Shown here piece after piece: positions 1 to 64,000 of a DNA stretch of 64,000 bases (its first letter is position 1; each line of letters begins with the position of its first letter). Both the position numbers and the translations under genes were made by a program. The stretch is taken from positions 43,853 through 107,852 of the forward strand of contig CBDCTS010000007.1 in the NCBI GenBank assembly GCA_965222345.1, given 5' to 3'. The stretch comes from Terriglobia bacterium (GTDB lineage Bacteria > Acidobacteriota > Terriglobia > 2-12-FULL-54-10). The notes below the pieces were generated by a model that had not been told where the DNA came from, ran no database searches, and was given only the letters and a program-made list of their open reading frames with translations.

Positions 1-38
1 TGCCTACGGGTCAGAATTTTGACGACGGAACAGCAGAA

Positions 39-1206
39 GTGGCAAGCCCGGCGTCGAGGGCTACCACCGAAGACTTCTTGATGGGACGATTCGATTCCAA
101 TATCTCAGAGAGTGATTCCTTCTTTCTGAGCTTGACTACCAGTGCCGCGAAGTTGGTGGCGCCTGAGGATCTGCCCCTCTTCGCCGACAATACAGAAACC
201 CGAAACTACACGGCGAGCCTGGAATGGACGCACATCTTTTCGCCAAGGTTGCTGCATGTGGCTGGGGTGGGTTTCGACCGCGCATTCTTCCTTAACGAAG
301 GCCGCCCGCAGAGCGCTCTCGACCCTTCGCTCGACTTTACCCCGGGTGCGGGGTTTGGAGAGATTGACTTTCAGACCAACATTACAACGTTGGGGCAGGT
401 GAACGCTCTCAATGAGATCACAAACAATACGTTCCAGTTCTCTGAACGATTCCTTTACAGCACTGGGTCTCACAGTTTGAAGGCGGGGTGGCAGATTCAG
501 CGAATTCGGAGAAATGAGATTCCAACGCTTCGTCAGCGGGGAACTCATCGCTTTGGGTCCCTGGAGGATTTTCTCGCCGGCGAACCCAATCGCTTTACCG
601 GTATCATACCCGGTGATGTCCGTGGAGCAACTCTGAACCTGGGCCTGGTGGCGCAGCCGAATTTCAGGAAAGGCTGGCGCCAAACCTACGGGGGCTTCTA
701 TGTGCAGGATTCCTGGAAAGCGACACCGACTTTTTCCGTCGATGCGGGTCTGCGGTTTGAATTCGCAACGGCTCCGGACGAAGTGGATGGCAAAACTCAC
801 CGATGGCTTGTGGACAAGTTGGTGCCGGAGGGCCTGTTTCTCCAGACGACTCCGGTGCTTGGAAAGCCGGTCTTCGATCACACCTCCACAGGCTTGGGTC
901 CGCGCCTGGGACTTGCGTGGGATCCGAGGGGAGACGGCAGGACGGTCATTCGGGTAGGTGGGGGGATGTTTTTTGAGCAGTTGGACAACAAGTTTCGGTT
1001 TTTCATGGACGCCTCTCCCCCGTTTACGGCCCGGGCGCAGTTTAGCGGGGAAGGGGATGTCCCCTTTCCAAGGCCCTTTGAAGGAAGGGATGCGAGTGAA
1101 TTAACCATTGAGGGTCGGGGGGTGGATCCCAACGCCGAAAAGGCGACGGTGTTTCACTACAACCTGGGCGTGCAACAGGAGCTGTTTTCAGACCTGGCCC
1201 TGAAGG
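39..1206 (+). pseudogene. TonB-dependent outer-membrane receptor, 5' portion (N-terminus lies upstream of the window), truncated by IS insertion
   Basis: The reading frame is continuous with 4053..4991 once the two IS copies are removed. The junction peptide ...DLALKV is repeated at both junctions. The 3' part ends in the receptor C-terminal motif (QIQFGLRLEF), as does the intact paralog at 28768..31968. Confidence 0.75.
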
Positions 1207-1207
1207 T

Positions 1208-2621
1208 GTTGTTAGCAAGTTAAAATGTCCGGTATATGTAGCAAGTGAAATGTCCGCTTTCATGATTCTACCGAAAGTGATTTGGCGCTGACCGAAGGAG
1301 CCCGTAGGGCGACGGAGGTGAGCGCCAAATGGTGTTGTCGGGAAGCCACAGGGCTCCGCCGCCGACCGCCGCACCGGATCGCCACCCCCTCGGAGGAGTA
1401 GCGGCCCACCGTGTGCGGCCCATAGCCAATGCTTAACGTCCCATCCAGGTGTTCATAGACGGTCACCCGGCAGCCCGCCAGAGTCCCGCGCCAAGGAGTT
1501 TTCTCGATCTGGAGGAGGCGGTTCTCCAGACTGACCGTATTGTCCCGATTCACTATCCGCTGGTGCTGGATCGAGAAGATTCGCTCTAACTCCCGCCTGG
1601 CTGACGGCAAAAAGGCGCTGCCTGGTTGGGTGGCCGGCACGGCAAAGCGCCGGTTGAACTCCCCGATATAGCCCTCCCGCAGGAACCGATTCGCTGCCTC
1701 TAGCGTGATGATTCCCCGCAGGCGCAGTTCCTGCGGCAGCCGCCCTTGCCAGGTCCCGAAGTTCCGCTCGCTGCGTCCCCGCGCCTGCGGCGAATAGGCC
1801 GGAATCATCTGAATGCCCAGCTCCCGCAGGGCGCGGCCCACCTGGGTCAGCCGTTGCCGATCCACCGGCTCGCCCGCCTTCCGGGTCAGGAAGAAATGAC
1901 TGGCCCGGTCGCTATAAAGGGCGCAAAAGATCCCCTGCTGCTCGACCACCTCCCGCAGGGCAGCCAGCACCGTCCGCGTCGATTCCTGCTCTACCAGTTG
2001 CGCATAGTAAATCTCGCTGCTGGCATCATCCAGGACCACCAGCAGGTCATACCAGCGATCATCGACAAACCACCGATGCTGGCTCCCATCCAGATGCAGC
2101 AGCATTCCCGGCAACGGCCGCCGGGGCCGCCTCTGGCGGTGCAGGCCCCGCTTCCGCCTCCTGTTCACTAGCCCCGCCCCTTGCAATGCCAGCTTCACCC
2201 AGGTGTAGCTCAGCCGGAGGCCGTGCTCTTCCCGCAGCTTTTCGTGAAAGTGCCGCACGTTGAAGTCAAAGTACTTCTCCTGATACAGCCCCAACACCTT
2301 CTCCACCGTCCCCAGGGGTACCCGCCGCGGACTCGGCTTTCCCCGCCGCCGGTCAAACAGCCCGTCGTAGCCGTACTGCTCGTACCGGCTGCGCCACCGC
2401 CTCATCTGCCGGTCGCTGATCCCGATGATCTCGGCTGCCTGCCACCAGTTGATCCGCTTCCCTATCGCTCGCAAAATTACTTCTTGTATCTTCATCGCCC
2501 GCTCCATCGCAGCTTCCGAGTAGAACTTCATGCCACCTCCTGGCAAAAAGCCCTACCCTACGCCGCTCAAAGCGGACATTTCACATGTTAATTAGACCGG
2601 ACATATCATGTGCTAAGAACA
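1208..2621 (-). mobile_element. ISNCY-family (IS1202-group-like) insertion sequence, copy 1 of a head-to-tail tandem pair
   Basis: ~1414 bp with imperfect ~48-bp terminal inverted repeats (TGTTGTTAGCAAGTTAAAATGTCCGG...GTGAAATGTCCGCTTT). Single 428-aa HTH + rve transposase. 99-100% identical to the copies at 2640..4052 and 37068..38482. Confidence 0.85.
1260..2546 (-). CDS. DDE transposase (N-terminal HTH + rve integrase core), ISNCY/IS1202-like
   Basis: 428-aa ORF, identical in all three copies. The N-terminal segment AAEIIGISDRQMRRWRSRYEQYGYDGL...RRGKPSPRR...LYQEKYFDFNVRHFHEKL matches the IS1202-group transposase architecture. Confidence 0.8.
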   Translation of the reverse strand: MPGGGMKFYSEAAMERAMKIQEVILRAIGKRINWWQAAEIIGISDRQMRRWRSRYEQYGYDGLFDRRRGKPSPRRVPLGTVEKVLGLYQEKYFDFNVRHFHEKLREEHGLRLSYTWVKLALQGAGLVNRRRKRGLHRQRRPRRPLPGMLLHLDGSQHRWFVDDRWYDLLVVLDDASSEIYYAQLVEQESTRTVLAALREVVEQQGIFCALYSDRASHFFLTRKAGEPVDRQRLTQVGRALRELGIQMIPAYSPQARGRSERNFGTWQGRLPQELRLRGIITLEAANRFLREGYIGEFNRRFAVPATQPGSAFLPSARRELERIFSIQHQRIVNRDNTVSLENRLLQIEKTPWRGTLAGCRVTVYEHLDGTLSIGYGPHTVGRYSSEGVAIRCGGRRRSPVASRQHHLALTSVALRAPSVSAKSLSVES

Positions 2622-2639
2622 AGCCATCGCTATTTTCTG

Positions 2640-4052
2640 TTGTTAGCAAGTTAAAATGTCCGGTATATGTAGCAAGTGAAATGTCCGCTTTCATGATTCT
2701 ACCGAAAGTGATTTGGCGCTGACCGAAGGAGCCCGTAGGGCGACGGAGGTGAGCGCCAAATGGTGTTGTCGGGAAGCCACAGGGCTCCGCCGCCGACCGC
2801 CGCACCGGATCGCCACCCCCTCGGAGGAGTAGCGGCCCACCGTGTGCGGCCCATAGCCAATGCTTAACGTCCCATCCAGGTGTTCATAGACGGTCACCCG
2901 GCAGCCCGCCAGAGTCCCGCGCCAAGGAGTTTTCTCGATCTGGAGGAGGCGGTTCTCCAGACTGACCGTATTGTCCCGATTCACTATCCGCTGGTGCTGG
3001 ATCGAGAAGATTCGCTCTAACTCCCGCCTGGCTGACGGCAAAAAGGCGCTGCCTGGTTGGGTGGCCGGCACGGCAAAGCGCCGGTTGAACTCCCCGATAT
3101 AGCCCTCCCGCAGGAACCGATTCGCTGCCTCTAGCGTGATGATTCCCCGCAGGCGCAGTTCCTGCGGCAGCCGCCCTTGCCAGGTCCCGAAGTTCCGCTC
3201 GCTGCGTCCCCGCGCCTGCGGCGAATAGGCCGGAATCATCTGAATGCCCAGCTCCCGCAGGGCGCGGCCCACCTGGGTCAGCCGTTGCCGATCCACCGGC
3301 TCGCCCGCCTTCCGGGTCAGGAAGAAATGACTGGCCCGGTCGCTATAAAGGGCGCAAAAGATCCCCTGCTGCTCGACCACCTCCCGCAGGGCAGCCAGCA
3401 CCGTCCGCGTCGATTCCTGCTCTACCAGTTGCGCATAGTAAATCTCGCTGCTGGCATCATCCAGGACCACCAGCAGGTCATACCAGCGATCATCGACAAA
3501 CCACCGATGCTGGCTCCCATCCAGATGCAGCAGCATTCCCGGTAACGGCCGCCGGGGCCGCCTCTGGCGGTGCAGGCCCCGCTTCCGCCTCCTGTTCACT
3601 AGCCCCGCCCCTTGCAATGCCAGCTTCACCCAGGTGTAGCTCAGCCGGAGGCCGTGCTCTTCCCGCAGCTTTTCGTGAAAGTGCCGCACGTTGAAGTCAA
3701 AGTACTTCTCCTGATACAGCCCCAACACCTTCTCCACCGTCCCCAGGGGTACCCGCCGCGGACTCGGCTTTCCCCGCCGCCGGTCAAACAGCCCGTCGTA
3801 GCCGTACTGCTCGTACCGGCTGCGCCACCGCCTCATCTGCCGGTCGCTGATCCCGATGATCTCGGCTGCCTGCCACCAGTTGATCCGCTTCCCTATCGCT
3901 CGCAAAATTACTTCTTGTATCTTCATCGCCCGCTCCATCGCAGCTTCCGAGTAGAACTTCATGCCACCTCCTGGCAAAAAGCCCTACCCTACGCCGCTCA
4001 AAGCGGACATTTCACATGTTAATTAGACCGGACATATCATGTGCTAACGACA
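2640..4052 (-). mobile_element. ISNCY/IS1202-like insertion sequence, copy 2 (tandem with copy 1)
   Basis: Same ends as copy 1. Separated from copy 1 by an ~18-bp spacer. A 17-bp direct repeat of target DNA (GACCTGGCCCTGAAGGT) flanks the pair at 1190..1206 and 4053..4069. Confidence 0.85.
2691..3977 (-). CDS. DDE transposase, ISNCY/IS1202-like (identical to 1260..2546)
   Basis: 428 aa, 100% identical protein. Confidence 0.8.
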   Translation of the reverse strand: MPGGGMKFYSEAAMERAMKIQEVILRAIGKRINWWQAAEIIGISDRQMRRWRSRYEQYGYDGLFDRRRGKPSPRRVPLGTVEKVLGLYQEKYFDFNVRHFHEKLREEHGLRLSYTWVKLALQGAGLVNRRRKRGLHRQRRPRRPLPGMLLHLDGSQHRWFVDDRWYDLLVVLDDASSEIYYAQLVEQESTRTVLAALREVVEQQGIFCALYSDRASHFFLTRKAGEPVDRQRLTQVGRALRELGIQMIPAYSPQARGRSERNFGTWQGRLPQELRLRGIITLEAANRFLREGYIGEFNRRFAVPATQPGSAFLPSARRELERIFSIQHQRIVNRDNTVSLENRLLQIEKTPWRGTLAGCRVTVYEHLDGTLSIGYGPHTVGRYSSEGVAIRCGGRRRSPVASRQHHLALTSVALRAPSVSAKSLSVES

Positions 4053-4991
4053 GACCTGGCCCTGAAGGTTGCGTACGCGGGATCGAAAGGGTATCATCTG
4101 AGCAATCAGATCAGCGCGAATCTCCGGCCAGCGGTAATTCTTCCTGATGGGAGAAAACATTGGCCCAATAGGCGCGGGCCATTCGCCAACCCCATCTTGG
4201 GCGCCGTAAATATCTTGAACGCCAATTCTAATTCTTGGTACAACTCCCTCCGGGTTGAACTGGAGAAGCGGTTTGGCAGTGGCGGGGGGACGCTGGAGAA
4301 TCTTCGCTTCAAGTGGGCTTACACCTTTGCCAAATCCATTGATCACCATTCAGTCAACCAGAACAGCGCGGCACGCAACGGTCGATCGCGACCACTGGAC
4401 TCATTCGATCTCGAGAGAGAAAAGGCGCTTTCCAACTTCGATCTCCGCCACAACGTGACGTTCAATTTCGGCTACGGGCTCCCACGGTTTTATTCGGGTG
4501 GTGGGTTCGGAGCCACGCTGCTCAATGACTGGTCCATCAATGGGATTCTGACGGGGAATACCGGCCACCCGGCAGGAGTTGAAGTCGGGACTAACCGGTC
4601 TCAAAATGGGGAATCCTCCGTCGTTGACCGGCCGGATCTGGTGCCGGGAGGGGACACGAATCCCGTGTTAGGGGGTCCGGATGAATACTTTGATTTCCAA
4701 GACTTCCTTTTCCCGGGGGCCGGCTTTCACGGCAATCTGGGCCGGAACACTCTGATCATGCCGGGGTTGGTGACTTTTGATTTTTCCCTGGTCAAAGCTT
4801 TTCCCCTCTCGGAAAGGTTCGGGCTTCAGTTCCGGTCCGAGTTTTTCAACCTGTTCAATAGGCCGAACTTTGGAGCGCCGGCAAAGAGGCTTTTCAACAG
4901 TCGCGGCAAGCTACGCGGGTCGGTTGGACGAATTAGTAACACGGTGACCACCGCTCGCCAGATACAGTTTGGCCTGCGGCTGGAATTTTGA
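4053..4991 (+). pseudogene. TonB-dependent receptor, 3' portion (continuation of 39..1206)
   Basis: Begins with the duplicated target DLALKV. Ends FRSEFFNLFNRPNF...RQIQFGLRLEF, the typical TonB-dependent receptor C-terminal barrel strand. Confidence 0.75.
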
Positions 4992-5078
4992 TCGCACTCC
5001 GGGGTAGAGCAGGAAGAGGTCCAAGTTTCGGCTCCAGGATCTGCTAGATCAAGCATCCATCGAGAGGAGGGAGAACAA

Positions 5079-6377
5079 GTGGATAACAAGAAACCTAGTC
5101 GCAGGCGATTCCTGAAGGAGGGAGTTGCGCTGCCGGTTCTCGCCATGGGTGGAATAGGCTCGGCCAGAGGTCAGACAACTGGGGCCCAGACACCCAAAGT
5201 ATGGCCCGAAGAATCCCGCGCTTATGGCAAGCGCTCAAGCTTCGACGACTTGGGGCGTGTTACCGAAAGCGGTAATCTCAGCAGCGGTGCGTTATTGACT
5301 CCGCATCAGGATTTGGAGGGGATCATCACTCCATCCCCACTCCACTACGTGGTGTCGCACGGGAATATTAATTCTGCCTTGGCCATCGACCACCGGAAGC
5401 ATCGTTTTCTGCTCCACGGCTTGGTCGACCGTCAATTGATCTTCACCCTGGAGGAGCTGAAACGCCTGCCCTCCGTATCCCGGATTCACTTTCTCGAGTG
5501 CTACTCCAACACCAACCCAACCCATCGGGTTCCTGTCGGCCCTGCCTCCAATACCACCCCAAGTTATCGGGGCCATGAGACGGTCCAGCTATCGCACGGG
5601 CGCACCAGTTGCAGCGAATGGACGGGGGTAAAGCTGTCCATGCTGCTCAAGGAGGCAGGCCTGCAGCCAGGGGCCAGTTGGCTGGTTGCGGAAGGGGCAG
5701 AGGCGGCTAGGCTTGCGATAAGCATTCCGCTGGAGAAGGCCATGGACGACGCGATGCTGGCCTACGCGCAAAATGGCGAGCCGTTGCGTCCTGAGAATGG
5801 CCACCCCTTGCGTCTGTTGGTCCCCGGCTTTGAAGGGATCAATAGCGTGAAGTGGCTGAGGCGAATCAAGGTGGTGGACCGGCCCTACGGGACCAAGAAC
5901 GAAACCGCCCAGCACACCCACCTGGGACCGGACGGCAAAGCGCGTTGGTTCATGTTCGAATTAGGGCCGAAGTCGGTCGTCACCAGACCCTCGGGCGGAC
6001 AGCGATTGCCTGGCCCCGGATTTTACGAGATCACCGGATTAGCTTGGTCGGGTGGAGGTACCATCCGAAGGGTGGAAGTCTCCACCAACGGGGGCCGAGA
6101 CTGGAAAGATGCGCAGCTTCAGGAGCCGGTGCTGCGATTGGCACATACCCGGTTTCGCTTCACTTGGAATTGGAACGGAGAAGAGGCGGTGTTGCAGTCC
6201 CGCTGCACCGACGATCAGGGGACCGTCCAGCCCTCGATAACCGAGGTTGCTAACGTCTGGGGTGTGAGCCTGGACTATTTCCAAACCACAACCAATAGCG
6301 TCGGGAGGTTCAATCCCATTCAACCCTGGAGGGTAACCCGTGAAGGTAACGTTCAAAATGCGTTATGGGAGTTCTAA
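5079..6377 (+). CDS. Sulfite-oxidase-family molybdopterin oxidoreductase (SorA/SoxC-like sulfite dehydrogenase catalytic subunit), TAT-exported
   Basis: Twin-arginine motif SRRRFLKEG at the N-terminus. The Mo-domain and dimerisation region are conserved. ~65% identical to the paralog at 16999..18249. The 3' end overlaps the downstream cytochrome gene. Confidence 0.75.
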   Translation: MDNKKPSRRRFLKEGVALPVLAMGGIGSARGQTTGAQTPKVWPEESRAYGKRSSFDDLGRVTESGNLSSGALLTPHQDLEGIITPSPLHYVVSHGNINSALAIDHRKHRFLLHGLVDRQLIFTLEELKRLPSVSRIHFLECYSNTNPTHRVPVGPASNTTPSYRGHETVQLSHGRTSCSEWTGVKLSMLLKEAGLQPGASWLVAEGAEAARLAISIPLEKAMDDAMLAYAQNGEPLRPENGHPLRLLVPGFEGINSVKWLRRIKVVDRPYGTKNETAQHTHLGPDGKARWFMFELGPKSVVTRPSGGQRLPGPGFYEITGLAWSGGGTIRRVEVSTNGGRDWKDAQLQEPVLRLAHTRFRFTWNWNGEEAVLQSRCTDDQGTVQPSITEVANVWGVSLDYFQTTTNSVGRFNPIQPWRVTREGNVQNALWEF

Positions 6378-6954
6378 GGTTCTGGCACCAGCGATGGTTC
6401 TAGCTACCTGTGTCGTGGCAGTAGCGCAGACGCCAACCTATAATCTGGGCAGAACCCCGAGTGCTGAAGAAATCCGGGCCTGGGACATCTCCATCGGACC
6501 CGAAGGGAAGGAACTGCCTCCGGGCAGCGGAACCGCCGAACAAGGCGCGCCGATCTATGCCCAAAAGTGCGCGGCCTGCCATGGATCAACCGGTGCGGAG
6601 GCCCGTGGCCCGTCTCGTTCAACGACTCGCAGATCACGTGCCCCCTTGGTGGGAGGCCAAGGCACCCTCACCAGTATTCACCCTGTGAAGAGTATCGGGA
6701 GTTACTGGCCTTACGCAACGACGGTATGGGACTATATCAACCGCGCTATGCCAGCGGACCAAGTGGGATCCCTCACTGCCGACGAGGTCTATGCATTGAC
6801 CGCGTTACTGCTTTATCGAAACGGCATCATCCAGGAGAGCGACGTCATCGACGCCAAGAGTCTTCCAGAAGTCCGCATGCCGAACAGAAATGGATTCGTC
6901 CCGCCGGTGGAAAAACTCAGTCGATGGCGTTGCCGCCAAGGACCTTGTCCTTGA
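6340..6954 (+). CDS. Monoheme cytochrome c (SorB-like electron-acceptor subunit)
   Basis: Signal peptide and a single CAACH heme-binding motif. Paralog of 16437..17033. Translationally coupled to the upstream Mo-enzyme gene. Confidence 0.7.
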   Translation: MKVTFKMRYGSSKVLAPAMVLATCVVAVAQTPTYNLGRTPSAEEIRAWDISIGPEGKELPPGSGTAEQGAPIYAQKCAACHGSTGAEARGPSRSTTRRSRAPLVGGQGTLTSIHPVKSIGSYWPYATTVWDYINRAMPADQVGSLTADEVYALTALLLYRNGIIQESDVIDAKSLPEVRMPNRNGFVPPVEKLSRWRCRQGPCP

Positions 6955-7135
6955 AGCACGCTGGCTAACGGAACTCTCCGATCTTCGAAGAGCAGAGGCT
7001 TCAGCTTTCTTGCCATGAAGGCTTAGAGGTTCAGTGCATCGAGCGCCTGAGGTGAAGAATACCGGGGCGTTGGTTTCAAACGATCTGTTTCCTTCCTCGC
7101 CTTGGACTATGCAAATTTGAGGGCCGGAACATGGA

Positions 7136-8800
7136 TTGCTGGAGGAAAAGGCCGTGCTAACCAAGATCAGTATGCCTAAGACAAGTCGAGGAGCGGTGAT
7201 GCTGATGATGGCTTTGGCCATGATGGGCTCCGACCGCTTGCAAGCTCAGAACAGCACCCTGACGGGTGTTGTCCAAGACGCTTCCGGGCAGCCGGTAGCC
7301 GGAGCTCTTGTCAAAGTCAAGAACTCAGATGCCGGCCTCACCTTCATGGTCGTGAGCCAGGTGCAAGGCCGATTCATCACCCCGATCCTTCCTCCCGGCA
7401 GCTACATGGTCCAGGGTTTCGGAGGTGGTTACCAAAGCTCTCAGTCGGGTCCAGTCGAGCTCAGCGAAGACCAGCAGGGGAAAGCGAATCTGGAGTTGAG
7501 TAACCCTCATAAGACGGTTGCACCAGGAAAGAAGATGACAGACACCGACTTCGCCAAGCTCATGCCGGAGGGAGACGGCAAACAACTTGTTCGAACCCAA
7601 TGTGTTCTCTGCCATGGCCTGGATCGGGTTGTTCCCACGAGGCATACCAGGGAACAGTGGCAACATACCGTGGACCGCATGCGGGCGTTTATTAATGAAC
7701 GCAGCGACCTTCAAAAGCGAATCAATCGCGGGCCCCTGTCGGATCAGGAATGGGATTTGGTCCGGGATTATCTGGCCGATAATTTCGGCATGGACAAGCC
7801 CCGCCTTCCCCGGAAGGGACCGCCCGATCCCAACCAACATTTCTCCAACACCTTGCTTCAGGGCGCCGAAGCTAAGTTCATCGCCATGGAGTTGGAACTG
7901 CCGAGCAATCGGGATGAATATGAGGTCGCCATAGATTCCAAGGGTACTGCCTGGATCAGCGAAAGAGAGACCAGCATGTTCGGTCGTTTCCACCCAGAGA
8001 CGTTTACCTATACCCGTCTTTCTACTCCCCCGGGCCAGGTTCCTCGCTTGGTGGCTCAAATCGGGGTCGATCCACGCGACCATGTATGGATTCTGGACAA
8101 CGGCCTCCGTCCGAAGGCCGAGTTACTGGAGTACGATCCCAAGACCGAGGAGTTTAATATCTATGAGATTCCCGCTCCCCCGGTATTCGGTTACGCTCCC
8201 CTCAACACACTCCGATTCCTGGATGGGGATGTCTGGGGACCGGGAAACGTATCCAATCGGATCGTGAAGCTGGACCCGAGTACCGGAGAAGTGAGTCTGT
8301 ACCCTGTTCCCAAAGGTTCACACCCGTACGGGATCGATGTCGGCCCAGATAAGATGGTTTATTACGTTGCCATGTATGACGACGAAGTTGTTCGACTGGA
8401 CCCGAAGACCGGCCAGCTAACACCATTCAGAGTGCCAACCCGGAAATCCGGACTGCGTCGGATGGGGGCCGACGCTGAAGGAAACCTCTGGGTAGGGGCC
8501 CAGAACATTGACAAACTGGTTAAGGTTGATCCTCGAACAGGCGAGGCTACCGAGTACACGGTACCCACAAAATATTCCGGCGTTTACACCGCAGACGTGG
8601 ACAAGGAACATAACCTGATCTGGTTCGTCGAGCGGGAAGCAGACAGAATCGGCCGGTTTGATCCGGCCAGCAACACTTTTGTCGAGTTTCCTCTGGTAAC
8701 TGCAGGAACGGAGTCCCGAAGGATTCTGGTAGACAAAAGCAACCCCAACCGGATCTGGTTTACAGGCCAGCGGATAGGCTACATTGAGGTCGTGGAATAA
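7136..8800 (+). CDS. Secreted CarboxypepD_reg-like domain + cytochrome c (CVLCH) + Vgb/NHL-like beta-propeller fusion protein
   Basis: Signal peptide; TGVVQDASGQPVAGALVKVKN Cna-B/CarboxypepD_reg segment; CxxCH motif; C-terminal repeated propeller blades. Paralogs at 13159..14826 and 40139..41425. Confidence 0.65.
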   Translation: MLEEKAVLTKISMPKTSRGAVMLMMALAMMGSDRLQAQNSTLTGVVQDASGQPVAGALVKVKNSDAGLTFMVVSQVQGRFITPILPPGSYMVQGFGGGYQSSQSGPVELSEDQQGKANLELSNPHKTVAPGKKMTDTDFAKLMPEGDGKQLVRTQCVLCHGLDRVVPTRHTREQWQHTVDRMRAFINERSDLQKRINRGPLSDQEWDLVRDYLADNFGMDKPRLPRKGPPDPNQHFSNTLLQGAEAKFIAMELELPSNRDEYEVAIDSKGTAWISERETSMFGRFHPETFTYTRLSTPPGQVPRLVAQIGVDPRDHVWILDNGLRPKAELLEYDPKTEEFNIYEIPAPPVFGYAPLNTLRFLDGDVWGPGNVSNRIVKLDPSTGEVSLYPVPKGSHPYGIDVGPDKMVYYVAMYDDEVVRLDPKTGQLTPFRVPTRKSGLRRMGADAEGNLWVGAQNIDKLVKVDPRTGEATEYTVPTKYSGVYTADVDKEHNLIWFVEREADRIGRFDPASNTFVEFPLVTAGTESRRILVDKSNPNRIWFTGQRIGYIEVVE

Positions 8801-8902
8801 GAAGAGGGAGCCTACCTTCCCTTTCGACAGTAAGACATCTGGATGACATGACTATCGAGGCGGAGGAATGGCCCTTAAAATTGGGAGGCGAATAGAAGTC
8901 AG

Positions 8903-9551
8903 ATGAAAGGGATAACAAGCAAAGCGCTGTTTTCGTTCGTAAGTCTGGTCTTGGCAGTGACCCTGCTAGTGGGCAGCGCAGGGCTCCGGTCCGCTTCCTC
9001 CCAATCGGCAGTAGCGGACTCCCCTCCTCCCCTGGCTGAAGAGGTCTACGAAAATATCGATGTCCTAAAAGGTGTGCCCTATAGTCTGGTGATTCCCACA
9101 ATGTATCTGTTCTCGGAGTCACTTGGCGTAGAATGCGACTATTGCCACGCCCCAAGCAGGATGCGGCATTTGGACGTGAAGCCTGCCAAACAGACCGCAA
9201 AAGAAATGCTGCGGATGGTCAATACCATCAACCAGAACAACTTCGGTGGAAATCCCAAGATCACTTGTCAAATGTGCCATCGTGGGCGCCCCAAGCCGGT
9301 CGATCAACAGATTCTCGCCGGTGAGCCTCTGGAGATACTCTCCGCCGAATCGAATCGAGCCGGGGATATCGATTCGGAATTGGAGCTCACGGTGGATCAA
9401 GTTCTCGACACTTACACAACCGCACTTGGCGGGGCAGCCGCTCTTGAGAAGATTTCCACCCGCGTGGAAAGGGGTGTTGTTACCGAGCGCAGGACCGACC
9501 GACCCGAGACGGTTGCGGTGGAAATCTATTCCAAGTTTCCGGACAAACGGT
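8903..9551 (+). pseudogene. Diheme c-type cytochrome, 5' part, interrupted by an IS3-family insertion
   Basis: Signal peptide and two CxxCH motifs (CDYCH, CQMCH). Reading resumes in frame at 10813 (SVAHIGNLEPAFGIYDGEEGW...). This aligns residue-for-residue with the intact paralog at 15161..16378. Confidence 0.75.
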
Positions 9552-9628
9552 GGACCTGCCCCCCCAAAAACGGTCCAGTTGATAAGTTAGAGTAAAGGGT
9601 TTCAACTGGACTTGAAAAAGGGGGAAGG

Positions 9629-9907
9629 ATGGCTAAGAAGCGGTATACGGTCGAACAGATCATCCGACATCTACGAGAGGCAGAAGTGGAACTGGCTAAG
9701 GGCCAGACAACGGGAGTGGTCTGTCGGAAGTTGGGAATCACGGAGCAGACATATTATCGATGGCGGAAGGAGTATGGGAGCTTGCGGGTTGATCAGGTGA
9801 GGCGTTTGAAGGAACTGGAACGGGAGAATGGCCGACTGAAGAAGTTGGTAGCGGATCAGGCGTTGGACCTTGCGATTCTGAAGGAGGCATCCTCGGGAAA
9901 CTTCTAA
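9629..9907 (+). CDS. IS3-family transposase OrfA (HTH)
   Basis: 92 aa. MAKKRYTVEQIIRHLREAE...RWRKEYG is the typical IS3/IS911 OrfA helix-turn-helix followed by a leucine zipper. Confidence 0.85.
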   Translation: MAKKRYTVEQIIRHLREAEVELAKGQTTGVVCRKLGITEQTYYRWRKEYGSLRVDQVRRLKELERENGRLKKLVADQALDLAILKEASSGNF

Positions 9908-9930
9908 GCCCGTGCCGACGGAGGCAGGCA

Positions 9931-10782
9931 GTGGAGCGTGTCTGTCAGACCTTGGGAGTGTCGGAGCGGCGGGCGTGTCGAGTGCTGAGGCAGTACCGAT
10001 CCACCCAGCGGCATCGAACCTTGACACCACAGGATGAACCGCGACTGGTGACCCGGACGCTGCAGTTAGCCGGCGAGTACGGTCGATACGGCTACCGGCG
10101 AATCACGGCGCTGTTGCGACGGGAGGGGTGGAGGGTGAACCATAAGCGGGAGAGAATCTGGAGGCAGGAGGGACTGAAAGTGCCGAAGAAACAACCCCGG
10201 AAAAGCCGCCTGTGGTTGAACGATGGGTCGTGTCTTCGGTTAAGACCGTGCTGGCGGGATCATGTCTGGGCGTACGATTTTGTGGCAGATCGAACCCAGG
10301 ATGGTCGTCCCCTGAAGATGTTGACGGTGGTGGATGAGTACACGCGAGAATGTTTGGCAATCGACGTAGAACGGCGAGCTGATTCGATGAGTGTCTTGGA
10401 ACGGCTGGCAGCCTTGTTTGTGGAGCGAGGAGTTCCCGATTACATTCGCTCGGATAACGGGTCCGAGTTCACAGCACGGTTGGTTCGGAACTGGCTGGAG
10501 CGGGTAGGGGTAAAGACCTTGTTCATCGAGCCGGGGAGCCCATGGGAAAACGGGTATGTAGAATCGTTGAACGGGAAGTTTCGAGACGAGTTTCTCAATG
10601 GGGAGATCTTCTACACCTTGCAGGAAGCGAAGGTGTTGATTGAGGGATGGCGGCGGGAGTATAACAAAGTTCGCCCGCACAGCGCGTTAGGCTACCGGCC
10701 GCCAGCCCCGGAAGCGATCCTGCCGTTACGGCCGGGTTCCGCTCCGCTCCACCCGGCTGCAACGGCTTATGGACTAACATAA
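9931..10782 (+). CDS. IS3-family transposase OrfB (rve integrase core, DDE)
   Basis: 283 aa with the conserved integrase catalytic core. Carries a 1-codon deletion relative to the copy at 43186..44040. Confidence 0.85.
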   Translation: MERVCQTLGVSERRACRVLRQYRSTQRHRTLTPQDEPRLVTRTLQLAGEYGRYGYRRITALLRREGWRVNHKRERIWRQEGLKVPKKQPRKSRLWLNDGSCLRLRPCWRDHVWAYDFVADRTQDGRPLKMLTVVDEYTRECLAIDVERRADSMSVLERLAALFVERGVPDYIRSDNGSEFTARLVRNWLERVGVKTLFIEPGSPWENGYVESLNGKFRDEFLNGEIFYTLQEAKVLIEGWRREYNKVRPHSALGYRPPAPEAILPLRPGSAPLHPAATAYGLT

Positions 10783-10812
10783 AAAGTGGACCAACAACCG
10801 GGGGCAGGTCAC

Positions 10813-11336
10813 GGTCGACCAGGGGTTTCTCGGTAGCCCACATTGGAAATCTCGAACCAGCTTTCGGAATCTATGACGGGGAGGAAGGCTGGCTCCGAGA
10901 GTCGGATGGCCCCGTGCGCGTTATGTACCGATCGCGACTCGATGCTGCCAAACTGGAAGATACGCTAACCCTCTCCAGGGGTGTGGAACGGATTGTCAAC
11001 CAACTGGTTTTTGAGGGTACGGAAAAGGTCGGCGATCGGGAAACATACGTACTTTCCGGCCGGACCCAGATTTTACCCCTCGTCAAACTTCACTTTGATC
11101 AGGCCTCCGGCTTACTGACCCGGCTGGAATATTTCACGGCGACGCTGGTTGGCTCCTATCCGACTGTGGTGGAGTATTCCGATTATCGGGAGGTGGATGG
11201 TATAAAGGTCCCCTTCCGCTGGACCGTGGCCCTGATCAGGAATCGTCGATTGATATATCAAATACAAGAAGTGGAGCAGAATATCCCGATCGATGACTCT
11301 GTGTTCGCCCAGCCCACCTCATCTCCGGAATTTTGA
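10813..11336 (+). pseudogene. Diheme c-type cytochrome, 3' part (continuation of 8903..9551)
   Basis: In-frame continuation. The C-terminal domain aligns with the paralog 15161..16378 (…RLEDTL…YSDYR(D/E)V(D/E)G…). Confidence 0.7.
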
Positions 11337-12021
11337 GAAACGAGCCTGGGCTGTATTTTCAGATGGAGACATTCCACCAGAGCGAGCGGCACATCCTGCT
11401 TTGCAGTCATCCTCCTATCCAACTAACCCGCATAATTCACCAGAAGGACCAGAGATAAGGCCGCCCTGTTTGGTAAAGGCGTTTAACAAGAACGTCTAAC
11501 AAACTAAACGGAGGCGACCCTTATGACTACAGGAGGTAACTAGGCCACATTGGAATTTCACGGACTCGTTCAATGCAAAGTGAAGGCCCGATTCGGCGGA
11601 TGAAACATCACCTACGACGCCGGGGGATTTGCTGTTGCGGAAGTGGAAAAGCGGATCGGACCGCTGGCGTGATTGGCCGGGTGTTTTCGCAACCACCGGG
11701 ATTCACGGTTGATCAAGCACACCACTTTTGACAATATCTCTCTTAACGGCAGCCGGGTATATAATCGCATGTGCTGAAGGTGCATTGAAGCATTTCAATG
11801 CGATTTATGCAACGGGCTGGAAAGTATAATCAGTTTGATATGATGGACTCGATGTTGAGCGGCAATACATTCCAGGTCCGATCACTTATGACACTGAGGC
11901 CACCCGCAGTCTTTATGCAAGCGAGAAAGAATTATTTTCATGGAGATTTCCAGTGTGACGGTGATTATGAAATCCTGAACCCAGCGGGTTCCAAGACTGA
12001 TTTTAGTGGGTTTTTTGACCA

Positions 12022-13077
12022 TTGAGCGCAGTGGCTTCTATGAGGAGTATCGAGATGATTAAACCATTATCGGGGCTGTTTTTCGGGGGGGGTGTTATCG
12101 TTTTAGCTGTATTAGCTTGGCTGGCGATGCAAGCTGAACAGGAACCGGGCGGGACGAGTGAGAAAAGCGTCGTTCAACTGGACCCGGCGCTGGACACGAT
12201 TGTGGACCTTGAAGCGAAACTGGAATTGCTTTCCGATGATTTCCCGCACACCTCCCGACCTTCCACGGAAGGACCTGTCTGGATCGACAGCAGCGAGGAG
12301 CCTGACGGAGGCTATTTCCTGTTCACCGACTCACGGCGCTCTCGACTCGCCAAGTGGAGCACCCGCGCTGGATTGACCGGAGCATACGATCTCCAGGAGA
12401 TGCTGGGCGAACTTGACCCGGCCCGATCATCTTCGAGTGGCTTGGCCATCGACCCGCAAAGGCGTGTGGTGTTTTGCTCCTCCGGCAGACACGCCGTAGT
12501 ACGCATTGAGAAGAATGGCACGCCGACGATTCTGGCGGAATCCTACGACGGCAAGCGGCTCGATAATCCCAATGATCTAACGATCAGCGCCGACGGGTCG
12601 ATCTACTTCACCGACAATGCCCGCGAGGAGACGAGGCAGATGCCACCCACGGTTTATCTGCTGAAGGACGGCGATCTGACCCCGCTGATCACAGATCTGA
12701 CAAGCCCTAACGGCATTACCCTTTCGCCCGATGGCACGGTGCTTTACGTGAACGACATTCGTCCGCGAAAATTGTATCGCTACGAAGTCCAGCCGGACGG
12801 TTCAGTTGCCAATGGCCGGCTCTTTGTCGACATGAGTGGCCGCGAGGAGCCCGGCGCCAACGACGGCATGCGGACGGATCGAAACGGAAATCTTTACAGC
12901 AGCGGCCCCGGCGGAGTGTGGATCATCTCGCCCAACGGCAAGCATATGGGCACAATCCTTGCGCCCGACCGCATCACGAACCTGACCTTTGGGGGTGCCG
13001 ACGGCAAGACACTCTTCATGACTGCACATGGCTCCATATTCCGCATCCAGTTGAAGGCGAGTGGCCGGAGGCAATAG
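12022..13077 (+). CDS. SMP-30/gluconolactonase/LRE-family six-bladed beta-propeller protein
   Basis: N-terminal hydrophobic segment, then the typical lactonase-like blades (…DNPNDLTISADGSIYFTDN…, …SPNGITLSPDGTVLYVND…). Confidence 0.7.
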   Translation: MSAVASMRSIEMIKPLSGLFFGGGVIVLAVLAWLAMQAEQEPGGTSEKSVVQLDPALDTIVDLEAKLELLSDDFPHTSRPSTEGPVWIDSSEEPDGGYFLFTDSRRSRLAKWSTRAGLTGAYDLQEMLGELDPARSSSSGLAIDPQRRVVFCSSGRHAVVRIEKNGTPTILAESYDGKRLDNPNDLTISADGSIYFTDNAREETRQMPPTVYLLKDGDLTPLITDLTSPNGITLSPDGTVLYVNDIRPRKLYRYEVQPDGSVANGRLFVDMSGREEPGANDGMRTDRNGNLYSSGPGGVWIISPNGKHMGTILAPDRITNLTFGGADGKTLFMTAHGSIFRIQLKASGRRQ

Positions 13078-13158
13078 CTCTGCGTCAAGGGCTTCTGCAT
13101 CCAGCCCAGGGCTGTGAATGACTGTCATTCGATGGACTCGCCAGTCGTTTCAGTGGAC

Positions 13159-14826
13159 CTATTCAAGAATATCAATATAGCCGAACCCTCCATCCGAACA
13201 TCCCCACCACACTCGGTTTGGGTTGGACGGGTCCACCAGAACCCTTCGAGCCTCTGAAGCCCTGTGTACCAGCGGAAATTCAGTAAAAGACTCCGTTGAG
13301 GGGTCGAACCGGCCTAACTTGTCTCCGTCACGTTCGCTGAACCAAACCAGATTGTGGACTGTATCCACGTCCACGGAATACGGCCCTGCATTTGGCGTGG
13401 GCACATCGTATTCAGACATTTCACCACTCTCCATGTGGAGCTTGATCAGTTTGCCCGTATTCTGAGCACCAATCCACATGTTGCCAACCGCATCTCCTCC
13501 CATCCGGCGTATTCCAGATCCTCGCCGAGTTTTATGCGTTTTCGTCTCACCTGTCAACGGATCGATCCGTACAATGGCATTGTCGTAGTTCCCCGTGTAC
13601 CAGACCGCCTGATCCGACCCGATCGCGATCCCGTAGGGATGCGAGCCCTTCGGTGCCGGATATTCTGTGATCTCACCGCTGGCCGGGTCGAGCCGGATCA
13701 CCCGGGTCGATGCATTCCCCGTACCCCAGACGTACCCGTTCAGGAATCGAATGGTGTTGATGGGGGCCCTCAACAGGTCCGGCGCCTTGATCGGATATTC
13801 GCGAAATTCTTCTGTCGTCGTACTGTATCGAAGCAGGGCCGCATCCGGCGTGGGCCCATTGTCCAGAATCCAGACGTCTCCGTTCGGATCGACTGCGATC
13901 TGAGCCAGAATTCTTGGGACACTGCCTTCCGGCACCTTGATTTTTGTGTACGTTAACGAATCGGGATCAAAGAAACCAAACCTGTCTGTTCTACCTTCCG
14001 TGATCCATGCATTACCCTCGGCATCCACCCCGATTTCGTACTCCCCGGATCCGTTCGGCGGCGCAAATTCCATCACGATAAACTTTTCGTCGAACAGATC
14101 CATCGGGATATGGGTATTCGGACCGCTGTCGCTTTCCTGCGCGGGAATCGGAGGCACCTCCATCCCGTTGTGTGTAGACAGGTAAGCAACCATATCATCC
14201 CTTTCCTGCTTGAAAATGGGCTGCAACCGGAACTCCTCCAGCAAATCCGGCCGTTCGTTCAGGAACCAAACCATTCGGTCCACAGACTTCTCCCAGGTCT
14301 GTCTGTTGTGCCGCGTCGGTGCGATCCTGTCCAGATGATGGCAGAGGACGCAACGGGTCATAATCAACTCGCGGCCATTTGCTTCTCTCCCTTCGGCCTC
14401 CGGCATCAGTCTTGCGTAATCCTGCAAACTCATTCGGGCTTCTGGTTCCGGGATCGCTCTTGGAATATCCAGTGTAATGTCGATCAGCGGAGCGGAGTCT
14501 GCCCGTACCGCGAACGCGTCAGAAACACGGCTTTCAAAACCCTCCCCAAACCCCTGTGCCTTGTAAGTTCCTGCCAACAACCTCGGCGTCGCAAAATCAC
14601 CACCTTCCTTGCTGACAACGAGAAACGACAAGCCGGAATCCTCGCTCTCGACCCGCACCACAGCTCCTGCAATTGCTTGCCCGTCAGCATCCCGGACGAT
14701 CCCTGAAATAATGGGACCATCACCATCCGACCCTGACTGGCAGGCGAACGTCAGCAGAATAGCCAGACACAAAACGCCTGCCCTTCCTTTCCTCCATTGC
14801 ACGCGATTCTGTTTTGACAAGATCAT
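13159..14826 (-). CDS. CarboxypepD_reg-like + cytochrome c + beta-propeller fusion protein (paralog of 7136..8800)
   Basis: 555 aa. CVLCHHLDRIAPTRH heme motif. Same domain order and length as 7136..8800. Confidence 0.65.
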   Translation of the reverse strand: MILSKQNRVQWRKGRAGVLCLAILLTFACQSGSDGDGPIISGIVRDADGQAIAGAVVRVESEDSGLSFLVVSKEGGDFATPRLLAGTYKAQGFGEGFESRVSDAFAVRADSAPLIDITLDIPRAIPEPEARMSLQDYARLMPEAEGREANGRELIMTRCVLCHHLDRIAPTRHNRQTWEKSVDRMVWFLNERPDLLEEFRLQPIFKQERDDMVAYLSTHNGMEVPPIPAQESDSGPNTHIPMDLFDEKFIVMEFAPPNGSGEYEIGVDAEGNAWITEGRTDRFGFFDPDSLTYTKIKVPEGSVPRILAQIAVDPNGDVWILDNGPTPDAALLRYSTTTEEFREYPIKAPDLLRAPINTIRFLNGYVWGTGNASTRVIRLDPASGEITEYPAPKGSHPYGIAIGSDQAVWYTGNYDNAIVRIDPLTGETKTHKTRRGSGIRRMGGDAVGNMWIGAQNTGKLIKLHMESGEMSEYDVPTPNAGPYSVDVDTVHNLVWFSERDGDKLGRFDPSTESFTEFPLVHRASEARRVLVDPSNPNRVWWGCSDGGFGYIDILE

Positions 14827-15160
14827 TTCCTCCTTAAACCAAAATAGAATCTTCCATCAGCACGGATTCTCTCTGCACATTGTCTCCGACAGCATCCTTT
14901 TTCCGACGCGGCAAATGCTCCACTGAAGTCTTCTCATTCGCAGCAATGCCTATTGCGGCACCCGAAGCTTACATCCATTCAGCAGCCCGTTGTCAGACCG
15001 AACAGTATCTCGGACGCGGTAGCAGCCAAAATCTGAATTGAGCAAACCTCTTTATCCAATTCTCAACTGGCCTTGTCGTTTCGCTCAGTGCTCGACCAGC
15101 CATATTCGAAAGTGAAGGATTGAATCCGGAAAGAAACTAATCTGCCCAAACGGCACGCAA

Positions 15161-16378
15161 CTAGCGGTACAGTGAAGGAAGAGGAGTTGGAAGGAGAAAA
15201 TTCGTCTCCGGAACCTCTCCGTTCTGTCGCACATCATTGATTTGATAGCGGGCTCGCACTCCTCTCACAACTGCTACATCCCATTGGTGAGGAATCAGCA
15301 CTCCTTCCACATCTCTGTAGTCTGAATAGTCAATCCGGCTGGGAAATATCCCTACCACCGTATTCGTGTAATACTCGATTCGCTGCAGCAGGGCTGTATT
15401 CTTTCCGAAATACAGTTCAACCTCGGGAAGGTATTCCGTACTGCCGGAGACCACATACACATCCTCGCCATCGATCGAGGTTGCTCGGTTCACCCGGAGT
15501 TGGCGGATGAACTTTTTTACGTTCATCGGGAAATTGAGCGTGTCCTCCAATCTTGCTGCGTCTCGCCGCCATCCAAACATGATCCTTGTGGGGCCGGAAC
15601 CCTCGCGCATCCACCCTGCGTCCCCGTTGTAAACACCGTAAGCACGGGAACTGTTTCCAAGATGCGAGACGGAATATGATTTCGTATATCTCTTGTCAGG
15701 AGAAACTGCAATTGCCTCAATGGGAAGGGTGACGGGCGGCTGATTCGGACGAGTCGATGTGACTGTTCCACGTTCTATGCGGGTTTTGATCTCCCCCAGC
15801 GCATCGGCTCCCCCCAAGGCCTCTATGTAACGCGCGAGCACTTCATCCACAGTTGGCAGGGGTGTCTCATCGGGTTTACGGTCCGACGGGGCGGAATCCG
15901 ACCGCACGGCAACGCCATCGGCCTGCTGGACCGCATCACCGCGGCTTCTTCCAAGTACGCTTTCCCAGTCCGGCATCGTTTCCGTCAACGGCACACCACG
16001 GTGGCAGGTGTAACAGGTTACTACAGTCCGGCCTCCAAAGGATTCCCGGTTGATTGTCGCGACCATTTGAAACATTCTCCGCGAAATCTGCTTCTGAGGA
16101 ATGCCCTCCACAGCCCGGTTATCTTCTGCATGGCAAAATTCGCACTGCACACCTAGCATCTCTGACACTAGCTGCATCGTGGGAATCAGTTCTCCATACG
16201 GAACGCCCCGAAATACTTCGATGTTGTCGTATACTTCTTCGGCTAGCTTGGAGGAGGGATGGGCATAGGACAGGTCCGCGGCCTCACCGGAAGATTGCCC
16301 TGCTGTCCCGGCGCTGGTTAGCCAGAGCAGGGAGAAGGTTAGTGCTGTCAGAATGATGATCTTGCCGGCGCTTCCCAT
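15161..16378 (-). CDS. Diheme c-type cytochrome (intact paralog of the IS-split gene at 8903/10813)
   Basis: CEFCH and CYTCH motifs. The start is probably the internal Met (MGSAGKIIILTALTF… signal peptide); the ORF track extends to 16504. Confidence 0.65.
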   Translation of the reverse strand: MGSAGKIIILTALTFSLLWLTSAGTAGQSSGEAADLSYAHPSSKLAEEVYDNIEVFRGVPYGELIPTMQLVSEMLGVQCEFCHAEDNRAVEGIPQKQISRRMFQMVATINRESFGGRTVVTCYTCHRGVPLTETMPDWESVLGRSRGDAVQQADGVAVRSDSAPSDRKPDETPLPTVDEVLARYIEALGGADALGEIKTRIERGTVTSTRPNQPPVTLPIEAIAVSPDKRYTKSYSVSHLGNSSRAYGVYNGDAGWMREGSGPTRIMFGWRRDAARLEDTLNFPMNVKKFIRQLRVNRATSIDGEDVYVVSGSTEYLPEVELYFGKNTALLQRIEYYTNTVVGIFPSRIDYSDYRDVEGVLIPHQWDVAVVRGVRARYQINDVRQNGEVPETNFLLPTPLPSLYR

Positions 16379-16436
16379 CTCCCGCTCAACCTCCGGTTTG
16401 GCAACCATGATCCTACGCTCCAGCGGCATAGACTCC

Positions 16437-17033
16437 CTATGGGCAGGTCCCGGTTTGGCAGCGCAGCCGGTTGATATCTTCCAGCTTCGTGGGTACAAAT
16501 CCATCTCGGTTCGGCATATTGATCTTCGGCAGGCGCTCTCTGTTCAGCTCTTCGTCTTCCTTCAAAATCCCGTTCCAATAGAGGATGAGGGCAGTCAATG
16601 AATACACCTCATCCGGTTTAAGCGTTCCTTCCTGGCCCCTTGGCATTCCACGATTGATGACGTCCCAGATGGTTGTAGCAAATGCCCAGTAACGTCCTGC
16701 GGAACGGACTGGATGTGGCGTAGTGAAAGTTCCGTCTCCACCCACAAGAGGAACCCTCGGTCCACCTGGAACAACTTCCTTCCCCGTCGGGCCATGGCAA
16801 ACGGCGCACTTCTGGGCATACAGCGGAGCACCCTGCTCCGCCGTTCCTTTGCCTGGAGGCAATTCTTTTCCTTCCGGACCGATGGAGATATCCCAAGCCC
16901 GCGCCTCCTGCGGCGTCGGTGCTCTCCCGACGCCATAGGTCGGCATCTGCGCATTGACATGAGAAACACCACTCAGTGCGAGGATGACCGCAACTCCACT
17001 AAACGTCCCAAACCGCATTTTGAACTTTCCCAT
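16437..17033 (-). CDS. Monoheme cytochrome c (SorB-like), paralog of 6340..6954
   Basis: Signal peptide and CAVCH motif. Overlaps the stop of the upstream Mo-enzyme gene. Confidence 0.7.
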   Translation of the reverse strand: MGKFKMRFGTFSGVAVILALSGVSHVNAQMPTYGVGRAPTPQEARAWDISIGPEGKELPPGKGTAEQGAPLYAQKCAVCHGPTGKEVVPGGPRVPLVGGDGTFTTPHPVRSAGRYWAFATTIWDVINRGMPRGQEGTLKPDEVYSLTALILYWNGILKEDEELNRERLPKINMPNRDGFVPTKLEDINRLRCQTGTCP

Positions 17034-18249
17034 TGCGAGTAATCCTCCATGGCTGAATCGGATTGAAATGGATAACCGTATTCGTGGTTGTACGGAAATA
17101 GTCCGGCGTTACTCCCCACATTTCCGCGAACTCAAGCAGCGACGGTTGCCGGACACCCTGGTCATCCGTGCACCGAGAGAGCAGCATTACCTCCTGTCCT
17201 TCCCAATTCCATGGGAAGCGGAATCTCACATGCGCTTTCGGCAGAATCGGATTCTGCAGTTCGGCATCCTGCCAATTTGACCCGCCATCCACGGAAACCT
17301 CCACCCTGCGAATCGTTCCCAGCCCGGACCAGGCCAGCCCGGTGATTTCATGGAAACCCTTGTGAGTGAGTTCCTGCCCGCCGGACGGAAACGTGATGAC
17401 GGATTTCGGCCCCATCTCGAAGTTGAACCATCTTGCCTTGCCGTCGCCTCGCAGGCTCGGGTTGTTGCTGCTCTCCGTATGCGTCATGAAGGGACGGTCG
17501 CCGACCTTGATGCGTCGGAGCCATTTCACGTTCCGCACTCCCTCCCAACCCGGCACCAATAGCCGCAACGGATACCCCTGGTCGGGCCGGATCATCTCTC
17601 CGTTCTGCCCATAGGCCAGTAACACATCGTCCATCGCCTTTTCGAGTGGAATGCTCATCGCATGCTTGACTCGATCCGCAGACTCGGCCACCAGCCAGCT
17701 GGCATTCGGCTTCAACCCGGCTTCCCGTAGTACCAGCGACAGCAGCACACCGGTCCATTCACTGCAACTCGTCTTGCCGTGGCGTTCCTGTACGGTTTCC
17801 GCTGCATGCCGTCCACGAGTGGGATTGGTGTTCGATACGCACTCCACAAAGTGGATTCTCGAGACGGAGGGAAGTCTCTTCAACTCCTCCATCGTTAGCA
17901 TCAATGGCCTCTCCACCATTCCGTGAATCATCAACCGATGCCGGCTCGGGTCGATGTCGGGAGGTTTTGCATCCCTGGTGAACACGTAATGCAGAGCCGA
18001 AGGTGTGATGATGCCGGCCAAATCCTGTAAGGGCGTATAGGTGCTCGGCCCTCCGGTACGTGTCCGCGTACGAACCGATTTCTCGAACCGCGAGCGCCGC
18101 CCGTACTCCCTCAGATCGGGCTTGTTCTCCGTCTCCTCCCCGGAGCTTGTTTCCTGACTCCGGCCAGCGATCACGGAACCTGCCACGATTCCTCCGAACA
18201 GGGTAGTCTGCTTCAGAAATTTTCTCCGTTGCTGATCTTGCTCCTTCAT
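16999..18249 (-). CDS. Sulfite-oxidase-family molybdopterin oxidoreductase (SorA/SoxC-like), TAT-exported, paralog of 5079..6377
   Basis: QQRRKFLKQ twin-arginine signal. Conserved Mo-domain residues. ~65% identity to 5079..6377. Confidence 0.75.
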   Translation of the reverse strand: MKEQDQQRRKFLKQTTLFGGIVAGSVIAGRSQETSSGEETENKPDLREYGRRSRFEKSVRTRTRTGGPSTYTPLQDLAGIITPSALHYVFTRDAKPPDIDPSRHRLMIHGMVERPLMLTMEELKRLPSVSRIHFVECVSNTNPTRGRHAAETVQERHGKTSCSEWTGVLLSLVLREAGLKPNASWLVAESADRVKHAMSIPLEKAMDDVLLAYGQNGEMIRPDQGYPLRLLVPGWEGVRNVKWLRRIKVGDRPFMTHTESSNNPSLRGDGKARWFNFEMGPKSVITFPSGGQELTHKGFHEITGLAWSGLGTIRRVEVSVDGGSNWQDAELQNPILPKAHVRFRFPWNWEGQEVMLLSRCTDDQGVRQPSLLEFAEMWGVTPDYFRTTTNTVIHFNPIQPWRITRNGKVQNAVWDV

Positions 18250-18523
18250 TTTTCCTCACCTCACCTTGCTGATTGGAATTGCCGACGGACCGTAACGGCG
18301 GATCTGTCCGTCAACGGGTTGAAGAATTAAGGGTTCGGATGTGTTCTCAACGGTGGAACCGCCGCCGGGTAGTCAGAAACATTTTGCAGCCTCCTGACTT
18401 ACCGAACAGGCCCTTGCGCAAGCTGCACCGCGCTCCGCTTGACAAGAGGAGAACCGATAGCATCAGAAGTTCGGGGCCAGCATAGTCTCCTGCCCGATTC
18501 ATCTAGAAATTCAGCTCAGCGGT

Positions 18524-20773
18524 TCAAAAGATCTCCGGAAAGTGGAAGGTCAGGACGGCATTCATCCGCATGTCGCTGACGATTAATTCCTTGTGATTGG
18601 GATTCAATGCCACGCCGCGCGGCTTCTTCATTCCATTTTCAGGAGTCCCGTCAATTCTCCACCGCGGCGGAACATCGCCTTGATCGGTAACGTGCCAAAC
18701 GCCTACGAAAGTGCCTTCCGGTTCTGCGATGCTGCCGGATGTGATCTGTGCAACGACGATCCAGCCGGTCGCCGGATTGATGTCCATTTGCCGAATACCT
18801 TTGATGCCCGTGTTCGGCCCCCGTATGATCCGTAAGGGTTGCACCTTCCCTTCGGCTGTACGGTCGAAGATGAGCAAGCTGTCCCTCGTCCCACCCCGTC
18901 GACCTTCCGCATCATACACACCCCCATCGGCGACGATTAGATTGCGTACCGGGTCGATCACCGAACCGGATGGATAGGACGTATACCATCCAACGTCCCT
19001 GCCGCCCTGAATCATTCTCTTGGGAGCCACATCTCCGCTGGCCAGCAACGGAAACACCAGAATTTCATTGGCGCCTGTTATGACCATCTCCTCGTTTATA
19101 TCATCCACGGCGATCATGTCGGGATTCGTCAGCCGCGTACGCGGCCCCTGAATGACGCGAATGGGAGCCTCCTCGCCGGTCGCCGAGCCGCGGAAGGTGA
19201 GGACCGCCTGTGCAAAGGGATTCGCCACATAGATCTCATCCCTTTTTTCGCTGTAGCGAATGTCGTGCATCGTCCTGCTGAGTTTGGTGTCCTGACCGAA
19301 AATCACTCTGTTGGGAGCATCGCCGCCCTTGGCCATCCTGGCAAAGATCGCAATCTGCGGATGAGCCACTCAGTTGGGCACGAGAATCTCATTCCGCCGT
19401 GTGTCGTATCCAACGGCCCCCGGATTTCCGATCTGTTGCGCCGTGCGCCCCAGCGGCCCGCCTCGGATGATTCGCTTCGGCCGAACGTTCCCGGAGGCAT
19501 CCAGCGGAAACACGGTCGCGGAATGATTCCCCATATTCGCAATGACCAGTTCGTTGTTTGCCTTGTCCACAAAAACGCCGGTCGGATTCTTGATCTGTGT
19601 CCGGGAGCCCTGAATCACCCGTTTAGGAGCGACGTCGCCATCCGACGCGGCGTCGAATACCAGGATGGAATGGCCGCCGTCGTTGGCGACAAAAAGTTCC
19701 TGCATTTCCTGGTCGAGCGAGATGTGCGCCGGCCAGTTCAGCTGTGTCCTGGGCCCTTGGATCGTCCGCAAGGGTGGGGATTCACCGCTTGCGTCCAACG
19801 GATAGATGGTAATGGAGGGCGGATGGTATCGTCCCGATCCGGGAATCTCACTCCGGATCGGCCAGTTCGCCTTGGCTTGGCCTCCTCGTGCCGGATCCTC
19901 CAGCGCCTTCTTCTCATGGTAATTCCCATAGTTCCCGACAAACATCAGGCGGTTCGCCGGATCCACGGCTATCCCGTGAGGATCAGCGAGTTGTGTCCCG
20001 GCTCCCTGCAGAAGACGAATCGGAGGATCGTCGTCCTTTGCGTACTTATCGAAGACAACAACTGCATTGTCGTGCTGGATGGTCAGAAACATCTCCTCGG
20101 CTTGCTCGTCCACCGCTATTCCGAAGGAACCATGCGGTGTCCGTAATTCGCGCGTTGGAGGTGTGTCACCCTGAACGTCCCGGCTGAAGATGACCATCGT
20201 GTTGATGGTGTCGTTGTTCACCGAATAGATGTCACCCGATTGCGGATCGACGTACAGAGCACAGTTGAACTCGATCTTTGTATGATGTCCGCCGATAATC
20301 CGCTTCGGCTCCGTCATCGTGGCGGAAGGGGGTGTATTGTCCAGCCGGTCATACACCATGATCTGAAAAAGATTTTCGTCCTGGAGAACGATTTCATCGT
20401 TCGCCAAGTCCAGCGCAACGGCGCTATAGGTGGGATATGGATCGCTGATGTTGCGTAACGGGGGACGGATCAGCGATTCGGACGTTCGCGCTGCATTGCC
20501 CTGGCTCGCCGGGCCCAACCCTCTTGTCTCCTCCTGCCATCCAGAAGCCATGAAGGTTGTCGTATTTGCGGGCGTCATCCACTGGCACATCTCCCCTATC
20601 TCTGACATTAGCGGAGTGGTAGAAACTAGCCTCGGCCCACCGAGCCGTTCCCGGTTCCCGGCAACGACAACAATTCCAATCAGTATGGTAAGGAAGACAA
20701 TCCAGCCTGCAGGGGAGATCCCCGATGCAATCCTGAACCGTTTACGAGTCAGTTGAAACACAGCGGACCTCAT
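18524..20773 (-). CDS. Large beta-propeller repeat protein (~12 blades), membrane-anchored, interrupted by an in-frame TGA at 19370..19372 (possible pseudogene)
   Basis: The two ORFs 19370..20773 and 18524..19369 are in the same frame, separated only by TGA followed by GTG. The stop falls inside one copy of the repeat (…RNEILVPN*VAHPQIAIF… versus …NELVIANMGNHSATVF…). The repeat unit …D(A/G)xP(K/L)R(V/I)IxGxxTxLxxPxGIAVD… continues on both sides. Confidence 0.6.
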
Positions 20774-20857
20774 TGCCTATCCGCTCTCATCTAGAAGAGT
20801 CAAAAAGACCTCTCTCTCCTGAGAGGAGGAAGGAGAAAGCGGTTGCTATTCTTGCAA

Positions 20858-22786
20858 TCAGCGCAGACCTTCACCGGCCCGGGCAGCCGTGCCGCGTCGT
20901 TCCGTCAGGTCCTCATAGGTACTGATGACGGCTCCGTCAGGCTGAAGGCTGTACTCGCCCGAGAAATCATTGTGGACGAATACGACCCGTCCATCCACCA
21001 TCGTCATCAGCGGCTTGATCCCGCCCAGCTCCTCTTCGGGAATCGACATATAATCTTTGTCCAGCACGACCATGTCGGCCAATTTCCCCACGACAATCGA
21101 CCCCAGCCGGTCTCCTTTGAGAACATAGTCAGCCGCCCATTGAGTAGCCGTTCGGAGCGCCGTCGCCCGGTCAACCCGCTCCTGCGGCCCCCAGACCCTT
21201 CCCTGTGCATCCTTGCGAGTAATCATCAACTGCAGGTCTGCCCAGATATAAGCGCCCGTTCCGGATTCATAGGCCACCTTCGCCCCCGCGTCGATCATGC
21301 TCTTGATCGGGACGATAAACGTGTTCGCCATCTCCCCGCCGTAGGACGCTGAAGCCGATAGGCCTCCCAGAATGTATTTTGGAGCACAACTGAAAGACAC
21401 TCCGAGCCGGACCGCCCGGCCGATGTCGTCCGGGTCCATGAAGGTGCAGTGATCAAAGGCCCAGTCGCGCGTCGCCTCAGGCCCATGTCGCTGCTGAATC
21501 TCTTCGATCATCGTTAGCAGATTGGTCGCCGTCCGGTCTCCGGCCACATGGTCATTGGCCAGTCGGAGACCGTAGTCTCCCATCGCCATGATCCATTCCT
21601 TGAAGTAGTTTCCGCTGATCTGAGCCGCGCGCCCGCTGCCGCCCCGGTATTCATCGTCGGTGAGGCACTGGCCGGTGGGAAACCAGGTGTTGAGTTCCCC
21701 GTAGGCCTCGGATCGCTTCTGGTTCGTGCAGGCTCGCGTGCCGCTGCCGTCGATCGATGACGGCGCAACGGAGTTCATCCAGATCATGTCCGTGCCCGAA
21801 CCGATCTTGCCCTGAAACTGCTCGAGTTCCTTCGGATCGGTGATGTTGCCGAAATACTCCCACCCCAGTCCGTAGGCAAGCCGGACGGTCTGCTCCCCGC
21901 TGCTCTCCAGTTTCCTGTAGGCCTCGATTCCATGCAGCAGCATTTTGTTGGAGATGGTCGTGATCCCCTGTGCGTTCAACTCCTCCATGACCTTCTTGTA
22001 TCCGGGCGCCATCACCTCCGGCGTGGCACGGGGCAGGTAGCGATTCAGGATGATACGGGTCGCCGGCGCTTCCAGGTGTCCATCCGGCTTGCCATCGCTG
22101 CCCAGCCAGTACCTTCCATACTTGCCGATGAAATCTCCGTAATCTCCCCACACCTGATCGATCGCCTTGCTGTTCACAAAGATCATGTTCTCTGCCGGCA
22201 GGCCCAGTGTCAGAACGGCGGGGTTGTCCGGCGTGACTTCATCCAGGTCGTAACGGTCCATGTCATCCAGCAGAATCTTGTTATGCGCCACGGAGCGAGG
22301 TTCATTGTGAAACAGCAGCCAGCGCCCGGCAGGAGGGCGGTGCTTCTCTATCAGTTGCCGGATCTGTCCCAGCACGTCCTCTTTGCTCGCAACAGCACGC
22401 CAATCCAGATGCATGTCCCAGTAATCGTCTTCGGGCAGCTGTGCCCGGTACGGACCTGGATCGTTCCAGTTGTTGATATGGGTATCGATCATGCCGGGCA
22501 CTACTGTACGGCCTTTGAGATCCAACAGGATCGTATCCGGCCAGGCATGGGGGAGGACTTCCTCGTTGGTGCCGACAGCGATGATTCTGTTCCCGGCAAC
22601 AGCAACAGCTTCCGCAACGGAAAAATCCTCGTCCACCGTCAAAACCTTCGCGTAGTGCAGGATGGTCGTGGCTCTAGCAGACCCCGTCTGTGCCCGGATG
22701 GTCTGGATATTCTGTACCGCCAGAGCTGCCATGAAGAGCAGGCCGGCTAGTGATTTTAGACGCCAGTTTCTTTCCAACACTTTCAC
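20858..22786 (-). CDS. Secreted amidohydrolase-family (amidohydrolase 3-like) metal-dependent hydrolase
   Basis: Signal peptide. …VVPGMIDTHINNW… metal-binding motif. 642 aa, typical of amidohydrolase 3. Confidence 0.65.
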   Translation of the reverse strand: MKVLERNWRLKSLAGLLFMAALAVQNIQTIRAQTGSARATTILHYAKVLTVDEDFSVAEAVAVAGNRIIAVGTNEEVLPHAWPDTILLDLKGRTVVPGMIDTHINNWNDPGPYRAQLPEDDYWDMHLDWRAVASKEDVLGQIRQLIEKHRPPAGRWLLFHNEPRSVAHNKILLDDMDRYDLDEVTPDNPAVLTLGLPAENMIFVNSKAIDQVWGDYGDFIGKYGRYWLGSDGKPDGHLEAPATRIILNRYLPRATPEVMAPGYKKVMEELNAQGITTISNKMLLHGIEAYRKLESSGEQTVRLAYGLGWEYFGNITDPKELEQFQGKIGSGTDMIWMNSVAPSSIDGSGTRACTNQKRSEAYGELNTWFPTGQCLTDDEYRGGSGRAAQISGNYFKEWIMAMGDYGLRLANDHVAGDRTATNLLTMIEEIQQRHGPEATRDWAFDHCTFMDPDDIGRAVRLGVSFSCAPKYILGGLSASASYGGEMANTFIVPIKSMIDAGAKVAYESGTGAYIWADLQLMITRKDAQGRVWGPQERVDRATALRTATQWAADYVLKGDRLGSIVVGKLADMVVLDKDYMSIPEEELGGIKPLMTMVDGRVVFVHNDFSGEYSLQPDGAVISTYEDLTERRGTAARAGEGLR

Positions 22787-22993
22787 TTCCTGTCAGTCAA
22801 GCGATTACCCCTGAGATTGCCAACTGGGCCACAGTGGAAAGGCTTCCGCAGGCGCTCAAATACTCACCCCAATTTTCGTCAATGAGATGTGCCCGACTCT
22901 GCCGCTTCAGTTACAGGAATAACGTCCTGTATCTGTGAAATCCGAATCAAAGCAAGGTCTTTATTTTTCCGGCCGCTTGCCAAAGAGACTGTT

Positions 22994-24589
22994 TTATTGC
23001 CCGGAACGATCCGCCACGGGACCCGTATAAGGGGCGGCGCCCAAATCGAGCAGAAAGTCGGCGACCTCTTTCAGTGGGGCGAGTTCGCGGAATCTGCGGT
23101 CAGTTTCGCCGCCGGGAAGCGGCTTGTAGGAGAACTGACCCGGGTCGCCCAATGCGATCGACATCGCCGTCTGGCCGTACTTGTCCTCGGACTCCAGGTC
23201 AGCGCCGTTTTCGGTCAGAATCCGCAGCGCTTCGGTTTCTCCTAGAATCGCCGCTCCATGCACCGCCGACCGGCCGCCGGGACCTTTGGCGTTTACATCG
23301 CCACCCAGGTCCAGCGCCAGCTTCAGAGCTTCCAGATAGCCCTTCCGTTCCTCGTTCGTCGCTGCACCCCGCTCGCGCCCCACGCCGGCCGCCACCATCA
23401 GCGGTGTCAGCCCCTCCAGCGTCGCTATACCCGGATTCGCTTTCGCCTCCAGCATGAAACGCATCGTCTGGGCATCCCCGGAAGCAGCCGCCAATAGGAA
23501 CGGCGTCGATCCGGCAAAATCAGCCTGCGGCAGTTCGTTGCTCAGCGTGCGGGCATAGCGGTGAATATCCCACGGCAGGAAGTCCTTCACGATTCGGGCG
23601 TTGGGATCCGCTCCCCGCAATAAGAGCGCTTTGGCCAGCTCGGGTGAGTTGCGGTGATTCCAGAACCGGTCCGTTCTATAAGGCCTGCTGTAAAGAAACG
23701 CGATTCCCCTTTGCATCGTCCAGTGCAAAGCAGTGACCCCGTAGCCATCGGCGGCAGTTGGGTCCGCACCCTTTTCCAGCAGATACAGCCCCACCTTTTC
23801 ATGACCGTTGGTGGCGGCCAGCACCAGTGCGCTGCCATCATCCGGTGTGGCATCATTCACATCTCCACCCGCATCAACCAGGACCTGCACCGACTCCAGA
23901 TCGCCCGACTGGGCCGCGAACATAAGCGGGGTAAATCCTCCTTTTACCTTGGGCAGGTAAACATTCTTGCTGTAGCTAACCGCCATCAGCGGTTCGTAGA
24001 GGTCCACAGTGCGCGACCTCGGATGAAGATCCGCCCCATGCTCCAGCAGAACCTTTATGACCTCCGGATGCCCCTGCGCCGCGGCCCACATCAGAGCCGT
24101 CTGCCCGCGCTCCTGCTCTGCCGCGTGGACGTCCGCTCCATGCTCCAGCAGGGCCTTTGCTCCATCCGCGGCTCCCGTACGGGAGCATGTCATCAGAACG
24201 GTTTCTCCAGTCCAAAGAGCGGCATTAGGATCTGCACCCTTATTCAGCAATCTTTCCACCAGAAAAGAATTGCCGTTGCTGCAGGCCTGCGAAAGGGGAG
24301 TGTGCCCGTAATCGTTCGCCAGGTTCACGTCTGCGCCGGCGCGGATCAGTAGGTCGGCGGTTTCCACGTCGTTCCAATGAACCGCCCAGGCCAGCGCGGT
24401 CGTGCCGTCTCCTTCCGCCTCATTTATGTCGACGCTTTGCTCGATGAGAGACCCGACAGCCGCCAAGTCCTGGTTTCTGACCGCCTCTACCAGACTCTGA
24501 GATCGCCCGATCCCGGAAAAGCCTTCCAGGATCAGCAGTGAAACAATGCTGATCCGGCACAGACCGGCTATTTTCTTCCTGCTCACCAT
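22994..24589 (-). CDS. Secreted ankyrin-repeat protein (>=12 ANK repeats)
   Basis: Signal peptide, then tandem ~33-aa units (…GxTALxxAxxxGHxxVVxxLLxxGADxN…). Confidence 0.8.
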   Translation of the reverse strand: MVSRKKIAGLCRISIVSLLILEGFSGIGRSQSLVEAVRNQDLAAVGSLIEQSVDINEAEGDGTTALAWAVHWNDVETADLLIRAGADVNLANDYGHTPLSQACSNGNSFLVERLLNKGADPNAALWTGETVLMTCSRTGAADGAKALLEHGADVHAAEQERGQTALMWAAAQGHPEVIKVLLEHGADLHPRSRTVDLYEPLMAVSYSKNVYLPKVKGGFTPLMFAAQSGDLESVQVLVDAGGDVNDATPDDGSALVLAATNGHEKVGLYLLEKGADPTAADGYGVTALHWTMQRGIAFLYSRPYRTDRFWNHRNSPELAKALLLRGADPNARIVKDFLPWDIHRYARTLSNELPQADFAGSTPFLLAAASGDAQTMRFMLEAKANPGIATLEGLTPLMVAAGVGRERGAATNEERKGYLEALKLALDLGGDVNAKGPGGRSAVHGAAILGETEALRILTENGADLESEDKYGQTAMSIALGDPGQFSYKPLPGGETDRRFRELAPLKEVADFLLDLGAAPYTGPVADRSGQ

Positions 24590-24636
24590 AGTCGCTTCTC
24601 CGGGGCACTCCTTCCGGGCTTTCGTTGTCCCGCGTG

Positions 24637-25986
24637 CTACAGCACAATTCCTTCCAGCTTGCCCGTTGCGTCGCTGTCCTCGTTATCCCGGTAGCCGTCG
24701 TCTGGTACTCCGGCCATGTCAAACACGGTCAGCCAGAGGTTCGACAGCGGCAGCCCCTGATACCTGACGTGGCGTCCTGTTCGGATCTTCCCCTTTGCGC
24801 CCAATACCAGCAACGGCACGTCGTTGTGCGTATGCAGCATTCCGTCATTCAGGCCGCAACCGTTGACGACCAGCGTGTGGTCCAGCAGCGAACCGTCACC
24901 ATCCGAGGCGAGCTGCAGCTTCTCCAGATAGTAGGCGAACAGTTGGGAATGAAAAATGTCGATCCTCTCGCAGGCAGCGATCGGCTCGGCATAGTTGCTG
25001 TGGTGCGACAGGGCGTGGTGTCCTTCCGATATGCCCAGTTCGCGATAGTCCCCCTCACCCGACTCGAGCCCGAACATGAAGGTGATCATACGGGTCAGGT
25101 CCGTCTGCAGGGCCAATACCTGCAGATCGAAAAGCAGCTTTGCTTGTTCGGAATAATTGGTGGGCAGGCCGGTCGGCCGGTCGATATCCGGAAGCTTGCG
25201 CGAGACCTGCTGTTCGGCCAGCTGAATGCGCCGTTCGATATCGCGGACAGAATCGAGATATTCGCTCAACTTTCGCTTGTCTGACGAGCCCAGCGCAGCA
25301 GTAAACCGCGCCGTCTCTTCGCGGATGAAATCCAGAATGCTGCGGTTCATCTGAATATTGCGCAGCCGGACTTCCGGATCGGTGCTTCGGCTGTTACCGA
25401 GAAGGCGGTCGAATACCTTACGAGGATTGTTCTCGATTGGAAGCGGCTGAGTGCCCGATCGCCAGCAGACCGTGTTCGTGTAGGATTCTTTGTATGAGCC
25501 GTCCGCCCTGCCGTCCAGGTCCGGTGCTTCCATTCCGAGCTCCAGCGATCCGAGCTGCGTATGCTTGCCGAACTCCCTCGCAATGATCTGGTCGGCCGAG
25601 GGACCCAGCGCACCATTGGGTTTCGGATGTATGCCGGTGAGATACGCCGCGCTGGCTCGGGCGTGTCCGGAGCCGCCCTCGCCTGGACGCATATCGGCGG
25701 CCTTGATATTCAGCCCGCTCACAACCATCATCTGGTCACGGAAGGCAGCCAGCGGCTCCAGCGACGGGGTCATTTCATAGCCGGTTCCCACCGTTTGCGG
25801 AGTCCACTTATTGAGGATTTTTCCGTTGGGGCCGTAGAGGAACGACACCCGCAGCGGCGTCTGCTCGGCCACCTTCCCGGAAGATGCGAAGGCCGGGACC
25901 ATCCCATCCAGCAGCGGCAGTGCCAGCGCCCCTCCCACTCCGCGCAGAAATGTCCGTCGTGGAATAGCCTTTTTGAATATCATCAT
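24637..25986 (-). CDS. DUF1552-family protein with twin-arginine signal
   Basis: N-terminal PRRTFLRGVGGALALPLL. This family is characteristically paired with DUF1592-type proteins in Planctomycetes/Acidobacteria. Its stop overlaps the start region of the upstream gene. Confidence 0.6.
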   Translation of the reverse strand: MMIFKKAIPRRTFLRGVGGALALPLLDGMVPAFASSGKVAEQTPLRVSFLYGPNGKILNKWTPQTVGTGYEMTPSLEPLAAFRDQMMVVSGLNIKAADMRPGEGGSGHARASAAYLTGIHPKPNGALGPSADQIIAREFGKHTQLGSLELGMEAPDLDGRADGSYKESYTNTVCWRSGTQPLPIENNPRKVFDRLLGNSRSTDPEVRLRNIQMNRSILDFIREETARFTAALGSSDKRKLSEYLDSVRDIERRIQLAEQQVSRKLPDIDRPTGLPTNYSEQAKLLFDLQVLALQTDLTRMITFMFGLESGEGDYRELGISEGHHALSHHSNYAEPIAACERIDIFHSQLFAYYLEKLQLASDGDGSLLDHTLVVNGCGLNDGMLHTHNDVPLLVLGAKGKIRTGRHVRYQGLPLSNLWLTVFDMAGVPDDGYRDNEDSDATGKLEGIVL

Positions 25987-28553
25987 AACGGTCGCGACCT
26001 CCTCATCTGAAATGGCGTGCTCTTTACGATGCCCAATATCAGCGACGACCAGCGGTAGTCGTCCGCGGCGGCATCCCGCAGAATCCCGCGGATCGCCGGC
26101 TGGTCGTAATGTTGGACTCCTCGGCCCAGGGCGTATGTCAGAAGTTTTTCCGTAACATTGTGAACGAACAGTTCCGGTCGGCTCAACAATATCTCTCGCA
26201 GCTCGCCGGGGCCTATGAACTTCGAGCCGCTCGGCAGCGTACCCGAGGCGTCGATCGGCGCTCCGCCGTCATCGTTCCGCCACCGGCCCGTGGCGTCGAA
26301 GTTTTCCAACGCAAACCCGATCGGATCCATCTGCGCGTGGCAACTTGAGCATACCGGATTGACTCGATGCTCCTCCAGCCGTTGCCGCACCGTCGTTGGC
26401 TTCGCGTTGCGGGAATTCTCGGGAAGGGTCGGGATATTCGGTGGAGGGGCCGGGGGAGGCGTGCCGAACAGGTTGTTCAGCACCCACTTGCCACGCAGAA
26501 CCGGAGAGGTTCGATTGGGACGGGAAGTCAACGTAAGAATGCTGCCCTGCCCGAGCAGTCCGCGCCGGTTTTCATCGCTGACCGATAACCGGCGGAAGTT
26601 GCTGCCATAGATATCCGGAATCCCGTAATGCAGGGCCAGACGCTCGTTGACGAACGTATAGTCCGCATCCAGCAGTTCCGTCGCGGGCCGGTCCTCCCGG
26701 AGCATGCTTTTCAGGAACAGTTCCGTTTCCTGCTGGAAGGCTTGGCGCAGTTCGTCGTCAAAATCGGGAAAAGCACGCCCATCCGGAAAGTGATGATTCA
26801 GATTGCGCAGGTACAGCCACTGCGCCGCGAAATTGGATATGAGCGTCTCGGACTTCGGATCCGCCAGCATCCGCCGCACCTGCCGCTCCAGAACCGCTGG
26901 CTTCCTCAGCTTGCCGCTCTCAGCCAGCTCGAGAAGTTTTTCATCGGGAATGCTGCTCCACAGGAAAAAGGAGAGGCGCGAGGCCAGATCAAGATCGCTC
27001 ACCTCGTACGGCGTGTCCGGGGACACTCCTTCTGGATCGCGCTCGGCCCGGAACAGGAACTGCGGGCTTACCAGTATGCCCTGCAGCGCCCGCTGAACAC
27101 CCATCTGAAGCCCTCCTCCGGCGCGGCCGAGCGAATAGAGTCTGAGCAACGGCTGAATCTCCCTGTCGCCCACTGGCCGACGGTATGCCCGGCGCGCCAG
27201 TCTTCCGATAATCTTCCGCGCGCAGGTCAACTCCTGCTCGCTGGCCTCACTGCCGCCGCCGTCCATTCCCGCATCACCGCTGCCCGGGTGGCAAACAAAG
27301 ATCCTCCGGCGGCTTAGCGTATTCCCTGGGCCTGTCGGGTCGAACGGCCCGGAAATAGTGAACAATTTGACACGCGGCTCGCCTCCTTTGAAATCAATAA
27401 AGTCCGCCTCCATCGGTCGCACAGGAAAATATTCCAACAGCCCCTCTCCCGAAATATTTCTCTTCAGGAAAAACACCTGCACCAGATGATTGCCGGCCTT
27501 GGCCGGAAACCGCACCTCCAGTCCCGCATCCGCGCCAACGATCTCATGCTCCATCTGCTCGGGATCGAACCGATACTGCCCCCCGATGCGCGAGTGGATC
27601 GGTCCGGTCGTGCCTTTACGCACTCCGCCTACCGGAAATTGCGCGATTCTCTTTCCATCCACTCGCACTTCCAGCGGATGCACCTGATCCAGCAGACCGC
27701 GGATATATCCATCCTGGTTTCTCTGCAGCCGAATGTTTATTGCATACTCGCCGTCAAGCGAAAAATTATGCTGCACAGCGAATCCGCCGCGCGATCCCAG
27801 TGGCATATTCTCACCCATCCGGTCATCCTGCATGAACGTGACCGGTATGTTGTATGTTTCGCTGTCCACGCCGATTTCCGGGTCTCCCACCGCCAGCTGG
27901 CTGATTCGTTCCGCCACAGCCAGATATCGCTCCATCAGCAGTGGCGAAACCGATAGCGCATCGCCCACGTTGTCGAATCCGTAGTCCGCGTCATCGTCGG
28001 GAAGCATTGCGGCCCCGTCAATCTCCACGGCCAGCAGGTCTCGAACGGCATTGGTGTACTCGGAACGATTCAGCCGGTGGAAATCCACCGTCCTGCCGGG
28101 ATTCGGGCTTGCCGCCGCAGCCCGGTCAAGCGCTGTCTCCAGGTATGTAACGAGCGAATCGTACTCGGCTTCATCCGGCCTCGGAACGCCCGGTGGCGGC
28201 ATGGCGCGGCCTCGCAGCTTGCGCACCACTTTTTCCCATATCTCTGCTTTCGCGCCCGCGTTTCCCAGGTCAGCCTTGTCCAGCAGCAGCTCCGCAGTAC
28301 GCAGCTTCTCATTGTGGCAGGTAACGCAGTACCGGTTCAGCAAAGCTTGTTGAGAGGATGTTTCCTGAGCGGGGGCAGTGATGGGATGTACGTATCCCCC
28401 ACTGAAAATTGCTAATGCGATCCAGGTCAGGAGCCGTAGTCTCATCGAAGCAGGCTCTCCCTGTCGTTCTTCGCGCGTAAATACAAGCGGCTGATCGCCG
28501 CCCGTGGACGTCATTCTATGCCCCGCCCATTCTGCGGTCAAGCGGGAATTCAT
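25983..28553 (-). CDS. DUF1592/DUF1588/DUF1587/DUF1585/DUF1595-type large protein with cytochrome-c-like CxxCH motif
   Basis: 856 aa. N-terminal NRYCVTCHNEKLRTAELLL motif; C-terminal …CSSCHAQMDPIGFALENFDATGRWR… signature. It is the partner of the DUF1552 gene. Confidence 0.65.
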   Translation of the reverse strand: MNSRLTAEWAGHRMTSTGGDQPLVFTREERQGEPASMRLRLLTWIALAIFSGGYVHPITAPAQETSSQQALLNRYCVTCHNEKLRTAELLLDKADLGNAGAKAEIWEKVVRKLRGRAMPPPGVPRPDEAEYDSLVTYLETALDRAAAASPNPGRTVDFHRLNRSEYTNAVRDLLAVEIDGAAMLPDDDADYGFDNVGDALSVSPLLMERYLAVAERISQLAVGDPEIGVDSETYNIPVTFMQDDRMGENMPLGSRGGFAVQHNFSLDGEYAINIRLQRNQDGYIRGLLDQVHPLEVRVDGKRIAQFPVGGVRKGTTGPIHSRIGGQYRFDPEQMEHEIVGADAGLEVRFPAKAGNHLVQVFFLKRNISGEGLLEYFPVRPMEADFIDFKGGEPRVKLFTISGPFDPTGPGNTLSRRRIFVCHPGSGDAGMDGGGSEASEQELTCARKIIGRLARRAYRRPVGDREIQPLLRLYSLGRAGGGLQMGVQRALQGILVSPQFLFRAERDPEGVSPDTPYEVSDLDLASRLSFFLWSSIPDEKLLELAESGKLRKPAVLERQVRRMLADPKSETLISNFAAQWLYLRNLNHHFPDGRAFPDFDDELRQAFQQETELFLKSMLREDRPATELLDADYTFVNERLALHYGIPDIYGSNFRRLSVSDENRRGLLGQGSILTLTSRPNRTSPVLRGKWVLNNLFGTPPPAPPPNIPTLPENSRNAKPTTVRQRLEEHRVNPVCSSCHAQMDPIGFALENFDATGRWRNDDGGAPIDASGTLPSGSKFIGPGELREILLSRPELFVHNVTEKLLTYALGRGVQHYDQPAIRGILRDAAADDYRWSSLILGIVKSTPFQMRRSRPL

Positions 28554-28702
28554 CCTTAGTTACACATCTAACTTATTGATAAAGAATACTCGCTCTCATG
28601 TTGCTTGAGCGCGTGGCGCCCTGGCTATCATCGACCGATCCGGCTGCAAGCGGTCCCGTGAGCCACCGCCATCCTATCATTCTCCATGGCCACCCGGCGT
28701 CC

Positions 28703-28745
28703 GCTAAGAAACACCCCCGCTCACATTCTTCCGCGAACGGGGGTT
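28703..28745 (-). terminator. Rho-independent terminator downstream of the TonB-dependent receptor gene
   Basis: On the minus strand: ACCCCCG-N18-CGGGGGT stem followed by GTTTCTT, immediately 3' of the receptor stop codon. Confidence 0.5.
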
Positions 28746-28767
28746 TCTCTTCAATATAAACGATCCG

Positions 28768-31700
28768 TTAGAACTCGAAACGCAGACCGAACTGAATCTG
28801 CCGCGCCGAGCCGGTCGTCGAAGTGATCTGCCCTGCGGAGTTGGGAATTTCTCCTAGACCATCGTCGCCGCGGTCGTCAAACACGTTCCTCTCGTCGTCT
28901 TCCGGAGCGCGGAAATTCGGCCGGTTGAACAGATTGAAGAACTCCGACCGGAACTCCAGACTCTTTGACTCTCCAACGGCAAAACGTTTCTTCAGAGTGA
29001 AGTCGAATACAAAATTCCCCGGACCCACCAGCGCGGTACGGCTCATGTTTCCGAGGTATCCTTCTGGCGGCAATTCGAACAGCGCGGCCGCGTCGAAGTA
29101 CTGCTCCGGATTATTGGGATTCACCGCATTGCGCAGGTTCACGCCAGGCTTCACATTCGGCCTCAGACTGTCTCCGCCGCTGCGAGTCAGCATATTCGCA
29201 TTGTCGAATTCCATGTAAGGCGTGAATGGATGTCCCGTGGAGACGGTGAAGATTCCGCCCAATTGCCAGCCTCCCAGCACATTCCTGGCCATTGCATTCG
29301 TGTCCGCCAACTCAGGCAGGTTGTAGTTCGCGTTCGACGTGAAGACGTGCCGTGCGTCAAAGGCAGACAGTCCCCTCTCCGTATGAGGCTGGTAGAGGTT
29401 CTGAAGCGAAACCGTGTTTCCACCTTCCGAGCTGTATGTGAAGATGCTTCCGTTGTCGATGCTCTTCGACCACGTGTAGGAGGACTGGAATTGCAACCCT
29501 CCCGAACGGCGCTGCAGTTGTAACTGAAGCGAATTGTAGGAGCTGTGCCCCCCCGTTGCACGGTACTGCATGGTCCCAAAGTTCGGATTCACACGCCCTT
29601 CCGGATCGCCCGGATGAGCATCCTCATCGAAGAAGATCCGACCGCTGCTGTCGAACGACGGAATCCGGGTATTCGCATTCAAATACATCTGCGATGTATG
29701 TACTCCCTGTGCTCCCACGTACCACATTCCCAGGGACGTATTCGGCATGATTTCATGCTGGAAACCCATGTTGTACTGGATTCGGTAGGGCTGGTCGATC
29801 TCCGCCTCCGATAGAGTCAAATCAAAAGGCCGGTTCGCTGTGGCCAGAACTTGCTCAATCGACCCCGGAAATACTGCGCCGTTGATGCGCCGCGCCAGTC
29901 GGAACGGTGGATTGTTCTGGATGGTGGGAAGGTGATAGTAGGTCGTCAGAGGATCCATAAACAGTCCAAAGCCGCCGCGAACCGCCGTTCGCTGCGTGCC
30001 GGTGACGTCCCAGGCAAAGCCAACTCGCGGCGCAAAGTTCTTGAAGGTGGGATTTCTGGACCACCACGTATGGCCCGTCGTCAACTCAGGATCGGTCAGG
30101 TTCCGCAGCGTGGACTGATGGGGCAGCTGATCTCGAGGCGTGGTAACGATTTCATACCGCATTCCAAGGTTCAACGTCAAATTGGGAGTCGCGCGGATAT
30201 CATCTTGCACGTATGCGCCGTACATCTCCTGGAAGATGCTCGCGCGGCGGCCCAGAGCCTGCGGGTCCTGTACCTCCCAGCGCTGGGTATCGGCCTGGAG
30301 AAATTGACGGATCCCCCTGAATCGGAATCGGCCGCCGCCGCCGGTGCGCCCATCCGTCACGTAACGGAATCCAAACCGGTAGGCCTCAAATCCGAATTTC
30401 AAAGTGTGGCTGCCTCTAACAACCGTCAGGTTATCGGAAAACTGCCAAGTATTCAGAACCAGATCGCGGCCGGAGGTGGAGCTTTCGGTAAAGTTATATT
30501 CCAGACGGCCCAATCCGCTTATATCAAAGGTTTGCCACTCGGCCCCGGGAAGAAAGGCAAGGCTCTGAGGAAAATCATAGAGTGGGATATGCAGTTCCAG
30601 ACCCTTGCTTCGATTGAAGCCGGCATTGAAGGTATTCAGAGTCGTGGGAGTAAAGCTGTGCGTGTACCGCAGCGTTACATATTGAGCCCGCGATTTTTGG
30701 TTGGTTTCAAACGTAGGCATTCCACCCCTGGGCGCCGGATTGACTATTACACCCTGATTAAACGTATAGCTGCCTGAAAGCATATCGGAGTCGGACAACG
30801 TATGATCCATCTTGCCCACGATATAGTTTTCGTCAGCGCTGGTGGCAAACGTATGAGCGATCTGGGCGCTCCCGCGGCTCTCGTTCTCGCTTCCGGCCAC
30901 GTTCGGCAGCGGTATGGAATCGATATACGGTTGCACTACAGGCTCCACTCCAATGAACCTCCCGCCCAGATATCCCATACGGGCCTGCGGACTCAGGACG
31001 TTGGCTACTGTTGTCGCAGCGGACCGGTCCCGCAACCCCTCATAGGCGCCGAAGAAGAACAAACGATCCCGCAATATAGGGCCGCCGGCCGAACCGCCAA
31101 ACTGGTTCCTCTTGAACTCCGGCTTGAATCCACCCGCGAAGCGGTTGTTCTCCCACCGGTTTGCATCGAAGTTGTCGTTTCGCAAAAACTCGAATGCCGA
31201 CCCGTGTAGCTGGTTCGTTCCCGATTTGTGCACTACGTTGATGACCCCGCCGGCCGATTTGCCATACTCGGACGAGTAGGTATTGGTCAGAACCTGAAAC
31301 TCCTGAATCGCGTCCACGCCCAGGTTGTTTCCCGTCACGCTGCCGGGCGTCGTGCCGGCGCCGTCGGCAATGTCCAGACCATTCAGCCGGTAACTTACCT
31401 GATTTGCGCGGGCTCCGCCAATCGACATCCGTATGCCCATTCCGCGGTTCAACTCAGCATTCTGCTCGCGGTACTGCACCACACCCGGCTGCAGCAGAAC
31501 AAGCTGCACATAATCGCGGCCATTCAGCGGCAGCTCGCTGATCTGCTCTTCAGCTACCAGGTTCCCCACCGCCGATGTTGTAGTATCCACCAGCGGCGCT
31601 TCTCCAACCACCGTAACCGTTTCGGCTACCGCGCCGGGATTCAGCGTGAAGTTGATGACGGCCTGCTGTCCCAGTGTAAGCCGCACGCCCGTCCGGGATA

Positions 31701-31968
31701 CGGTCTGGAATCCTCCGGACGTTGCCTGCAGACTGTATTGCCCGAGGGCAAGATTCGGAACCAGGTATCGGCCGCGAGAATCCGTCATGATTTGCTGGAC
31801 ACTCCCGATCTCCTCATGGTTGATCGTGACCTCCGCGCCGGGGATAACCGCTCCCGTTGTGTCCCGCACAGTCCCCGATATAGTCCCCGTTGTTACCTGG
31901 GCTGCCGCCAGCCCCGGCAGGATCATCATCGTCAGAACCACTAACTGAAATCGTTGCAGAATGCTCAT
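28768..31968 (-). CDS. TonB-dependent receptor with N-terminal carboxypeptidase-regulatory-like domain (Acidobacteria-type, 1066 aa)
   Basis: Signal peptide. QVTTGTISGTVRDTTGAVIPGAEVTI CarboxypepD_reg segment, plug and barrel regions. C-terminal …GSARQIQFGLRFEF. Confidence 0.85.
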   Translation of the reverse strand: MSILQRFQLVVLTMMILPGLAAAQVTTGTISGTVRDTTGAVIPGAEVTINHEEIGSVQQIMTDSRGRYLVPNLALGQYSLQATSGGFQTVSRTGVRLTLGQQAVINFTLNPGAVAETVTVVGEAPLVDTTTSAVGNLVAEEQISELPLNGRDYVQLVLLQPGVVQYREQNAELNRGMGIRMSIGGARANQVSYRLNGLDIADGAGTTPGSVTGNNLGVDAIQEFQVLTNTYSSEYGKSAGGVINVVHKSGTNQLHGSAFEFLRNDNFDANRWENNRFAGGFKPEFKRNQFGGSAGGPILRDRLFFFGAYEGLRDRSAATTVANVLSPQARMGYLGGRFIGVEPVVQPYIDSIPLPNVAGSENESRGSAQIAHTFATSADENYIVGKMDHTLSDSDMLSGSYTFNQGVIVNPAPRGGMPTFETNQKSRAQYVTLRYTHSFTPTTLNTFNAGFNRSKGLELHIPLYDFPQSLAFLPGAEWQTFDISGLGRLEYNFTESSTSGRDLVLNTWQFSDNLTVVRGSHTLKFGFEAYRFGFRYVTDGRTGGGGRFRFRGIRQFLQADTQRWEVQDPQALGRRASIFQEMYGAYVQDDIRATPNLTLNLGMRYEIVTTPRDQLPHQSTLRNLTDPELTTGHTWWSRNPTFKNFAPRVGFAWDVTGTQRTAVRGGFGLFMDPLTTYYHLPTIQNNPPFRLARRINGAVFPGSIEQVLATANRPFDLTLSEAEIDQPYRIQYNMGFQHEIMPNTSLGMWYVGAQGVHTSQMYLNANTRIPSFDSSGRIFFDEDAHPGDPEGRVNPNFGTMQYRATGGHSSYNSLQLQLQRRSGGLQFQSSYTWSKSIDNGSIFTYSSEGGNTVSLQNLYQPHTERGLSAFDARHVFTSNANYNLPELADTNAMARNVLGGWQLGGIFTVSTGHPFTPYMEFDNANMLTRSGGDSLRPNVKPGVNLRNAVNPNNPEQYFDAAALFELPPEGYLGNMSRTALVGPGNFVFDFTLKKRFAVGESKSLEFRSEFFNLFNRPNFRAPEDDERNVFDDRGDDGLGEIPNSAGQITSTTGSARQIQFGLRFEF

Positions 31969-32502
31969 GCGTCCTCCTTAGGAATTAGGTCCAATGTCTC
32001 TTAACGAACAAGGCTTTCCCTTTGATGAATAATTGCTAAATTGACCGCCCGTTTCTGGGACAAGTTGAATGATACTCAAGCAGGAAAAAATATTAGTCTG
32101 TTAAACCAAAATCTTGCCTATTATAGCTTGCTGTTTACGATTTGCAACACAAATGCGAGTTAGAGTTGGTCTCAAGAATAGTTCTTTGGCAACCGGAAGA
32201 AAAGAAAGAGGGTTGCAGAGCAGAGGGGACAGGGCAAACGAAAGCAGTTCTGGCGTTTGTGACGCCAAACCAACGTCGTGCATGTACGCTGGGAAGTCAG
32301 CGGCGAGCAGGGGGCTTTGCTGGAACTGATCCTACGTTCAAAGCGACGGCTCGATAGGAAGGGGCAGCTACCGAAGGACCTGCGTAGGGTGTTGAACCGG
32401 GCAGGGCAGGCATTCTTTCCTGCCCCGGGCGTACAGCGTACCTCGCGCCGTCCGTGTCCGTGCTGCTTCGCCCCGCGAAAGCCACTTGATTGATGATGAA
32501 AA

Positions 32503-32577
32503 TGGTAGCGCTACCGGGAATCGAACCCGGGTTTTGAGATTGAGAATCTCACGTCCTAACCCCTAGACGATAGCGCC
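32503..32577 (-). tRNA. tRNA-Glu (anticodon CUC)
   Basis: Folded by hand on the minus strand: GGCGCUA|UC|GUC-UAGGGGUUAG-GAC|G|UGAGA-UUCUCAA-UCUCA|AAAC|CCGGG-UUCGAUU-CCCGG|UAGCGCU|A|CCA. Canonical cloverleaf closely resembling E. coli tRNA-Glu, with G1·U72 and encoded CCA. Confidence 0.8.
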
Positions 32578-32856
32578 GCTGGAAGCCTTCCTGCCCGTTA
32601 CGCAAATTTATGCTACTGGATTCCCCGGCGTCAGGTCAAGACTTTCGGATCTTGCCGGATCGGACGCTTCCGCAACAGACCGATCAGGGCATCGACCGGC
32701 TCCAGGTTGGAGGTTTCGATGGCAGCTCAAATGCCGAAAAACAGACTCGCGGCGAGTGACGCCACAAGCCCTGCCGCCATCACCTAAAGCGGAACCGTCG
32801 ATGTGATTTTGTTGCTTGGTATGAGGCTGGTTTGCCGGTGCGGCAGCAGGATATTT

Positions 32857-33414
32857 CTAGACCATCATAATTTCTGTTTCCTTGTTCCTGCCCATCTCAT
32901 CCAGCCGGGCAATCCACTGGTCGGTTAATTTCTGCGCCTCGTCATGAGCGCGCCGCTCCTCATCCTCGCCGATCGTTTTATCCTTGAGCAACTTTTTAAT
33001 GGCCTCGTTGGCCTCGCGCCGGGCGTTCCTCACAGCCGTGCGGTGCGACTCCAGCACCTTGTGAAGATGTTTCACCAGATGCTTCCGGCGCTCCTCGGTC
33101 AGCGGAGGAATGGGAACGCGAATCACCTTCCCGTCGTTGAGCGGGTTCAAGCCGAGATCAGCGCTGCGAATTGCCTTTTCAATCAGCGGCATCGCCGTCG
33201 GATCCCAGGCCTGCACCAAAATTGTGGTGGGTTCCGGCACGGAAAGGGTGGCCAATTGATTGACGGGCGTAGGGGTGCCGTAATAATCCACCTTCGTATG
33301 ATCGAGCAGGGTGACGGAGGCCCGGCCAGTACGTAGGGTAGCTAGTTCCGAGCGCAGGTCTTCGCTTACTTTCTCCATTCGCCGCTTTGCTGCGGTGAGA
33401 GCATCTTTTGTCAT
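32857..33414 (-). CDS. frr: Ribosome recycling factor
   Basis: 185 aa, full-length similarity to RRF (…VRVPIPPLTEERRKHLVK…). Confidence 0.9.
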   Translation of the reverse strand: MTKDALTAAKRRMEKVSEDLRSELATLRTGRASVTLLDHTKVDYYGTPTPVNQLATLSVPEPTTILVQAWDPTAMPLIEKAIRSADLGLNPLNDGKVIRVPIPPLTEERRKHLVKHLHKVLESHRTAVRNARREANEAIKKLLKDKTIGEDEERRAHDEAQKLTDQWIARLDEMGRNKETEIMMV

Positions 33415-33457
33415 GAGCTGTTCCCAAGCTGGTTTTCCGGGTCCGCTGGAATCAAGA

Positions 33458-34177
33458 TCAGCCGCTTACCAGCGAACCCACCTTTTCCCCCAGAATGACA
33501 CGCACGATATTTCCTGGCTCATTGAGGTTGAAGACAACGATGGGCAGGCCGTGGTCGCGGCACAGCGAAAGTGCCGTAGAATCCATGACGGCCAAATTCT
33601 GGGAGATCATTTCCAGATAAGAGATTTCCGAAAACATCTTGGCGTCCTTGACCTTGACCGGGTCCGCATCGTATATGCCGTCCACTTTAGTGGCTTTTAA
33701 GATCACCTCGGCCCGAATCTCCATGGCGCGCAAGGCGGCTGCCGTATCGGTGGAAAAAAAAGGATTCCCCGTGCCCGCAGCAAAGATCACCACGCGGCCC
33801 TTTTCCAGATGGCGGAGGGCGCGACGGCGAATGTAAGGCTCCGCGACCTGATGCATCGCCATGGCGGTCATCAGCCGCGTCTGGACTCCTTGTTTTTCCA
33901 GCGCATCCTGCAAAGCGATGCCGTTGATCAGGGTTGCCAGCATGCCCATGTGGTCCGCGGCCACCCGGTCCATGTCCCGGGCCGCTCCGGCAAATCCCCG
34001 GAAGATGTTTCCTCCTCCGATGACCAGGGCCGTTTGAACGCCCAGATGGGTGATCTCGCAGACCTGCTGCGCGATTTCCCGGAAGCGGGCCGCACCGATG
34101 CCGTATCCGGAGGCGCCAGCTAGCGCCTCTCCGCTCAGCTTCAGCAAAACACGATTGAAAACGGGTTTAGGGGACAT
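33458..34177 (-). CDS. pyrH: UMP kinase
   Basis: 239 aa, …[12 protein letters not shown]…[14 protein letters not shown]… Ends in TGA, showing that TGA is a normal stop codon in this genome. Confidence 0.9.
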
Positions 34178-34191
34178 GGAGGAAGGAGCTC

Positions 34192-34824
34192 TTAGCTCGC
34201 GTTGGAGGTCCTCTCCGTACTCTCGCCAACCTTAAAACGGACAAAGCGCTGCACGCTGATATTTTCCCTGAGCTTTCCGATCGCGGAGGCGATGATCTGG
34301 CCTACCGTCTGTCCCGGGTCCTTGACAAAGTGCTGCTCCAGAAGACAAACCTCTTCATAGAACTTCTCCATCTTGCCTTGCACAATGCGGTCCAGCACTT
34401 TTTCCGGCTTGCCCAACGCCTGAGCCTGCACCCGGTAAATCTCTTTCTCCTTTTCCAGAATCTCCGGGGTCACTTCTTCCTTGCGGATGAAACGCGGGTC
34501 CGAGGCGGCGATGTGCATTGCAAGATCGTGCGCCAGTTGCTGAAACTCTGCGGTGCGGGCCACAAAGTCGGTTTCGCAGTTCAGCTCCACCAATACTCCG
34601 ATCTTTGAGCCGGCGTGAATGTAGGAGCCGACCAACCCCTCCAGCGTGGCGCGTCCTGCCTTCTTTTGCGCTGCGGCGAGACCTCTCTTGCGCAGAACCA
34701 ATTCCGCTCCGTCCAGGTCTCCTTTGGACTCGGTGAGCGCCGCTTTGCAATCCGACCAGGGGGCGCCGGTCCGCTCTCGAAGTTGCTTCACAGTTTGTGC
34801 TGAAATGTTGCTCTTGGTTTCCAT
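34192..34824 (-). CDS. tsf: Elongation factor Ts
   Basis: 210 aa, N-terminal UBA-like …[19 protein letters not shown]… and EF-Ts core. Confidence 0.9.
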
Positions 34825-35061
34825 AATTTTGGGATGACCTGCTATCGGAATCGCTTTTGCCGCCTAGTTCCAGCGATGTTTTTTGCGGAACCTTTACTCC
34901 AGTACTCCAGAGGGGAACAGCGGAACTTCCCCGTTCGCTCCCCTCAACCTGCCCGCATGCAAGTCCTGCTTCCGGATAACCTTTTGCGATTGCAGAACTG
35001 GCTGAGAACCAAACAGCCAAGCGGTGAAGAATGTCACAATATCCGGGCTAGCGTAGTAGTC

Positions 35062-35940
35062 CTACTGGACGCTCCCCGGGGCCGCCACGTTAGGGGTATT
35101 GGCGGGCAAATCTTGCTTCCCTGCCGGTTCAACCGCTGGCCCTTTTCGCAACTCGGAATACGGCAGCGAACTTTCTTCTTCCACGTACGGTGCAGTATCC
35201 TGGCTTTCGGCGGCCTCCTCGGAGGCTCTGCGCTCTTCCTCCAAGGCATTCTCAGCAGCGATTTTTCTTCCTTCCAGGACTGCATCGGCCACTTTGGAGG
35301 CGAATAGACGGATGGCCCGCAAGGCGTCATCATTACCGGGAATGATGTATGTCACCTTATCCGGATCGCAATTGGTGTCCACTACTCCCACTACCGGGAT
35401 TTCCAGCTTGCGCGCCTCGTGAACCGCAATCTCTTCTTTGTGGGAATCAATTACAAAAACGGCGTCCGGAAGGCCGGGCATATCCTTGATGCCGGAGAGG
35501 TTTTGCTCCAGATGCTTCCGTTCACGCTCCAGCTTGATGACTTCTTTTTTGGGCAGCAACTCGTAGCGGCCGTCCTCGGACATCTCATCCAGATCTTTGA
35601 GCCTCTGAATCGACTTCCGAATGGTCTCGAAATTGGTCAGCAACCCGCCCAGCCATCGCTGGTTAACAAAAAACATGGAACATCGCCGGGCCTCTTCGAC
35701 GATAGCTTCCTGCGCCTGCCGCTTGGTTCCTACAAACAGGAGAGTCTTCCCCTCCTTGGCCAACTCCACCACAAACCGAGTGGCTTCCTTAAACATCTTG
35801 AGGGTCTTCTGCAAGTCAATAATATGGATGCCATTGCGTTGCCCGAAAATATACTCCTTCATTTTCGGATTCCAGCGCCTGGTCTGGTGACCAAAGTGAA
35901 CGCCAGCCTCCAACAACTCTTTCATTGTAATTGCCGCCAA
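35062..35940 (-). CDS. rpsB: 30S ribosomal protein S2
   Basis: …[19 protein letters not shown]… with an acidic C-terminal extension. Confidence 0.9.
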
Positions 35941-36108
35941 AAACCCTCCTCTTTACGGATTTACTGCGTTTCTGCCCGGGTTCTCCGTTTCGCAGTCGCT
36001 TCCCGAGCCTGAGATTTCCCCTATTTCCGGCTTCTCCAGCCGCCCCTTACCTGCTTTGTTTGGCTGAAAAGCTGAAACCGGATTAGCACGGCTGTTGCAT
36101 CCGTTGCA

Positions 36109-36519
36109 TCAGCGCTTGGAAAACTGGAACCGTTTTCGGGCGCCCTTCTGGCCGTATTTCTTGCGTTCCTTGATCCGCGCATCGCGAGTTATAAAACCCA
36201 TTTTTTTGAGATTCCCCCGCAATTCGGCATCATAAACCAACAGGGCGCGCGTTATCCCCAGCCGGGCCGCCCCGGCCTGTGCCACGACGCCGCCACCTTT
36301 TACATTGATGAGGACATCGAACTTTCCCAGCAATTCCACAACTTGCAAGGGATGCTGAACCACTACCCGCTGCGACTCCGCCAGGAAATAGGCGCCCATC
36401 GGACGGCCATTCACCCGGAAGTCTCCCTTGCCGGGACGCAAAAAGACGCGTGCCACGCTGCACTTGCGCCTTCCAGTCCCGTAATATTGCTCGATTTGCC
36501 CTGTGGGCTGATCTCCCAT
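36109..36519 (-). CDS. rpsI: 30S ribosomal protein S9
   Basis: C-terminal …[18 protein letters not shown]. Confidence 0.9.
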
Positions 36520-36546
36520 TTTTTCCTTCCAGACTTGTGTAAATAA

Positions 36547-37020
36547 CTACTTGGCCGGGCGTAGCGGGTAAGTCTGCGGCTTCTGCGCCTGATGAGGATG
36601 ATTGTCATCCCGATAAATCATCAACTTTCTCCCCATCGCCTTGCCCAGCTTGTTCTTGGGCAACATTCCGAGCACTGCCGCGCGCACCATGTTTTCCGGC
36701 TTTCGCTCAAACATTTTCTGCGCACTGATCTCCACCAGCCCGCCGGGATAACCCGTATGATGGCGGTACATCTTTTGCGCCAGCTTGTTGCCCGTCAGGC
36801 GCACCTTGGCCGCATTGATTACAATGACGTGATCCCCGAGATTCAGGAAAGGAGTAAATTCCGCTTTATGCTTGCCTCGCAGCAAAGTGGCCACCTGCGT
36901 TGCCAGCCGGCCCAAGACCTGCCCCTTCGCGTCCACGCAATACCATTTTAGTTGCACTTCCCCCTTTGAGGGGAAATAAGTTGACACCTCTACCACCGCC
37001 TCAACAATGTTACAGAACAA
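36547..37020 (-). CDS. rplM: 50S ribosomal protein L13 (true start probably an internal GTG near 36966)
   Basis: …KWYCVDAKGQVLGRLATQVATLLRGKH…TGNK… The N-terminal 18 aa of the ORF are unlike L13. Confidence 0.85.
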   Translation of the reverse strand: MFCNIVEAVVEVSTYFPSKGEVQLKWYCVDAKGQVLGRLATQVATLLRGKHKAEFTPFLNLGDHVIVINAAKVRLTGNKLAQKMYRHHTGYPGGLVEISAQKMFERKPENMVRAAVLGMLPKNKLGKAMGRKLMIYRDDNHPHQAQKPQTYPLRPAK

Positions 37021-37067
37021 TCAGATTAGTGAAGCAAACCCAAATTGTCAAGTAGGAGAGGGCTTTG

Positions 37068-38482
37068 TGTCGTTAGCACATGATATGTCCGGTCTAATTA
37101 ACATGTGAAATGTCCGCTTTGAGCGGCGTAGGGTAGGGCTTTTTGCCAGGAGGTGGCATGAAGTTCTACTCGGAAGCTGCGATGGAGCGGGCGATGAAGA
37201 TACAAGAAGTAATTTTGCGAGCGATAGGGAAGCGGATCAACTGGTGGCAGGCAGCCGAGATCATCGGGATCAGCGACCGGCAGATGAGGCGGTGGCGCAG
37301 CCGGTACGAGCAGTACGGCTACGACGGGCTGTTTGACCGGCGGCGGGGAAAGCCGAGTCCGCGGCGGGTACCCCTGGGGACGGTGGAGAAGGTGTTGGGG
37401 CTGTATCAGGAGAAGTACTTTGACTTCAACGTGCGGCACTTTCACGAAAAGCTGCGGGAAGAGCACGGCCTCCGGCTGAGCTACACCTGGGTGAAGCTGG
37501 CATTGCAAGGGGCGGGGCTAGTGAACAGGAGGCGGAAGCGGGGCCTGCACCGCCAGAGGCGGCCCCGGCGGCCGTTGCCGGGAATGCTGCTGCATCTGGA
37601 TGGGAGCCAGCATCGGTGGTTTGTCGATGATCGCTGGTATGACCTGCTGGTGGTCCTGGATGATGCCAGCAGCGAGATTTACTATGCGCAACTGGTAGAG
37701 CAGGAATCGACGCGGACGGTGCTGGCTGCCCTGCGGGAGGTGGTCGAGCAGCAGGGGATCTTTTGCGCCCTTTATAGCGACCGGGCCAGTCATTTCTTCC
37801 TGACCCGGAAGGCGGGCGAGCCGGTGGATCGGCAACGGCTGACCCAGGTGGGCCGCGCCCTGCGGGAGCTGGGCATTCAGATGATTCCGGCCTATTCGCC
37901 GCAGGCGCGGGGACGCAGCGAGCGGAACTTCGGGACCTGGCAAGGGCGGCTGCCGCAGGAACTGCGCCTGCGGGGAATCATCACGCTAGAGGCAGCGAAT
38001 CGGTTCCTGCGGGAGGGCTATATCGGGGAGTTCAACCGGCGCTTTGCCGTGCCGGCCACCCAACCAGGCAGCGCCTTTTTGCCGTCAGCCAGGCGGGAGT
38101 TAGAGCGAATCTTCTCGATCCAGCACCAGCGGATAGTGAATCGGGACAATACGGTCAGTCTGGAGAACCGCCTCCTCCAGATCGAGAAAACTCCTTGGCG
38201 CGGGACTCTGGCGGGCTGCCGGGTGACCGTCTATGAACACCTGGATGGGACGTTAAGCATTGGCTATGGGCCGCACACGGTGGGCCGCTACTCCTCCGAG
38301 GGGGTGGCGATCCGGTGCGGCGGTCGGCGGCGGAGCCCTGTGGCTTCCCGACAACACCATTTGGCGCTCACCTCCGTCGCCCTACGGGCTCCTTCGGTCA
38401 GCGCCAAATCACTTTCGGTAGAATCATGAAAGCGGACATTTCACTTGCTACATATACCGGACATTTTAACTTGCTAACAACA
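37068..38482 (+). mobile_element. ISNCY/IS1202-like insertion sequence, copy 3 (inverted relative to copies 1 and 2)
   Basis: Same IRs and transposase. Flanked by a 16-bp direct repeat GTAGGAGAGGGCTTTG (37052..37067 and 38483..38498). Inserted 1 bp upstream of a TTGACA-N17-TAATCT promoter-like sequence facing rplM. Confidence 0.85.
37143..38429 (+). CDS. DDE transposase, ISNCY/IS1202-like (identical to copies 1 and 2)
   Basis: 428 aa, identical protein. Confidence 0.8.
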   Translation: MPGGGMKFYSEAAMERAMKIQEVILRAIGKRINWWQAAEIIGISDRQMRRWRSRYEQYGYDGLFDRRRGKPSPRRVPLGTVEKVLGLYQEKYFDFNVRHFHEKLREEHGLRLSYTWVKLALQGAGLVNRRRKRGLHRQRRPRRPLPGMLLHLDGSQHRWFVDDRWYDLLVVLDDASSEIYYAQLVEQESTRTVLAALREVVEQQGIFCALYSDRASHFFLTRKAGEPVDRQRLTQVGRALRELGIQMIPAYSPQARGRSERNFGTWQGRLPQELRLRGIITLEAANRFLREGYIGEFNRRFAVPATQPGSAFLPSARRELERIFSIQHQRIVNRDNTVSLENRLLQIEKTPWRGTLAGCRVTVYEHLDGTLSIGYGPHTVGRYSSEGVAIRCGGRRRSPVASRQHHLALTSVALRAPSVSAKSLSVES

Positions 38483-38794
38483 GTAGGAGAGGGCTTTGGA
38501 CACTGCAAGGGTAGCCCGGTTGACTTAATTTCAGTTGCCGATTCCTGTTGAAATACCGCACTGCACTTGGCTGCCCAGTCCGCGCAGGACCGGGGCAAGG
38601 GAAGCATCCGTTGCAGCACTCCGTTGATATTTCCCCATTTGCCAACCTCCTCTTGTCCTCGATTTGGCCGCCACGGCGCTCTTTACGCATCCGGCCAAAA
38701 AGGCTAGGATGACTAGCCGATCAAACTCCCCCGGCAGGGGATCACCGTTGTGACCTGAAGACATCCATGCCGGGGTGAACGAGGAAACTTCTGC

Positions 38795-39442
38795 TTGCCA
38801 AGCGGCCACACCTCCCTATTCTATCTGCATGGATTTGCTTCCGGTCCGGATTCGAGCAAGGGACAGTTCTTCCTCCAGCGGTTCGCCGAGCTGGGCTACG
38901 AACTCAAGCTGCCGGATTTGACCGAAGGCGACTTTGAAAACACAACGCTCTCACGGCAACTGGCGTTGCTGGACCGGCTGGTGGGAACAGCTCCTGCCGT
39001 TTTGATAGGCTCCAGCATGGGAGCTTACCTGGCGGCGCTGTTTGCGGCAAGGCATCCCAAGCGGGCGCCGGGCGTGGTCCTGCTGGCGCCGGCCTTCGAC
39101 TTGGCGCGAAACGTGGCTGCTTCGCTCGGCGAAGATGCCGTGCGTGAGTGGCGCCAGCGGGGCCAGCGCCAGGTGTACCACTGGGGAGAAAAACAAATCC
39201 GCAATCTTTCCTACAGCCTTTTGGAAGACGCCCTCCAGTACGAGGCCTTCCCCGACCTGCGGCAACCTGTGCTGGTTGTCCACGGACGCGCCGATGAGAC
39301 AGTGGATCACCGCCTTTCGGTCCGGTTCGCCGAAGGCCGCCCAAACGCCGAGCTGGTCCTTTATGACTCGGACCACCAACTGCAGAATGTGCTGCAAGTA
39401 ATCTGGGAGCGCGTCCGCCAATTCACCGCAGAGATCCTTTAG
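38795..39442 (+). CDS. Alpha/beta hydrolase, YqiA/UPF0227-like esterase
   Basis: LFYLHGFASGPDSSKGQF…LIGSSMGAY… and a C-terminal HG…D…H catalytic arrangement. Confidence 0.65.
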   Translation: MPSGHTSLFYLHGFASGPDSSKGQFFLQRFAELGYELKLPDLTEGDFENTTLSRQLALLDRLVGTAPAVLIGSSMGAYLAALFAARHPKRAPGVVLLAPAFDLARNVAASLGEDAVREWRQRGQRQVYHWGEKQIRNLSYSLLEDALQYEAFPDLRQPVLVVHGRADETVDHRLSVRFAEGRPNAELVLYDSDHQLQNVLQVIWERVRQFTAEIL

Positions 39443-39525
39443 AGCCGTTCACAAAAGCTGCCAAAGAATAAGGGCCTCAGCGCCCTGGAAGAGGAGCAAC
39501 TCCGAGGCGTCGGCTGAGGCCTTTC

Positions 39526-40125
39526 TGCCGCCATTACGTAGCGACAGGCATTCCTGCCTGCCCCACCGATCAATGGCTTTCCAGTGGCTTTTTTAGCCAA
39601 ACAAACCCAATCAAACCCAATAACAAAACCATTGCCCGATCTTCTGTATATCTCATAACTCTTTTTATTACAATTGGTTATCTGGATATCAGAAGTTTTG
39701 CAATGGCTTCGTTTTGCAAAAAAAGCTTTTTTCTCCCGCTCCCCTCCCCCCGGAGGGTTTTGACAGTCGGTCTATAGCTCCCCACAACGCCCGTGAAGTC
39801 CCAGCGGGGCGCAAGAGTCTAGCCCACGGCGCCAGCCGTGGGTGGGAAAGACCACTCTGGATCAGCCCCGGATGGTGCGAAAGAAGGAGGCCTTAAACCT
39901 CCCAAACGCCCTCCGGCCCGATTGTCCCTCGCCCAAATTCCGGGAGCAACAAAATTCTTCCGAGGATTCCGAATCTGCCGAGCATTCCGAGAATCCCGAA
40001 ACAGGTAGCGACAGGCATTCCTGTCTGTAAGGTAGCGACAGGGCTCCAGGCCTGTGCTTCTGCGCGCACATGCATCCAAGGCCTGTACGCTAAGGGCAGG
40101 TCAAGAATGCCTGCCCTATTTCCAC
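39526..40125. repeat. Intergenic cluster of short hairpin-forming repeats and a degenerate TTCCGA(G) tandem motif
   Basis: GTAGCGACAGGCATTCCTG(C/T)CTG occurs at ~39538 and ~40003, with a variant at ~40033. An inverted relative GGGCAGG-N9-CCTGCCC lies at ~40093. CATTCCGAG-type 9-mers recur at 39955..40000. Confidence 0.45.
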
Positions 40126-40138
40126 TAGGTGAAATGCT

Positions 40139-41425
40139 CTAGTTGCTCTTCACCTCGACCTTGGCAATCCCGTTGACACCGCTTGTGGCGAGCCACAGGT
40201 TGCCGTCCGGTGCTGCTACCATATGGCGCACCACGCCTCCGCCCGACGGGATCAGCCAGGTTTGGAATTTCTCCGCCTGGGGATCAAACAACACCACCGT
40301 ATTCGGCTTCACGCCCGATTCGCTGTACCACAGCTTGTTGCCGAACGTGGTGATGCCGTAAGGCGCGGACTTCGGCCCGCCGGGAGAGGGCCACTCGGTG
40401 GCTTGGCCCGTCTTGGGGTCGTACCGGCCCAGGGCGCCGCGCGCATAGTCGGTGTACCAGAGCACGTCATCCGGCGTGACGGCGATACGTCGCGGACGCG
40501 CGTCCGGATTCGGCAAGACGTATTCCCGAATCTCCATGGTGTCCGGATCGATGCTGGCCAGCTTGTTGGTGCGGAACTCGGTGAAGAAAGGAACGCCCTT
40601 GGAGTTCACCACGATGCCGTAGGGATTCGATCCCGCCGTGGGCGGAGTGGCCACCTTCACCTCGCCGGTCTCAGGGATGATTCTTCCTATCCTGTTGGAC
40701 CCGGACATGGTGAACCAAAGAGTTCCCTTTTGGTCGAAGATGGGCGTATGAGCGCGGCGGGCTTCGGGGTCCGGCATGCGGTATTCGGCTATCTCGCCTG
40801 TTTTTGGGTCGAGCTTGCCGACGTAAGCTCCATCAATGGCCGTGAACCAAATGTTGCCTTCTTTGTCGGCAACCAGGCCATGCGGCGCTGAATCGGGAGT
40901 CTTCAGGGGATATTGCTTGAACTGGCCGGTGGTGGGATCAAACCGCCCCAGCAAATTTTTCCTCTGACCCGTGTACCAGATGGAACCGTCCGGCGCAACG
41001 AGAGGATCGTGAGGCCGCGCGCCGGGTGTCGGCACGGTCCACTCCTGGATGGAGACTTCGACGCTGCCTGGAATCACCACCGCCTTGGGGGCCGTGTCCG
41101 GAAAATTGCTGATCAAATACGCGGTCACAACGCCGACCTGCTCTTCCGTCAGGGGAATGCCCAGCTCGACCATGCTGTTCATAATCGATTGCCATTCCTC
41201 CGGCGTATGGCCGCTCGGCCGGGTTATCAGGTTGAGTCCGTGGCACTCCCTGCAAGCCACCTCGACAAGATGCTTGCCAGCGCCTTCGGGCAATGCGCTT
41301 TGCTCCGATGAGGGACCCTGCTGGCTTTGTGCAGGAACCAAAGAAAACAGAAATACTGCCGACAGCAGCAACGCTGTTCGGACTCCGCCGGAATACCTCG
41401 CCATGCTCTGAGAGACTACTTTCAT
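40139..41425 (-). CDS. Secreted cytochrome c (CRECH) + Vgb/NHL-like beta-propeller protein (lacks the CarboxypepD_reg domain)
   Basis: Signal peptide. …LVEVACRECHGLNLITRPSGHTPEEW… followed by propeller blades homologous to 7136..8800 and 13159..14826. Confidence 0.65.
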   Translation of the reverse strand: MKVVSQSMARYSGGVRTALLLSAVFLFSLVPAQSQQGPSSEQSALPEGAGKHLVEVACRECHGLNLITRPSGHTPEEWQSIMNSMVELGIPLTEEQVGVVTAYLISNFPDTAPKAVVIPGSVEVSIQEWTVPTPGARPHDPLVAPDGSIWYTGQRKNLLGRFDPTTGQFKQYPLKTPDSAPHGLVADKEGNIWFTAIDGAYVGKLDPKTGEIAEYRMPDPEARRAHTPIFDQKGTLWFTMSGSNRIGRIIPETGEVKVATPPTAGSNPYGIVVNSKGVPFFTEFRTNKLASIDPDTMEIREYVLPNPDARPRRIAVTPDDVLWYTDYARGALGRYDPKTGQATEWPSPGGPKSAPYGITTFGNKLWYSESGVKPNTVVLFDPQAEKFQTWLIPSGGGVVRHMVAAPDGNLWLATSGVNGIAKVEVKSN

Positions 41426-41582
41426 AAAACCCTCCCCCTTCTCTGCAAGGGTGGAATTGTAGAGATTTTTGGATTTTCCGTCTTGCCCTGAGGCCAGATA
41501 TTACGCCACTTGATGCGGCGCTTCAAGCCGCGCGCCTCAAATCTTCAAACCAGTTCAGGACGACGTTGGCTTGCGCCACCTC

Positions 41583-42677
41583 TTATTCGAGTGGCTTGTT
41601 TTGCATTAAATACGGATCAATCCCAACACGCCGAAAGTATCCGGACGCCTTGATTTGAAGAAACCGCACGCCGGCGTCCGCAAGAGGGCGCAGGTTATGA
41701 TATTCATTGGCTTCGACGATAAACAAATCACCTTCTTTCCAATCCACCCTCCTTTCCGCTTCCCCTTCGCGCTGCAGCAAGACATATCCTTCTCCGCTCA
41801 GGATATAGTAAACGACCTCCCAAAGGTGCCGGTGCGAGGGGGTCGTTGCTTCCATTCCGACGAATTCCCGCACTTCCATTTCCAACAGCCGATTGTCAGC
41901 CATATCTCCTGACGGATTGATGGTGATGCCCAGCATTCTTTCCCCGCGGTCCTTCATTTCCCGGTTCCTGAGATTCGGCAATATGTGGCCAACATTCATT
42001 CGAACCGTATCCGGACCTTCCGTTGCGTTACCCACATATTCCGGCCTCTGTCCAACTGCCTTTCCCCATCGCTCCTCAAAGCTGAAATCGGAAGAGGAAA
42101 GGAAGGCGCTATTGTGAAAAACATTTTCCGTCAGAGGCGTGGTGGTGATTGACAGGTAGCGGGCGGGGGTGTCCGAAGAGCCGTTGAAGTGTTGATGCCA
42201 GGAATTCAGGGCGGGCGACAGCAAATCCCCCTCGGCCCATTCGTACCGTTCCTTCTTCCCTTCCGTGCGGTTCCACATCAGCGAATAGCCATTGCCCGAA
42301 ACGATGTAAATCATCTCTTCGGCCAAGTGCCGGTGCGGGGCCAGCGCCCCTCCGGGCGGGATCTCTACTAGAGTCGTATCGACTTGCCGAAGACGTCCTT
42401 CGCCAATGATCGCGGTGCCCGCTCCCAAAGCCTGATCGAACTGCACCGGGTGTTGTTTCAGACGGAGCGTCTCCGGGGATGAAGGCATTTGCTGCCCAAG
42501 CAGTTCTGTAGCGCCTCCCAGAAGCGTATAAGCAAAGCCAAAGAAAAAGAAAATGATACCCGGCAATCCGTGCAGAAATTTGTTCATTGCCTTCCCGCCT
42601 TTCCTGTTGCCTTCGACGTGCGCCGCCAGGAGATTCGAACCGGTAATATGCGGCGTTGAGTTTCCTCTTAGCCCCAA
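41583..42677 (-). CDS. Bicupin (two cupin domains) protein, probably secreted
   Basis: Two cupin cores (…EMIYIVSGNGYSLMW…GDLLSPALNSWHQHFN… and …WEVVYYILSGEGYVLLQ…GDLFIVEANEYHNL…). Hydrophobic N-terminus after an internal Met. Confidence 0.6.
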   Translation of the reverse strand: MGLRGNSTPHITGSNLLAAHVEGNRKGGKAMNKFLHGLPGIIFFFFGFAYTLLGGATELLGQQMPSSPETLRLKQHPVQFDQALGAGTAIIGEGRLRQVDTTLVEIPPGGALAPHRHLAEEMIYIVSGNGYSLMWNRTEGKKERYEWAEGDLLSPALNSWHQHFNGSSDTPARYLSITTTPLTENVFHNSAFLSSSDFSFEERWGKAVGQRPEYVGNATEGPDTVRMNVGHILPNLRNREMKDRGERMLGITINPSGDMADNRLLEMEVREFVGMEATTPSHRHLWEVVYYILSGEGYVLLQREGEAERRVDWKEGDLFIVEANEYHNLRPLADAGVRFLQIKASGYFRRVGIDPYLMQNKPLE

Positions 42678-42828
42678 AGCATACGCCAGCCGTCTTTACG
42701 GCTCAAGGATCGGATCACCCTTCCCGTTTTGAATCATCCATCCCCGCTGCAATCGTGGGAACGGAAATGCTATTGGGAATCAAGATGCGTGCAGGATTTC
42801 AGGCCCCGCCCTGCCTTCTTTCTGACTT

Positions 42829-43155
42829 CTACAAACCCAGGATTCCTGGTTGGCCATGGTAAAAGAGTCCGGCCAGCGCGCCTGTCATGAGCGTGGCCAG
42901 AGTAGCTCCCGCCAGCGCGCGAAACGCCAGAGCAGTGAGATCGTTCCGGCGAGAGGGAACCAGAGCGGTGATGCCTCCGACAAAGATTCCCATCGAAGCC
43001 ACATGGGCAAACCCGCACAGCGCATAAGAGAGGACGAGCAAAGCCCTGGGAGAGACGGCCTGAGCGGCGGCCATTTCTCCCAACTGCTGGTATGCCACCA
43101 CCTCGGTCAGGATGACTCGCTTGCCGAGAAGCTGGGCAGCCAGGGGAAGATCGCT
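42829..43155 (-). pseudogene. NupC/CNT-family nucleoside transporter, 3' fragment (separated from the 5' part by IS3 copy 2)
   Basis: …[19 protein letters not shown]…[22 protein letters not shown]… is the conserved CNT C-terminal region. The first 9 codons of the ORF derive from the IS end. Confidence 0.7.
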
Positions 43156-43185
43156 GTGACCTGCCCCCGGTTGTTGGTCCACTTT

Positions 43186-44040
43186 TTATGTTAGTCCATA
43201 AGCCGTTGCAGCCGGGTGGAGCGGAGCGGAACCCGGCCGTAACGGCAGGATCGCTTCCGGGGCTGGCGGCCGGTAGCCTAACGCGCTGTGCGGGCGAACT
43301 TTGTTATACTCCCGCCGCCATCCCTCAATCAACACCTTCGCTTCCTGCAAGGTGTAGAAGATCTCCCCATTGAGAAACTCGTCTCGAAACTTCCCGTTCA
43401 ACGATTCTACATACCCGTTTTCCCATGGGCTCCCCGGCTCGATGAACAAGGTCTTTACCCCTACCCGCTCCAGCCAGTTCCGAACCAACCGTGCTGTGAA
43501 CTCGGACCCGTTATCCGAGCGAATGTAATCGGGAACTCCTCGCTCCACAAACAAGGCTGCCAGCCGTTCCAAGACACTCATCGAATCAGCTCGCCGTTCT
43601 ACGTCGATTGCCAAACATTCTCGCGTGTACTCATCCACCACCGTCAACATCTTCAGGGGACGACCATCCTGGGTTCGATCTGCCACAAAATCGTACGCCC
43701 AGACATGATCCCGCCAGCACGGTCTTAACCGAAGACACGACCCATCGTTCAACCACAGGCGGCTTTTCCGGGGTTGTTTCTTCGGCACTTTCAGTCCCTC
43801 CTGCCTCCAGATTCTCTCCACCCGCTTATGGTTCACCCTCCACCCCTCCCGTCGCAACAGCGCCGTGATTCGCCGGTAGCCGTATCGACCGTACTCGCCG
43901 GCTAACTGCAGCGTCCGGGTCACCAGTCGCGGTTCATCCTGTGGTGTCAAGGTTCGATGCCGCTGGGTGGATCGGTACTGCCTCAGCACTCGACACGCCC
44001 GCCGCTCCGACACTCCCAAGGTCTGACAGACACGCTCCAC
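43186..44040 (-). CDS. IS3-family transposase OrfB
   Basis: 284 aa; identical to 9931..10782 except for one extra residue (HKRVERIW). Confidence 0.85.
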   Translation of the reverse strand: MERVCQTLGVSERRACRVLRQYRSTQRHRTLTPQDEPRLVTRTLQLAGEYGRYGYRRITALLRREGWRVNHKRVERIWRQEGLKVPKKQPRKSRLWLNDGSCLRLRPCWRDHVWAYDFVADRTQDGRPLKMLTVVDEYTRECLAIDVERRADSMSVLERLAALFVERGVPDYIRSDNGSEFTARLVRNWLERVGVKTLFIEPGSPWENGYVESLNGKFRDEFLNGEIFYTLQEAKVLIEGWRREYNKVRPHSALGYRPPAPEAILPLRPGSAPLHPAATAYGLT

Positions 44041-44063
44041 TGCCTGCCTCCGTCGGCACGGGC

Positions 44064-44342
44064 TTAGAAGTTTCCCGAGGATGCCTCCTTCAGAATCGCA
44101 AGGTCCAACGCCTGATCCGCTACCAACTTCTTCAGTCGGCCATTCTCCCGTTCCAGTTCCTTCAAACGCCTCACCTGATCAACCCGCAAGCTCCCATACT
44201 CCTTCCGCCATCGATAATATGTCTGCTCCGTGATTCCCAACTTCCGACAGACCACTCCCGTTGTCTGGCCCTTAGCCAGTTCCACTTCTGCCTCTCGTAG
44301 ATGTCGGATGATCTGTTCGACCGTATACCGCTTCTTAGCCAT
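44064..44342 (-). CDS. IS3-family transposase OrfA
   Basis: Identical to 9629..9907. Confidence 0.85.
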   Translation of the reverse strand: MAKKRYTVEQIIRHLREAEVELAKGQTTGVVCRKLGITEQTYYRWRKEYGSLRVDQVRRLKELERENGRLKKLVADQALDLAILKEASSGNF

Positions 44343-44419
44343 CCTTCCCCCTTTTTCAAGTCCAGTTGAAACCCTTTACTCTAACTTATCAACTGGACCG
44401 TTTTTGGGGGGGCAGGTCC

Positions 44420-45400
44420 GCTGCTTCCCAGGCCCAGCAGCCAGGCGAGCGGGGTGAACAGCCAGCCCAGAATTCGCTCCAGGCTCAGCGGCGCGCCAAA
44501 CCAAACTTCCAAAGGTGCGGTCAACTTCCCCAACGCCAGGTCCACGATCCCAACCACGCCCAAGACCGCAATCAGCAGCGTGGCGATGCCTGCGGCCAGC
44601 TTTAAACCGTCCCAGGAACCGGCGCTCAGCGCGGCCATGCTGTTGTCGTGAAGCTGGGACTCGGCCAGAGGAGGCAGAGCGCCTAGCGTCTCCGGTTTGC
44701 CCGTCTCGGGAAGCATCAGTTTGGAGACCAGAACCGCTGCCGGTATGGAAAGAACGGAGGTGGAGATGAGATGCCCGGCGATCTGGGGAAAACCATCCTG
44801 GAGAAAGAAGACGTACAGAGCCAGAGTGGTGGAGGCGGCGGTTGACATGGCGCAGGTAAGAAGGGTCAACAGTTCCGAGCGAGTCATCCCGGCCAGATAG
44901 GGCCGGATGGTAGTGGCGGATTCGATCCCCACGAAGATGTTCGAGGAGCCGGCCAGCGCCTCCGCCCCGGACAGGCGCAGCGTCTTTTGGAACAACCGCG
45001 CGAACAGCCGGATCACCGGCTGAATCAGGCCCAGGTGGTAGCACACCGACATCAGTGCGGCGAAGAAAACCACGGCGGGCAGCACCTGCGCCGCCAGGAT
45101 AAATCCCACGGAGGGTTCCCCCGCCGAGGTGGTCTCGCCCGGATTAAGAGCCAGAGGTCCGAAAAGAAACTCAGCCCCGGTGCGGCTTGCTCCCAGCAAG
45201 GCAACCACCAGGTCATTGATGCTCAGCAGGAGAAGGCGTGTCTGCGGCAGCAAGAAGACCAGCGCCCCCAGTGCCAGCATCAACACCCCTGAGCCGCAAA
45301 CCGGCCGCCAAGGCAGCGGCCTGCGGAAGCCTCCCGCTGCCCACCCCAGACAGCCCAACCCAAGCAGTCCAAGCAAAGAGATCAGATTCAGCACGCTCAT
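44420..45400 (-). pseudogene. NupC/CNT-family nucleoside transporter, 5' fragment
   Basis: N-terminal TM helices and the …SNIFVGIESATTIRPYL… region of CNT transporters. The frame runs into the IS end at 44420. Confidence 0.7.
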
Positions 45401-45471
45401 GATTCAATTCGCGCAGCCTTCCGCCTTGAACCGGCTGGCGCAAGTCTGGAGTTTGGAGCGGACAATTTGCC

Positions 45472-46389
45472 CTAAAGCGCCGGTCGCCGCGTCCAATAAG
45501 CAGCAAGCAAAGAGCCGCTGAGATTGTGCCAGACGCTGAACACGGCTCCGGGCAGCGCGGCTGCGGCCGGGAAGAATTGCGTCGCCAGAGCGACCCCAAG
45601 CCCGGAGTTTTGCATTCCGACTTCTATGGCGAATGTCCGGGAAATACGCGCTTCCAGGCCGAGCAGCCTTGGCAGAGTATAGCCTGCTGCAAGTCCCAGG
45701 CAATTGTGAAGCATCACGGCAATCACCACCGGCCAAGCCAGAACTACCTCGCGGCCGGCATTCAGGGCAACGACAATCGCAATGATAATCACGATGGCTG
45801 CTACGGAGACCAGCGGAAACGCTCTGCTCAGAAATGCAAGCCTCACTCCGAAAAGCTGGTTGATGGTAACCCCAGCCAACACCGGCATAATGACGACCTT
45901 CAGAATGGACAGCAGCATGGAGGCTACGGGGACAGGCACCAATTCTCCGACATAGAACCAGGTCAGCGCCGGGGTAAGCAGCACGGCGAGCAGAGTAGAG
46001 GCAGTGGTCATGGTGATGGAAAGGGCCACGTCTCCGCGCGCCAAGTAACATATCACATTCGACGCGGTGCCTCCCGGACAGGCTCCCACCAGAATGAGGC
46101 CCGCCAAAAGCTCTGGCCGCAAGCCCAAAGCATGGCCAACGAGCCACGCCGCAAGAGGCATGATCCCAAACTGCAACGCCGCGCCGCCCGCTATCAGCAC
46201 AGGCCTGCGGGCCACTTCCAGAAAGTCGCGCGCTCTCAAGGTCAAGCCCATTCCGAACATGACCACGCCGAGCAGCGGAACGATCGCGGGGCTCAGCGGC
46301 GTCAGGCGGTCCGGCCACGCCAGCGCCCCTGCAGCGCCGGCTACAGCCCAAAGCGGAAACAGGAGCACCAAAAGATCAACAACCCGCAT
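45472..46389 (-). CDS. Bile acid:sodium symporter (BASS/SBF) family transporter
   Basis: Start assigned to the internal Met (MRVVDLLVLLFPLW…). …LVGACPGGTASNV… BASS signature. The ORF track extends to 46512. Confidence 0.7.
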   Translation of the reverse strand: MRVVDLLVLLFPLWAVAGAAGALAWPDRLTPLSPAIVPLLGVVMFGMGLTLRARDFLEVARRPVLIAGGAALQFGIMPLAAWLVGHALGLRPELLAGLILVGACPGGTASNVICYLARGDVALSITMTTASTLLAVLLTPALTWFYVGELVPVPVASMLLSILKVVIMPVLAGVTINQLFGVRLAFLSRAFPLVSVAAIVIIIAIVVALNAGREVVLAWPVVIAVMLHNCLGLAAGYTLPRLLGLEARISRTFAIEVGMQNSGLGVALATQFFPAAAALPGAVFSVWHNLSGSLLAAYWTRRPAL

Positions 46390-46580
46390 GGACCGTGACC
46401 TGCCCAAGATGTTGCGACAACGTGAATTCTCCGGCATTCCGATCTGCGATTCCTCGCCGCCGGGCGGCTGCGACTCAGCGCGCGCCAGCCTCGCTCGCTG
46501 GCATCCGAACACGCGGTCCGCCGGCAGGGCAAGACAGGCGATTTCCCTTTCCAGCTTGCCCCACGGGAATGAGATTGGGG

Positions 46581-48188
46581 TCAGTTAACGCGTTTGGTCT
46601 GTCCGGTCCAGTATTGCTCTCGCAACACTTTCTTCAGAATCTTCCCCGTGCCGCTTTTCGGCAACTCCGACAGAAACTCGAAAGACCGCGGAATCTTGAA
46701 CCTTGCCAGCCGCTTGCTGAGGAAGGCGGTCAACTCCTGCTTGGTGGGGGAAGCATTATCTTTCAGAACTACCAGCGCTTTGGGCAGCTCCCCCCACTTC
46801 TCGTCCGGAACCGCAATGACGGCGCATTCATAGACGCCAGGATGGGCCGACAAGGCTTTCTCCACTTCCAGCGAGGAGATATTCTCTCCGCCGCTGATGA
46901 TGATTTCCTTCTTGCGATCCACAATCAGCAAATAGCCTTCTTCATCCCAAACCGCCATGTCCCCCGTATAAAACCAGCCGTTGCGAATAACCGCCCGGGT
47001 CTGCTCGGGACGGCGCCAGTATCCTTCCATTACGCCGTCGCTGCGGGCTACGATTTCCCCCACCGTCTGCCCATCCCGGGGAACGTTCCGGCCCGTCTCA
47101 TCCACAATCCGCAGTTCTACTCCGACTGCTGAAAACCCGGTCATCGCCTGTCGGCGCAACTGCTCCTGGGGACTGGCGCCCAGCAGGGTGTCTTTGACAT
47201 AGGCAATCGTCAGCACCGGCGATGTCTCCGTCAGCCCATAACCTGCGTAGCATTTGCAGCCGAGTTTCTGCTCGACCGATTGAATCAACTCCTCCGAGGA
47301 CGCCGAGCCGCCAATCATGAGCCACTTCAGACTGCTCAAGTCATAACGGGCCAGTTCCGGATAATGAACCAGCGCTGCGGCCATGGTGGGGACCAAGGAA
47401 AAAGTGGTCACTTTTTCCTTCTGGACCAGACGGCAAACTTGCTGAGGATCGAACCGCCTCAGGATCACATGCGTAGCGCCCGCCGCCGTCACCGTATGCG
47501 CATGCCCCCAGCCGTTGGCGTGAAAGAGGGGAATCGTGTGCAGTTCAACCCCCGTATCGGGAGTCTGAAACGTCGCCAGGACATTGAGCGCATGCAGGTA
47601 AACGGTACGATGGCTCAGCATGACTCCTTTGGGTTGACCGCTGGTGCCACTGGTGTAAAACAGCTCGGCAAGCGAGTTCTCATCGACCCCCAGAAAATCG
47701 TAGGGAGCCGGAGAGGCTTCGGCCAATAGCTGGTCGTAGTCCCGCGATTCAATCCAGCCGGGAGCGTGTTCGGAAGACCGTCCTGCCGCTTCCAGCAGAA
47801 AGAACCTGTCCAATCCCGTCAACTGTTGCTTGATCCCTCCCACCAGGGAAATAAAGTCCTGGTCCAAAAATAATAACCGGGCCCCGGAATCTTGCAGGAT
47901 AAAGGCGACCTCGTGAGACGCCAGCCGGATATTCAGCGGCAGCAACACCCCCCCGGCTTGCAACACTCCGTAGTAGGCCTCCAGCAGCCGGTGGCAGTTA
48001 TAGCTGAGGAATGCCACTGGCTCGCCGGGCCGCAGCCCCTGGCTCCGAAGCGCGCCCGCCAGCCGCATGCATCTGTCAAAAAATTCCGAATAAGTGAAGC
48101 TATGTTCCCCGCAAACGACGCCGGCTTTTTTTCCATAGATTCTATGTGCCCGCTCCAAAAATCGCAGTGGGGACAACGGTAAAATCAT
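46581..48188 (-). CDS. AMP-dependent synthetase/ligase (long-chain acyl-CoA synthetase-like)
   Basis: …YTSGTSGQPKGVMLSHR… AMP-binding motif. 535 aa. Confidence 0.85.
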   Translation of the reverse strand: MILPLSPLRFLERAHRIYGKKAGVVCGEHSFTYSEFFDRCMRLAGALRSQGLRPGEPVAFLSYNCHRLLEAYYGVLQAGGVLLPLNIRLASHEVAFILQDSGARLLFLDQDFISLVGGIKQQLTGLDRFFLLEAAGRSSEHAPGWIESRDYDQLLAEASPAPYDFLGVDENSLAELFYTSGTSGQPKGVMLSHRTVYLHALNVLATFQTPDTGVELHTIPLFHANGWGHAHTVTAAGATHVILRRFDPQQVCRLVQKEKVTTFSLVPTMAAALVHYPELARYDLSSLKWLMIGGSASSEELIQSVEQKLGCKCYAGYGLTETSPVLTIAYVKDTLLGASPQEQLRRQAMTGFSAVGVELRIVDETGRNVPRDGQTVGEIVARSDGVMEGYWRRPEQTRAVIRNGWFYTGDMAVWDEEGYLLIVDRKKEIIISGGENISSLEVEKALSAHPGVYECAVIAVPDEKWGELPKALVVLKDNASPTKQELTAFLSKRLARFKIPRSFEFLSELPKSGTGKILKKVLREQYWTGQTKRVN

Positions 48189-48599
48189 GATTGCTCTTTA
48201 TCCTCCCCGCGTGCCCACATGCTTCCTCTCTCACCTGTCCAGGAAACGCATCCCGGCGCCAGCCGTTATCCGGAAAACGGCTGGAGAAAAACGTCGCCTC
48301 ATTCTAACCAAGGTGGGAGGCAGGTTCAATCCAGGCTGGATTGCAGTTATAGAAAATTCGACGAAACAGGAGAAACCGTGCTCCGGGCCGGCCCCGAACG
48401 GGAGGACGGTTGAAAGCGGCTTGGCAGGTTCAAGAAACTTCGGGAACCGTGAGGTCTTCGACTTCTCGTTCCCGGAACTGCCCTGGAAGGAACGAATCCC
48501 ATGCCATCCGGGCTTGAGTCGGCAGGAGAAACTGTCGTATCTTTGTGGACGAGGAAGCAATGGAAACCGTGATCCCCTCATAAAGGTTGCTGATTTGGC

Positions 48600-49133
48600 A
48601 TGAGAAAAATAATTCAAGATTTCCTCGATGAATATCTTCGCTACAGGATTACAGCGGAAAAAGCGATGGCTCAAGTTCCCGACGATGCTTTGAACCGCAT
48701 CGTCACCCCCTCCGGCAACTCCATCGCGATGCTAGTTCGCCATATCAGTGGAAACCTGACCTCCCGGTTTACGGACTTCTTAACGACGGACGGAGAAAAA
48801 CCGTGGCGCAATCGCGACTCAGAATTTGAAACCAGGGAGTACCAGCGCAGCGAGGTTAATGATCTGTGGGAAAGGGGATGGGCAGTGCTGGAGAAAGAAC
48901 TGGGCTCCGTAACGGATAGCGACCTGAGCAAGACGGTCCGGATTCGCGGCCGGGCATGGACCGTACATGAGGCACTGACCCGATCGCTTGCCCACTCGTC
49001 ATACCACGTCGGAGAGATCGTCCTGCTTGCGCGAATGTTCTCCGGAGCCGAATGGAAGTGGATTAGCATTCCGAAGGGAATGTCCAAACAGTACAGCCAA
49101 AACCCGACGCTAGAAAAAAAACCATCCTCGTGA
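48600..49133 (+). CDS. DinB/YfiT-like (DUF1572) putative metal-dependent hydrolase
   Basis: …MLVRHISGNLTSRFTDF… …SLAHSSYHVGEIVLL… with a His-rich four-helix DinB_2 pattern. Confidence 0.55.
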   Translation: MRKIIQDFLDEYLRYRITAEKAMAQVPDDALNRIVTPSGNSIAMLVRHISGNLTSRFTDFLTTDGEKPWRNRDSEFETREYQRSEVNDLWERGWAVLEKELGSVTDSDLSKTVRIRGRAWTVHEALTRSLAHSSYHVGEIVLLARMFSGAEWKWISIPKGMSKQYSQNPTLEKKPSS

Positions 49134-49421
49134 TGCTTTTCACAACTCCTGGGCGCGGGCAACACTCCAAAACCGTATTTGTAAGATATAAACCCGCATT
49201 TCCATTTTGAAAACGCAGCTGCAATCTTCTGCTAACCTCCCACATCAATGCGGTGTCGGACGAATCTGGCCTTCGGGAGTGGTTGCAAGGGGTCGTGAGG
49301 ACTTCTGGCAGGTGGGTTCTGAGCTAGCGGCCCTCTCGGAGGGAAAATTGAACTCGGTGGGACGCAAATGGGTGTATATTTTCAATCGTTGGAAGGGCAA
49401 AAAGGAAATTACGGCTAAGAT

Positions 49422-50771
49422 ATGAGAAGTTTGGAACAACTGTTTGATGACCTTTGCGAACAGCGATTTCATCTCGATTTCAGTCGCATCGAGCTTCAGC
49501 GTTTTCGTGATGGAAACCAGTTCATTGGACCGGGGTACATTCGCCAAAAGGTTCCGCGGGATTTCGAGATCAAGATTTACGCAAAGGGTCGTGTAGATAT
49601 CTCCGAATTCTTCAAGGAATTCCAGTCCGTTAAGCCAGGGGTGTTTTATGAGGAGAATGACCTCTACCGTCTGAGTGCGACTGACATTTACGGCAGACGC
49701 TGGACAGCTGAAGGGATTGTTAATCCCGAACCGAGCGGCCTCGCTCACGGCGACGGGTACATCGTTGTCGCCACATGCAACGAATTAGCACTTACCGAAA
49801 GATCGTCGAAACAGAACTCTACATCTCTTTCACTAAGGTCGTTGGCTCCGATCCGATTCCCCTACAACGTGCATACTGAGGAAACGACTCGCATCGGTCA
49901 ACAGGAACGTCGTGGTCGCCGCCTCAATGTAGCGCAGTTTACGTCGAATGGATTTGATTTTCTCTTTAAAGACGATCAAGGTCTCTCCGTTTGGGCGGTG
50001 TTTAAGGGCCAGTCATTACCAGCGAGGGCCACCGAACGAATTACGGAGGCGGTCGCATTCACTCTTGGCACGCTGCCGCTATGGACGATGCGCACTTGCT
50101 CCGATGGAGGCAGCCAAGTCACACGTTTTCAGAATCCTAAGCAGCCCTTCAGGAAGTCGACACCGTGGCCTCCCTATAGGGTTGAACTCGTGGATGACAC
50201 GGGGGCGATCTGGGGAATGTTTGACAAGTACCTGGCCTACGTGCTGCGGGATACAGAGAATCAGACCCATCCGTTATCACGATGGGTCGGCAGTATAGGA
50301 CTAGCCCGCGGCAGCTCCCTGGAAGGTCTAGCCCTAACACTTGCCGTCGCAGTCGAATCTGTCTTGGATCAATTTTACAAGGACATCGGACAACCGGCGT
50401 CTACGTATGTGAAAGCTGTCGAAGATTTGATTGAACATCTGGAGAAATGGGACGGAGATAACCATGTTATTTCACGTGCGAAGGGCTCGATCAGCGGTTT
50501 GAAGGGTGCTCGTGCTGATGATCGGTTGCGGCAGTTGGTGAACGACGGAGTAATATTCGAGAACGACCGTGTGGCATGGAAGAAACTTCGTAATGCCGCT
50601 GCTCACGGCAGCTGGGACTTCAATGGTGACAGTCTGCAGAAACTGCTGGACCTGACAGGGACTGCTCTTTGTTTATTCAATCGGCTCGTATTCTGCCTAA
50701 TCGGTTATTCGGGTAAGCAAACCGATTACGGAAGGCATGGCTGGCCAACTGTGGAATACGTTCCCGGATGA
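49422..50771 (+). CDS. Hypothetical protein (449 aa) with a C-terminal helical domain carrying an R-x4-H (HEPN-like) motif, in a low-GC island
   Basis: No family recognised by eye. C-terminal …VAWKKLRNAAAHGSWDF… The local GC is clearly lower than flanking DNA. A 136-bp gap separates its stop from the methyltransferase start. Confidence 0.6.
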   Translation: MRSLEQLFDDLCEQRFHLDFSRIELQRFRDGNQFIGPGYIRQKVPRDFEIKIYAKGRVDISEFFKEFQSVKPGVFYEENDLYRLSATDIYGRRWTAEGIVNPEPSGLAHGDGYIVVATCNELALTERSSKQNSTSLSLRSLAPIRFPYNVHTEETTRIGQQERRGRRLNVAQFTSNGFDFLFKDDQGLSVWAVFKGQSLPARATERITEAVAFTLGTLPLWTMRTCSDGGSQVTRFQNPKQPFRKSTPWPPYRVELVDDTGAIWGMFDKYLAYVLRDTENQTHPLSRWVGSIGLARGSSLEGLALTLAVAVESVLDQFYKDIGQPASTYVKAVEDLIEHLEKWDGDNHVISRAKGSISGLKGARADDRLRQLVNDGVIFENDRVAWKKLRNAAAHGSWDFNGDSLQKLLDLTGTALCLFNRLVFCLIGYSGKQTDYGRHGWPTVEYVPG

Positions 50772-50907
50772 GTTTCAAGCATCTGTACCGGTATGTAAAA
50801 GAGTTTGCGGGGCGGCAGAATATCCGCGAGTTTGGCACTTTGGATCAAATGGGATTGCTTGCTCAGGGTATAGTCGGCAAGCGGCTTCGTTACAAGGATT
50901 TGACGGC

Positions 50908-52284
50908 GTGAAACCCAACTGGAAAAATCAGACTATATGGACAGGCGACAACCTGCCAATCATGCGCGGTATGAACTCCGAGTCCGTTGATCTTATCTAT
51001 CTTGATCCGCCGTTCAATTCCAAAACCGACTATGCAGCCCCAATCGGCAGCAAGGCAGCAGGGGCCGCTTTCAAAGACACTTGGAAGCTTTCCGATGTAG
51101 ATGTGGAGTGGGTGAATCTAATCGAGGAAAAGCATCCGGCTTTGCACCGCGTATTGCTGGCCGCAATGACAAATAGCGACAAGTCCTATTTGGTGTACAT
51201 GGCTGCGCGGTTATTGGAAATGCGCCGAATTCTGAAGCCGACCGGCTCAATCTACCTGCATTGCGATCCCACTATGTCGCACTACCTGAAACTGGTAATG
51301 GATGCGGTATTCGGCACGTCGAGCTATGCGAATGAGATTGTTTGGCGGCGGACGCCCGCCAAGGCTTTGATGACTAAGCGGCTTCCGACAAATCACGATT
51401 TGATCTTGTCGTATCAGCGCACCGATCAGGCGATATGGAATTCCGATGCGGCTTTTGTCCCTTACGACCCTGTCAACTTGGACGAAAAGACTGCTTCCAA
51501 GTACCGCTACAAGGACCCTGACGGTCGCATTTACAGGCTCGACAACCTCATCAATCCGAACAAGGATCGTCCCAATCTGACTTATGAGTTCTTGGGTGTC
51601 ACGCGCGTTTGGCGATGGACGCGGGATAGGATGCAAGCGGCCCATGCTGCGGGCTTGGTGGTGCAAAGAAGGCCGGGTAGCGTCCCCCAGCTTAAGCGGT
51701 ATCTCGACGACCAGCGAGGCAGGCCGATGGGCGATGTTTGGAACGACATTTCTCCGATCAATTCACGTGCGCAGGAACGCATAGGCTATCCGACGCAAAA
51801 GCCCGTCGCCTTGCTCGACCGAATCATCCGCGCCAGTTCTAACGAAGGCGATATTGTACTAGACCCATTTTGCGGTTGCGCAACAACCTTAGCGGCGGCA
51901 GACCGCTTAAAACGCTCCTGGTTGGGAATTGACATATCGCCAAAGGCGGCGGAACTTGTTGTCCGGCGCATTACAGCGCAGCAAGGATTATGGCGCAATA
52001 TCATTCACCGAACGGATATCCCCAAAAGAACCGATATCGGCAAGCTACCTCCGTATAACAGCCAATCAAACCGTCAAAAGCTTTATGGAATCCAAGAGGG
52101 AAATTGTGCCGGATGCAATACGCATTTTGAAACCCGTCACCTGGAAGTGGATCACATCATTTCCCGCAGCAACGGGGGCACGGATCACATTGAAAATCTG
52201 CAACTGTTGTGCGGCAACTGCAACCGGGTCAAAGGCGACCGAGGCATGGAATATCTGAAAGCGAAGTTGCAGATTGGGGGCTAG
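50908..52284 (+). CDS. Beta-class N6A/N4C DNA methyltransferase fused to a C-terminal HNH endonuclease domain
   Basis: Motif IV DLIYLDPPFNS, then ~290 aa (TRD-like) and motif I VLDPFCGCATT, the beta-class order. C-terminal HNH: CAGCN…EVDHIISRSNGGTDHIENLQLLCGNCNRVKG. GTG start at 50908 with AAGGA 9 nt upstream. An alternative ATG at 50737 would add 57 aa. Confidence 0.75.
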   Translation: MKPNWKNQTIWTGDNLPIMRGMNSESVDLIYLDPPFNSKTDYAAPIGSKAAGAAFKDTWKLSDVDVEWVNLIEEKHPALHRVLLAAMTNSDKSYLVYMAARLLEMRRILKPTGSIYLHCDPTMSHYLKLVMDAVFGTSSYANEIVWRRTPAKALMTKRLPTNHDLILSYQRTDQAIWNSDAAFVPYDPVNLDEKTASKYRYKDPDGRIYRLDNLINPNKDRPNLTYEFLGVTRVWRWTRDRMQAAHAAGLVVQRRPGSVPQLKRYLDDQRGRPMGDVWNDISPINSRAQERIGYPTQKPVALLDRIIRASSNEGDIVLDPFCGCATTLAAADRLKRSWLGIDISPKAAELVVRRITAQQGLWRNIIHRTDIPKRTDIGKLPPYNSQSNRQKLYGIQEGNCAGCNTHFETRHLEVDHIISRSNGGTDHIENLQLLCGNCNRVKGDRGMEYLKAKLQIGG

Positions 52285-52460
52285 TGAGTGGTCAAAGAAT
52301 ACACCGGAGCTTGGCTAGTTTGGTATGTAATGCCCTTTTTAATACAGCCCCGAGTTCCTCCAATCTTCCAATTTGAACAAAAGGGGAAATCAATTCCCTT
52401 CTACAGGCCATTGCGGATAAAATTTACCGGCTCGGAGTTTGGAAAAAGGGGAGATGATCC

Positions 52461-53528
52461 ATGCGCAAGATAAACCGCCTGACAGCAGCCGTTCCCATCC
52501 TGTTGCTTTTGCTATTTGCCGTGATGATGGGAAGGAAGGTGTTGTCCGTTCCAGCCGGGCTGGACAATCCCCAGGAAACCCATCTCCGCAACCTACGTCA
52601 ACTTACCTTCGGGGGCGAAAACGCGGAAGCCTATTTTTCAGCTGATGACCGCCGGCTGATCTTTCAAACTCACCAGGGCGAGGGGAGCTGCGACCAGATA
52701 TACGTAATGGATCGCGAGGGCGGCAGCCCACGGATGGTGAGCACCGGCAAAGGGCGGACCACCTGCGCCTATTTCTTTCCCGACGGGCAACGCATTCTCT
52801 ATGCTTCGACCCACTTGGGCAGCGCAGCCTGCCCTCCCCCGCCGGATTACTCTCGCGGTTACGTCTGGCCTCTGGAGAAATCCTATGACATCTTCACGGC
52901 TAAGCCGGACGGCAGCGGCCTGCAACGTCTGACCGCCACGCCGGGCTACGATGCCGAGGCCACCATCTCCCGCGACGGCAAGAAGATCGTTTTCACTTCC
53001 GTGCGCAACGGGGACCTCGATATTTACAGCATGGACGCTGACGGCAAGAGCATAAAAAGGCTGACCCACGAAACGGGCTATGATGGGGGAGCCTTCTATT
53101 CAGCAGACGGTGCCCAGATTGTCTACCGTGCACATCATCCTACCGACCCCAAGGAACTGGAAGATTACCAAGCCTTGTTACAGGAAGGATTGATCCGCCC
53201 CAACCAACTGGAACTGTTCGTCATGGATGCAGATGGCGGCAACAAACGTCAAGTGACCCGCAACGGCGCCGCCAATTTCGGACCCTTTTTCCATCCCGAC
53301 GGGAAACGAATCATCTTCAGCAGCAACCTGGCCGACCCCCGTGGGCGAAATTTCGACCTCTACCTCATCAACGTGGACGGTTCGGGGCTGGAGCGGATCA
53401 CTTACGACGATAGCTTTGACGGCTTTCCCATGTTCACCTCAGACGGCAAACAACTGGTTTTCGCTTCCAACCGTAACGCCCAAAAGCAGGGCGACACAAA
53501 CATCTTTCTGGCCGATTGGGTCGACTGA
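52461..53528 (+). CDS. Periplasmic TolB-like beta-propeller protein (PD40/WD40-like repeats)
   Basis: Signal peptide; repeated …F(S/T)(A/S)DG(K/Q)x(I/L)(V/I)F… PD40 units. RBS GGGGAG upstream. Confidence 0.7.
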   Translation: MRKINRLTAAVPILLLLLFAVMMGRKVLSVPAGLDNPQETHLRNLRQLTFGGENAEAYFSADDRRLIFQTHQGEGSCDQIYVMDREGGSPRMVSTGKGRTTCAYFFPDGQRILYASTHLGSAACPPPPDYSRGYVWPLEKSYDIFTAKPDGSGLQRLTATPGYDAEATISRDGKKIVFTSVRNGDLDIYSMDADGKSIKRLTHETGYDGGAFYSADGAQIVYRAHHPTDPKELEDYQALLQEGLIRPNQLELFVMDADGGNKRQVTRNGAANFGPFFHPDGKRIIFSSNLADPRGRNFDLYLINVDGSGLERITYDDSFDGFPMFTSDGKQLVFASNRNAQKQGDTNIFLADWVD

Positions 53529-53752
53529 ACCTGCCGGAAACGACGCCGGCAGCAGGCCGGAATGTTTTTCGCAGCGCAAGACATCCCGCCTGGGCTCAAT
53601 CGGCTCAATTCTTTTTGCAGAATTGCCAGCCCCTCTGTACACAACGAGTCATGCTGGAGTGTGGTTTCCTCCTGTAACCCGGCAGAGCAAAATGCTATCC
53701 TTAGAAAATCATAATCAGCTAATGCCTCTAGCATTCAGAAAGTGGTTTCAAG

Positions 53753-55015
53753 ATGGAAGACCGACTCCGAATAGCCGTTTTTATCGATTTTGACAACATC
53801 GAGATCGGCGTAAAAGATACCCTGGGAAGAAACTTTGACGTCTCCGCCGTCCTGGAAGCGTTGAAAGAACGGGGCGAAATCCTGACGAAAATTGCCTACG
53901 CCGACTGGACCCGGCAGGGCTCGCTCAGCCGCAACATGACCCAGCACGCCGTGCAGATGGTGCAAAGACACCCGAGTCCCCGGGGCGACAAGAACGGCGC
54001 TGACATCAATCTGGCGCTCGACGCCCTGGAGATGGCGCTGACCAAGCCGCACATCGACGCCTTCGCCATCGTCTCCGGCGACAGCGACTTCATTTCCCTG
54101 GTGGAAAAACTGAAGCAATACAACAAAACCGTCTTCATCGTGGGTGGGCGAGCTTTCACCAGCACCATTTTGCAGAAAAACTGCCGGGAATTTATCAGTT
54201 ACGAGAGCCTTTTGGCGCCCGCTTCCTCCGGACGGGGCCGAGGGTCGCAGCGAGCTTCGAAATTGTCGCCTGCCCTTCCCCTCTCGAACGTCGCTCCTCT
54301 GGTTGTCAGGGCTCTGGAAGTGCTTGCCCGGCGGGAGGTGCAACCGCAGCTGGGACTGCTGAAAAGCACCATGCTCCAGCTCGATTCCTCCTTTACGGAA
54401 AGGGACTACGGCACCTCTTCGTTCCGCCAATTCGTGGATATGCTCCACAAAGCGCACATCGTCCAGGCCAAGAAGGTTGGCGGACAATTCATCGTTTCAG
54501 ACCCCCAGCAAGAGAAGGAAGAGGATGCCGAGCAACCCCTCCTCAAACGCGAGGACGCGCTTCCGGCGCTGTACAAGGCGCTGAAGGTCATTGACGAGAA
54601 CGACCTTTGGGGAAAGCTCGGCTTCGGGGACGTGAGGCAATACGTGGAGCGCCTGGAGCCCGACTTTGATGAAACGCGCTACGGCTTCGGTCAATTCGCC
54701 GAACTGCTGAACTATGCCCAGGACCTGGGGCTGATCCGGCTTGAACCGGATGACCTGTCCGTTTTGCGGGTCGCCCCCGGCACGCAGTTCACTCCCACGC
54801 GGGACACGATCCCGGAGGCTATCGAATCCCTCGCTCTCTCCGCCGAACCTGGTGCTGCAGATACGGTGGAAGCTTCCCCGGAAGCCGCCGTAGCACCCTC
54901 TCCCGAGCCAGCCGAGCCCGCCCCGCAAAAACCGAAGAGGCCCTACCGCAGGCGGAGCCGGAAGACTACCGGCAGAGCGCGCCAGCCGCGCAAGTCGCCT
55001 CCGGCGGAACAGTAA
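53753..55015 (+). CDS. NYN (LabA-like) nuclease-domain protein with OST-HTH/LOTUS domains and a basic Pro-rich C-terminal tail
   Basis: N-terminal …IAVFIDFDNI…YADW… …GADINLALDA…IVSGDSDF… NYN core. Central helical OST-HTH-like repeats. Tail …KPKRPYRRRSRKTTGRARQPRKSPP. Confidence 0.65.
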   Translation: MEDRLRIAVFIDFDNIEIGVKDTLGRNFDVSAVLEALKERGEILTKIAYADWTRQGSLSRNMTQHAVQMVQRHPSPRGDKNGADINLALDALEMALTKPHIDAFAIVSGDSDFISLVEKLKQYNKTVFIVGGRAFTSTILQKNCREFISYESLLAPASSGRGRGSQRASKLSPALPLSNVAPLVVRALEVLARREVQPQLGLLKSTMLQLDSSFTERDYGTSSFRQFVDMLHKAHIVQAKKVGGQFIVSDPQQEKEEDAEQPLLKREDALPALYKALKVIDENDLWGKLGFGDVRQYVERLEPDFDETRYGFGQFAELLNYAQDLGLIRLEPDDLSVLRVAPGTQFTPTRDTIPEAIESLALSAEPGAADTVEASPEAAVAPSPEPAEPAPQKPKRPYRRRSRKTTGRARQPRKSPPAEQ

Positions 55016-55158
55016 TGCGCCGTTTGACCTATTTCAAGCGATTACGTTAAGGTATTGTATCTATCGAGCGGCGGGAAGTTGCTTCGACCTGCCTAGCCGG
55101 AAATCCGGGATTCGGGAGTTTCTGCCCGGCATCAGGTGCGGCGCTCCGGTGACCCTGG

Positions 55159-56352
55159 GTGAGGAGAAAGCAAATGCGCAAAATCGGTTTTCAGTACAAA
55201 GAGGCCGTGGTTGTTTTGGCGTTGTATCTGATACTTGCCCCGCTCCTTTGGGGGCAAACCGGCCCAGACGGCTCTGCAGCAGCGGACTCGGAGATTCCTA
55301 CCGGTCCTGCCGTCGGCGAGATGATTCCATCCTTCCAAGCCCCGGATCAGTACGAAAAAATGCAAGACTTGAGCTCCATTCGCGGGCCCAAGGGAGCCAT
55401 GATTGTTTTTTTCCGGTCCGCGGATTGGTGACCATTCTGCAAATCGCAGCTCGTGGAGCTGGAACAGTACGCCGAAGATTTCCGGAAACAGGGAATTGGG
55501 GTCGTGGCAATCAGTTACGATCCGGTTTCTATCCTGAAGGATTTCACCGAACGGCACGGCATTTCCTTTCCCCTTCTGTCGGATCGCGGGTCCCAAATAA
55601 TCCAGCGGTTCGGGATATTGAACACCTCCACCCCACCCTACAGCTCCTCCGGCACTTTGGTATTCGGCATCCCGTATCCGGGAACTTACCTTGTGAATCG
55701 GGAAGGCGTTATCCAGTCCAAGTATTTCGAGACCAGACAAGCAGACCGCTATACTGCTCCTACCATTTTACTGCGAGAGTTTGGGTCCGATCTTGGCACG
55801 CGGGAAACCGTAGTGCAGACGGATCATCTGAGCTTGAAATACTATTCAAGCCGGGACGTGGTCCGGCCGGGTGCCCGGATCACCTTGGTGGCGGATGTGC
55901 AATTAGGGCCAAAACTGCACGTCTATGCGCCGACTGTCGAAAACTACATCCCGATCCAATTTGCGCTGGACGAAACGCCATACAGCGTGACGTTTCCGGC
56001 AGAGTACCCCGCCTCGGAAATGCTGTTCCTGCCCGCCATCAAGGAGACCGTTCCGGTTTATCATGGAACCTTCCGGGTGACTCAAGATGTCCGACTGAAG
56101 GGCCCAGGAGCCCTGAAATCAATCCTTGCCGGAAGCCGGGAGATCAAAATCAGCGGCCGGTTTCGCTACCAAGCCTGCGACGACAAAATATGCTATTTGC
56201 CCCAGACGCTTCCTTTGGAATGGGCTTTGAAAGTGGAGCCGCTCGAACGCCGGCGTGTCCCTGAATCTCTCCAACATCCCGCAGCGCCAGCGCCGTTCAG
56301 TGAAGAGATTTCCACCCCGGAATCTGCCACGGACGCCGGTGCCAGCCAGTAG
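55159..56352 (+). CDS. Candidate selenoprotein: secreted AhpC/TSA-redoxin (BCP/PrxQ-like) domain with a UxxC active site, fused to a DsbD-alpha-like domain; in-frame TGA at 55429..55431
   Basis: The ORFs 55159..55431 and 55453..56352 share one frame. The sequence reads …IVFFRSADW-U-PFCKSQLVELEQYAEDF…, so the UGA sits where redoxins have the first active-site Cys/Thr. A hairpin CAGCUC-GUG-GAGCUG lies ~16 nt downstream. The C-terminal …QACDDKICYLPQT… resembles the DsbD-alpha CxxxxxC region. Confidence 0.55.
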
Positions 56353-56504
56353 CTTCCAAAAAGAAATACGAATCTGGAAACTGCTCCGCGCCTCATCTAT
56401 AATTAGATTTCAGCATCAAAACCGGCTAGACCTTGAAGCGAATGGGACAGTCAGTATTAAAAACCCGGATAGCCAGGATAGAAAGATTGAGCTGGAGGTG
56501 AAAG

Positions 56505-57209
56505 ATGCGCATCTTGCTAACCACGGTTATAGCTTTGCTCCTGGCAGGCCAACTGAGCACGGCCTGGGGCGCCAGCAAACAAGAGGAGCGGCTTGCGAAA
56601 TCCGCAGAAGTGTTGCAGCAAATCATGGACACTCCGGACAAAGGGATCCCGGCTGATTTGCTGGTGCGCGCCGCTTGTATCGGCATCATTCCCAGCGTCA
56701 AGAAGTTTGCCCTCGGCTTCGGAGGCCGTCACGGCGCCGGATTCGTTCTGTGCCGCAAGAACCGGGGCACGGGAGCTTGGGGACCGCCCTCCGGTTTTTC
56801 CATATCGGGCGGCAGCTTCGGACTGCAACTGGGGTTTTCGGCCACAGACTACGTGCTGCTGTTTATGAATGTGGACGGCGTGGACAAGCTTCTGTCGGAT
56901 AAATTCATGCTCGGAGCCGACGCCGCCGTAGCTGCCGGCCCGGTAGGACGCACGGCGGAGGCCGCAACCGACGCGCAAATGACCGCCAAGATTCTCGGCT
57001 ACTCTCGCAGCAAGGGCCTGTTTGCCGGCCTGGCTCTGGAGGGCGCCGTGCTGAAACCCTCCGGCGGCGACAACAAGTCACTCTACGGCAGGGAGATCGA
57101 CCCCAGGGACTTGTTGCTCACGGGCAACGTGGCTGCTCCGCCGAGCGCCGGCACCTTGATCCAGATGCTTTCCCGCTACTCTGGAGAAAAAAGCAAAAAG
57201 GCGCTTTAA
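56505..57209 (+). CDS. SYLF (Ysc84/DUF500) lipid-binding domain protein, secreted
   Basis: Signal peptide; …ACIGIIPSVKKFALGFGGRHGAGFV… and …MLGADAAVAAGPVGR… SYLF signature repeats. Confidence 0.7.
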   Translation: MRILLTTVIALLLAGQLSTAWGASKQEERLAKSAEVLQQIMDTPDKGIPADLLVRAACIGIIPSVKKFALGFGGRHGAGFVLCRKNRGTGAWGPPSGFSISGGSFGLQLGFSATDYVLLFMNVDGVDKLLSDKFMLGADAAVAAGPVGRTAEAATDAQMTAKILGYSRSKGLFAGLALEGAVLKPSGGDNKSLYGREIDPRDLLLTGNVAAPPSAGTLIQMLSRYSGEKSKKAL

Positions 57210-57288
57210 AGAAAAGTCCTCTGTCACTGCCCGGCTCGAAAACAAGAGGGGGCGTCCTCTCTCAGGCGCGTCTTGCAGGAACCTGAGT

Positions 57289-58230
57289 TTGTCCCGCAGA
57301 GGTGACCTGCTGCCGTTGCCTTTGCCGATGCGCCACTCGATTGAATATATCGTTGCTTGGATCGTTCTGAAAGTTCTGGGCCTGCTGCCCCGCCCTGCCG
57401 CACGTCAGCTAGCCGTTCTTCCGGCCCGCCTGTTCTATTGGACCACGCCGCGCCTCCGCCGGACCGCCGAGACAAATCTGCAGATGGCGCTGCCGGAGTT
57501 GCCCGCCGCCGAGCGATCCGCTCTCTGCTGGGAAACGTACCGGAGCCTGGGTCGCCTGCTGGTGGAGTTTTCACAATTCCCGCGGCTGAACCCAGGGAAC
57601 GTCCACCACGTGGTCTCCTACGAAGGCCTCGACAATTACCAAGCCGCCCTCGCTCAAAAAAAGGGAGTTCTGTTCCTGACCGCTCATTTAGGTGCATGGG
57701 AACTGGGAGCCTTTGCGCATGGCCTGAACGGGTACCGGCTCCACATTGTCCACCGCCCGCTGGACAATCTCTTTCTCAACCGGTTGATCAACCGCTACCG
57801 GACGCTCTGCGGAAACCGGCTGATCGAAAAAAAAGACTTTGCCCGCGGCATCCTGACCGCCCTGGCCCATAACGAAACGGTGGGAATTCTGGCCGACCAG
57901 AACGCAGTCCTGGAGGAAGGAGTGTTTGTAAACTTCTTTGGGATTCCGGCTTGCACGACGGCCGGCATCGCCAAGATTGCGTTGCGCAGCGGAGCCGCCG
58001 TGGTTCCGGCTTTCTGCATCTATGATGCGGAGACCTCGCGGTTCCGTATCTGTTTTGATCCGCCCCTGCGGCTGGAAACCTCCGGAGACTCGCAAGCAGA
58101 CATCCGCGCGGCAACCCAGCAGATGGCTAGCGTCATCGAGCGTTTTGTGCGGCGGTACCCCGATCAGTGGCTGTGGATTCACCGGCGATGGAAAACCCGC
58201 CCCCCAGGCGAGCCTTCTCTTTATTCATGA
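57289..58230 (+). CDS. Lipid A biosynthesis acyltransferase (LpxL/HtrB family)
   Basis: …FLTAHLGAWELGA… HX4D-type acyltransferase motif. ~300 aa. Close to the lpxA/lpxD genes. Confidence 0.7.
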   Translation: MSRRGDLLPLPLPMRHSIEYIVAWIVLKVLGLLPRPAARQLAVLPARLFYWTTPRLRRTAETNLQMALPELPAAERSALCWETYRSLGRLLVEFSQFPRLNPGNVHHVVSYEGLDNYQAALAQKKGVLFLTAHLGAWELGAFAHGLNGYRLHIVHRPLDNLFLNRLINRYRTLCGNRLIEKKDFARGILTALAHNETVGILADQNAVLEEGVFVNFFGIPACTTAGIAKIALRSGAAVVPAFCIYDAETSRFRICFDPPLRLETSGDSQADIRAATQQMASVIERFVRRYPDQWLWIHRRWKTRPPGEPSLYS

Positions 58231-58495
58231 GGCCTGCGGCCCCTGTTCGCTTCTGGAAAGTTAATGCGAGATCACAACTCTCAGATTCTCCAGGAAAACC
58301 TTTTTTAGGGACTCATATACTTGAATCAACAAATCCGTTCTTTCTTCATGTAGAGCCTGCAAACCTCATCCGGCGCGATGCGGAACTTTGTGAAAGAGCG
58401 TTATCAGCGAAGCCTTAGGGGTGTAGTAGTTGATTTCCCAGCCTACCGAATCTGCGGTTTGGAGAGGTTGATGGGGGCAGAGGCCATTTTTTAGG

Positions 58496-58939
58496 TCATC
58501 CTGCGATTGGGCGGCGAGGCCGAGTTGGGGGTTGCCACGCCCAGAACTTCTGCTGCCCCCTTGCTCTAACAGGTTCCGCCAGAGCTGCCACTTTGCCGAG
58601 CTGCCACACCCAACGCCCAGGGCTATAATCACCATAATCATCCAAGGGCGGTCTTGTGCGCGGGGAAACCGGTGGACCTTTGATGTTGACAATCTTTTTG
58701 TTAGCTATCTGAAATGCGCGAATTATTACAGCGGTACAAATAACCGCCCCAGCCGGTAAATCTTTCGTTCCCTCGCCAAACCATTTGTAAACGAGTTCCC
58801 AATGCACCTGCTTTCCGGCGTGGATGGCGATTCTTTCTCCGATTAATTTTTCTGGCGGAGGCCAAGAGCGAGTCTCGAATTTCTTTCGCCCCTCTGCAAT
58901 CAACGATGCCCACGGCTGATGCAGGGTGATGGCTTTCAT
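58496..58939 (-). CDS. ASCH-domain protein
   Basis: MKAITLHQPWASLIAEGRKKFETR is the canonical ASCH N-terminal motif. Confidence 0.65.
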   Translation of the reverse strand: MKAITLHQPWASLIAEGRKKFETRSWPPPEKLIGERIAIHAGKQVHWELVYKWFGEGTKDLPAGAVICTAVIIRAFQIANKKIVNIKGPPVSPRTRPPLDDYGDYSPGRWVWQLGKVAALAEPVRARGQQKFWAWQPPTRPRRPIAG

Positions 58940-59033
58940 TTGATTCAGCCCCTTCCAGAATTGCCCGCTATGCCACGTATTTTATCCCCTGGCGGCGGAG
59001 TTCTAGTGGTGTCAAGTATATAATTCCCCTTTT

Positions 59034-59867
59034 TTACTCCGAAGAATCGTCCGAGTCGTCCTCATTGGATATTTCTCTGCGAGATTTTCTTCGCGGAGCC
59101 TCCCGGCAAATTCCCCGCTCGGAACTCCGGATGAACTGGACGAACTGACGAGCTTCTTCCGTGGGAACTTCCCGTTCAATCCGCTCCAGAGCCTGCTGCA
59201 AAGGCGCGCCAGAGCGGTAGAGGATCCGATAGGCTTGTTTCAACCCTCGAATTGCCTCCGGGCCGATTCCGGCCCGCTTCAGCCCCACGCGGTTGAGACC
59301 AATGGCGGTGACGTCGAACTCAGAGGCCAGCAAAAACGGCGGCACGTCGCGGGTGACTCGCGTGTTGCCGCTGATCATCGCCAACCTTCCGATGCGGGTA
59401 AACTGCTGCACCAGAACCCCGCCGGAGAGAAAGGCGCCGTCTTCGATTTGGACATAGCCCGCCAGCGAACAAAAGTTGCAAACAACGATGTTGTTTCCCA
59501 ACCGGCAGTTGTGAGCCGCGTGCGTCCCGATCATGATGTAGTTGTCGTCACCGATTACGGTTGTCGATTCCGGCGGCGTGCCCCGGCTGGCTGTAAAGTT
59601 CTCCCGCAAGATATTGCGGTTGCCGATCCGCAGGTAGGAACGTTCGCCCGTAAAGTTCTTGTCCTCCGGGTCGCTTCCCAACAGGACCCCCGCGTGCAAA
59701 TGATTGTTCTCTCCGATGGTCGTGTAGTTTTTGATGACTACGTGGGAATCCAGGCGCGTTCCCGCGCCGATCTCCACCTCATCCTCAATGATGCAGAATG
59801 GCCCTACATAGACGTCTTCCGCCAAGCGAGCCTGAGGACTGACAATTGCGCTGCTCGAAATTTCCAT
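59034..59867 (-). CDS. lpxA: Acyl-ACP--UDP-N-acetylglucosamine O-acyltransferase
   Basis: Hexapeptide repeats, then …FGVNxxGLKRxGxxxExIxxLxxAYxxxYRSG… Start assigned to MEISSS (the ORF track extends to 59993). Acidic C-terminal tail. Confidence 0.85.
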   Translation of the reverse strand: MEISSSAIVSPQARLAEDVYVGPFCIIEDEVEIGAGTRLDSHVVIKNYTTIGENNHLHAGVLLGSDPEDKNFTGERSYLRIGNRNILRENFTASRGTPPESTTVIGDDNYIMIGTHAAHNCRLGNNIVVCNFCSLAGYVQIEDGAFLSGGVLVQQFTRIGRLAMISGNTRVTRDVPPFLLASEFDVTAIGLNRVGLKRAGIGPEAIRGLKQAYRILYRSGAPLQQALERIEREVPTEEARQFVQFIRSSERGICREAPRRKSRREISNEDDSDDSSE

Positions 59868-60052
59868 AGTTGGCCGGAAGGTTCCGTGCCCCCGGCTGCA
59901 CTCTCTCGCGTTATACTCCGCCAAGAGACAGCACGAAGGTAGCATCGAGATTCTTGCGGTTCCCAAAACGGACCAGGAAACCATTGTATGCAAAAACTCG
60001 CGTGACGCCGAACATTTTGACTATCGAAAGGCTTACTCTAAGAGGCTCGCTA

Positions 60053-61063
60053 ATGACAATAGAAAAAACCGTGAACGATTTGGCCCGTTTGGTGGGAGGA
60101 GAAGCGGAAGGCGCAACCACCAGGGTGATTTCCGGAGTTGCGCCGCTCGAAAGCGCAGGAGAAGCAGACGCTTCCTTCCTGGAGTCGGATAGGAAGCTTA
60201 AGCAAGCCATCACCTCTCGCGCGGGGTGCTTGGTAGCTCCGCCGGGTTTGGACCTTCCGGGAAAAACAACCATTCGGGTTCGCAATCCTCGTTACGGGTT
60301 TGCCCGGATCATGCGGATATTTTTCCCTCCACCGCTCCGGCAGCCTGGAATCCATCCGACCGCCCAGATCGGCGACAACGTTACGCTGGAAGCCGGAATC
60401 GAGGTCGGCCCCTATGCGGTGATCGGCGCAGGAACCAGGATGGGTGCGCGGTGTTCCATCGGCGCCGGTTGCGTCCTGGGAGAAAACATCGTTTTGGGAG
60501 AAGACTGCGTATTGTATCCCCGCGTCACCCTATACGCTGGCACGCGGCTCGGCTGCCGGGTGATCCTGCACAGCGGCTGCGTGGTGGGAAGCGACGGATT
60601 CGGCTATGTGTTCGAGGCAGGGCGGTATCACAAATTCCCGCAGACCGGCGGCGTGGAGATTGCCGACGACGTGGAGATCGGCGCCAACAGCACCGTGGAC
60701 CGGGGAGCTTTGGAAAACACGCGAATTGGCCGTGGAACGAAAATCGACAATTTGGTTCAGGTGGGCCACAGCGTGCAATTAGGGGCAAACTGCGTGGTGG
60801 CGTCCCAGACGGGCATCTCCGGAAGCTCTGTGATTGAAGACAACGTAGTTATCGCCGGGCAGGTGGGCCTCGGCGAACATGCGAGGGTGCAGAAGGGCGC
60901 AATTCTAGGGGGGCAGTGCGGTGTTCTTCCTCACAAAACCATCCGCGCGGGCCAAACCGTCTGGGGCACCCCGGCCCGGCCTATTCGCGAGCATCTGGAA
61001 CAACAGGCGCTGGTGGCCCGCCTGCCGCGATTGCTCCAAAAACTGGGTGTGTCGCGGACCTGA
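60053..61063 (+). CDS. lpxD: UDP-3-O-acylglucosamine N-acyltransferase
   Basis: Start at MTIEKT. N-terminal domain, long left-handed beta-helix hexapeptide repeats and a C-terminal helical tail. Confidence 0.85.
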
Positions 61064-61443
61064 AACGCAACGGAAGCTGCCCGGAACAACCGTCCAGACT
61101 GAGACTGGCAGCTTTACCCGCCGGAGGCTGTGCTAAAAATTTGGGCATGAAGCCGGCTGCCGCCAAGATGACCTACGATCAACATTGCCTCCTCCCCATT
61201 GCCTCCTCCCCGAGGAAGGTAAACATTATGAGTTGATTGACGGAGAATTTTTCGCGACTCCTGCGCCAACGCCCCGACATCAACAGATTCTGAGACGACT
61301 TGCGTTCCAGCTCCCGGCCTATATAGACGCCAACGGGCTTGGTGAGGTTTATCCGGCTCCCGTGAACATCGTTCAGGCAAGCAACCCCGTCCCGGCCCTT
61401 CCCGGCTGAACTGTTTCTTGAAATGCTCCAAGCCCAGACCCTG

Positions 61444-61821
61444 CTATGGGGTCGGTTTGGTAACGTCAGGATAGCGATCGAGCAGCCTCAGCAATTGGGG
61501 ATCGCCCAGGTCGGCGGCTGCTTTCGCATGTCGCCGAGCCTGTTCGTAATCTCCCCGCACGGCGCACATCTGTCCCAGTTGGATGTGGCTCTCCGCCAGA
61601 CGCGGGTCCAGCGATAAAGCTTTCCGGAACTGTTCCTCTGCTTCCGCCGCCTTCCCCTGCAAACGGTAAAGCACTCCCAGGTTGTGATGGGGTTTGGCAG
61701 CGGCCGGGTCGGCCTCGATGGCCTTCTGTTGCTCCCGAATGTGCCGTCCGGTTTCGTGATCGAGAGCAGGCTCAATAACTTCTTCGCGAAAGAATCCCTT
61801 CTGCACGGTTTTCTTCTTCAT
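61444..61821 (-). CDS. Tetratricopeptide-repeat protein
   Basis: Three TPR units (…HHNLGVLYRLQGKAAEAEEQFRKALSLDP…). Confidence 0.6.
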   Translation of the reverse strand: MKKKTVQKGFFREEVIEPALDHETGRHIREQQKAIEADPAAAKPHHNLGVLYRLQGKAAEAEEQFRKALSLDPRLAESHIQLGQMCAVRGDYEQARRHAKAAADLGDPQLLRLLDRYPDVTKPTP

Positions 61822-61861
61822 GAAACCATCCCAACCCTGACTGGCTCAGTGGAAAAGCATA

Positions 61862-62470
61862 TCAGCGGCGGCTGAGGTCGTTGAGGAAAGTCTGGCGGGT
61901 TTGATGAAAAATTCCAGATTCGGACGATTCCGGGCTTGTGTCGCTGCCGAGAACGTTCAGCACCTTCAATTCGGACGGGGGGCCAGCCGCGGATGCTGCT
62001 GCACGTCCCGCCGCCGTTTGATCAAAGCGAGCGTGCGCCGACCGTGCTGCTTGCTGCTCCTGGGCAATGCCGTCCAGCAGGTTCAGCAAGGCCGCGCCGT
62101 AACATTCAATCAGAACGAGGTCGTAGCGCTCTGCCCCGTCCAGCCGCTCGTTCCAGCCGACCAGTTCCTGGCAGGCCTGCCCGGCCCGCGCGATGCTCGA
62201 ACCGGAAGGCAAACTTCCCGGCAAACCGTCGATACTCCGGCTGAACCGCTCGTTCAGATCCTTCCATCGCTCCAGCACAATCAACGCGCCGTAACGCGCC
62301 TGATCCAGAGCCATCTCCCAGCCGAAAAAGGAGCCCTTCTTCTTTCCTTCCAAACGCGCCAGATAGCTTCTTGTCTGCGTGAGGTGGCCGGAAAACGAAT
62401 CGACAAAAGCCGCCAGGCAGCCAAGATATTCCGGCTCCGAGAGAGCCTCTCTGGAAAATATTTCCTGCAT
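61862..62470 (-). CDS. Hypothetical protein (202 aa)
   Basis: ORF with coding-like GC3. No motif recognised. Confidence 0.4.
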   Translation of the reverse strand: MQEIFSREALSEPEYLGCLAAFVDSFSGHLTQTRSYLARLEGKKKGSFFGWEMALDQARYGALIVLERWKDLNERFSRSIDGLPGSLPSGSSIARAGQACQELVGWNERLDGAERYDLVLIECYGAALLNLLDGIAQEQQAARSAHARFDQTAAGRAAASAAGPPSELKVLNVLGSDTSPESSESGIFHQTRQTFLNDLSRR

Positions 62471-62501
62471 CCGCTATTTATTCGGAAAAAGCGCTGGGAC
62501 C

Positions 62502-62849
62502 CTAAGAGCTGTGTTCCTCAGAGGCCGGAATAAACCCAGCCAGTGCCGTCTCGATGTCCTCCGGCCCGAGTTTCTCCCCTCCATTCAACCGTTCCACAAT
62601 CCCCTGGATTAGGGTCTTGGCTTGGTCCTTGCGGTAGTTTTTGATGAAGCCGTCGTAGAAGTGTTCCCCGCTGAGGGCGCGGCTGATTTCATACTCCTTG
62701 TTGTGATCCTGCAGCTCCGTGAAATAAACGACCTTGTATTTTCCGGAGTACGCCGTCTCGCGATAAATCTCAAACATCACCTGATCGGACTCCATTGTCG
62801 TTTGACTCCTCAACCCGCCGTTCGCCAGGCATCCCCTGTCTTGGGCCAC
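62502..62849 (-). CDS. Hypothetical small protein (probable start at the internal Met MESDQVMFEIY…)
   Basis: ORF only. No motif recognised. Confidence 0.35.
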   Translation of the reverse strand: MAQDRGCLANGGLRSQTTMESDQVMFEIYRETAYSGKYKVVYFTELQDHNKEYEISRALSGEHFYDGFIKNYRKDQAKTLIQGIVERLNGGEKLGPEDIETALAGFIPASEEHSS

Positions 62850-63004
62850 CAGGCGTAGCGATCTTTTCTTCAGCCTTCCACTGGATTATACCAAACGAAA
62901 GCCCCCCTTGATCCGCCGGAGACTTCCGCAAAATAAAAAAGGAGGCAGCAACTGCCTGCTGCCTCCTTCCATATTGTTCGGGGTCAGAACCCCGGCCTGA
63001 GCCG

Positions 63005-64000
63005 TTAATCGCCGGAGACGGGTTGCTCCAAATCGAGGGTCTCCGCCAGCGGCATCTCCGCCATCTTCTGAAGCGGCATATCTGCCATCTCCCGGCGCAG
63101 GCGGGCTTCGAATTCCCTCAACTGGGCGTCCAGCCCCTGCTTCTTCTGCTTCTCCCGCACCATATCTTCGCGGTACCGCTTCAGGAAGTAGCCGATGGTT
63201 TCCACACGGATCTTGATGGAACCGGTAGGCTTGTTCTCGTCGATGTCCTTGAAGGCGAAGTAGGGAGTCCCGGACTTCTCCACAATCTCTTCCACCACCG
63301 TGTAAATGGGGGCATCGTGGCCGCACTTGAAGCTCGACAGCTCCAGCGCGATCAGGTTGGGATGGCGGGCCACATACTTGGCCGTCCAAACCTTCCGGCT
63401 GGTATTCTCGCTGTAAGAGTTCTTCCATACGTCGCTGATGTCCATCGGATGGGGAATAATCCCGGCGCGCACCTCCTCGCCAAAGAGCCGGTCGAGGATC
63501 TCTGCGTCGATGGGCAGCGAGTCCTGCGAGAAGATGGGGTAGTCGATCTTCTGGAATTCCTCCAAAATCTCGTGGTTGATGCCGGGATCGTTGTGATAGG
63601 GGCGTCCGAGCAGGACGATACCCAGGCGGTCTTCCGCCTCCAATTGCGCCAGCACTTTCCGTGCTTCGCCTCGCATCACCACGTTGTCAAATTGGTCCAG
63701 AGCCTTGTAGCCTTCTTTGATTGCGCGCAGGTTCTCTTCCTCGCTCAATCCCAAAATATCCTTGAACTGGAGATACATCTGCCGGGTCAGCAGGTCCGGC
63801 TTGCTGGGGTTCACGAAGGTATCGAGAAACAAGACGCCTTTTTCCTGAAACAGATCGCCTTCCTTGGTGAAGGCCGCCTTCACCGAAGCCGGCGTCGCGC
63901 TCACCGTCGGGCAGGACCGGGTGCTCTGGACATTCTTCAGGTCGGTGGTCAGGCAGTCGATCATCGGGAAAAAGATCAGATCCAGTTTCTTCTTGGCATG
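63005..64000 (-). CDS. Acyl-CoA dehydratase activase-related protein (COG3580/COG3581-like, DUF2229 C-terminal region), partial; the N-terminus lies beyond the window
   Basis: …LLGRPYHNDPGINHEIL…KYVARHPNLIALELSSFKCGHDAPIY… resembles the C-terminal domain of the large CoA-substrate-specific enzyme activase-associated proteins. Confidence 0.5.
   Translation of the reverse strand, partial: HAKKKLDLIFFPMIDCLTTDLKNVQSTRSCPTVSATPASVKAAFTKEGDLFQEKGVLFLDTFVNPSKPDLLTRQMYLQFKDILGLSEEENLRAIKEGYKALDQFDNVVMRGEARKVLAQLEAEDRLGIVLLGRPYHNDPGINHEILEEFQKIDYPIFSQDSLPIDAEILDRLFGEEVRAGIIPHPMDISDVWKNSYSENTSRKVWTAKYVARHPNLIALELSSFKCGHDAPIYTVVEEIVEKSGTPYFAFKDIDENKPTGSIKIRVETIGYFLKRYREDMVREKQKKQGLDAQLREFEARLRREMADMPLQKMAEMPLAETLDLEQPVSGD

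What the first reader, a model, noticed from the sequence alone, without database searches (positions are those of the whole stretch)
1190..4069. Head-to-tail tandem dimer of an ISNCY/IS1202-like element with a 17-bp target duplication and an ~18-bp inter-copy spacer
Two 100%-identical IS copies lie in direct orientation inside a TonB-receptor gene. The pair is flanked by a 17-bp direct repeat (GACCTGGCCCTGAAGGT). The copies are separated by a short unrelated spacer (…AGCCATCGCTATTTTCTG…) whose length roughly equals the target-duplication length. Copy 1's right end carries a 1-nt deletion (GTGCTAAGAACA against GTGCTAACGACA). The solo copy at 37068..38482 has a 16-bp duplication. Such long duplications are a hallmark of the IS1202 group. 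An (IS)2 dimer with a target-length spacer is what would be expected from insertion of a circle-junction or dimer intermediate, hinting at the transposition mechanism of this poorly studied family. It also shows the element is currently active.
Basis: partly seen in the sequence, partly recalled or inferred. Interest (0 to 1): 0.5.

Follow-up and report, generated by a model that had tools for sequence, protein, structure and literature searches.

The report
Mobile tandem IS pair targeting promoters
Two copies of a jumping gene sit head-to-tail exactly 16 bases apart inside a receptor gene of a soil-type Acidobacteriota bacterium, probably because this element always lands just upstream of gene promoters, so a second copy can land one step from the first and the pair can then jump together.

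Summary
The tandem pair is real. Copy 1 is 1207-2621, the spacer is 2622-2637 (16 bp) and copy 2 is 2638-4052. A 16-bp target duplication flanks the pair. Six related contigs carry the uninterrupted TonB-receptor gene with one copy of that 16-mer.

Three details were wrong. The copies differ at 3 positions. The variant tip is a CG->GA double substitution, not a deletion. The true duplication is 16 bp, not 17.

The element belongs to the IS1202 family, long-duplication (ISTde1-like) subgroup.

New evidence:
- The identical 2846-bp pair (1 nt different) sits at a second locus in an independent assembly.
- The variant tip plus spacer survive as a fossil at a third locus, where the spacer is native DNA next to TTGACA.
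- This element and its Acidobacteriota relatives insert, in one orientation, 16-17 bp upstream of sigma-70-type promoters (TTGAC, 17 bp, TAnnnT).
- The promoter survives insertion, so a second hit makes a tandem. One relative shows two different elements stacked this way.

Best reading: the pair formed by re-insertion at the fossil promoter, then moved as a unit. A circle-junction origin is not excluded. I found no earlier report of promoter targeting for this subgroup.

The parts
39..1206 (+). 5' part of the interrupted TonB-dependent receptor gene (it continues upstream of the window)
   Evidence: ORF list. The intact 1067-1069-aa gene is present in L011, L012, L014, L015, L016 and L017.
1191..1206 (.). 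Left copy of the 16-bp target-site duplication, GACCTGGCCCTGAAGG
   Evidence: It is single-copy in the empty sites.
1207..2621 (-). IS copy 1 (1415 bp; promoter-distal, inferred to be the older copy). Identical to the consensus except for the tip.
1260..2531 (-). Transposase gene of copy 1 (423 aa from the ATG; an alternative TTG start lies at 2546)
   Evidence: ISNCY_2 at 372 bits. HTH and rve domains. 37% identity to the ISKpn21 transposase.
2617..2618 (.). CG->GA double substitution in the internal IS tip (...GCTAAGAACA)
   Evidence: The same variant occurs in the L006 pair and in the fossil site. It is absent from 17 solo copies.
2622..2637 (.). 16-bp spacer S, AGCCATCGCTATTTTC. It is the native target duplication of another locus.
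   Evidence: In L008, L123-L129 and L131 it follows a 26-bp remnant of the variant tip and precedes TTGACA.
2638..4052 (-). IS copy 2 (1415 bp; promoter-proximal, inferred to be the newer copy). It has a wild-type tip and C906T at window position 3543.
2691..3962 (-). Transposase gene of copy 2 (protein identical to that of copy 1)
4053..4068 (.). Right copy of the 16-bp target-site duplication
4069..4097 (+). Promoter-like target motif abutting the duplication: TTGCGT, 17 nt, TATCAT
   Evidence: Read. It fits the target consensus.
4053..4991 (+). 3' part of the interrupted TonB-dependent receptor gene
37068..38482 (+). Solo copy of the same IS (consensus sequence; transposase gene at 37158-38429)
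37023..37067 (-). Target of the solo copy. The 16-bp duplication is 37052-37067 (second copy at 38483-38498). On the minus strand a promoter follows: TTGACA (37051-37046), 17 nt, TAATCT (37028-37023).

Best explanation
This is a real tandem pair of a 1415-bp insertion sequence. The element belongs to the IS1202 family, long-duplication (ISTde1-like) subgroup. The host is an uncultured Acidobacteriota (Terriglobia-like) bacterium.

Shown: the element inserts in one fixed orientation. Its transposase-proximal end lands 16-17 bp upstream of the -35 box of a sigma-70-type promoter, and it duplicates those 16-17 bp. The promoter and the duplicated 16-mer stay intact next to the element.

Inferred, with direct support from relatives: a second insertion at the same promoter lands exactly one duplication length from the first. 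This gives a head-to-tail pair whose spacer is the duplication.

Inferred: the junction seen in the window (variant tip GA plus spacer S) was made in this way at another promoter, upstream of a PSD/PSCyt-domain gene. That locus now keeps only a 26-bp stump of the older copy.

Inferred: the 2846-bp pair then transposed as a composite through its two outer, wild-type ends. It reached at least two new promoter-like sites. One is inside the TonB-receptor gene (this window, a new 16-bp duplication). The other is the PGM/frdA intergenic promoter (L006).

Speculative: the CG->GA change at positions 4-5 of the internal tip probably cripples that end, which would favour use of the outer ends.
For: Structure and duplication:
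- Searches show the layout. The empty site is present in 6 contigs.

The same pair elsewhere:
- L006/L116 comes from a different sample and a different locus. It carries the same spacer and the same GA tip, with 1 nt of difference over 2846 bp.
- T906 and GA occur only in pair copies. Neither occurs in any of 17 solo copies.

Origin of the spacer:
- A remnant of the GA tip, then S, then TTGACA is conserved in 9 contigs. One of them has a SNP inside S.

Target rule:
- At 14 sites of this IS, the duplication is followed by T 13/14, T 12/14, G 13/14.
- Among 58 sites that include relatives, TTGAC is near-invariant. TAnnnT starts at offset 23 in 31 of 58 sites and at offset 24 in 9 of 58.
- In 39 relatives with a perfect duplication, 21 carry both boxes on the promoter side and 0 on the other side. 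The background rate is 0.0002.
- In 12 of 13 gene tables the neighbouring gene on that side points away from the IS.

Re-insertion makes tandems:
- L064 has the layout GTCAA-X-ISa-X-ISb-X, with ISa and ISb only 70% identical.
- L042 has a 100%-identical copy next to the promoter and an older, truncated, 97%-identical copy on the far side, with the same 17-mer on both sides of the proximal copy.
- Seven metagenome contigs carry end-16/17 bp-end junctions next to decayed or diverged copies.

Independent insertion of the pair at the PGM site:
- The pair's right junction is a 16-bp event, while both solo alleles there are 17-bp events.
Against: - No strain was found that still carries the pair, or an intact older copy, at the fossil promoter. 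All 9 contigs show only the stump.
- At the PGM site, solo alleles exist and one shares an odd left flank with the pair. Recombination with a resident copy is therefore involved at least there.
- The single marker at position 906 is C in copy 1 and T in copy 2 in the window. That is exactly what a T906 circle recombining into a C906 resident copy would give. Unit transposition from a T/T ancestor needs one extra conversion.
- The window's own contig was not recovered from the public collections, so read support for this particular locus could not be examined.
- The effect of the GA tip on activity is untested.
Confidence: 0.55

Rival explanations
1. Circle-junction route. A 1431-bp circle (one IS plus spacer S) arose either by transposase-driven copy-out from the GA-tipped copy at the fossil site, or by RecA loop-out from an existing pair. 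It then integrated by homologous recombination into ordinary solo copies already present at the TonB site and at the PGM site. This would recreate the same internal junction at each place.
For: - ISKpn21, a member of the same family, forms circles whose ends are separated by a duplication-length flank (preprint 10.1101/2022.12.17.520857).
- Solo alleles exist at the PGM site.
- The window pattern (C906 with GA in copy 1, T906 with CG in copy 2) is the direct product of a T906/GA circle crossing over between positions 906 and 1410 of a C906 resident copy.
Against: - No solo copy is seen at the TonB site in 8 other contigs.
- At the PGM site the pair's right junction is a 16-bp event but the solos are 17-bp events.
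- The L006 pair is T906/T906, which a C906 resident copy cannot give.
- No junction promoter was found.
- Heterologous tandems in relatives (L064, L019) cannot come from circles.
Confidence: 0.25
2. In-place duplication. The pair arose at this locus by unequal crossing-over or replication slippage between the flanking duplications of a single copy.
For: Tandem duplication between short direct repeats is a known process (general knowledge).
Against: - Such an event would put the local 16-mer (GACCTGGCCCTGAAGG) between the copies. The spacer is an unrelated 16-mer that is native to another locus.
- Both copies would then share the GA tip, and they do not.
Confidence: 0.02
3. Assembly artefact. 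A single IS copy was expanded into two by the assembler.
For: Repeats are a classic source of assembly error. No reads were available for the window.
Against: - The two copies differ at 3 positions.
- The spacer is a specific sequence found as genomic DNA at another locus in 9 contigs.
- The identical pair occurs at a different locus in an independent 44x long contig.
Confidence: 0.02

Closest known systems
IS1202 family, ISTde1 / long-duplication subgroup (ISTde1, ISCARN53, ISCARN62, ISCARN63; Siguier et al. preprint 10.1101/2022.12.17.520857; Harmer and Hall, PMC10132070)
   Same: - Size about 1.4 kb, with a single transposase of about 420 aa.
- DDE motif with Q at E+7 and a DD pair between the first two catalytic D residues.
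- TGT...ACA ends with a second internal binding-site-like repeat.
- 16-17-bp duplications.
- Members of this subgroup have been reported from Acidobacteria.
   Different: - It is an unnamed element.
- Both papers report no target for this subgroup. Here a precise promoter-adjacent target is seen.
ISKpn21 tandem arrays at dif/xrs sites (IS1202 family, ISAba32 subgroup)
   Same: - Same family (37% transposase identity).
- Orientation-specific insertion at a fixed distance from a recognised site.
- The site survives insertion, so repeated hits give head-to-tail copies separated by the duplication.
   Different: - The ISKpn21 target is a XerC/D site with a 5-bp duplication.
- Here the target is a sigma-70-type promoter with a 16-17-bp duplication.
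- Here the pair has left its birthplace: the spacer differs from the flanking duplication.
(IS)2 dimers and circle junctions of copy-out-paste-in elements (IS911/IS3, IS30, IS21, IS256)
   Same: The ends abut and are separated by a duplication-length piece of donor flank.
   Different: - Those junctions assemble a strong promoter and are highly reactive and unstable.
- Here no junction promoter was found.
- The junction is stable enough to be shared by two loci.
- Its inner tip is mutated.
Composite transposons (two IS copies moving through their outer ends)
   Same: A new 16-bp duplication flanks the whole 2846-bp unit, and the identical unit is found at two loci.
   Different: The cargo is only the 16-bp spacer. 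The copies are direct repeats that touch, apart from that spacer.
Protein-guided target choice: Tn7 (TnsB/TnsD at attTn7) and yeast Ty3 at RNA polymerase III start sites (my own knowledge, used as an analogy only)
   Same: Insertion at a fixed distance and in a fixed orientation from a site occupied by a host protein complex. The family's transposase has been modelled on TnsB (PMC10132070).
   Different: There are no accessory genes and no sign of target immunity, since tandems are allowed. Whether RNA polymerase or the DNA sequence itself is recognised is unknown.

Membership tests
IS1202 family | Transposase homologous to family members (25-60% identity among members) | tested here: met
   NCBIfam ISNCY_2 (NF033594) at 372 bits against a cut-off of 250. 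tblastn gives 37% identity over 85% of the length, E 6e-41, to genes annotated as ISKpn21-family transposase.
IS1202 family | DDE motif with Q (not K/R) seven residues after E, and a conserved DD pair between the first two catalytic D residues | tested here: met
   Read from the translation: LHLDGS ... VVLDDASS ... LYSDRAS ... SERNFGTWQ.
IS1202 family | Ends 5'-TGT...ACA-3', imperfect terminal repeats of about 24-26 bp, and a second internal copy of the binding motif | tested here: met
   The ends are TGTTGTTAGCAAGTTAAAATGTCCGG and TGTCGTTAGCACATGATATGTCCGG. A second ...GTGAAATGTCCGC repeat lies about 30 bp inside each end.
IS1202 family, ISTde1 subgroup | Target duplication of 15-17 bp | tested here: met
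   16 or 17 bp at 14 sites of this IS. Empty sites were verified at two loci. Relatives show 25 of 16 bp, 11 of 17 bp and 3 of 15 bp.
IS1202 family, ISTde1 subgroup | [quoted passage not shown] | not tested
IS1202 family | TnsB-like fold (HTH, RNase H, beta-barrel, C-terminal domain) | tested here: inconclusive
   Pfam finds HTH and a weak rve domain only. No solved structure was found by sequence. No model was built.
Copy-out-paste-in (IS)2 / circle junction | Abutted ends separated by a duplication-length piece of donor flank | tested here: met
   The 16-bp spacer equals the duplication length. The spacer is native flank at the fossil site.
Copy-out-paste-in (IS)2 / circle junction | A junction promoter formed from a -35 box in one end and a -10 box in the other | tested here: not met
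   The consensus scan of 1100-4200 finds no promoter across the junction. A 16-bp spacer plus the tip sequences puts the ends too far apart.
Copy-out-paste-in (IS)2 / circle junction | Free circular copies of the IS | not testable with these tools
   This needs reads or outward-facing PCR.
Tandem by repeated site-specific insertion (ISKpn21-type) | A recognised target at a fixed distance and orientation that survives insertion | tested here: met
   TTGAC, 17 bp, TAnnnT abuts the duplication on one side only.
Tandem by repeated site-specific insertion (ISKpn21-type) | The spacer is identical to the duplication flanking the array | tested here: not met
   In the window and in L006 the spacer S differs from the flanks. 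The feature is met in relatives L064 and L042. The window pair is therefore not at its place of origin.
Composite transposon | The whole unit is flanked by one new duplication, and the same unit occurs at more than one site | tested here: met
   Perfect 16-bp duplication plus empty sites. The second locus differs by 1 nt in 2846. Its left flank is atypical.

The most novel reading that the evidence does not exclude
The long-duplication branch of the IS1202 family chooses its targets by docking onto RNA polymerase-sigma70 holoenzyme (or sigma region 4 / alpha-CTD) bound at promoters. It would cut the DNA at about -36 and -52. This would explain the unusual 16-17-bp duplication, the fixed orientation, the absence of target immunity, and the pile-up of tandem and fossil copies upstream of promoters. 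It would be a bacterial counterpart of Ty3 targeting of RNA polymerase III promoters. The tandem pair in the window would then be a by-product that has itself become a mobile composite.
Probability: 0.3. Interest if true: 0.85.

Novelty: new variant of a known kind. Interest (0 to 1): 0.65.

Why it matters
The two papers that defined the IS1202 family state that no target is known for its long-duplication members and that its transposition mechanism is largely unknown.

This locus and its relatives give a concrete rule that can be tested: insertion in one orientation, 16-17 bp upstream of the -35 box of sigma-70-type promoters. The rule explains why head-to-tail copies with a duplication-length spacer arise.

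The locus also shows that such a pair can persist and relocate as a unit.

If the targeting is protein-guided, it would be a new example of a transposon reading the transcription machinery. It could also become a tool for promoter-proximal insertion.

For genome annotation, it warns that end-16 bp-end junctions in assemblies of these bacteria need not be circles or artefacts.

Tried and rejected
- Spacer search in the window: I searched the 64-kb window for the spacer and found only 10-mer chance hits.
I worked round this through cluster members.
- State of the fossil promoter: I looked for a strain with the older copy intact, or with the original pair. All 9 contigs carry only the 26-bp stump. 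L130 was too diverged to show an empty S site.
- Solo copy at the TonB site: none was found in 8 contigs.
- Metagenome junctions: I first read the seven junctions as pairs of this same IS. Ungapped comparison and tblastn showed that they are diverged or decayed relatives.
- Junction promoter: none found.
- Solved-structure homologue by sequence: none found.
- Literature: two searches for promoter-targeting ISs or a target of the ISTde1 group returned nothing relevant. This is absence within the held library only.
- Rejected explanations: in-place unequal crossing-over (the spacer is foreign) and assembly artefact (independent second locus).
Full report
**1. What is in the window**

Reading 900-4400 and running a repeat search, followed by base-by-base comparison, gives this layout:

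| Feature | Coordinates | Note |
|---|---|---|
| Left duplication | 1191-1206 | 16-mer GACCTGGCCCTGAAGG |
| IS copy 1 | 1207-2621 | 1415 bp |
| Spacer S | 2622-2637 | 16-mer AGCCATCGCTATTTTC |
| IS copy 2 | 2638-4052 | 1415 bp |
| Right duplication | 4053-4068 | same 16-mer as the left |

- The transposase gene lies on the minus strand in both copies. It encodes 423 aa from the ATG, at 1260-2531 and 2691-3962.
- A third, solo copy lies at 37068-38482 with a perfect 16-bp duplication.
- Taking the solo copy as consensus, copy 1 differs only at IS positions 1411-1412 (CG->GA, window 2617-2618).
- Copy 2 differs only at position 906 (C>T, synonymous).
- The "17-bp" repeat is a 16-bp duplication plus the first T of the element. 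The "~18-bp" spacer is exactly 16 bp.

**2. The duplication and the interrupted gene are real**

- A neighbouring gene (432 aa, 5079-6377) was used to fetch the same locus from eight other metagenome contigs.
- Seven of them (L011, L012, L014-L018) show an uninterrupted reading frame for the TonB-dependent receptor gene (1067-1069 aa where complete). L013 calls it as two ORFs, with no IS between them.
- Six contigs contain the reconstructed empty site with 1-2 mismatches in 149 nt. It carries one copy of GACCTGGCCCTGAAGG followed by TTGC.
- None has a single IS at that position.

**3. Family**

- The transposase matches NCBIfam ISNCY_2 at 372 bits against a cut-off of 250.
- It has HTH domains and a weak rve domain.
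- It is 37% identical over 85% of its length to genes annotated as ISKpn21-family transposase on enterobacterial plasmids. ISKpn21 is a named member of the IS1202 family.
- The translation shows the family signatures described in the two defining papers: a DD pair between the first two catalytic aspartates, and Q seven residues after the catalytic E (SERNFGTWQ).
- The ends are TGT...ACA, and a second copy of the binding-site-like motif lies about 30 bp inside each end.
- Duplications are 16 or 17 bp at every clean site. This places the element in the ISTde1 / long-duplication subgroup, next to elements such as ISCARN53, ISCARN62 and ISCARN63 (1387-1404 bp, 407-432 aa, 16-17 bp).
- Relatives with 70-95% protein identity are abundant in Acidobacteriota MAGs. 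The flanking genes also point to an uncultured Acidobacteriota/Terriglobia host.

**4. The same pair occurs elsewhere**

- An exact look-up of the transposase returned long contigs from several samples.
- Seventeen solo copies at about 14 sites are identical or nearly identical to the consensus. None carries GA or T906.
- One contig (L006 = L114-L116, 44x coverage, a different sample) carries a second tandem pair at a different locus, between a phosphoglucomutase gene and frdA.
- That pair has the same 16-bp spacer and the same GA tip.
- The two 2846-bp pairs differ at one nucleotide: position 906 of copy 1 is C in the window and T in L006.
- This rules out an assembly artefact. It also shows that the junction was inherited and not made twice.

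**5. Where the spacer came from**

- The spacer also occurs once in L008. There it follows a 26-bp stump of the IS end carrying the GA variant. It is followed by TTGACATGC..., which is native DNA about 120 bp upstream of a PSD/PSCyt-domain gene.
- The same fossil is present in eight further contigs of several haplotypes. One of them has a SNP inside the spacer.
- The spacer is therefore the target duplication of an old insertion at that site, and the GA tip belonged to that copy.

**6. Target rule**

- Alignment of 14 insertion sites of this IS shows that the duplication is always followed, on the side of the transposase-proximal end, by T (13/14), T (12/14), G (13/14), then A or C, then C.
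- I extended the analysis to relatives, giving 58 sites with the motif out of 89 end contexts.
  - TTGAC is nearly invariant.
  - TAnnnT starts at offset 23 in 31 of 58 sites and at offset 24 in 9 of 58.
  - This is a -35 box, a 17-18-bp spacer and a -10 box.
- In 39 relatives with a perfect duplication, 27 have TTGAC, 29 have TAnnnT and 21 have both on that side. On the other side the counts are 1, 3 and 0. The background rate for both boxes together is 0.0002 per position.
- In 12 of 13 gene tables the gene next to that end is transcribed away from the IS and starts 75-580 bp away.
- Empty sites contain the motif, so it belongs to the target and not to the element.
- The window pair sits in front of an intragenic TTGCGT-17-TATCAT. 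The solo copy sits in front of TTGACA-17-TAATCT.
- Selection after insertion could enrich promoter-upstream sites. It cannot give base-pair precision or a fixed orientation, so this is target choice.
- Neither defining paper found a target for this subgroup. Two literature searches found no such report.

**7. How tandems arise**

The promoter and the adjacent 16-mer remain intact after insertion. A second insertion at the same promoter must therefore land between the first copy and the promoter and re-duplicate the same 16-mer.

Relatives show exactly this:
- L064 has the layout GTCAA-X-ISa-X-ISb-X, with ISa and ISb only 70% identical at the DNA level.
- L042 has a copy identical to the genome's other copies on the promoter side. 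On the far side it has a truncated copy that is 97% identical, with the same 17-mer on both sides of the proximal copy.
- A pattern scan of public metagenomes found seven further end-16/17 bp-end junctions, each with a different spacer. In those contigs the upstream partner is a diverged, frameshifted or stump copy.
- Heterologous tandems cannot be produced by a circle or by replication of one element.
- The family precedent is the ISKpn21 arrays at dif sites, where copies are separated by the same 5-bp duplication.

**8. How the pair reached the window**

In the window, and in L006, the spacer differs from the flanking duplication. The pair was therefore not built in place. Two routes remain.

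*(a) Transposition of the whole 2846-bp unit through its outer ends.* Evidence in favour:
- A perfect new 16-bp duplication at a motif-bearing site.
- Empty sites only, with no solo allele, in eight other contigs.
- T906 is confined to pair copies.
- At the phosphoglucomutase site, the pair's promoter-side junction is a 16-bp event whereas both solo alleles there are 17-bp events.

*(b) A 1431-bp circle carrying the junction, recombining into resident solo copies.* Evidence in favour:
- Circles are documented for ISKpn21.
- Solo alleles exist at the phosphoglucomutase site.
- The window's C906/T906 pattern is the direct product of such a crossover.

The phosphoglucomutase site is a hot spot with empty, solo and pair alleles. 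The pair there shares an atypical left flank with one solo allele. This is most simply explained by unit insertion next to a resident copy followed by recombination between them.

I put route (a) at about 0.55-0.6 and route (b) at about 0.25. The idea that the GA change disables the inner end and so stabilises the pair is an inference only.

**9. Comparison with known systems**

- The element is a new, unnamed member of a known family.
- Tandems with a duplication-length spacer are known in that family for the 5-bp subgroup.
- Three things are new here: a tandem in the 16-17-bp subgroup, evidence that the tandem has relocated, and the promoter-adjacent target rule that explains it.
- The classical (IS)2 or circle-junction picture of the IS3, IS30 and IS21 families fits only in geometry. 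The junction promoter that defines those junctions is absent.

**10. Limits**

- No reads were available.
- The window's own contig was not retrieved.
- The fossil promoter could not be inspected in the pair-bearing strains.
- ISfinder sequences and structures were not compared.
- The promoter interpretation rests on sequence motifs and gene orientation, not on mapped transcription start sites.

Noticed in passing
window 4069-4097 and 37023-37051; loci L001-L010 and L026-L105: This IS and its relatives insert in one orientation, 16-17 bp upstream of sigma-70-type promoters (TTGAC, 17 bp, TAnnnT). I found no published report of such a target for this IS subgroup.
   Followed up: yes
L116/L121 6528-6544; L106 4326-4341 (tnp orientation): The 6-7 nt next to the transposase-distal IS end (CCCATCC) are identical at two unrelated loci. 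At the phosphoglucomutase site they replace the native end of the duplication. In L106 the 16 nt before the IS begin with TGTTCTTAGC, which is the GA-variant tip read on the other strand. Donor-flank nucleotides may travel with that end. This remains unexplained.
   Followed up: partly
L116-L122 (phosphoglucomutase/frdA intergenic region): One promoter is an insertion hot spot with three allelic states in closely related strains: empty (4 contigs), solo (2 contigs, 17-bp duplication) and tandem pair (1 contig).
   Followed up: yes
L109 compared with L004/L112: An IS copy has the same flank on one side as the L004 copy but an unrelated flank on the other side, and no duplication. This looks like a rearrangement by recombination between IS copies. 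L106 also lacks a duplication.
   Followed up: partly
window 9545-10812 and 43156-44426: Two inverted copies of a different element of about 1.27 kb. It is IS3-family-like (a 92-aa ORF followed by a 283-aa ORF). The copies differ by one indel. The copy at 9545 appears to interrupt a 230-aa ORF.
   Followed up: partly
window 2580-2609 and 4011-4040 (+ strand): A promoter-like match (TTCACA, 18 nt, TATCAT; 10 of 12) lies inside the transposase-proximal IS end. It points outward, towards the host promoter and gene. It might drive or supplement transcription of the neighbouring gene.
   Followed up: no
L011, L014, L015 (about 0.6-1.4 kb upstream of the same TonB-receptor gene): Three of the eight related contigs carry a solo copy of this IS upstream of the receptor gene that is interrupted in the window. 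In L011 the two copies of the duplication differ by one base (TACATG... against TGCATG...).
   Followed up: no
L015 and L117 (same 2.9-Mb contig): Two IS copies at different sites of one genome share the private variants 769G and 796C. This suggests within-genome propagation or homogenisation of a sub-lineage.
   Followed up: no
L019-L025 (public metagenome contigs): Seven end-16/17 bp-end junctions, each with a different spacer, lie next to stump or decayed copies of related ISs. They read as graveyards of repeated insertion at the same promoters. In short-read contigs, free circles cannot be excluded.
   Followed up: partly

What the first reader, a model, noticed from the sequence alone, without database searches (positions are those of the whole stretch)
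5079..18249. Mirror-image paralogous respiratory-type clusters (SorA-like Mo enzyme, cytochrome c, cyt-c/beta-propeller fusion, diheme cytochrome) flanking a lactonase-like gene
Genes at 5079..11336 (+) and 13159..18249 (-) form two ~6 kb clusters in inverted orientation, with the same four-gene order and ~55-65% protein identity. This indicates an old duplication rather than an assembly artefact. Each encodes:

- a TAT-exported sulfite-oxidase-family molybdoenzyme with an overlapping monoheme cytochrome (SorAB-like);
- a secreted CarboxypepD_reg + cytochrome c + Vgb/NHL-like propeller fusion (a third, shorter paralog lies at 40139..41425);
- a diheme cytochrome with a C-terminal non-heme domain.

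An SMP-30/gluconolactonase-like propeller gene sits at the symmetry centre. The cytochrome-propeller fusions are not a well-characterised family. Their combination with a SorAB-like pair suggests a periplasmic oxidation pathway (organosulfur or sulfite, or a lactone/aryl-ester substrate feeding electrons to cytochromes). The pathway has not been described, to my knowledge.
Basis: partly seen in the sequence, partly recalled or inferred. Interest (0 to 1): 0.5.

Follow-up and report, generated by a model that had tools for sequence, protein, structure and literature searches.

The report
Two diverged SoxCD-cytochrome-propeller gene modules
Two facing gene clusters in a soil Acidobacterium are two old versions of a conserved, unstudied four-gene periplasmic module: a SoxCD-type molybdenum enzyme plus two unusual cytochromes, and one version was recently hit by a jumping gene.

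Summary
The two inverted clusters are real. The same mirror arrangement occurs in two other independent assemblies. Several details in the finding are wrong.

- **Enzyme type:** the Mo enzyme and its cytochrome are SoxC/SoxD-type, not SorAB. NCBIfam TIGR04555 scores 445 and 471 bits against a cut-off of 420, and the best PDB match is 2XTS chains A and B.
- **Gene order:** it differs. Left is C-D-fusion-diheme; right is C-D-diheme-fusion.
- **Identities:** 57, 57, 45 and 43%, not 55-65%.
- **Left diheme gene:** it is split by a 1261-bp IS3 element with a CGG target duplication. Sister strains keep an intact 389-aa gene.
- **Origin:** this is not a local duplication. Each cluster has closer relatives in other Acidobacteria than in its neighbour, and those relatives share its gene order. 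A relative about 91% identical in DNA has only the right cluster plus the lactonase gene.

The four-gene module recurs in every examined contig that carries the close diheme subclade. Module-linked SoxC lacks the active-site Tyr of sulfite oxidases (Asn or His instead). Module-linked SoxD ends in a rare CxxGxCP tail. The propeller has the Vgb lyase fold, but an invariant Arg replaces catalytic His270.

The most likely function is periplasmic oxidation of sulfite or a related sulfur compound, with electrons passing to a four-haem cytochrome relay. The substrate is unproven. I rate this a new variant of a known kind, of moderate interest.

The parts
39..1223 (+). 5' part of a CarboxypepD_reg/OMP_b-brl_4 (TonB-dependent-receptor-like) outer-membrane gene that precedes the left cluster. 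The gene is split by IS elements.
   Evidence: Pfam OMP_b-brl_4 profile positions 148-552 of 838. The gene is intact (995-1069 aa) in sister assemblies L084 and L085.
1207..4050 (-). Two tandem ISNCY copies inserted in the OMP gene.
   Evidence: Identical 428-aa ISNCY transposases at 1260-2546 and 2691-3977. Copies are 99.7-99.9% identical to each other and to a third copy at 37058-38483. An 18-bp direct repeat flanks the pair. The insert is absent from L084 and L085.
4041..4991 (+). 3' part of the same OMP gene.
   Evidence: Pfam OMP_b-brl_4 profile positions 544-838 of 838.
5079..6377 (+). Left SoxC-type molybdoenzyme with a TAT signal (RRRFL).
   Evidence: TIGR04555 444.7 bits (cut-off 420). 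PDB 2XTS_A E = 2.8e-68. Mo-ligand Cys conserved. The active-site Tyr equivalent is His, and the R-x-H motif reads V-S-H.
6340..6954 (+). Left SoxD-type monohaem cytochrome c. It overlaps soxC and ends in the tail RCRQGPCP.
   Evidence: 57% identical to the right copy. One CxxCH motif. Tail analysis.
7136..8800 (+). Left CarboxypepD_reg + cytochrome c + Vgb-fold seven-bladed propeller fusion.
   Evidence: Pfam domains. 45% identical to the right copy but 51-57% to fusions in L003, L010, L087 and L168.
8903..9550 (+). 5' part of the left dihaem (PufC-like) cytochrome gene.
   Evidence: Pfam CytoC_RC. Aligns to residues 51-274 of the right copy.
9551..10811 (+). IS3-family element (orfA 9629-9907, orfB 9931-10782) inserted in the left dihaem gene.
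   Evidence: IS3 transposase NF033516 215 bits. Terminal repeats TGGACCTGCCCCC / TGACCTGCCCCC and a CGG target duplication at 9548-9550 and 10812-14. The empty site AAACGG|TCGACC is present in L084 and L085. A second copy lies at 43157-44419.
10812..11336 (+). 3' part of the left dihaem gene (LolA-like domain).
   Evidence: Aligns to residues 307-445 of the right copy. Removing the IS in silico gives a 389-aa ORF that matches L085 at 388 of 389 residues.
12022..13077 (+). SMP-30/gluconolactonase-like (SGL) propeller with an N-terminal membrane anchor or signal. It is convergent with the right fusion gene.
   Evidence: Pfam SGL 146.5 bits. Conserved next to the right cluster in L001 and L009, which lack the left cluster at that site. 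A 62% homologue lies among fusion genes in L003.
13159..14826 (-). Right CarboxypepD_reg + cytochrome c + Vgb-fold propeller fusion, probably a lipoprotein.
   Evidence: Pfam domains. AlphaFold2 pLDDT 88.7. Best Foldseek match is Vgb lyase 2Z2O/2QC5, TM 0.87-0.88. Vgb H270 aligns to invariant R527.
15161..16429 (-). Right dihaem PufC-like cytochrome with a C-terminal LolA-fold domain. The ORF extends to 16504, but homologues start near 16429 or 16408.
   Evidence: Pfam CytoC_RC. Two CxxCH motifs. AlphaFold2 C-terminal domain pLDDT above 85. Foldseek finds LolA-superfamily proteins 3BUU, 9TP6 and 4Z48.
16437..17033 (-). Right SoxD-type monohaem cytochrome c, ending in the tail RCQTGTCP.
   Evidence: PDB 2XTS_B E = 4e-36. 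Tail analysis.
16999..18249 (-). Right SoxC-type molybdoenzyme with a TAT signal (RRKFL).
   Evidence: TIGR04555 471.2 bits (cut-off 420). PDB 2XTS_A E = 1.8e-75. The Tyr equivalent is Asn, and the R-x-H motif reads F-T-R.
18524..31968 (-). Co-directional upstream array that continues the right cluster: NHL/lactonase-like pair (18524-19369, 19370-20773), amidohydrolase (20858-22786), ankyrin (22994-24589), DUF1552 (24637-25986), DUF1592/PSCyt (25983-28553) and CarboxypepD_reg-OMP (28768-31968).
   Evidence: Pfam domains. The array from the NHL pair up to the DUF1552 gene is conserved in L001 and L085, and the NHL pair also in L009; the 10-kb flanks end before DUF1592 and the OMP. The same families accompany fusion homologues in L003-L006, L010, L011, L086 and L087.
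40139..42677 (-). Distant third cytochrome c + Vgb-fold propeller (40139-41425, no CarboxypepD_reg domain) next to a bicupin (41583-42677).
   Evidence: About 25% identical to the right fusion. The Vgb catalytic residues are also replaced here. Cupin homologues (51-52%) lie next to fusion genes in L003 and L004.

Best explanation
The window holds one copy each of two anciently separated versions of a conserved acidobacterial four-gene periplasmic module.

**Components of the module**
- A TAT-exported SoxC-type molybdopterin enzyme.
- An overlapping monohaem SoxD-type cytochrome with a CxxGxCP C-terminal tail.
- A dihaem PufC-like cytochrome fused to a LolA-fold domain.
- A CarboxypepD_reg + His/Met cytochrome c + Vgb-fold seven-bladed propeller protein.

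**The two versions**
- Version A has the order C-D-dihaem-fusion. This is the right cluster. It is resident at this chromosomal site in related genomes, as the tail of a roughly 19-kb co-directional array headed by a TonB-receptor-like outer-membrane protein.
- Version B has the order C-D-(OMP)-fusion-dihaem. This is the left cluster. It is present only in this strain lineage at this site.
- In the sequenced strain, version B has just been damaged. An IS3 element splits its dihaem gene, and two ISNCY copies split the outer-membrane gene upstream.

**Proposed mechanism (inferred, not shown)**
- The Mo centre of SoxC oxidises sulfite or a closely related sulfur substrate in the periplasm.
- Electrons pass to the SoxD haem and then through the three further c-type haems of the two accessory proteins towards the respiratory chain.
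- The propeller and LolA-fold domains supply substrate handling or docking that is not yet understood.
For: **SoxCD identity**
- TIGR04555 scores 444.7 and 471.2 bits against a cut-off of 420.
- PDB 2XTS_A matches at E = 1.8e-75 and 2.8e-68; 2XTS_B matches at 4e-36.
- TAT motifs and haem motifs are present. The Mo-ligand Cys is invariant.

**The module is conserved**
- The close dihaem subclade (at least 44% identity) lies beside SoxC, SoxD and a fusion gene in every contig I could inspect: L086, L087, L168 and a JGI contig, plus both window clusters.
- Two gene orders occur.
- None of 80 loci holding the broader dihaem family (31-38% identity, apart from one short 47% contig) has SoxCD or a fusion nearby. 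The link is therefore specific.

**Two old versions rather than a local duplication**
- Identity matrices are congruent for all four proteins. winR versus L086 gives 80/65/55/60%. The winL fusion and dihaem proteins match L087b and L168 at 53-57% and 49-53%, against 45% and 43% to winR.
- SoxC ranks and the NJ tree agree.
- More than 100 SoxC homologues are 56-63% identical to SoxC_L.
- Relatives L009 and L001 align only from window position about 12050 onwards.

**IS damage is recent**
- Empty sites, an intact 389-aa gene and an intact OMP gene are present in L084 and L085.
- A second IS3 copy and a third ISNCY copy in the window are more than 99.7% identical to the inserted copies.

**Electron-relay role**
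- The haem Cys/His residues and candidate axial Met are invariant in both accessory families.
- All proteins carry export signals.
- Fusion homologues also lie directly downstream of a TAT-type xanthine-oxidase-family Mo subunit in 8 loci. That is the position a cytochrome subunit usually occupies.
- SoxCD lies within 10 kb of fusion homologues in 8 further independent loci out of about 75.
Against: - No biochemical data exist for any module protein.
- Canonical SoxCD works on sulfur bound to SoxY (PMC5336275). I saw no soxYZ, soxAX or soxB in the related loci, and no GGCGG C-terminus in 2.4 Mb of fetched DNA including the window. The canonical substrate is therefore probably absent.
- Module-linked SoxC has lost residues that are conserved in sulfite-oxidising enzymes and in Paracoccus SoxC. 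Tyr322 becomes Asn or His, and Arg138 becomes Phe or Val. Sulfite may not be the substrate.
- The closest fusion relatives (L003-L006, L010, L011) lie in loci without SoxCD. The fusion is therefore not an obligate SoxCD partner.
- In the 8 distant loci, SoxCD lies 4-9 kb from the fusion, not adjacent.
- The propeller may be an enzyme in its own right rather than a docking domain.
Confidence: 0.6

Rival explanations
1. A single ancestral SorAB-like four-gene cluster was duplicated in inverted orientation at this locus, around the lactonase gene.
For: The two clusters face each other around one gene. All four proteins are homologous.
Against: - The gene order differs between the clusters.
- Each cluster has closer relatives elsewhere that share its own gene order.
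- The other window SoxC ranks only 50th and 90th.
- Relatives 88-91% identical in DNA carry the right cluster plus SGL without the left cluster at that site.
- The pair is SoxCD, not SorAB.
Confidence: 0.07
2. The module is not a sulfite dehydrogenase. The SoxC variant (Tyr replaced by Asn or His, Arg replaced by Phe or Val) oxidises a different substrate. Candidates are a sulfur species tethered to the CxxGxCP tail of SoxD, which would stand in for SoxY, or a product made by the Vgb-fold propeller from an imported organic compound. The extra cytochromes carry the electrons away.
For: - Active-site substitutions are specific to module-linked SoxC.
- The Cys tail is specific to module-linked SoxD and occurs in only 2 of the 150 best SoxD representatives.
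- No SoxY-type gene is nearby.
- The modules lie in loci with a TonB-receptor-like outer-membrane protein and several hydrolase or propeller genes.
- An invariant Arg cluster (R527, R528, R538) sits where Vgb has its catalytic His.
Against: - Both SoxC copies still score above the curated SoxC cut-off.
- The residue equivalences rest on sequence alignment only.
- The two tail Cys residues may simply form a structural disulfide.
- No carrier or lyase chemistry has been demonstrated.
Confidence: 0.25
3. The co-location is incidental. SoxCD is an ordinary stand-alone sulfite-detoxifying enzyme. It happens to lie beside unrelated secreted cytochromes that belong to a polymer or xenobiotic uptake locus (OMP, DUF1592/DUF1552, ankyrin, cupin, lactonases).
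For: - The closest fusion homologues lie in such loci without SoxCD.
- The broad dihaem family has no SoxCD link.
Against: - The four genes stay adjacent in six independent, diverged contexts, in two gene orders and across 43-80% identity.
- The linked SoxC and SoxD carry their own lineage-specific features.
Confidence: 0.08

Closest known systems
SoxCD sulfane dehydrogenase of the Sox system (Paracoccus pantotrophus, PDB 2XTS)
   Same: - Same two-subunit layout: a TAT-exported Mo/dimerisation-domain subunit plus an overlapping downstream c-type cytochrome.
- Best sequence match for both subunits.
- Both Mo subunits score above the TIGR04555 cut-off.
- Like SoxC, they lack the Arg190 equivalent of sulfite oxidase.
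   Different: - No soxYZ, soxAX or soxB nearby.
- SoxD is the short monohaem form, which is the common form among representatives.
- SoxD has an extra CxxGxCP tail.
- The active-site Tyr and Arg kept by Paracoccus SoxC are replaced.
- Two additional cytochrome genes are fixed next to the pair.
Acidobacterial soxCD homologues without soxABXYZ (Hausmann et al., Peatland Acidobacteria, bioRxiv 10.1101/197269)
   Same: Same phylum and the same observation: a soxC orthologue with a short N-terminal-type soxD directly downstream and no other sox genes. The authors left the function open.
   Different: That paper does not describe the accompanying dihaem/LolA-fold and cytochrome-propeller genes, the two gene orders, or the residue changes.
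SorAB / SorT sulfite:cytochrome c oxidoreductases (Starkeya novella 2BLF, Sinorhizobium 4PW3)
   Same: Same enzyme superfamily, and the same logic of a periplasmic Mo enzyme donating electrons to a c-type cytochrome. The haem domain of the fusion weakly resembles SorB (NF052246, E = 3e-6 to 3e-4).
   Different: - SorA and SorT models score 119-129 bits against cut-offs of 570-600.
- PDB E-values are about 1e-20, against 1e-75 for SoxC.
- The adjacent cytochrome is SoxD-like, not SorB-like.
Virginiamycin B (streptogramin B) lyase Vgb
   Same: Seven-bladed propeller fold: TM 0.87-0.88, rmsd 2.6 A, 26% identity. Pfam Vgb_lyase is matched above its cut-off.
   Different: - Vgb(A) and Vgb(B) models score 57-93 bits against a cut-off of 600.
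- Catalytic His270 aligns to an invariant Arg, and His228 aligns to Tyr.
- The protein is exported and fused to a cytochrome c and a CarboxypepD_reg domain.
Photosynthetic reaction-centre cytochrome PufC, and NCBIfam NF033196 'c-type cytochrome, non-photosynthetic'
   Same: The N-terminal region matches the first two haem-binding units of PufC.
   Different: - Two haems instead of four.
- It scores below the PufC cut-off (65 bits against 150).
- It carries a C-terminal LolA-superfamily domain.
- There are no photosynthesis genes in the window.

Membership tests
SoxC (TIGR04555 sulfite dehydrogenase SoxC) | Whole-protein score above the curated equivalog cut-off. | tested here: met
   444.7 bits (left) and 471.2 bits (right) against a cut-off of 420.
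SoxC (TIGR04555 sulfite dehydrogenase SoxC) | Mo-ligand cysteine and a TAT export signal. | tested here: met
   The Cys is invariant in 119 of 119 homologues and in both window copies. RRRFL and RRKFL motifs are present.
SoxC (TIGR04555 sulfite dehydrogenase SoxC) | Conserved active-site Arg-x-His and Tyr of sulfite-oxidising enzymes. Paracoccus SoxC keeps them. | tested here: not met
   Left copy: V-S-H and His. Right copy: F-T-R and Asn. Paracoccus SoxC and chicken sulfite oxidase: R-x-H and Tyr. This rests on sequence alignment only.
Sox thiosulfate-oxidation system | Presence of soxYZ, soxAX and soxB with soxCD. | tested here: not met
   - None appears in the gene tables of six related loci.
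- None appears among the roughly 50 window ORFs put through Pfam and/or NCBIfam, mostly those of at least 200 aa.
- No GGCGG C-terminus occurs in the window or the module loci.
- Absence from the whole genome was not testable.
SoxD | c-type cytochrome homologous to 2XTS chain B, encoded directly downstream of soxC. | tested here: met
   E = 4e-36 over residues 33-183. The genes overlap soxC by 35-38 bp.
SorAB sulfite:cytochrome c oxidoreductase | SorA and SorB equivalog scores above cut-off. | tested here: not met
   SorA scores 129.4 and 126.5 bits against 600. The adjacent cytochromes have no SorB hit.
MsrP/YedY | MsrP equivalog score. | tested here: not met
   26.6 and 30.5 bits against a cut-off of 207.
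Vgb streptogramin B lyase | Seven-bladed propeller fold. | tested here: met
   Foldseek TM 0.87-0.88 to 2Z2O and 2QC5.
Vgb streptogramin B lyase | Catalytic His270 (the H270A mutant is inactive, per the 2Z2P entry title) and the His228/Glu268 metal site (recalled from memory). | tested here: not met
   H270 aligns to invariant R527, H228 to Y483 and E268 to E525. The third paralogue has Arg, Ala and Tyr at these positions. Vgb(A) and Vgb(B) models score at most 93 bits (137 for the third paralogue) against a cut-off of 600.
PufC reaction-centre cytochrome | Four haem-binding motifs and a score above the cut-off. | tested here: not met
   Two CxxCH motifs. NF040706 scores 65 bits against 150.
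IS3 family insertion sequence (element at 9551-10811) | orfA/orfB transposase, TG-initiated terminal inverted repeats and a 3-bp target duplication. | tested here: met
   NF033516 scores 215 bits. Terminal repeats and the CGG duplication are present. The empty site occurs in L084 and L085.

The most novel reading that the evidence does not exclude
The module is a self-contained, SoxYZ-independent periplasmic oxidation system of soil Acidobacteria. A re-tooled SoxC (Tyr replaced by Asn or His) acts on a substrate that is either carried on the C-terminal Cys tail of its own SoxD subunit or produced by the Vgb-fold propeller from an imported organosulfur compound. A dedicated four-haem relay, including a LolA-fold cytochrome, delivers the electrons to respiration.
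Probability: 0.15. Interest if true: 0.75.

Novelty: new variant of a known kind. Interest (0 to 1): 0.45.

Why it matters
- **Annotation risk.** SoxCD homologues without the rest of the Sox system are common in soil Acidobacteria. Pipelines name them 'sulfite dehydrogenase' without any test.
- **A defined subgroup.** This work picks out a subgroup with fixed partner genes, changed active-site residues and a Cys tail. Its activity can be assayed directly.
- **Sulfur cycling.** If the subgroup oxidises sulfite or another sulfur compound for energy, it adds a sulfur-cycling trait to abundant soil heterotrophs.
- **Two unstudied families.** It gives a first functional context to two widespread but unstudied cytochrome families.
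- **A natural control.** The IS-disrupted and intact strains provide a natural knockout comparison.

Tried and rejected
- **Rfam scan of the whole window.** It found only a tRNA. No Moco riboswitch lies upstream of either soxC.
- **Promoter and terminator scans of 4000-19500.** Counts were not above the shuffled expectation, so they gave no operon boundaries.
- **Literature searches.** Searches combining streptogramin/virginiamycin lyase with cytochrome c, sulfite dehydrogenase or Acidobacteria found nothing. The SoxCD structure paper and the SorA active-site paper are not held.
- **Metagenome scan with the dihaem alignment.** It returned almost only the broad family (31-38% identity), which has no SoxCD link. 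That was useful as a negative control but added no new module examples.
- **Distant loci.** In the 8 distant (mostly alphaproteobacterial) loci where SoxCD co-occurs with a fusion, the genes lie 4-9 kb apart and are not adjacent. I treat this as weak support only.
- **Assembly artefact or recent inverted repeat.** I rejected both: there are no megablast hits between the clusters, and three assemblies agree.
- **SorAB and MsrP assignments.** I rejected both on model scores.
- I re-ran it without that sequence.
- **Model coordinates.** They cannot be inspected, so I could not check where the invariant Arg residues lie in the propeller.

Full report
**1. What is in the sequence**

On the + strand lie:
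- a 432-aa Mo enzyme (5079-6377);
- an overlapping 204-aa cytochrome (6340-6954);
- a 554-aa fusion protein (7136-8800);
- a 230-aa ORF (8903-9595);
- two transposase ORFs (9629-9907 and 9931-10782);
- a 140-aa ORF (10914-11336).

On the - strand lie:
- a 416-aa Mo enzyme (16999-18249);
- a 198-aa cytochrome (16437-17033);
- a 447-aa dihaem protein (15161-16504);
- a 555-aa fusion protein (13159-14826).

An SGL-type propeller gene (12022-13077, +) lies between the two sets. Pairwise identities are 57% (Mo), 57% (cytochrome), 45% (fusion) and 42-43% (dihaem), all with vanishing E-values. The mirror arrangement and the paralogy are therefore real.

**2. The left dihaem gene is interrupted**

- The 230-aa and 140-aa ORFs match the N- and C-terminal parts of the right dihaem protein.
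- Between them lies a 1261-bp IS3-family element (9551-10811). Its ends are TGGACCTGCCCCC and TGACCTGCCCCC, and it has a CGG target duplication.
- Removing the element and one CGG restores a 389-aa ORF.
- Two metagenome assemblies that are 98-99% identical in DNA (L084, L085) carry the uninterrupted site AAACGG|TCGACC. Their 389-aa gene matches the reconstruction at 388 of 389 residues (L085) and 375 of 389 (L084).
- Those assemblies also have an intact outer-membrane gene upstream of the left soxC. In the window that gene is split (39-1223 and 4041-4991) by two tandem ISNCY copies.
- Both IS types have further copies in the window that are more than 99.7% identical. The insertions are therefore recent.
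- The three assemblies agree on the mirror arrangement, and the clusters share only 66% DNA identity over 989 bp. An assembly artefact is excluded.

**3. Identity of the Mo enzyme pair**

- Both Mo subunits exceed the curated cut-off of NCBIfam TIGR04555 (SoxC): 444.7 and 471.2 bits against 420.
- The SorA, SorT and MsrP models score far below their cut-offs.
- The best solved structure is SoxCD 2XTS. Chain A matches at E = 1.8e-75 and 2.8e-68, and chain B matches at 4e-36. SorA matches at only about 1e-20.
- The pair is therefore SoxCD-type, not SorAB-like.
- Short monohaem SoxD is the usual form: 135 of the 150 best representatives have one haem motif.
- Acidobacterial soxCD without soxABXYZ has been noted before, with the function left open (bioRxiv 10.1101/197269).
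- Public annotations already call close homologues 'sulfite dehydrogenase' or 'sulfane dehydrogenase SoxC'.

**4. The accessory proteins**

*Fusion protein.*
- It has an export signal (a lipobox in some members), a CarboxypepD_reg domain, one c-type haem domain and a propeller. The haem Cys, Cys and His residues and a Met are invariant.
- The AlphaFold2 model is confident (pLDDT 88.7). The propeller superposes on virginiamycin B lyase (TM 0.87-0.88).
- Vgb His270 aligns to an invariant Arg (R527), and His228 aligns to Tyr. The 2Z2P entry is the inactive H270A mutant.
- The Vgb models score 57-93 bits against a cut-off of 600.
- The protein has the Vgb fold but is not a Vgb lyase.

*Dihaem protein.*
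- It matches the first two haem units of PufC.
- It carries a C-terminal domain with a LolA-superfamily fold.

**5. Is the four-gene grouping conserved?**

- The fusion family has 75 loci in GTDB genomes: Terriglobia and other Acidobacteriota, Alphaproteobacteria, Verrucomicrobiia and Binatia.
- Its closest relatives lie with DUF1592/DUF1552, ankyrin, cupin, SGL and TonB-receptor-like OMP genes, and without SoxCD.
- SoxCD lies within 10 kb in 8 further independent loci, but 4-9 kb away rather than adjacent.
- In 8 loci the fusion lies directly downstream of a TAT-type xanthine-oxidase-family Mo subunit.
- The dihaem family is large. Of 80 metagenomic loci returned with its alignment, nearly all from the broad family (31-38% identity), none has SoxCD or a fusion nearby.
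- Every inspected member of the close subclade (at least 44% identity) lies in a SoxC-SoxD-dihaem-fusion or SoxC-SoxD-OMP-fusion-dihaem block: L086, L087, L168 and a JGI contig.
- The module is therefore a real, specific and recurrent unit with two gene orders. I call them A (C-D-dihaem-fusion) and B (C-D-(OMP)-fusion-dihaem).

**6. Origin of the two copies**

- winR groups with the version-A locus L086: SoxC 80%, SoxD 65%, dihaem 55%, fusion 60%.
- The winL fusion and dihaem proteins are closer to the version-B loci L087b and L168 (53-57% and 49-53%) than to winR (45% and 43%).
- More than 100 SoxC homologues are 56-63% identical to SoxC_L. The other window copy ranks 50th and 90th.
- Relatives at 88-91% DNA identity (L009 from the Terriglobia chromosome OZ240237.1, and L001) align with the window only from about 12050 rightwards. 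They have SGL and version A but not version B at that site. In L001 an IS element and an integrase lie next to SGL.
- The window therefore holds two anciently separated versions side by side, not a local inverted duplication.
- Version A is the tail of a co-directional array reaching to 31968: NHL pair, amidohydrolase, ankyrin, DUF1552, DUF1592 and OMP. In relatives the array is conserved as far as the DUF1552 gene, where the fetched flanks end.

**7. Lineage-specific features of the module's SoxCD**

- I aligned both window copies with Paracoccus SoxC and chicken sulfite oxidase. The Mo-ligand Cys is invariant.
- The Tyr322 equivalent is Asn in winR, L086, L087b and nine other homologues. It is His in winL and P0078.
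- That Tyr is kept in Paracoccus SoxC, in the non-module SoxC of L087, and in 98 of 119 homologues.
- The Arg138-x-His140 motif reads F-T-R (right) and V-S-H (left).
- The importance of this Tyr in sulfite-oxidising enzymes is documented. See the titles of Kappler et al. 2006 and Wilson & Rajagopalan 2004 in the reference list of PMC4760952.
- Module-linked SoxD proteins all end in R-C-R-x-G-x-C-P. Non-module SoxD proteins lack this tail, and only 2 of the 150 best representatives have it.
- These equivalences are alignment-based. I could not check them on coordinates.

**8. Mechanism**

*Shown:*
- all module proteins are exported;
- a SoxC-type Mo subunit is paired with a SoxD-type haem subunit;
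- three further c-type haems are encoded in fixed partner genes;
- the module is embedded in loci with a TonB-receptor-like OMP.

*Inferred:*
- a sulfur compound (sulfite being the default) is oxidised in the periplasm at the Mo centre;
- electrons pass from SoxD through the accessory cytochromes to the respiratory chain.

Canonical SoxCD acts on SoxY-bound sulfane and can also oxidise sulfite (PMC5336275). No SoxY-type gene was found in the related module loci or among the annotated window ORFs, and no GGCGG C-terminus occurs in the window or the module loci. The residue changes and the Cys tail leave room for a different substrate or a self-tethered one. I give that rival about 0.25.

**9. 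Verdict**

- The SoxCD core is a known, already-annotated kind.
- The fixed association with the two accessory cytochromes, the two gene orders, the active-site changes and the SoxD tail make it a new variant of a known kind.
- I found no description of it in the literature available to me.
- Interest is moderate. It is a well-defined and testable module, but nothing yet contradicts the default expectation of a periplasmic sulfur-compound dehydrogenase.

Noticed in passing
window 1207-4050 and 37058-38483: There are three ISNCY copies, 99.7-99.9% identical. Two lie in tandem inside an outer-membrane gene, flanked by the 18-bp direct repeat AGACCTGGCCCTGAAGGT. The third lies in the opposite orientation 33 kb away.
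   Followed up: partly
window 43157-44419 and 44381-45400 (-): A second IS3 copy (99.76% identical to the one in the dihaem gene) abuts a nucleoside-transporter ORF. That ORF's Nucleos_tra2_C match stops at profile position 115 of 213, so the gene is probably truncated by the IS.
   Followed up: partly
window 6340-6954 and 16437-17033; L009, L001, L086, L087, L168, L018: SoxD proteins linked to the module end in a conserved R-C-R-x-G-x-C-P C-terminus. It is absent from other SoxD proteins and rare among representatives (2 of 150).
   Followed up: partly
window 5079-6377 and 16999-18249: Both SoxC copies score as 'sulfite dehydrogenase' but lack the active-site Tyr (His or Asn instead) and the Arg of the R-x-H motif. 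Paracoccus SoxC and sulfite oxidases conserve both.
   Followed up: partly
window 40139-42677 (-): A distant cytochrome c + Vgb-fold propeller lies next to a bicupin. Cupin homologues 51-52% identical lie next to fusion genes in L003 and L004, which suggests a second conserved pairing.
   Followed up: partly
window 22994-31968 (-); L003, L004, L006, L010, L011, L086: DUF1592 (PSCyt/PSD), DUF1552 (HXXSHH) and ankyrin-repeat genes recur beside fusion-family genes in several Acidobacteria. Their functions are unknown.
   Followed up: partly
L022, L023, L027, L029, L040, L046, L067, L083: A gene for a xanthine-oxidase-family Mo-cofactor subunit with a TAT signal occurs within 10 kb of a fusion-family gene. 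In L022 and L023 it lies directly upstream. In L023 and its close relatives, metallo-beta-lactamase-fold and Kelch-propeller genes follow.
   Followed up: partly
L087 (two divergent SoxCD pairs), L063, L070: Other genomes also carry two SoxC genes within one locus. In L087, one is the Tyr type without the SoxD tail and the other is the Asn type with it.
   Followed up: partly
window 48000-55000: This is a lower-GC stretch (52-54%). It holds an N6/N4 DNA methylase fused to an HNH nuclease (50737-52284), a PD40 propeller gene and an NYN/OST-HTH protein (53753-55015). It may be mobile or defence-related DNA.
   Followed up: no
window 32506-32577 (-): This is the single tRNA gene and the only Rfam match in the window. 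It lies between the OMP gene and the pyrH-tsf-rpsB group.
   Followed up: no

Follow-up and report, generated by a model that had tools for sequence, protein, structure and literature searches.

The question raised by this locus is whether two adjacent genes, the first encoding a predicted HEPN protein (gene 1) and the second a fusion of a DNA methyltransferase with an HNH nuclease (gene 2), form one defence system, as the original prediction held, or were placed side by side by mobile elements. Both lie in segment 49134–52460 of what we call the window, i.e., the whole 64,000-nucleotide stretch of a Terriglobia bacterium contig that was analysed.

The low-GC segment and its borders

Both open reading frames are present where they had been placed (Table 1). 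The segment has a GC content of 51.5% compared with 57.1% on average across the window (sd 1.7 for segments of the same size); it is the window's GC minimum at 3.3 kb, and none of 541 non-overlapping positions is equally low. The dip is therefore real, but it had been overstated, since the flanks are 53–60% GC rather than above 60%, with the DinB-like gene at 53%. Pfam searches confirmed the identity given earlier to the neighbours, which are a DUF1572/DinB-like gene and a PD40/TolB-like gene. At the borders of the island within the window we found no direct or inverted repeats, no tRNA, and no integrase, and an Rfam search of the window identified no family. The 288-nt leader of gene 1 likewise had no Rfam match, and its RNA structure was not significant (z = 0.34).

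Table 1. Features of the segment, in window coordinates.
Feature	Position	Strand	Basis
Leader carried with the gene 1 cassette	49375..49421	+	identity to contig L001 begins at 49375
Gene 1, 449 aa: beta-rich N-terminal domain and C-terminal HEPN domain	49422..50771	+	
Predicted HEPN catalytic motif, codons R390-N-A-A-A-H395	50589..50606	+	invariance and helix position
IS1595-family transposase relic, last ~47 codons and stop	50768..50911	+	tblastn and profile search
Gene 2, 458 aa: beta-class N6/N4 DNA methyltransferase with C-terminal zinc-finger HNH (GTG start)	50908..52284	+	Pfam
Possible degraded IS1595-type right end (weak)	52409..52420	+	12-nt match to L001 inverted-repeat core

Gene 1 belongs to an unnamed family of predicted HEPN proteins

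Gene 1 had been described as unlike anything recognisable, and this was borne out: searches of Pfam, NCBIfam, PADLOC, and PHROGs gave no match above threshold, and PDB sequence searches with gene 1 and with profiles of its family identified no match. The structure prediction that had been proposed as a check gave a model of good quality in which the C-terminal domain (~residues 260–427) has a predicted four-helix up-and-down HEPN fold, the R390-x4-H395 motif (within KKLRNAAAHG) lying at the end of helix 380–395, while the N-terminal half (~residues 1–240) is predicted to be beta-rich, with ~17 strands in small barrels. Three alignments, of 19, 102, and 144 relatives, show no variation at R390 or H395, and in the largest of these the only invariant columns are G36 and the predicted HEPN motif. 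In addition, the weak, sub-threshold Pfam matches of family members are to HEPN families only (MAE_28990, RiboL-PSP, Apea, and DUF4145). The predicted fold, the invariant Rx4H, and these sub-threshold matches of the relatives together support the assignment of gene 1 to the HEPN proteins. The family has no name; it comprises 2,488 representatives at 50% clustering, all of full length (about 450–500 aa), many of them from Planctomycetota and soil metagenomes. We infer an RNase activity, a trigger, and an abortive-infection outcome for gene 1, which makes it a candidate for a new single-protein abortive-infection system.

Close copies of gene 1 and their neighbourhoods

Two contigs, L001 and L009, carry close copies of gene 1 (87% and 84% identical, respectively), with a DNA identity to the window of 92–93% that is confined to the ORF. 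The identity between the window and L001 (93.5%) begins at 49375, where, in L001, an IS1595 element ends in its right inverted repeat (5930–5953), and the homology to both contigs stops at 50766. Among the three copies dN/dS is 1.0–1.1, rising to 1.25–1.8 in the HEPN half. These values, together with the absence from the window copy of the 11-residue C-terminal tail of 460-aa homologues, which was lost at the junction, could point to decay, and a further homologue (L013) appears to be frameshifted. It is nonetheless very improbable that gene 1 of the window is a decaying, non-functional copy left behind by rearrangement, such that the island would have no HEPN activity: none of the three copies has a stop or frameshift in 449 codons despite ~70–80 non-synonymous changes per pair, the window copy retains every family-invariant residue, and the lost tail is not conserved across the family, several members of which end at the same point. 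On the sequence evidence, a dN/dS near 1 with no stops and a retained motif reads as the pattern of fast-evolving immune genes.

The neighbourhoods of gene 1 relatives were sampled at about 13 distinct chromosomal loci and 4 plasmids, a small set. An MTase-HNH gene was present at one of the 12 other distinct loci with usable flank, and unrelated types of R-M were present at two more of these 12; neither L009 nor the majority of other relatives has an MTase close by, and no MTase is annotated at the four plasmid loci, which belong to distant relatives. The neighbours vary, and include Type III Mod+Res genes (in one case, L003–L006, with the gene 1 relative directly upstream of the pair), Hachiman, RhuM, Abi/PIN/GASH, a Type IIG enzyme with a second HEPN protein at one locus, and in some cases transposases only. 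Gene 1 relatives thus reside in varied defence islands without a fixed partner.

Gene 2 is an intact fusion of a beta-class methyltransferase and an HNH nuclease

The product of gene 2 matches PF01555 (N6_N4_Mtase; 2.4e-45, 155.7 bits, cutoff 26.7) and PF01844 (HNH; 5.4e-13, 49.3 bits, cutoff 21.4). Its motif IV (DPPF) precedes motif I (DPFCGCATT) by 286 residues with the target recognition domain (TRD) in between, the order of the beta class. Across 40 homologues the invariant residues of the methyltransferase are D33-P34-P35 and D319-P320-F321-G323, and those of the HNH domain are C400, C403, H416, N430, C435, C438, and N439; the latter domain has the beta-beta-alpha-metal motif, the catalytic His, the structural Asn, and two CxxC zinc pairs, and belongs with the IscB/Cas9 zinc-finger HNHs that occur in transposon-associated nucleases. 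The prediction of a single-chain beta-class methyltransferase with an intact C-terminal HNH is therefore supported, as is the GTG start proposed for it at 50908, which has an AAGGA 9 nt upstream, is followed by 18 residues conserved in homologues, and overlaps the stop of the upstream transposase relic (GTGA).

Such fusions are abundant, with at least 8,000 candidate homologues, the best 120 of which are all full length with the same domains, although we found no description of any family member in the searchable literature. Residues 10–360 of gene 2, including the TRD, are 54–56% identical to stand-alone actinophage methylases, and the same methyltransferase core occurs alone, with an HNH, or with an Mrr-type PD-(D/E)xK domain where the HNH would be, at the C-terminus. 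The MTases of the window and L001 are 50% identical, with conserved catalytic parts and different TRDs. Nuclease swapping is typical of restriction enzymes, and TRD diversification is typical of restriction-modification. Most likely, gene 2 encodes a minimal self-contained restriction-modification or addiction enzyme; its cleavage of DNA and the dependence of that cleavage on methylation are what we infer from its domains, which are intact.

A transposase relic at the junction

The 136-nt spacer between the two genes consists of the remains of an IS1595-family transposase gene, in a frame different from that of gene 2. In tblastn the transposase of L026 matched it with 44% identity over 63 aa (E = 8e-10 / 1e-10), and a profile of six transposase C-termini gave it as the sole six-frame match in the window (E = 3e-12; next best 3.2). 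A Pfam scan of the relic peptide was uninformative because the DDE_Tnp_IS1595 domain ends before the relic begins. The relic had been overlooked in the original prediction.

IS1595 adjoins MTase-HNH genes at several other loci, with a full transposase in L025/26 and L033 and a truncated or frameshifted one in L032 and L001. The L025/26 element, 3,733 bp long with perfect 24–27-bp inverted repeats, occurs twice in one genome at 99.95% identity, its flanks appearing palindromic rather than directly repeated, and the L001 element is bounded by inverted repeats matching at 21/24 positions. In the window, the 12-nt match downstream of gene 2 is exact, and in the expected orientation and position; its outer bases are not conserved, such that its reading as the degraded right end of the element is suggestive only. 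With ~47 transposase codons remaining and no clear ends, the element is a fossil. Methylase genes are on record as IS cargo, according to the part of PMC2853133 that cites Siguier 2009.

Some other possible relationships were discarded. L001 does not represent an insertion of the IS into a window-like site, because the sequence to the left of its element shows no relation to what precedes 49375 in the window. The small ORFs that follow MTase-HNH genes (including 52288..52473 of the window) are not mutually homologous and so are not a shared gene, and the 222-aa protein upstream of the L025/26 MTase-HNH is not a cryptic HEPN protein or gene 1 relative (no Pfam match; hhalign probability 0.6%).

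The transposon linkage bears on the role of the HNH, which could have a part in transposition or homing instead of restriction. Gene 2 would then be a phage-type orphan methylase, and its HNH would work for the transposon itself: it might introduce nicks at target sites, favour homing to sites that lack methylation, or form an addiction device that kills cells losing the element. We regard this as rather unlikely, although the linkage of the MTase-HNH gene to IS1595 transposases is tight and recurrent, translation of the gene having ancestrally been coupled to that of a transposase, one genome has two identical copies, the HNH type is that of transposon-associated nucleases, and the MTase and TRD are 55% identical to phage methylases that work without a nuclease. 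Against it, the fusion is intact and conserved where the transposase is truncated or frameshifted (the window, L001, and L032) and is therefore kept without active transposition; the exchange of the HNH for an Mrr-type nuclease fits restriction better than a transposition cofactor, the diversification of the TRD also speaks for R-M, and an addiction role is hardly distinct from selfish R-M behaviour.

The two genes as one system

The original prediction paired the genes as one restriction or abortive-infection module and likened gene 1 to the PrrC/RloC guardians of R-M loci. In a dedicated module of this kind the MTase-HNH would be the front-line R-M enzyme and the HEPN protein a latent RNase freed when a phage disables restriction, the model for such a restrained RNase being the logic of PrrC/EcoprrI. 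The genes are neighbours on one strand, and no terminator-like plus-strand site lies between them; relatives of gene 1 lie directly upstream of the Type III pair and near the Type IIG enzyme; and R-M loci with embedded HEPN proteins are a recurrent finding in the literature (PMC3710099). Moreover, an IS1595::MTase-HNH lies within 1.5 kb of gene 1 in two of the three closest copies, that of L001 being 1.4 kb away. These two cases are on different sides and in different orientations, and, given also the divergence of their MTases, we regard them as separate events; they exceed a naive chance expectation and leave a residual hint of association.

Several observations weigh against a dedicated module, which we consider improbable. 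The junction is a truncated transposase gene, and in L001 a reverse-strand transposase separates the genes. Each gene moves alone. Only one of the 12 other gene 1 loci has an MTase-HNH gene, and gene 1 relatives are absent from the five other distinct chromosomal or plasmid MTase-HNH loci found through gene 2 and from 80 viral MTase loci. Other MTase-HNH genes have different and unrelated upstream partners (the 222-aa protein, P63C, and 65-aa and 128-aa ORFs). The neighbourhood check set out in the original prediction thus turned against a two-gene module, and the PrrC/RloC comparison failed as well, as gene 1 has neither an ABC-ATPase domain nor a conserved R-M partner. Its statement that the pair corresponds to no named defence system did hold, PADLOC v2 giving only generic MTase models. 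Equally improbable, in our estimate, is a broader form of the coupling in which MTase-HNH and MTase-Mrr proteins are a widespread class of minimal single-polypeptide R-M enzymes spread on IS1595 elements and the gene 1 HEPN family is their PrrC-like back-up RNase; such coupling, if true, would explain the two separate IS1595::MTase-HNH insertions beside near-identical gene 1 copies. The two-gene arrangement is probably an accident of mobile-element traffic.

A proposed mosaic of two cassettes

The explanation that we favour, with somewhat better than even confidence, is that two defence-type cassettes, each mobile independently of the other, make up the segment as a mosaic. These would be a stand-alone HEPN effector and a decayed methylase-nuclease transposon, which are not mutually dependent and which a rearrangement would have put side by side. 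In the first, we propose that the beta-rich N-terminal domain of gene 1 (~240 residues) would sense an infection cue; in the manner of ApeA, DARNA, and HEPN toxins, a pair of HEPN domains may dimerise to form a composite R-x4-H active site, and the activated protein may cleave cellular RNA, such as tRNA anticodon loops or mRNA, such that the infected cell stops growing. In the second, the gene 2 polypeptide would use its central TRD to recognise the DNA site that it methylates, and its HNH would cut or nick unmodified DNA, methylation protecting that of the resident. An IS1595-family transposon would have brought in gene 2 as cargo, with translation of the gene coupled to that of the transposase. 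Since then ~80% of the transposase gene would have been lost at the junction with gene 1, leaving the element immobile.

Gene 1 leads to a large family, of thousands of clusters, that combines an unrecognised beta-barrel domain with a predicted HEPN RNase and has no entry in Pfam, NCBIfam, or PADLOC, and gene 2 draws attention to an abundant methylase-nuclease fusion, with interchangeable HNH and Mrr nucleases, on IS1595 transposons. Should gene 2 prove to encode a genuine single-chain R-M enzyme, it would be among the smallest self-contained restriction systems, and an example of a transposon with its own defence or addiction device. Neither point requires a new principle of immunity.

Comparison with known systems

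Gene 2 resembles the Type IIG/IIC enzymes MmeI, Eco57I, and BpuSI in having nuclease, MTase, and TRD in one chain, and in a TRD that varies between homologues. In those enzymes a PD-(D/E)xK nuclease is N-terminal and the MTase is a gamma-class N6_Mtase, whereas the nuclease of gene 2 is a C-terminal HNH and its MTase is a beta-class N6_N4_Mtase; there is no Pfam match of gene 2 to Eco57I or MmeI. The phage beta-class methylases, e.g., Streptomyces phage Asten gp48 and Mycobacterium phage Dori gp42, match residues 10–360 and lack the C-terminal HNH. The L025/L026 and L001 elements fit the description of IS1595 elements with passenger genes, having a DDE_Tnp_IS1595 transposase, terminal inverted repeats, and cargo that includes methylases (Siguier, Gagnevin and Chandler 2009, as represented where PMC2853133 cites it); the MTase-HNH as a specific IS1595 cargo was not found described in the literature. 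From such elements the window differs in what is left of the transposase and in its lack of clear ends.

For gene 1, one counterpart is HepT of HepT-MntA (PDB 5YEP, 7AE2, 8XDJ), a minimal HEPN toxin of about 130 aa that is AMPylated by its partner, an MNT antitoxin. In gene 1 an N-terminal extension of 240 residues precedes the HEPN part, and no nucleotidyltransferase gene lies next to it. With PrrC and RloC the gene 1 family shares a predicted HEPN Rx4H nuclease that sometimes adjoins R-M genes, as in the Type III pair of L003–L006. The N-terminal part of PrrC and RloC is an ABC-ATPase/NTPase domain, and their genes lie inside an R-M operon (PMC3710099). Gene 1 matches no ATPase family and has a predicted beta-rich barrel domain in that position instead, and the Type III pair occurs at one of ~13 distinct loci, most of which have no R-M nearby.

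Gene 1 also resembles ApeA, reportedly a single-protein HEPN anticodon nuclease (Gao et al. 2020). Like gene 1, it joins an N-terminal region that is not catalytic to a C-terminal Rx4H HEPN in a single chain and is found in defence islands, and the two probably share the logic of a sensor joined to an RNase effector in abortive infection. The ApeA proteins characterised so far have about 580 aa and a mostly alpha-helical make-up, including catenin-like N and PafA-like Mid domains that pack on a split HEPN, and assemble as decamers or dodecamers (bioRxiv 10.64898/2026.01.26.701840), in contrast to gene 1, which has 449 aa and an N-terminal half predicted to be beta-rich. Gene 1 itself matches neither Pfam HEPN_Apea or ApeA_NTD1 nor PADLOC ApeA; among 102 relatives, five match HEPN_Apea (E ≥ 4.7e-4, none above threshold) and none ApeA_NTD1, one relative matches the PADLOC Cas13-ApeA model at 0.0067, and one homologue carries the UniRef label 'ApeA N-terminal domain'. 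By this analogy, the best reading of gene 1 is as a putative ApeA-style stand-alone abortive-infection RNase.

Composition of the island

Both open reading frames of the original prediction are present in the window at the coordinates listed below, and the dip in G+C on which it remarked is real: at 51.5%, 49134-52460 is the lowest-G+C segment of its size in the 64 kb (window mean 57.1%, sd 1.7 for same-size segments), none of the 541 non-overlapping positions being as low. Its size had been put too strongly, at about 50% against >60%, as the flanks have 53–60% and the DinB-like gene itself 53%. No tRNA, integrase or flanking repeat was found at the island borders in the window. Two genes downstream of the island, and on its strand, lies a gene for an NYN-domain RNase fused to an OST-HTH/LOTUS domain.

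Coordinates of the features discussed, in the window or in loci fetched from other contigs (L handles)
Feature	Location	Remark
DUF1572/DinB-like gene	window 48600..49133	island flank
Gene 1	window 49422..50771	449 aa
Gene 2	window 50908..52284	458 aa, GTG start
PD40-repeat TolB-like protein gene	window 52461..53528	island flank
NYN-OST-HTH/LOTUS gene	window 53753-55015	
Gene 1 close copies compared for dN/dS	window 49422-50766; L001:6001-7345; L009:2998-4342	
Upstream part of 515-aa ORF	window 50737-50907	ATG 50737
Arms of 24-nt inverted repeat	window 50974-50997; 52416-52439	79% complementary
Core match to IS inverted repeat	window 52409-52420	12 nt
L001 IS1595 element	L001:2774-5953	inverted repeats 21/24
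3,733-bp element copies	L025:5283-9015; L026:5283-9015	
P63C-domain gene + MTase-HNH tandem duplication	L033:2543-8374	
Defence island with gene 1 relative	L021:212-8409	
Gene 1 relative in two frames	L013:10001-11346	Phycisphaerales MAG

Gene 1 belongs to a large HEPN family

Gene 1 had no matches in Pfam, NCBIfam, PADLOC or PHROGs, and a sequence search of the PDB identified no relative. A word-indexed search returned 20 relatives and an exhaustive profile search 2,488 representatives at 50% clustering (1,120 at E ≤ 1e-30), the best 150 of which were ~320–600 aa long, mostly 450–500, and matched almost end to end. Only G36, R390 and H395 were invariant among 144 diverse family members; in an alignment of 102 members P251 and Y429 were invariant as well. 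With R390 and H395 invariant in these alignments, the Rx4H pair, originally spotted by eye, is the signature of the family. A Pfam scan of the 102 members gave weak matches only. Eight members have DUF2934 at the C-terminus and CHAD was matched weakly once; all the remaining matches were to HEPN families: HEPN_MAE_28990 (seven members, best E-value 2.4e-5), RiboL-PSP-HEPN (seven, 5.1e-5), HEPN_Apea (five, 4.7e-4) and DUF4145 (two, 9.2e-4). As the weak matches were nearly all to HEPN families, the predicted HEPN assignment is well supported, and an AlphaFold2 model (pLDDT 81.4, pTM 0.78), alongside which the sacsin HEPN was named, has a helical C-terminal domain (~residues 260–427) behind a beta-rich N-terminal half (~residues 1–240). 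A PADLOC scan of the family yielded nothing meaningful, and the family is outside every named HEPN family. In those eight members DUF2934 comes as an additional domain (best E = 8.3e-12). C-terminal extensions, 60–80 residues long, are present in several members from Planctomycetota, and the relative in L013 lies in two frames, through a frameshift or an assembly error.

Gene 1 as a mobile unit

The window matched locus L001 at 93.5% DNA identity over 49375-50766 and locus L009 at 92.3% over 49419-50766, and the rest of the island had no match to either save for a short diverged piece of the methyltransferase (MTase). This homology stops five bases before the gene 1 stop codon, so the window protein is without the 11-residue tail present in 460-aa homologs. 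It is at this breakpoint that the transposase relic described below begins. In L001 the homology starts right where an IS element ends, at the outer margin of its right inverted repeat; the other flank of that element is unrelated to the window. Gene 1 thus appears, from these alignments, to move alone.

Among the three close copies dN/dS was 1.0–1.1 (1.25–1.8 in the HEPN half), with no stop or frameshift and with every invariant residue retained. We read this ratio as that of a probable fast-evolving immune gene rather than one in decay, which is a conceivable source of a dN/dS near 1. Within the Rx4H motif of these copies N391, A392 and A394 vary, and R390 and H395 are kept.

A transposase relic between the two genes

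A tblastn search with the IS1595-family transposase of L026, an MTase-HNH locus, matched window 50744-50932 on the plus strand (44% identity over 63 residues, E = 8e-10 / 1e-10), and a profile of six transposase C-termini gave a single match in a six-frame search of the whole window, 50753-50908 (E = 3e-12; next best 3.2). The apparent spacer between gene 1 and gene 2 is, on these matches, very likely the remnant of an IS1595-family transposase gene and not neutral DNA. The relic extends to the natural end of the transposase, its TGA overlapping the GTG of gene 2 as GTGA; the same kind of stop/start overlap occurs between consecutive genes in the MTase-HNH loci L032 and L033. GTG 50908 is supported as the probable true start of gene 2 by this overlap, by the conservation of N-terminal residues and by an AAGGA lying 9 nt before it; one database annotation also uses this start, another starting at M19 (50962). 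We rejected a 515-aa ORF as an open-frame artefact; its first 57 codons overlap the relic in another frame. A 24-nt inverted repeat, which may be due to chance, places its first arm within the 5' end of gene 2 and its second just past the gene, where it overlaps the possible IS end.

Gene 2 is a methylase-nuclease fusion

Gene 2 was confirmed as a beta-class MTase with a bona fide HNH nuclease (Pfam N6_N4_Mtase, 2.4e-45; HNH, 5.4e-13). In 40 homologs motif IV D33-P34-P35 (F36 nearly so), motif I D319-P320-F321-x-G323-C-A-T and HNH residues C400, C403, H416, N430, C435, C438 and N439 are invariant, which argues that selection acts on both active sites. The family is very large: at least 8,000 candidates passed E < 1e-20. 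The 120 best-scoring are all full length, 60–77% identical and carry both domains. Residues 10–360, TRD included, are 54–56% identical to stand-alone Streptomyces and Mycobacterium phage methylases. Across 80 loci, viral or proviral, that encode this type of MTase, the alignment ended before the nuclease region in 70, apparently stand-alone methylases; one (L055) had an HNH, and eight (L035, L059, L068, L075, L078, L082, L095 and L102) had a Mrr_cat/PD-(D/E)xK domain (NA-iREase1-like) fused at the C-terminal position of the HNH. Of these, L078 has an IS1595 transposase immediately upstream of the MTase-Mrr fusion. The TRD differs between the window and L001, and the catalytic parts of the MTase are conserved. 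Because the nuclease domains are interchangeable and the TRD varies while the catalytic parts stay, the pattern fits a restriction-type enzyme with predicted cleavage. A literature search did not find the MTase-HNH fusion described, which is weak negative evidence.

The fusion appears to be cargo of IS1595 elements. One 9.2-Mb contig has two copies, at sites L025 and L026, of a 3,733-bp unit; the copies are 99.95% identical, end in perfect 24–27-bp inverted repeats and encode a 222-aa protein, the MTase-HNH and an IS1595 transposase. The L001 element is of this kind, its transposase frameshifted. The order in L032 and L033 is transposase, small gene or P63C, then MTase-HNH, and in L033 a tandem second copy is preceded by a 42-residue transposase relic resembling that of the window. 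In three of the 80 viral loci, too, the gene immediately upstream of the MTase is an IS1595 transposase. An association of methylase genes with IS elements, IS1595 included, is already noted in a passage of PMC2853133 citing Siguier et al. 2009. In the window the only match to an IS inverted repeat was the 12-nt core downstream of gene 2, and we take the element to be a probable fossil. The host flanks of each L025/L026 copy are mutual reverse complements over ~27 nt, as if at the center of a palindrome, and one copy is housed in a Type I hsd locus. The L033 duplication, with the relic, a transposase C-terminus, between its copies, adjoins a HEPN_Swt1-DUF499 gene and an AAA_15 ATPase.

Are the two genes coupled?

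Gene 1 relatives occur in varied company: an IS1595::MTase-HNH within a conjugative-element region (L001), IS66/IS3 only (L009), a transposase and integrase fragment (L002), Hachiman (HamA and helicase; L010), Type III Mod and Res directly downstream (L003-L006), a Type IIG enzyme upstream and a second HEPN downstream (L021), RhuM and an IS200-like gene (L014), or nothing recognizable (L007, L011, L012, L013 and L017). The L021 island is compact, running from a 1,074-aa Eco57I-type Type IIG enzyme through three unknown genes and the gene 1 relative to a RiboL-PSP-HEPN. Plasmid loci of distant relatives carry Abi, PIN, GASH, CHAT, DUF3800 and integrases, with no annotated methylase. By tblastn, a beta-class MTase was found among the gene 1-relative loci in L001 and L003-L006 only, and of 12 distinct loci outside the window with a gene 1 relative and usable flank, an MTase-HNH was found in L001 alone. 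Conversely, no gene 1 relative was found in the MTase-HNH loci L024, L025/26, L028, L032 and L033 or in any of the 80 viral loci, and the genes upstream of the MTase-HNH are unrelated to gene 1. With the relic at the junction and gene 1 moving alone, the two genes, originally proposed as one defence system, are probably no system. A PrrC-like guardian, with gene 1 coupled to the MTase-HNH, seems improbable to us, even though two of the three close copies of gene 1 have an IS1595::MTase-HNH as neighbor, through events differing in side, orientation and MTase allele, and linkage of HEPN proteins to R-M is a known theme (PMC3710099).

We lean instead towards two self-sufficient cassettes, a HEPN RNase and an IS-borne methylase-nuclease. 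Deletion or recombination would have removed most of the transposase gene and joined them; gene 1 would most likely be a single-protein abortive-infection RNase, and gene 2 an IS-borne minimal methylase-nuclease serving R-M or addiction.

Comparison with known systems

What is new here is a large unnamed HEPN family, whose N-terminal domain is itself new, and an abundant, uncharacterised methylase-nuclease fusion on IS1595 elements; both are of known kinds. One gene 1 homolog is labelled "ApeA N-terminal domain" in UniRef; characterised ApeA proteins are ~580 aa and predominantly alpha-helical; they contain a catenin-like N and a PafA-like Mid domain and assemble into decameric or dodecameric rings. 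Gene 1 as an ApeA was ruled out, as ApeA profiles gave no match and its N-terminal half is beta-rich. DARNA has its HEPN at the N-terminus and a helical ssDNA sensor at the C-terminus, the reverse of the gene 1 order, and PrrC/RloC have an ABC-ATPase (PMC3710099), which gene 1 is without. Gene 1 does not belong to any of the three, yet it shares with them the logic of a sensor and a HEPN effector in a single chain.
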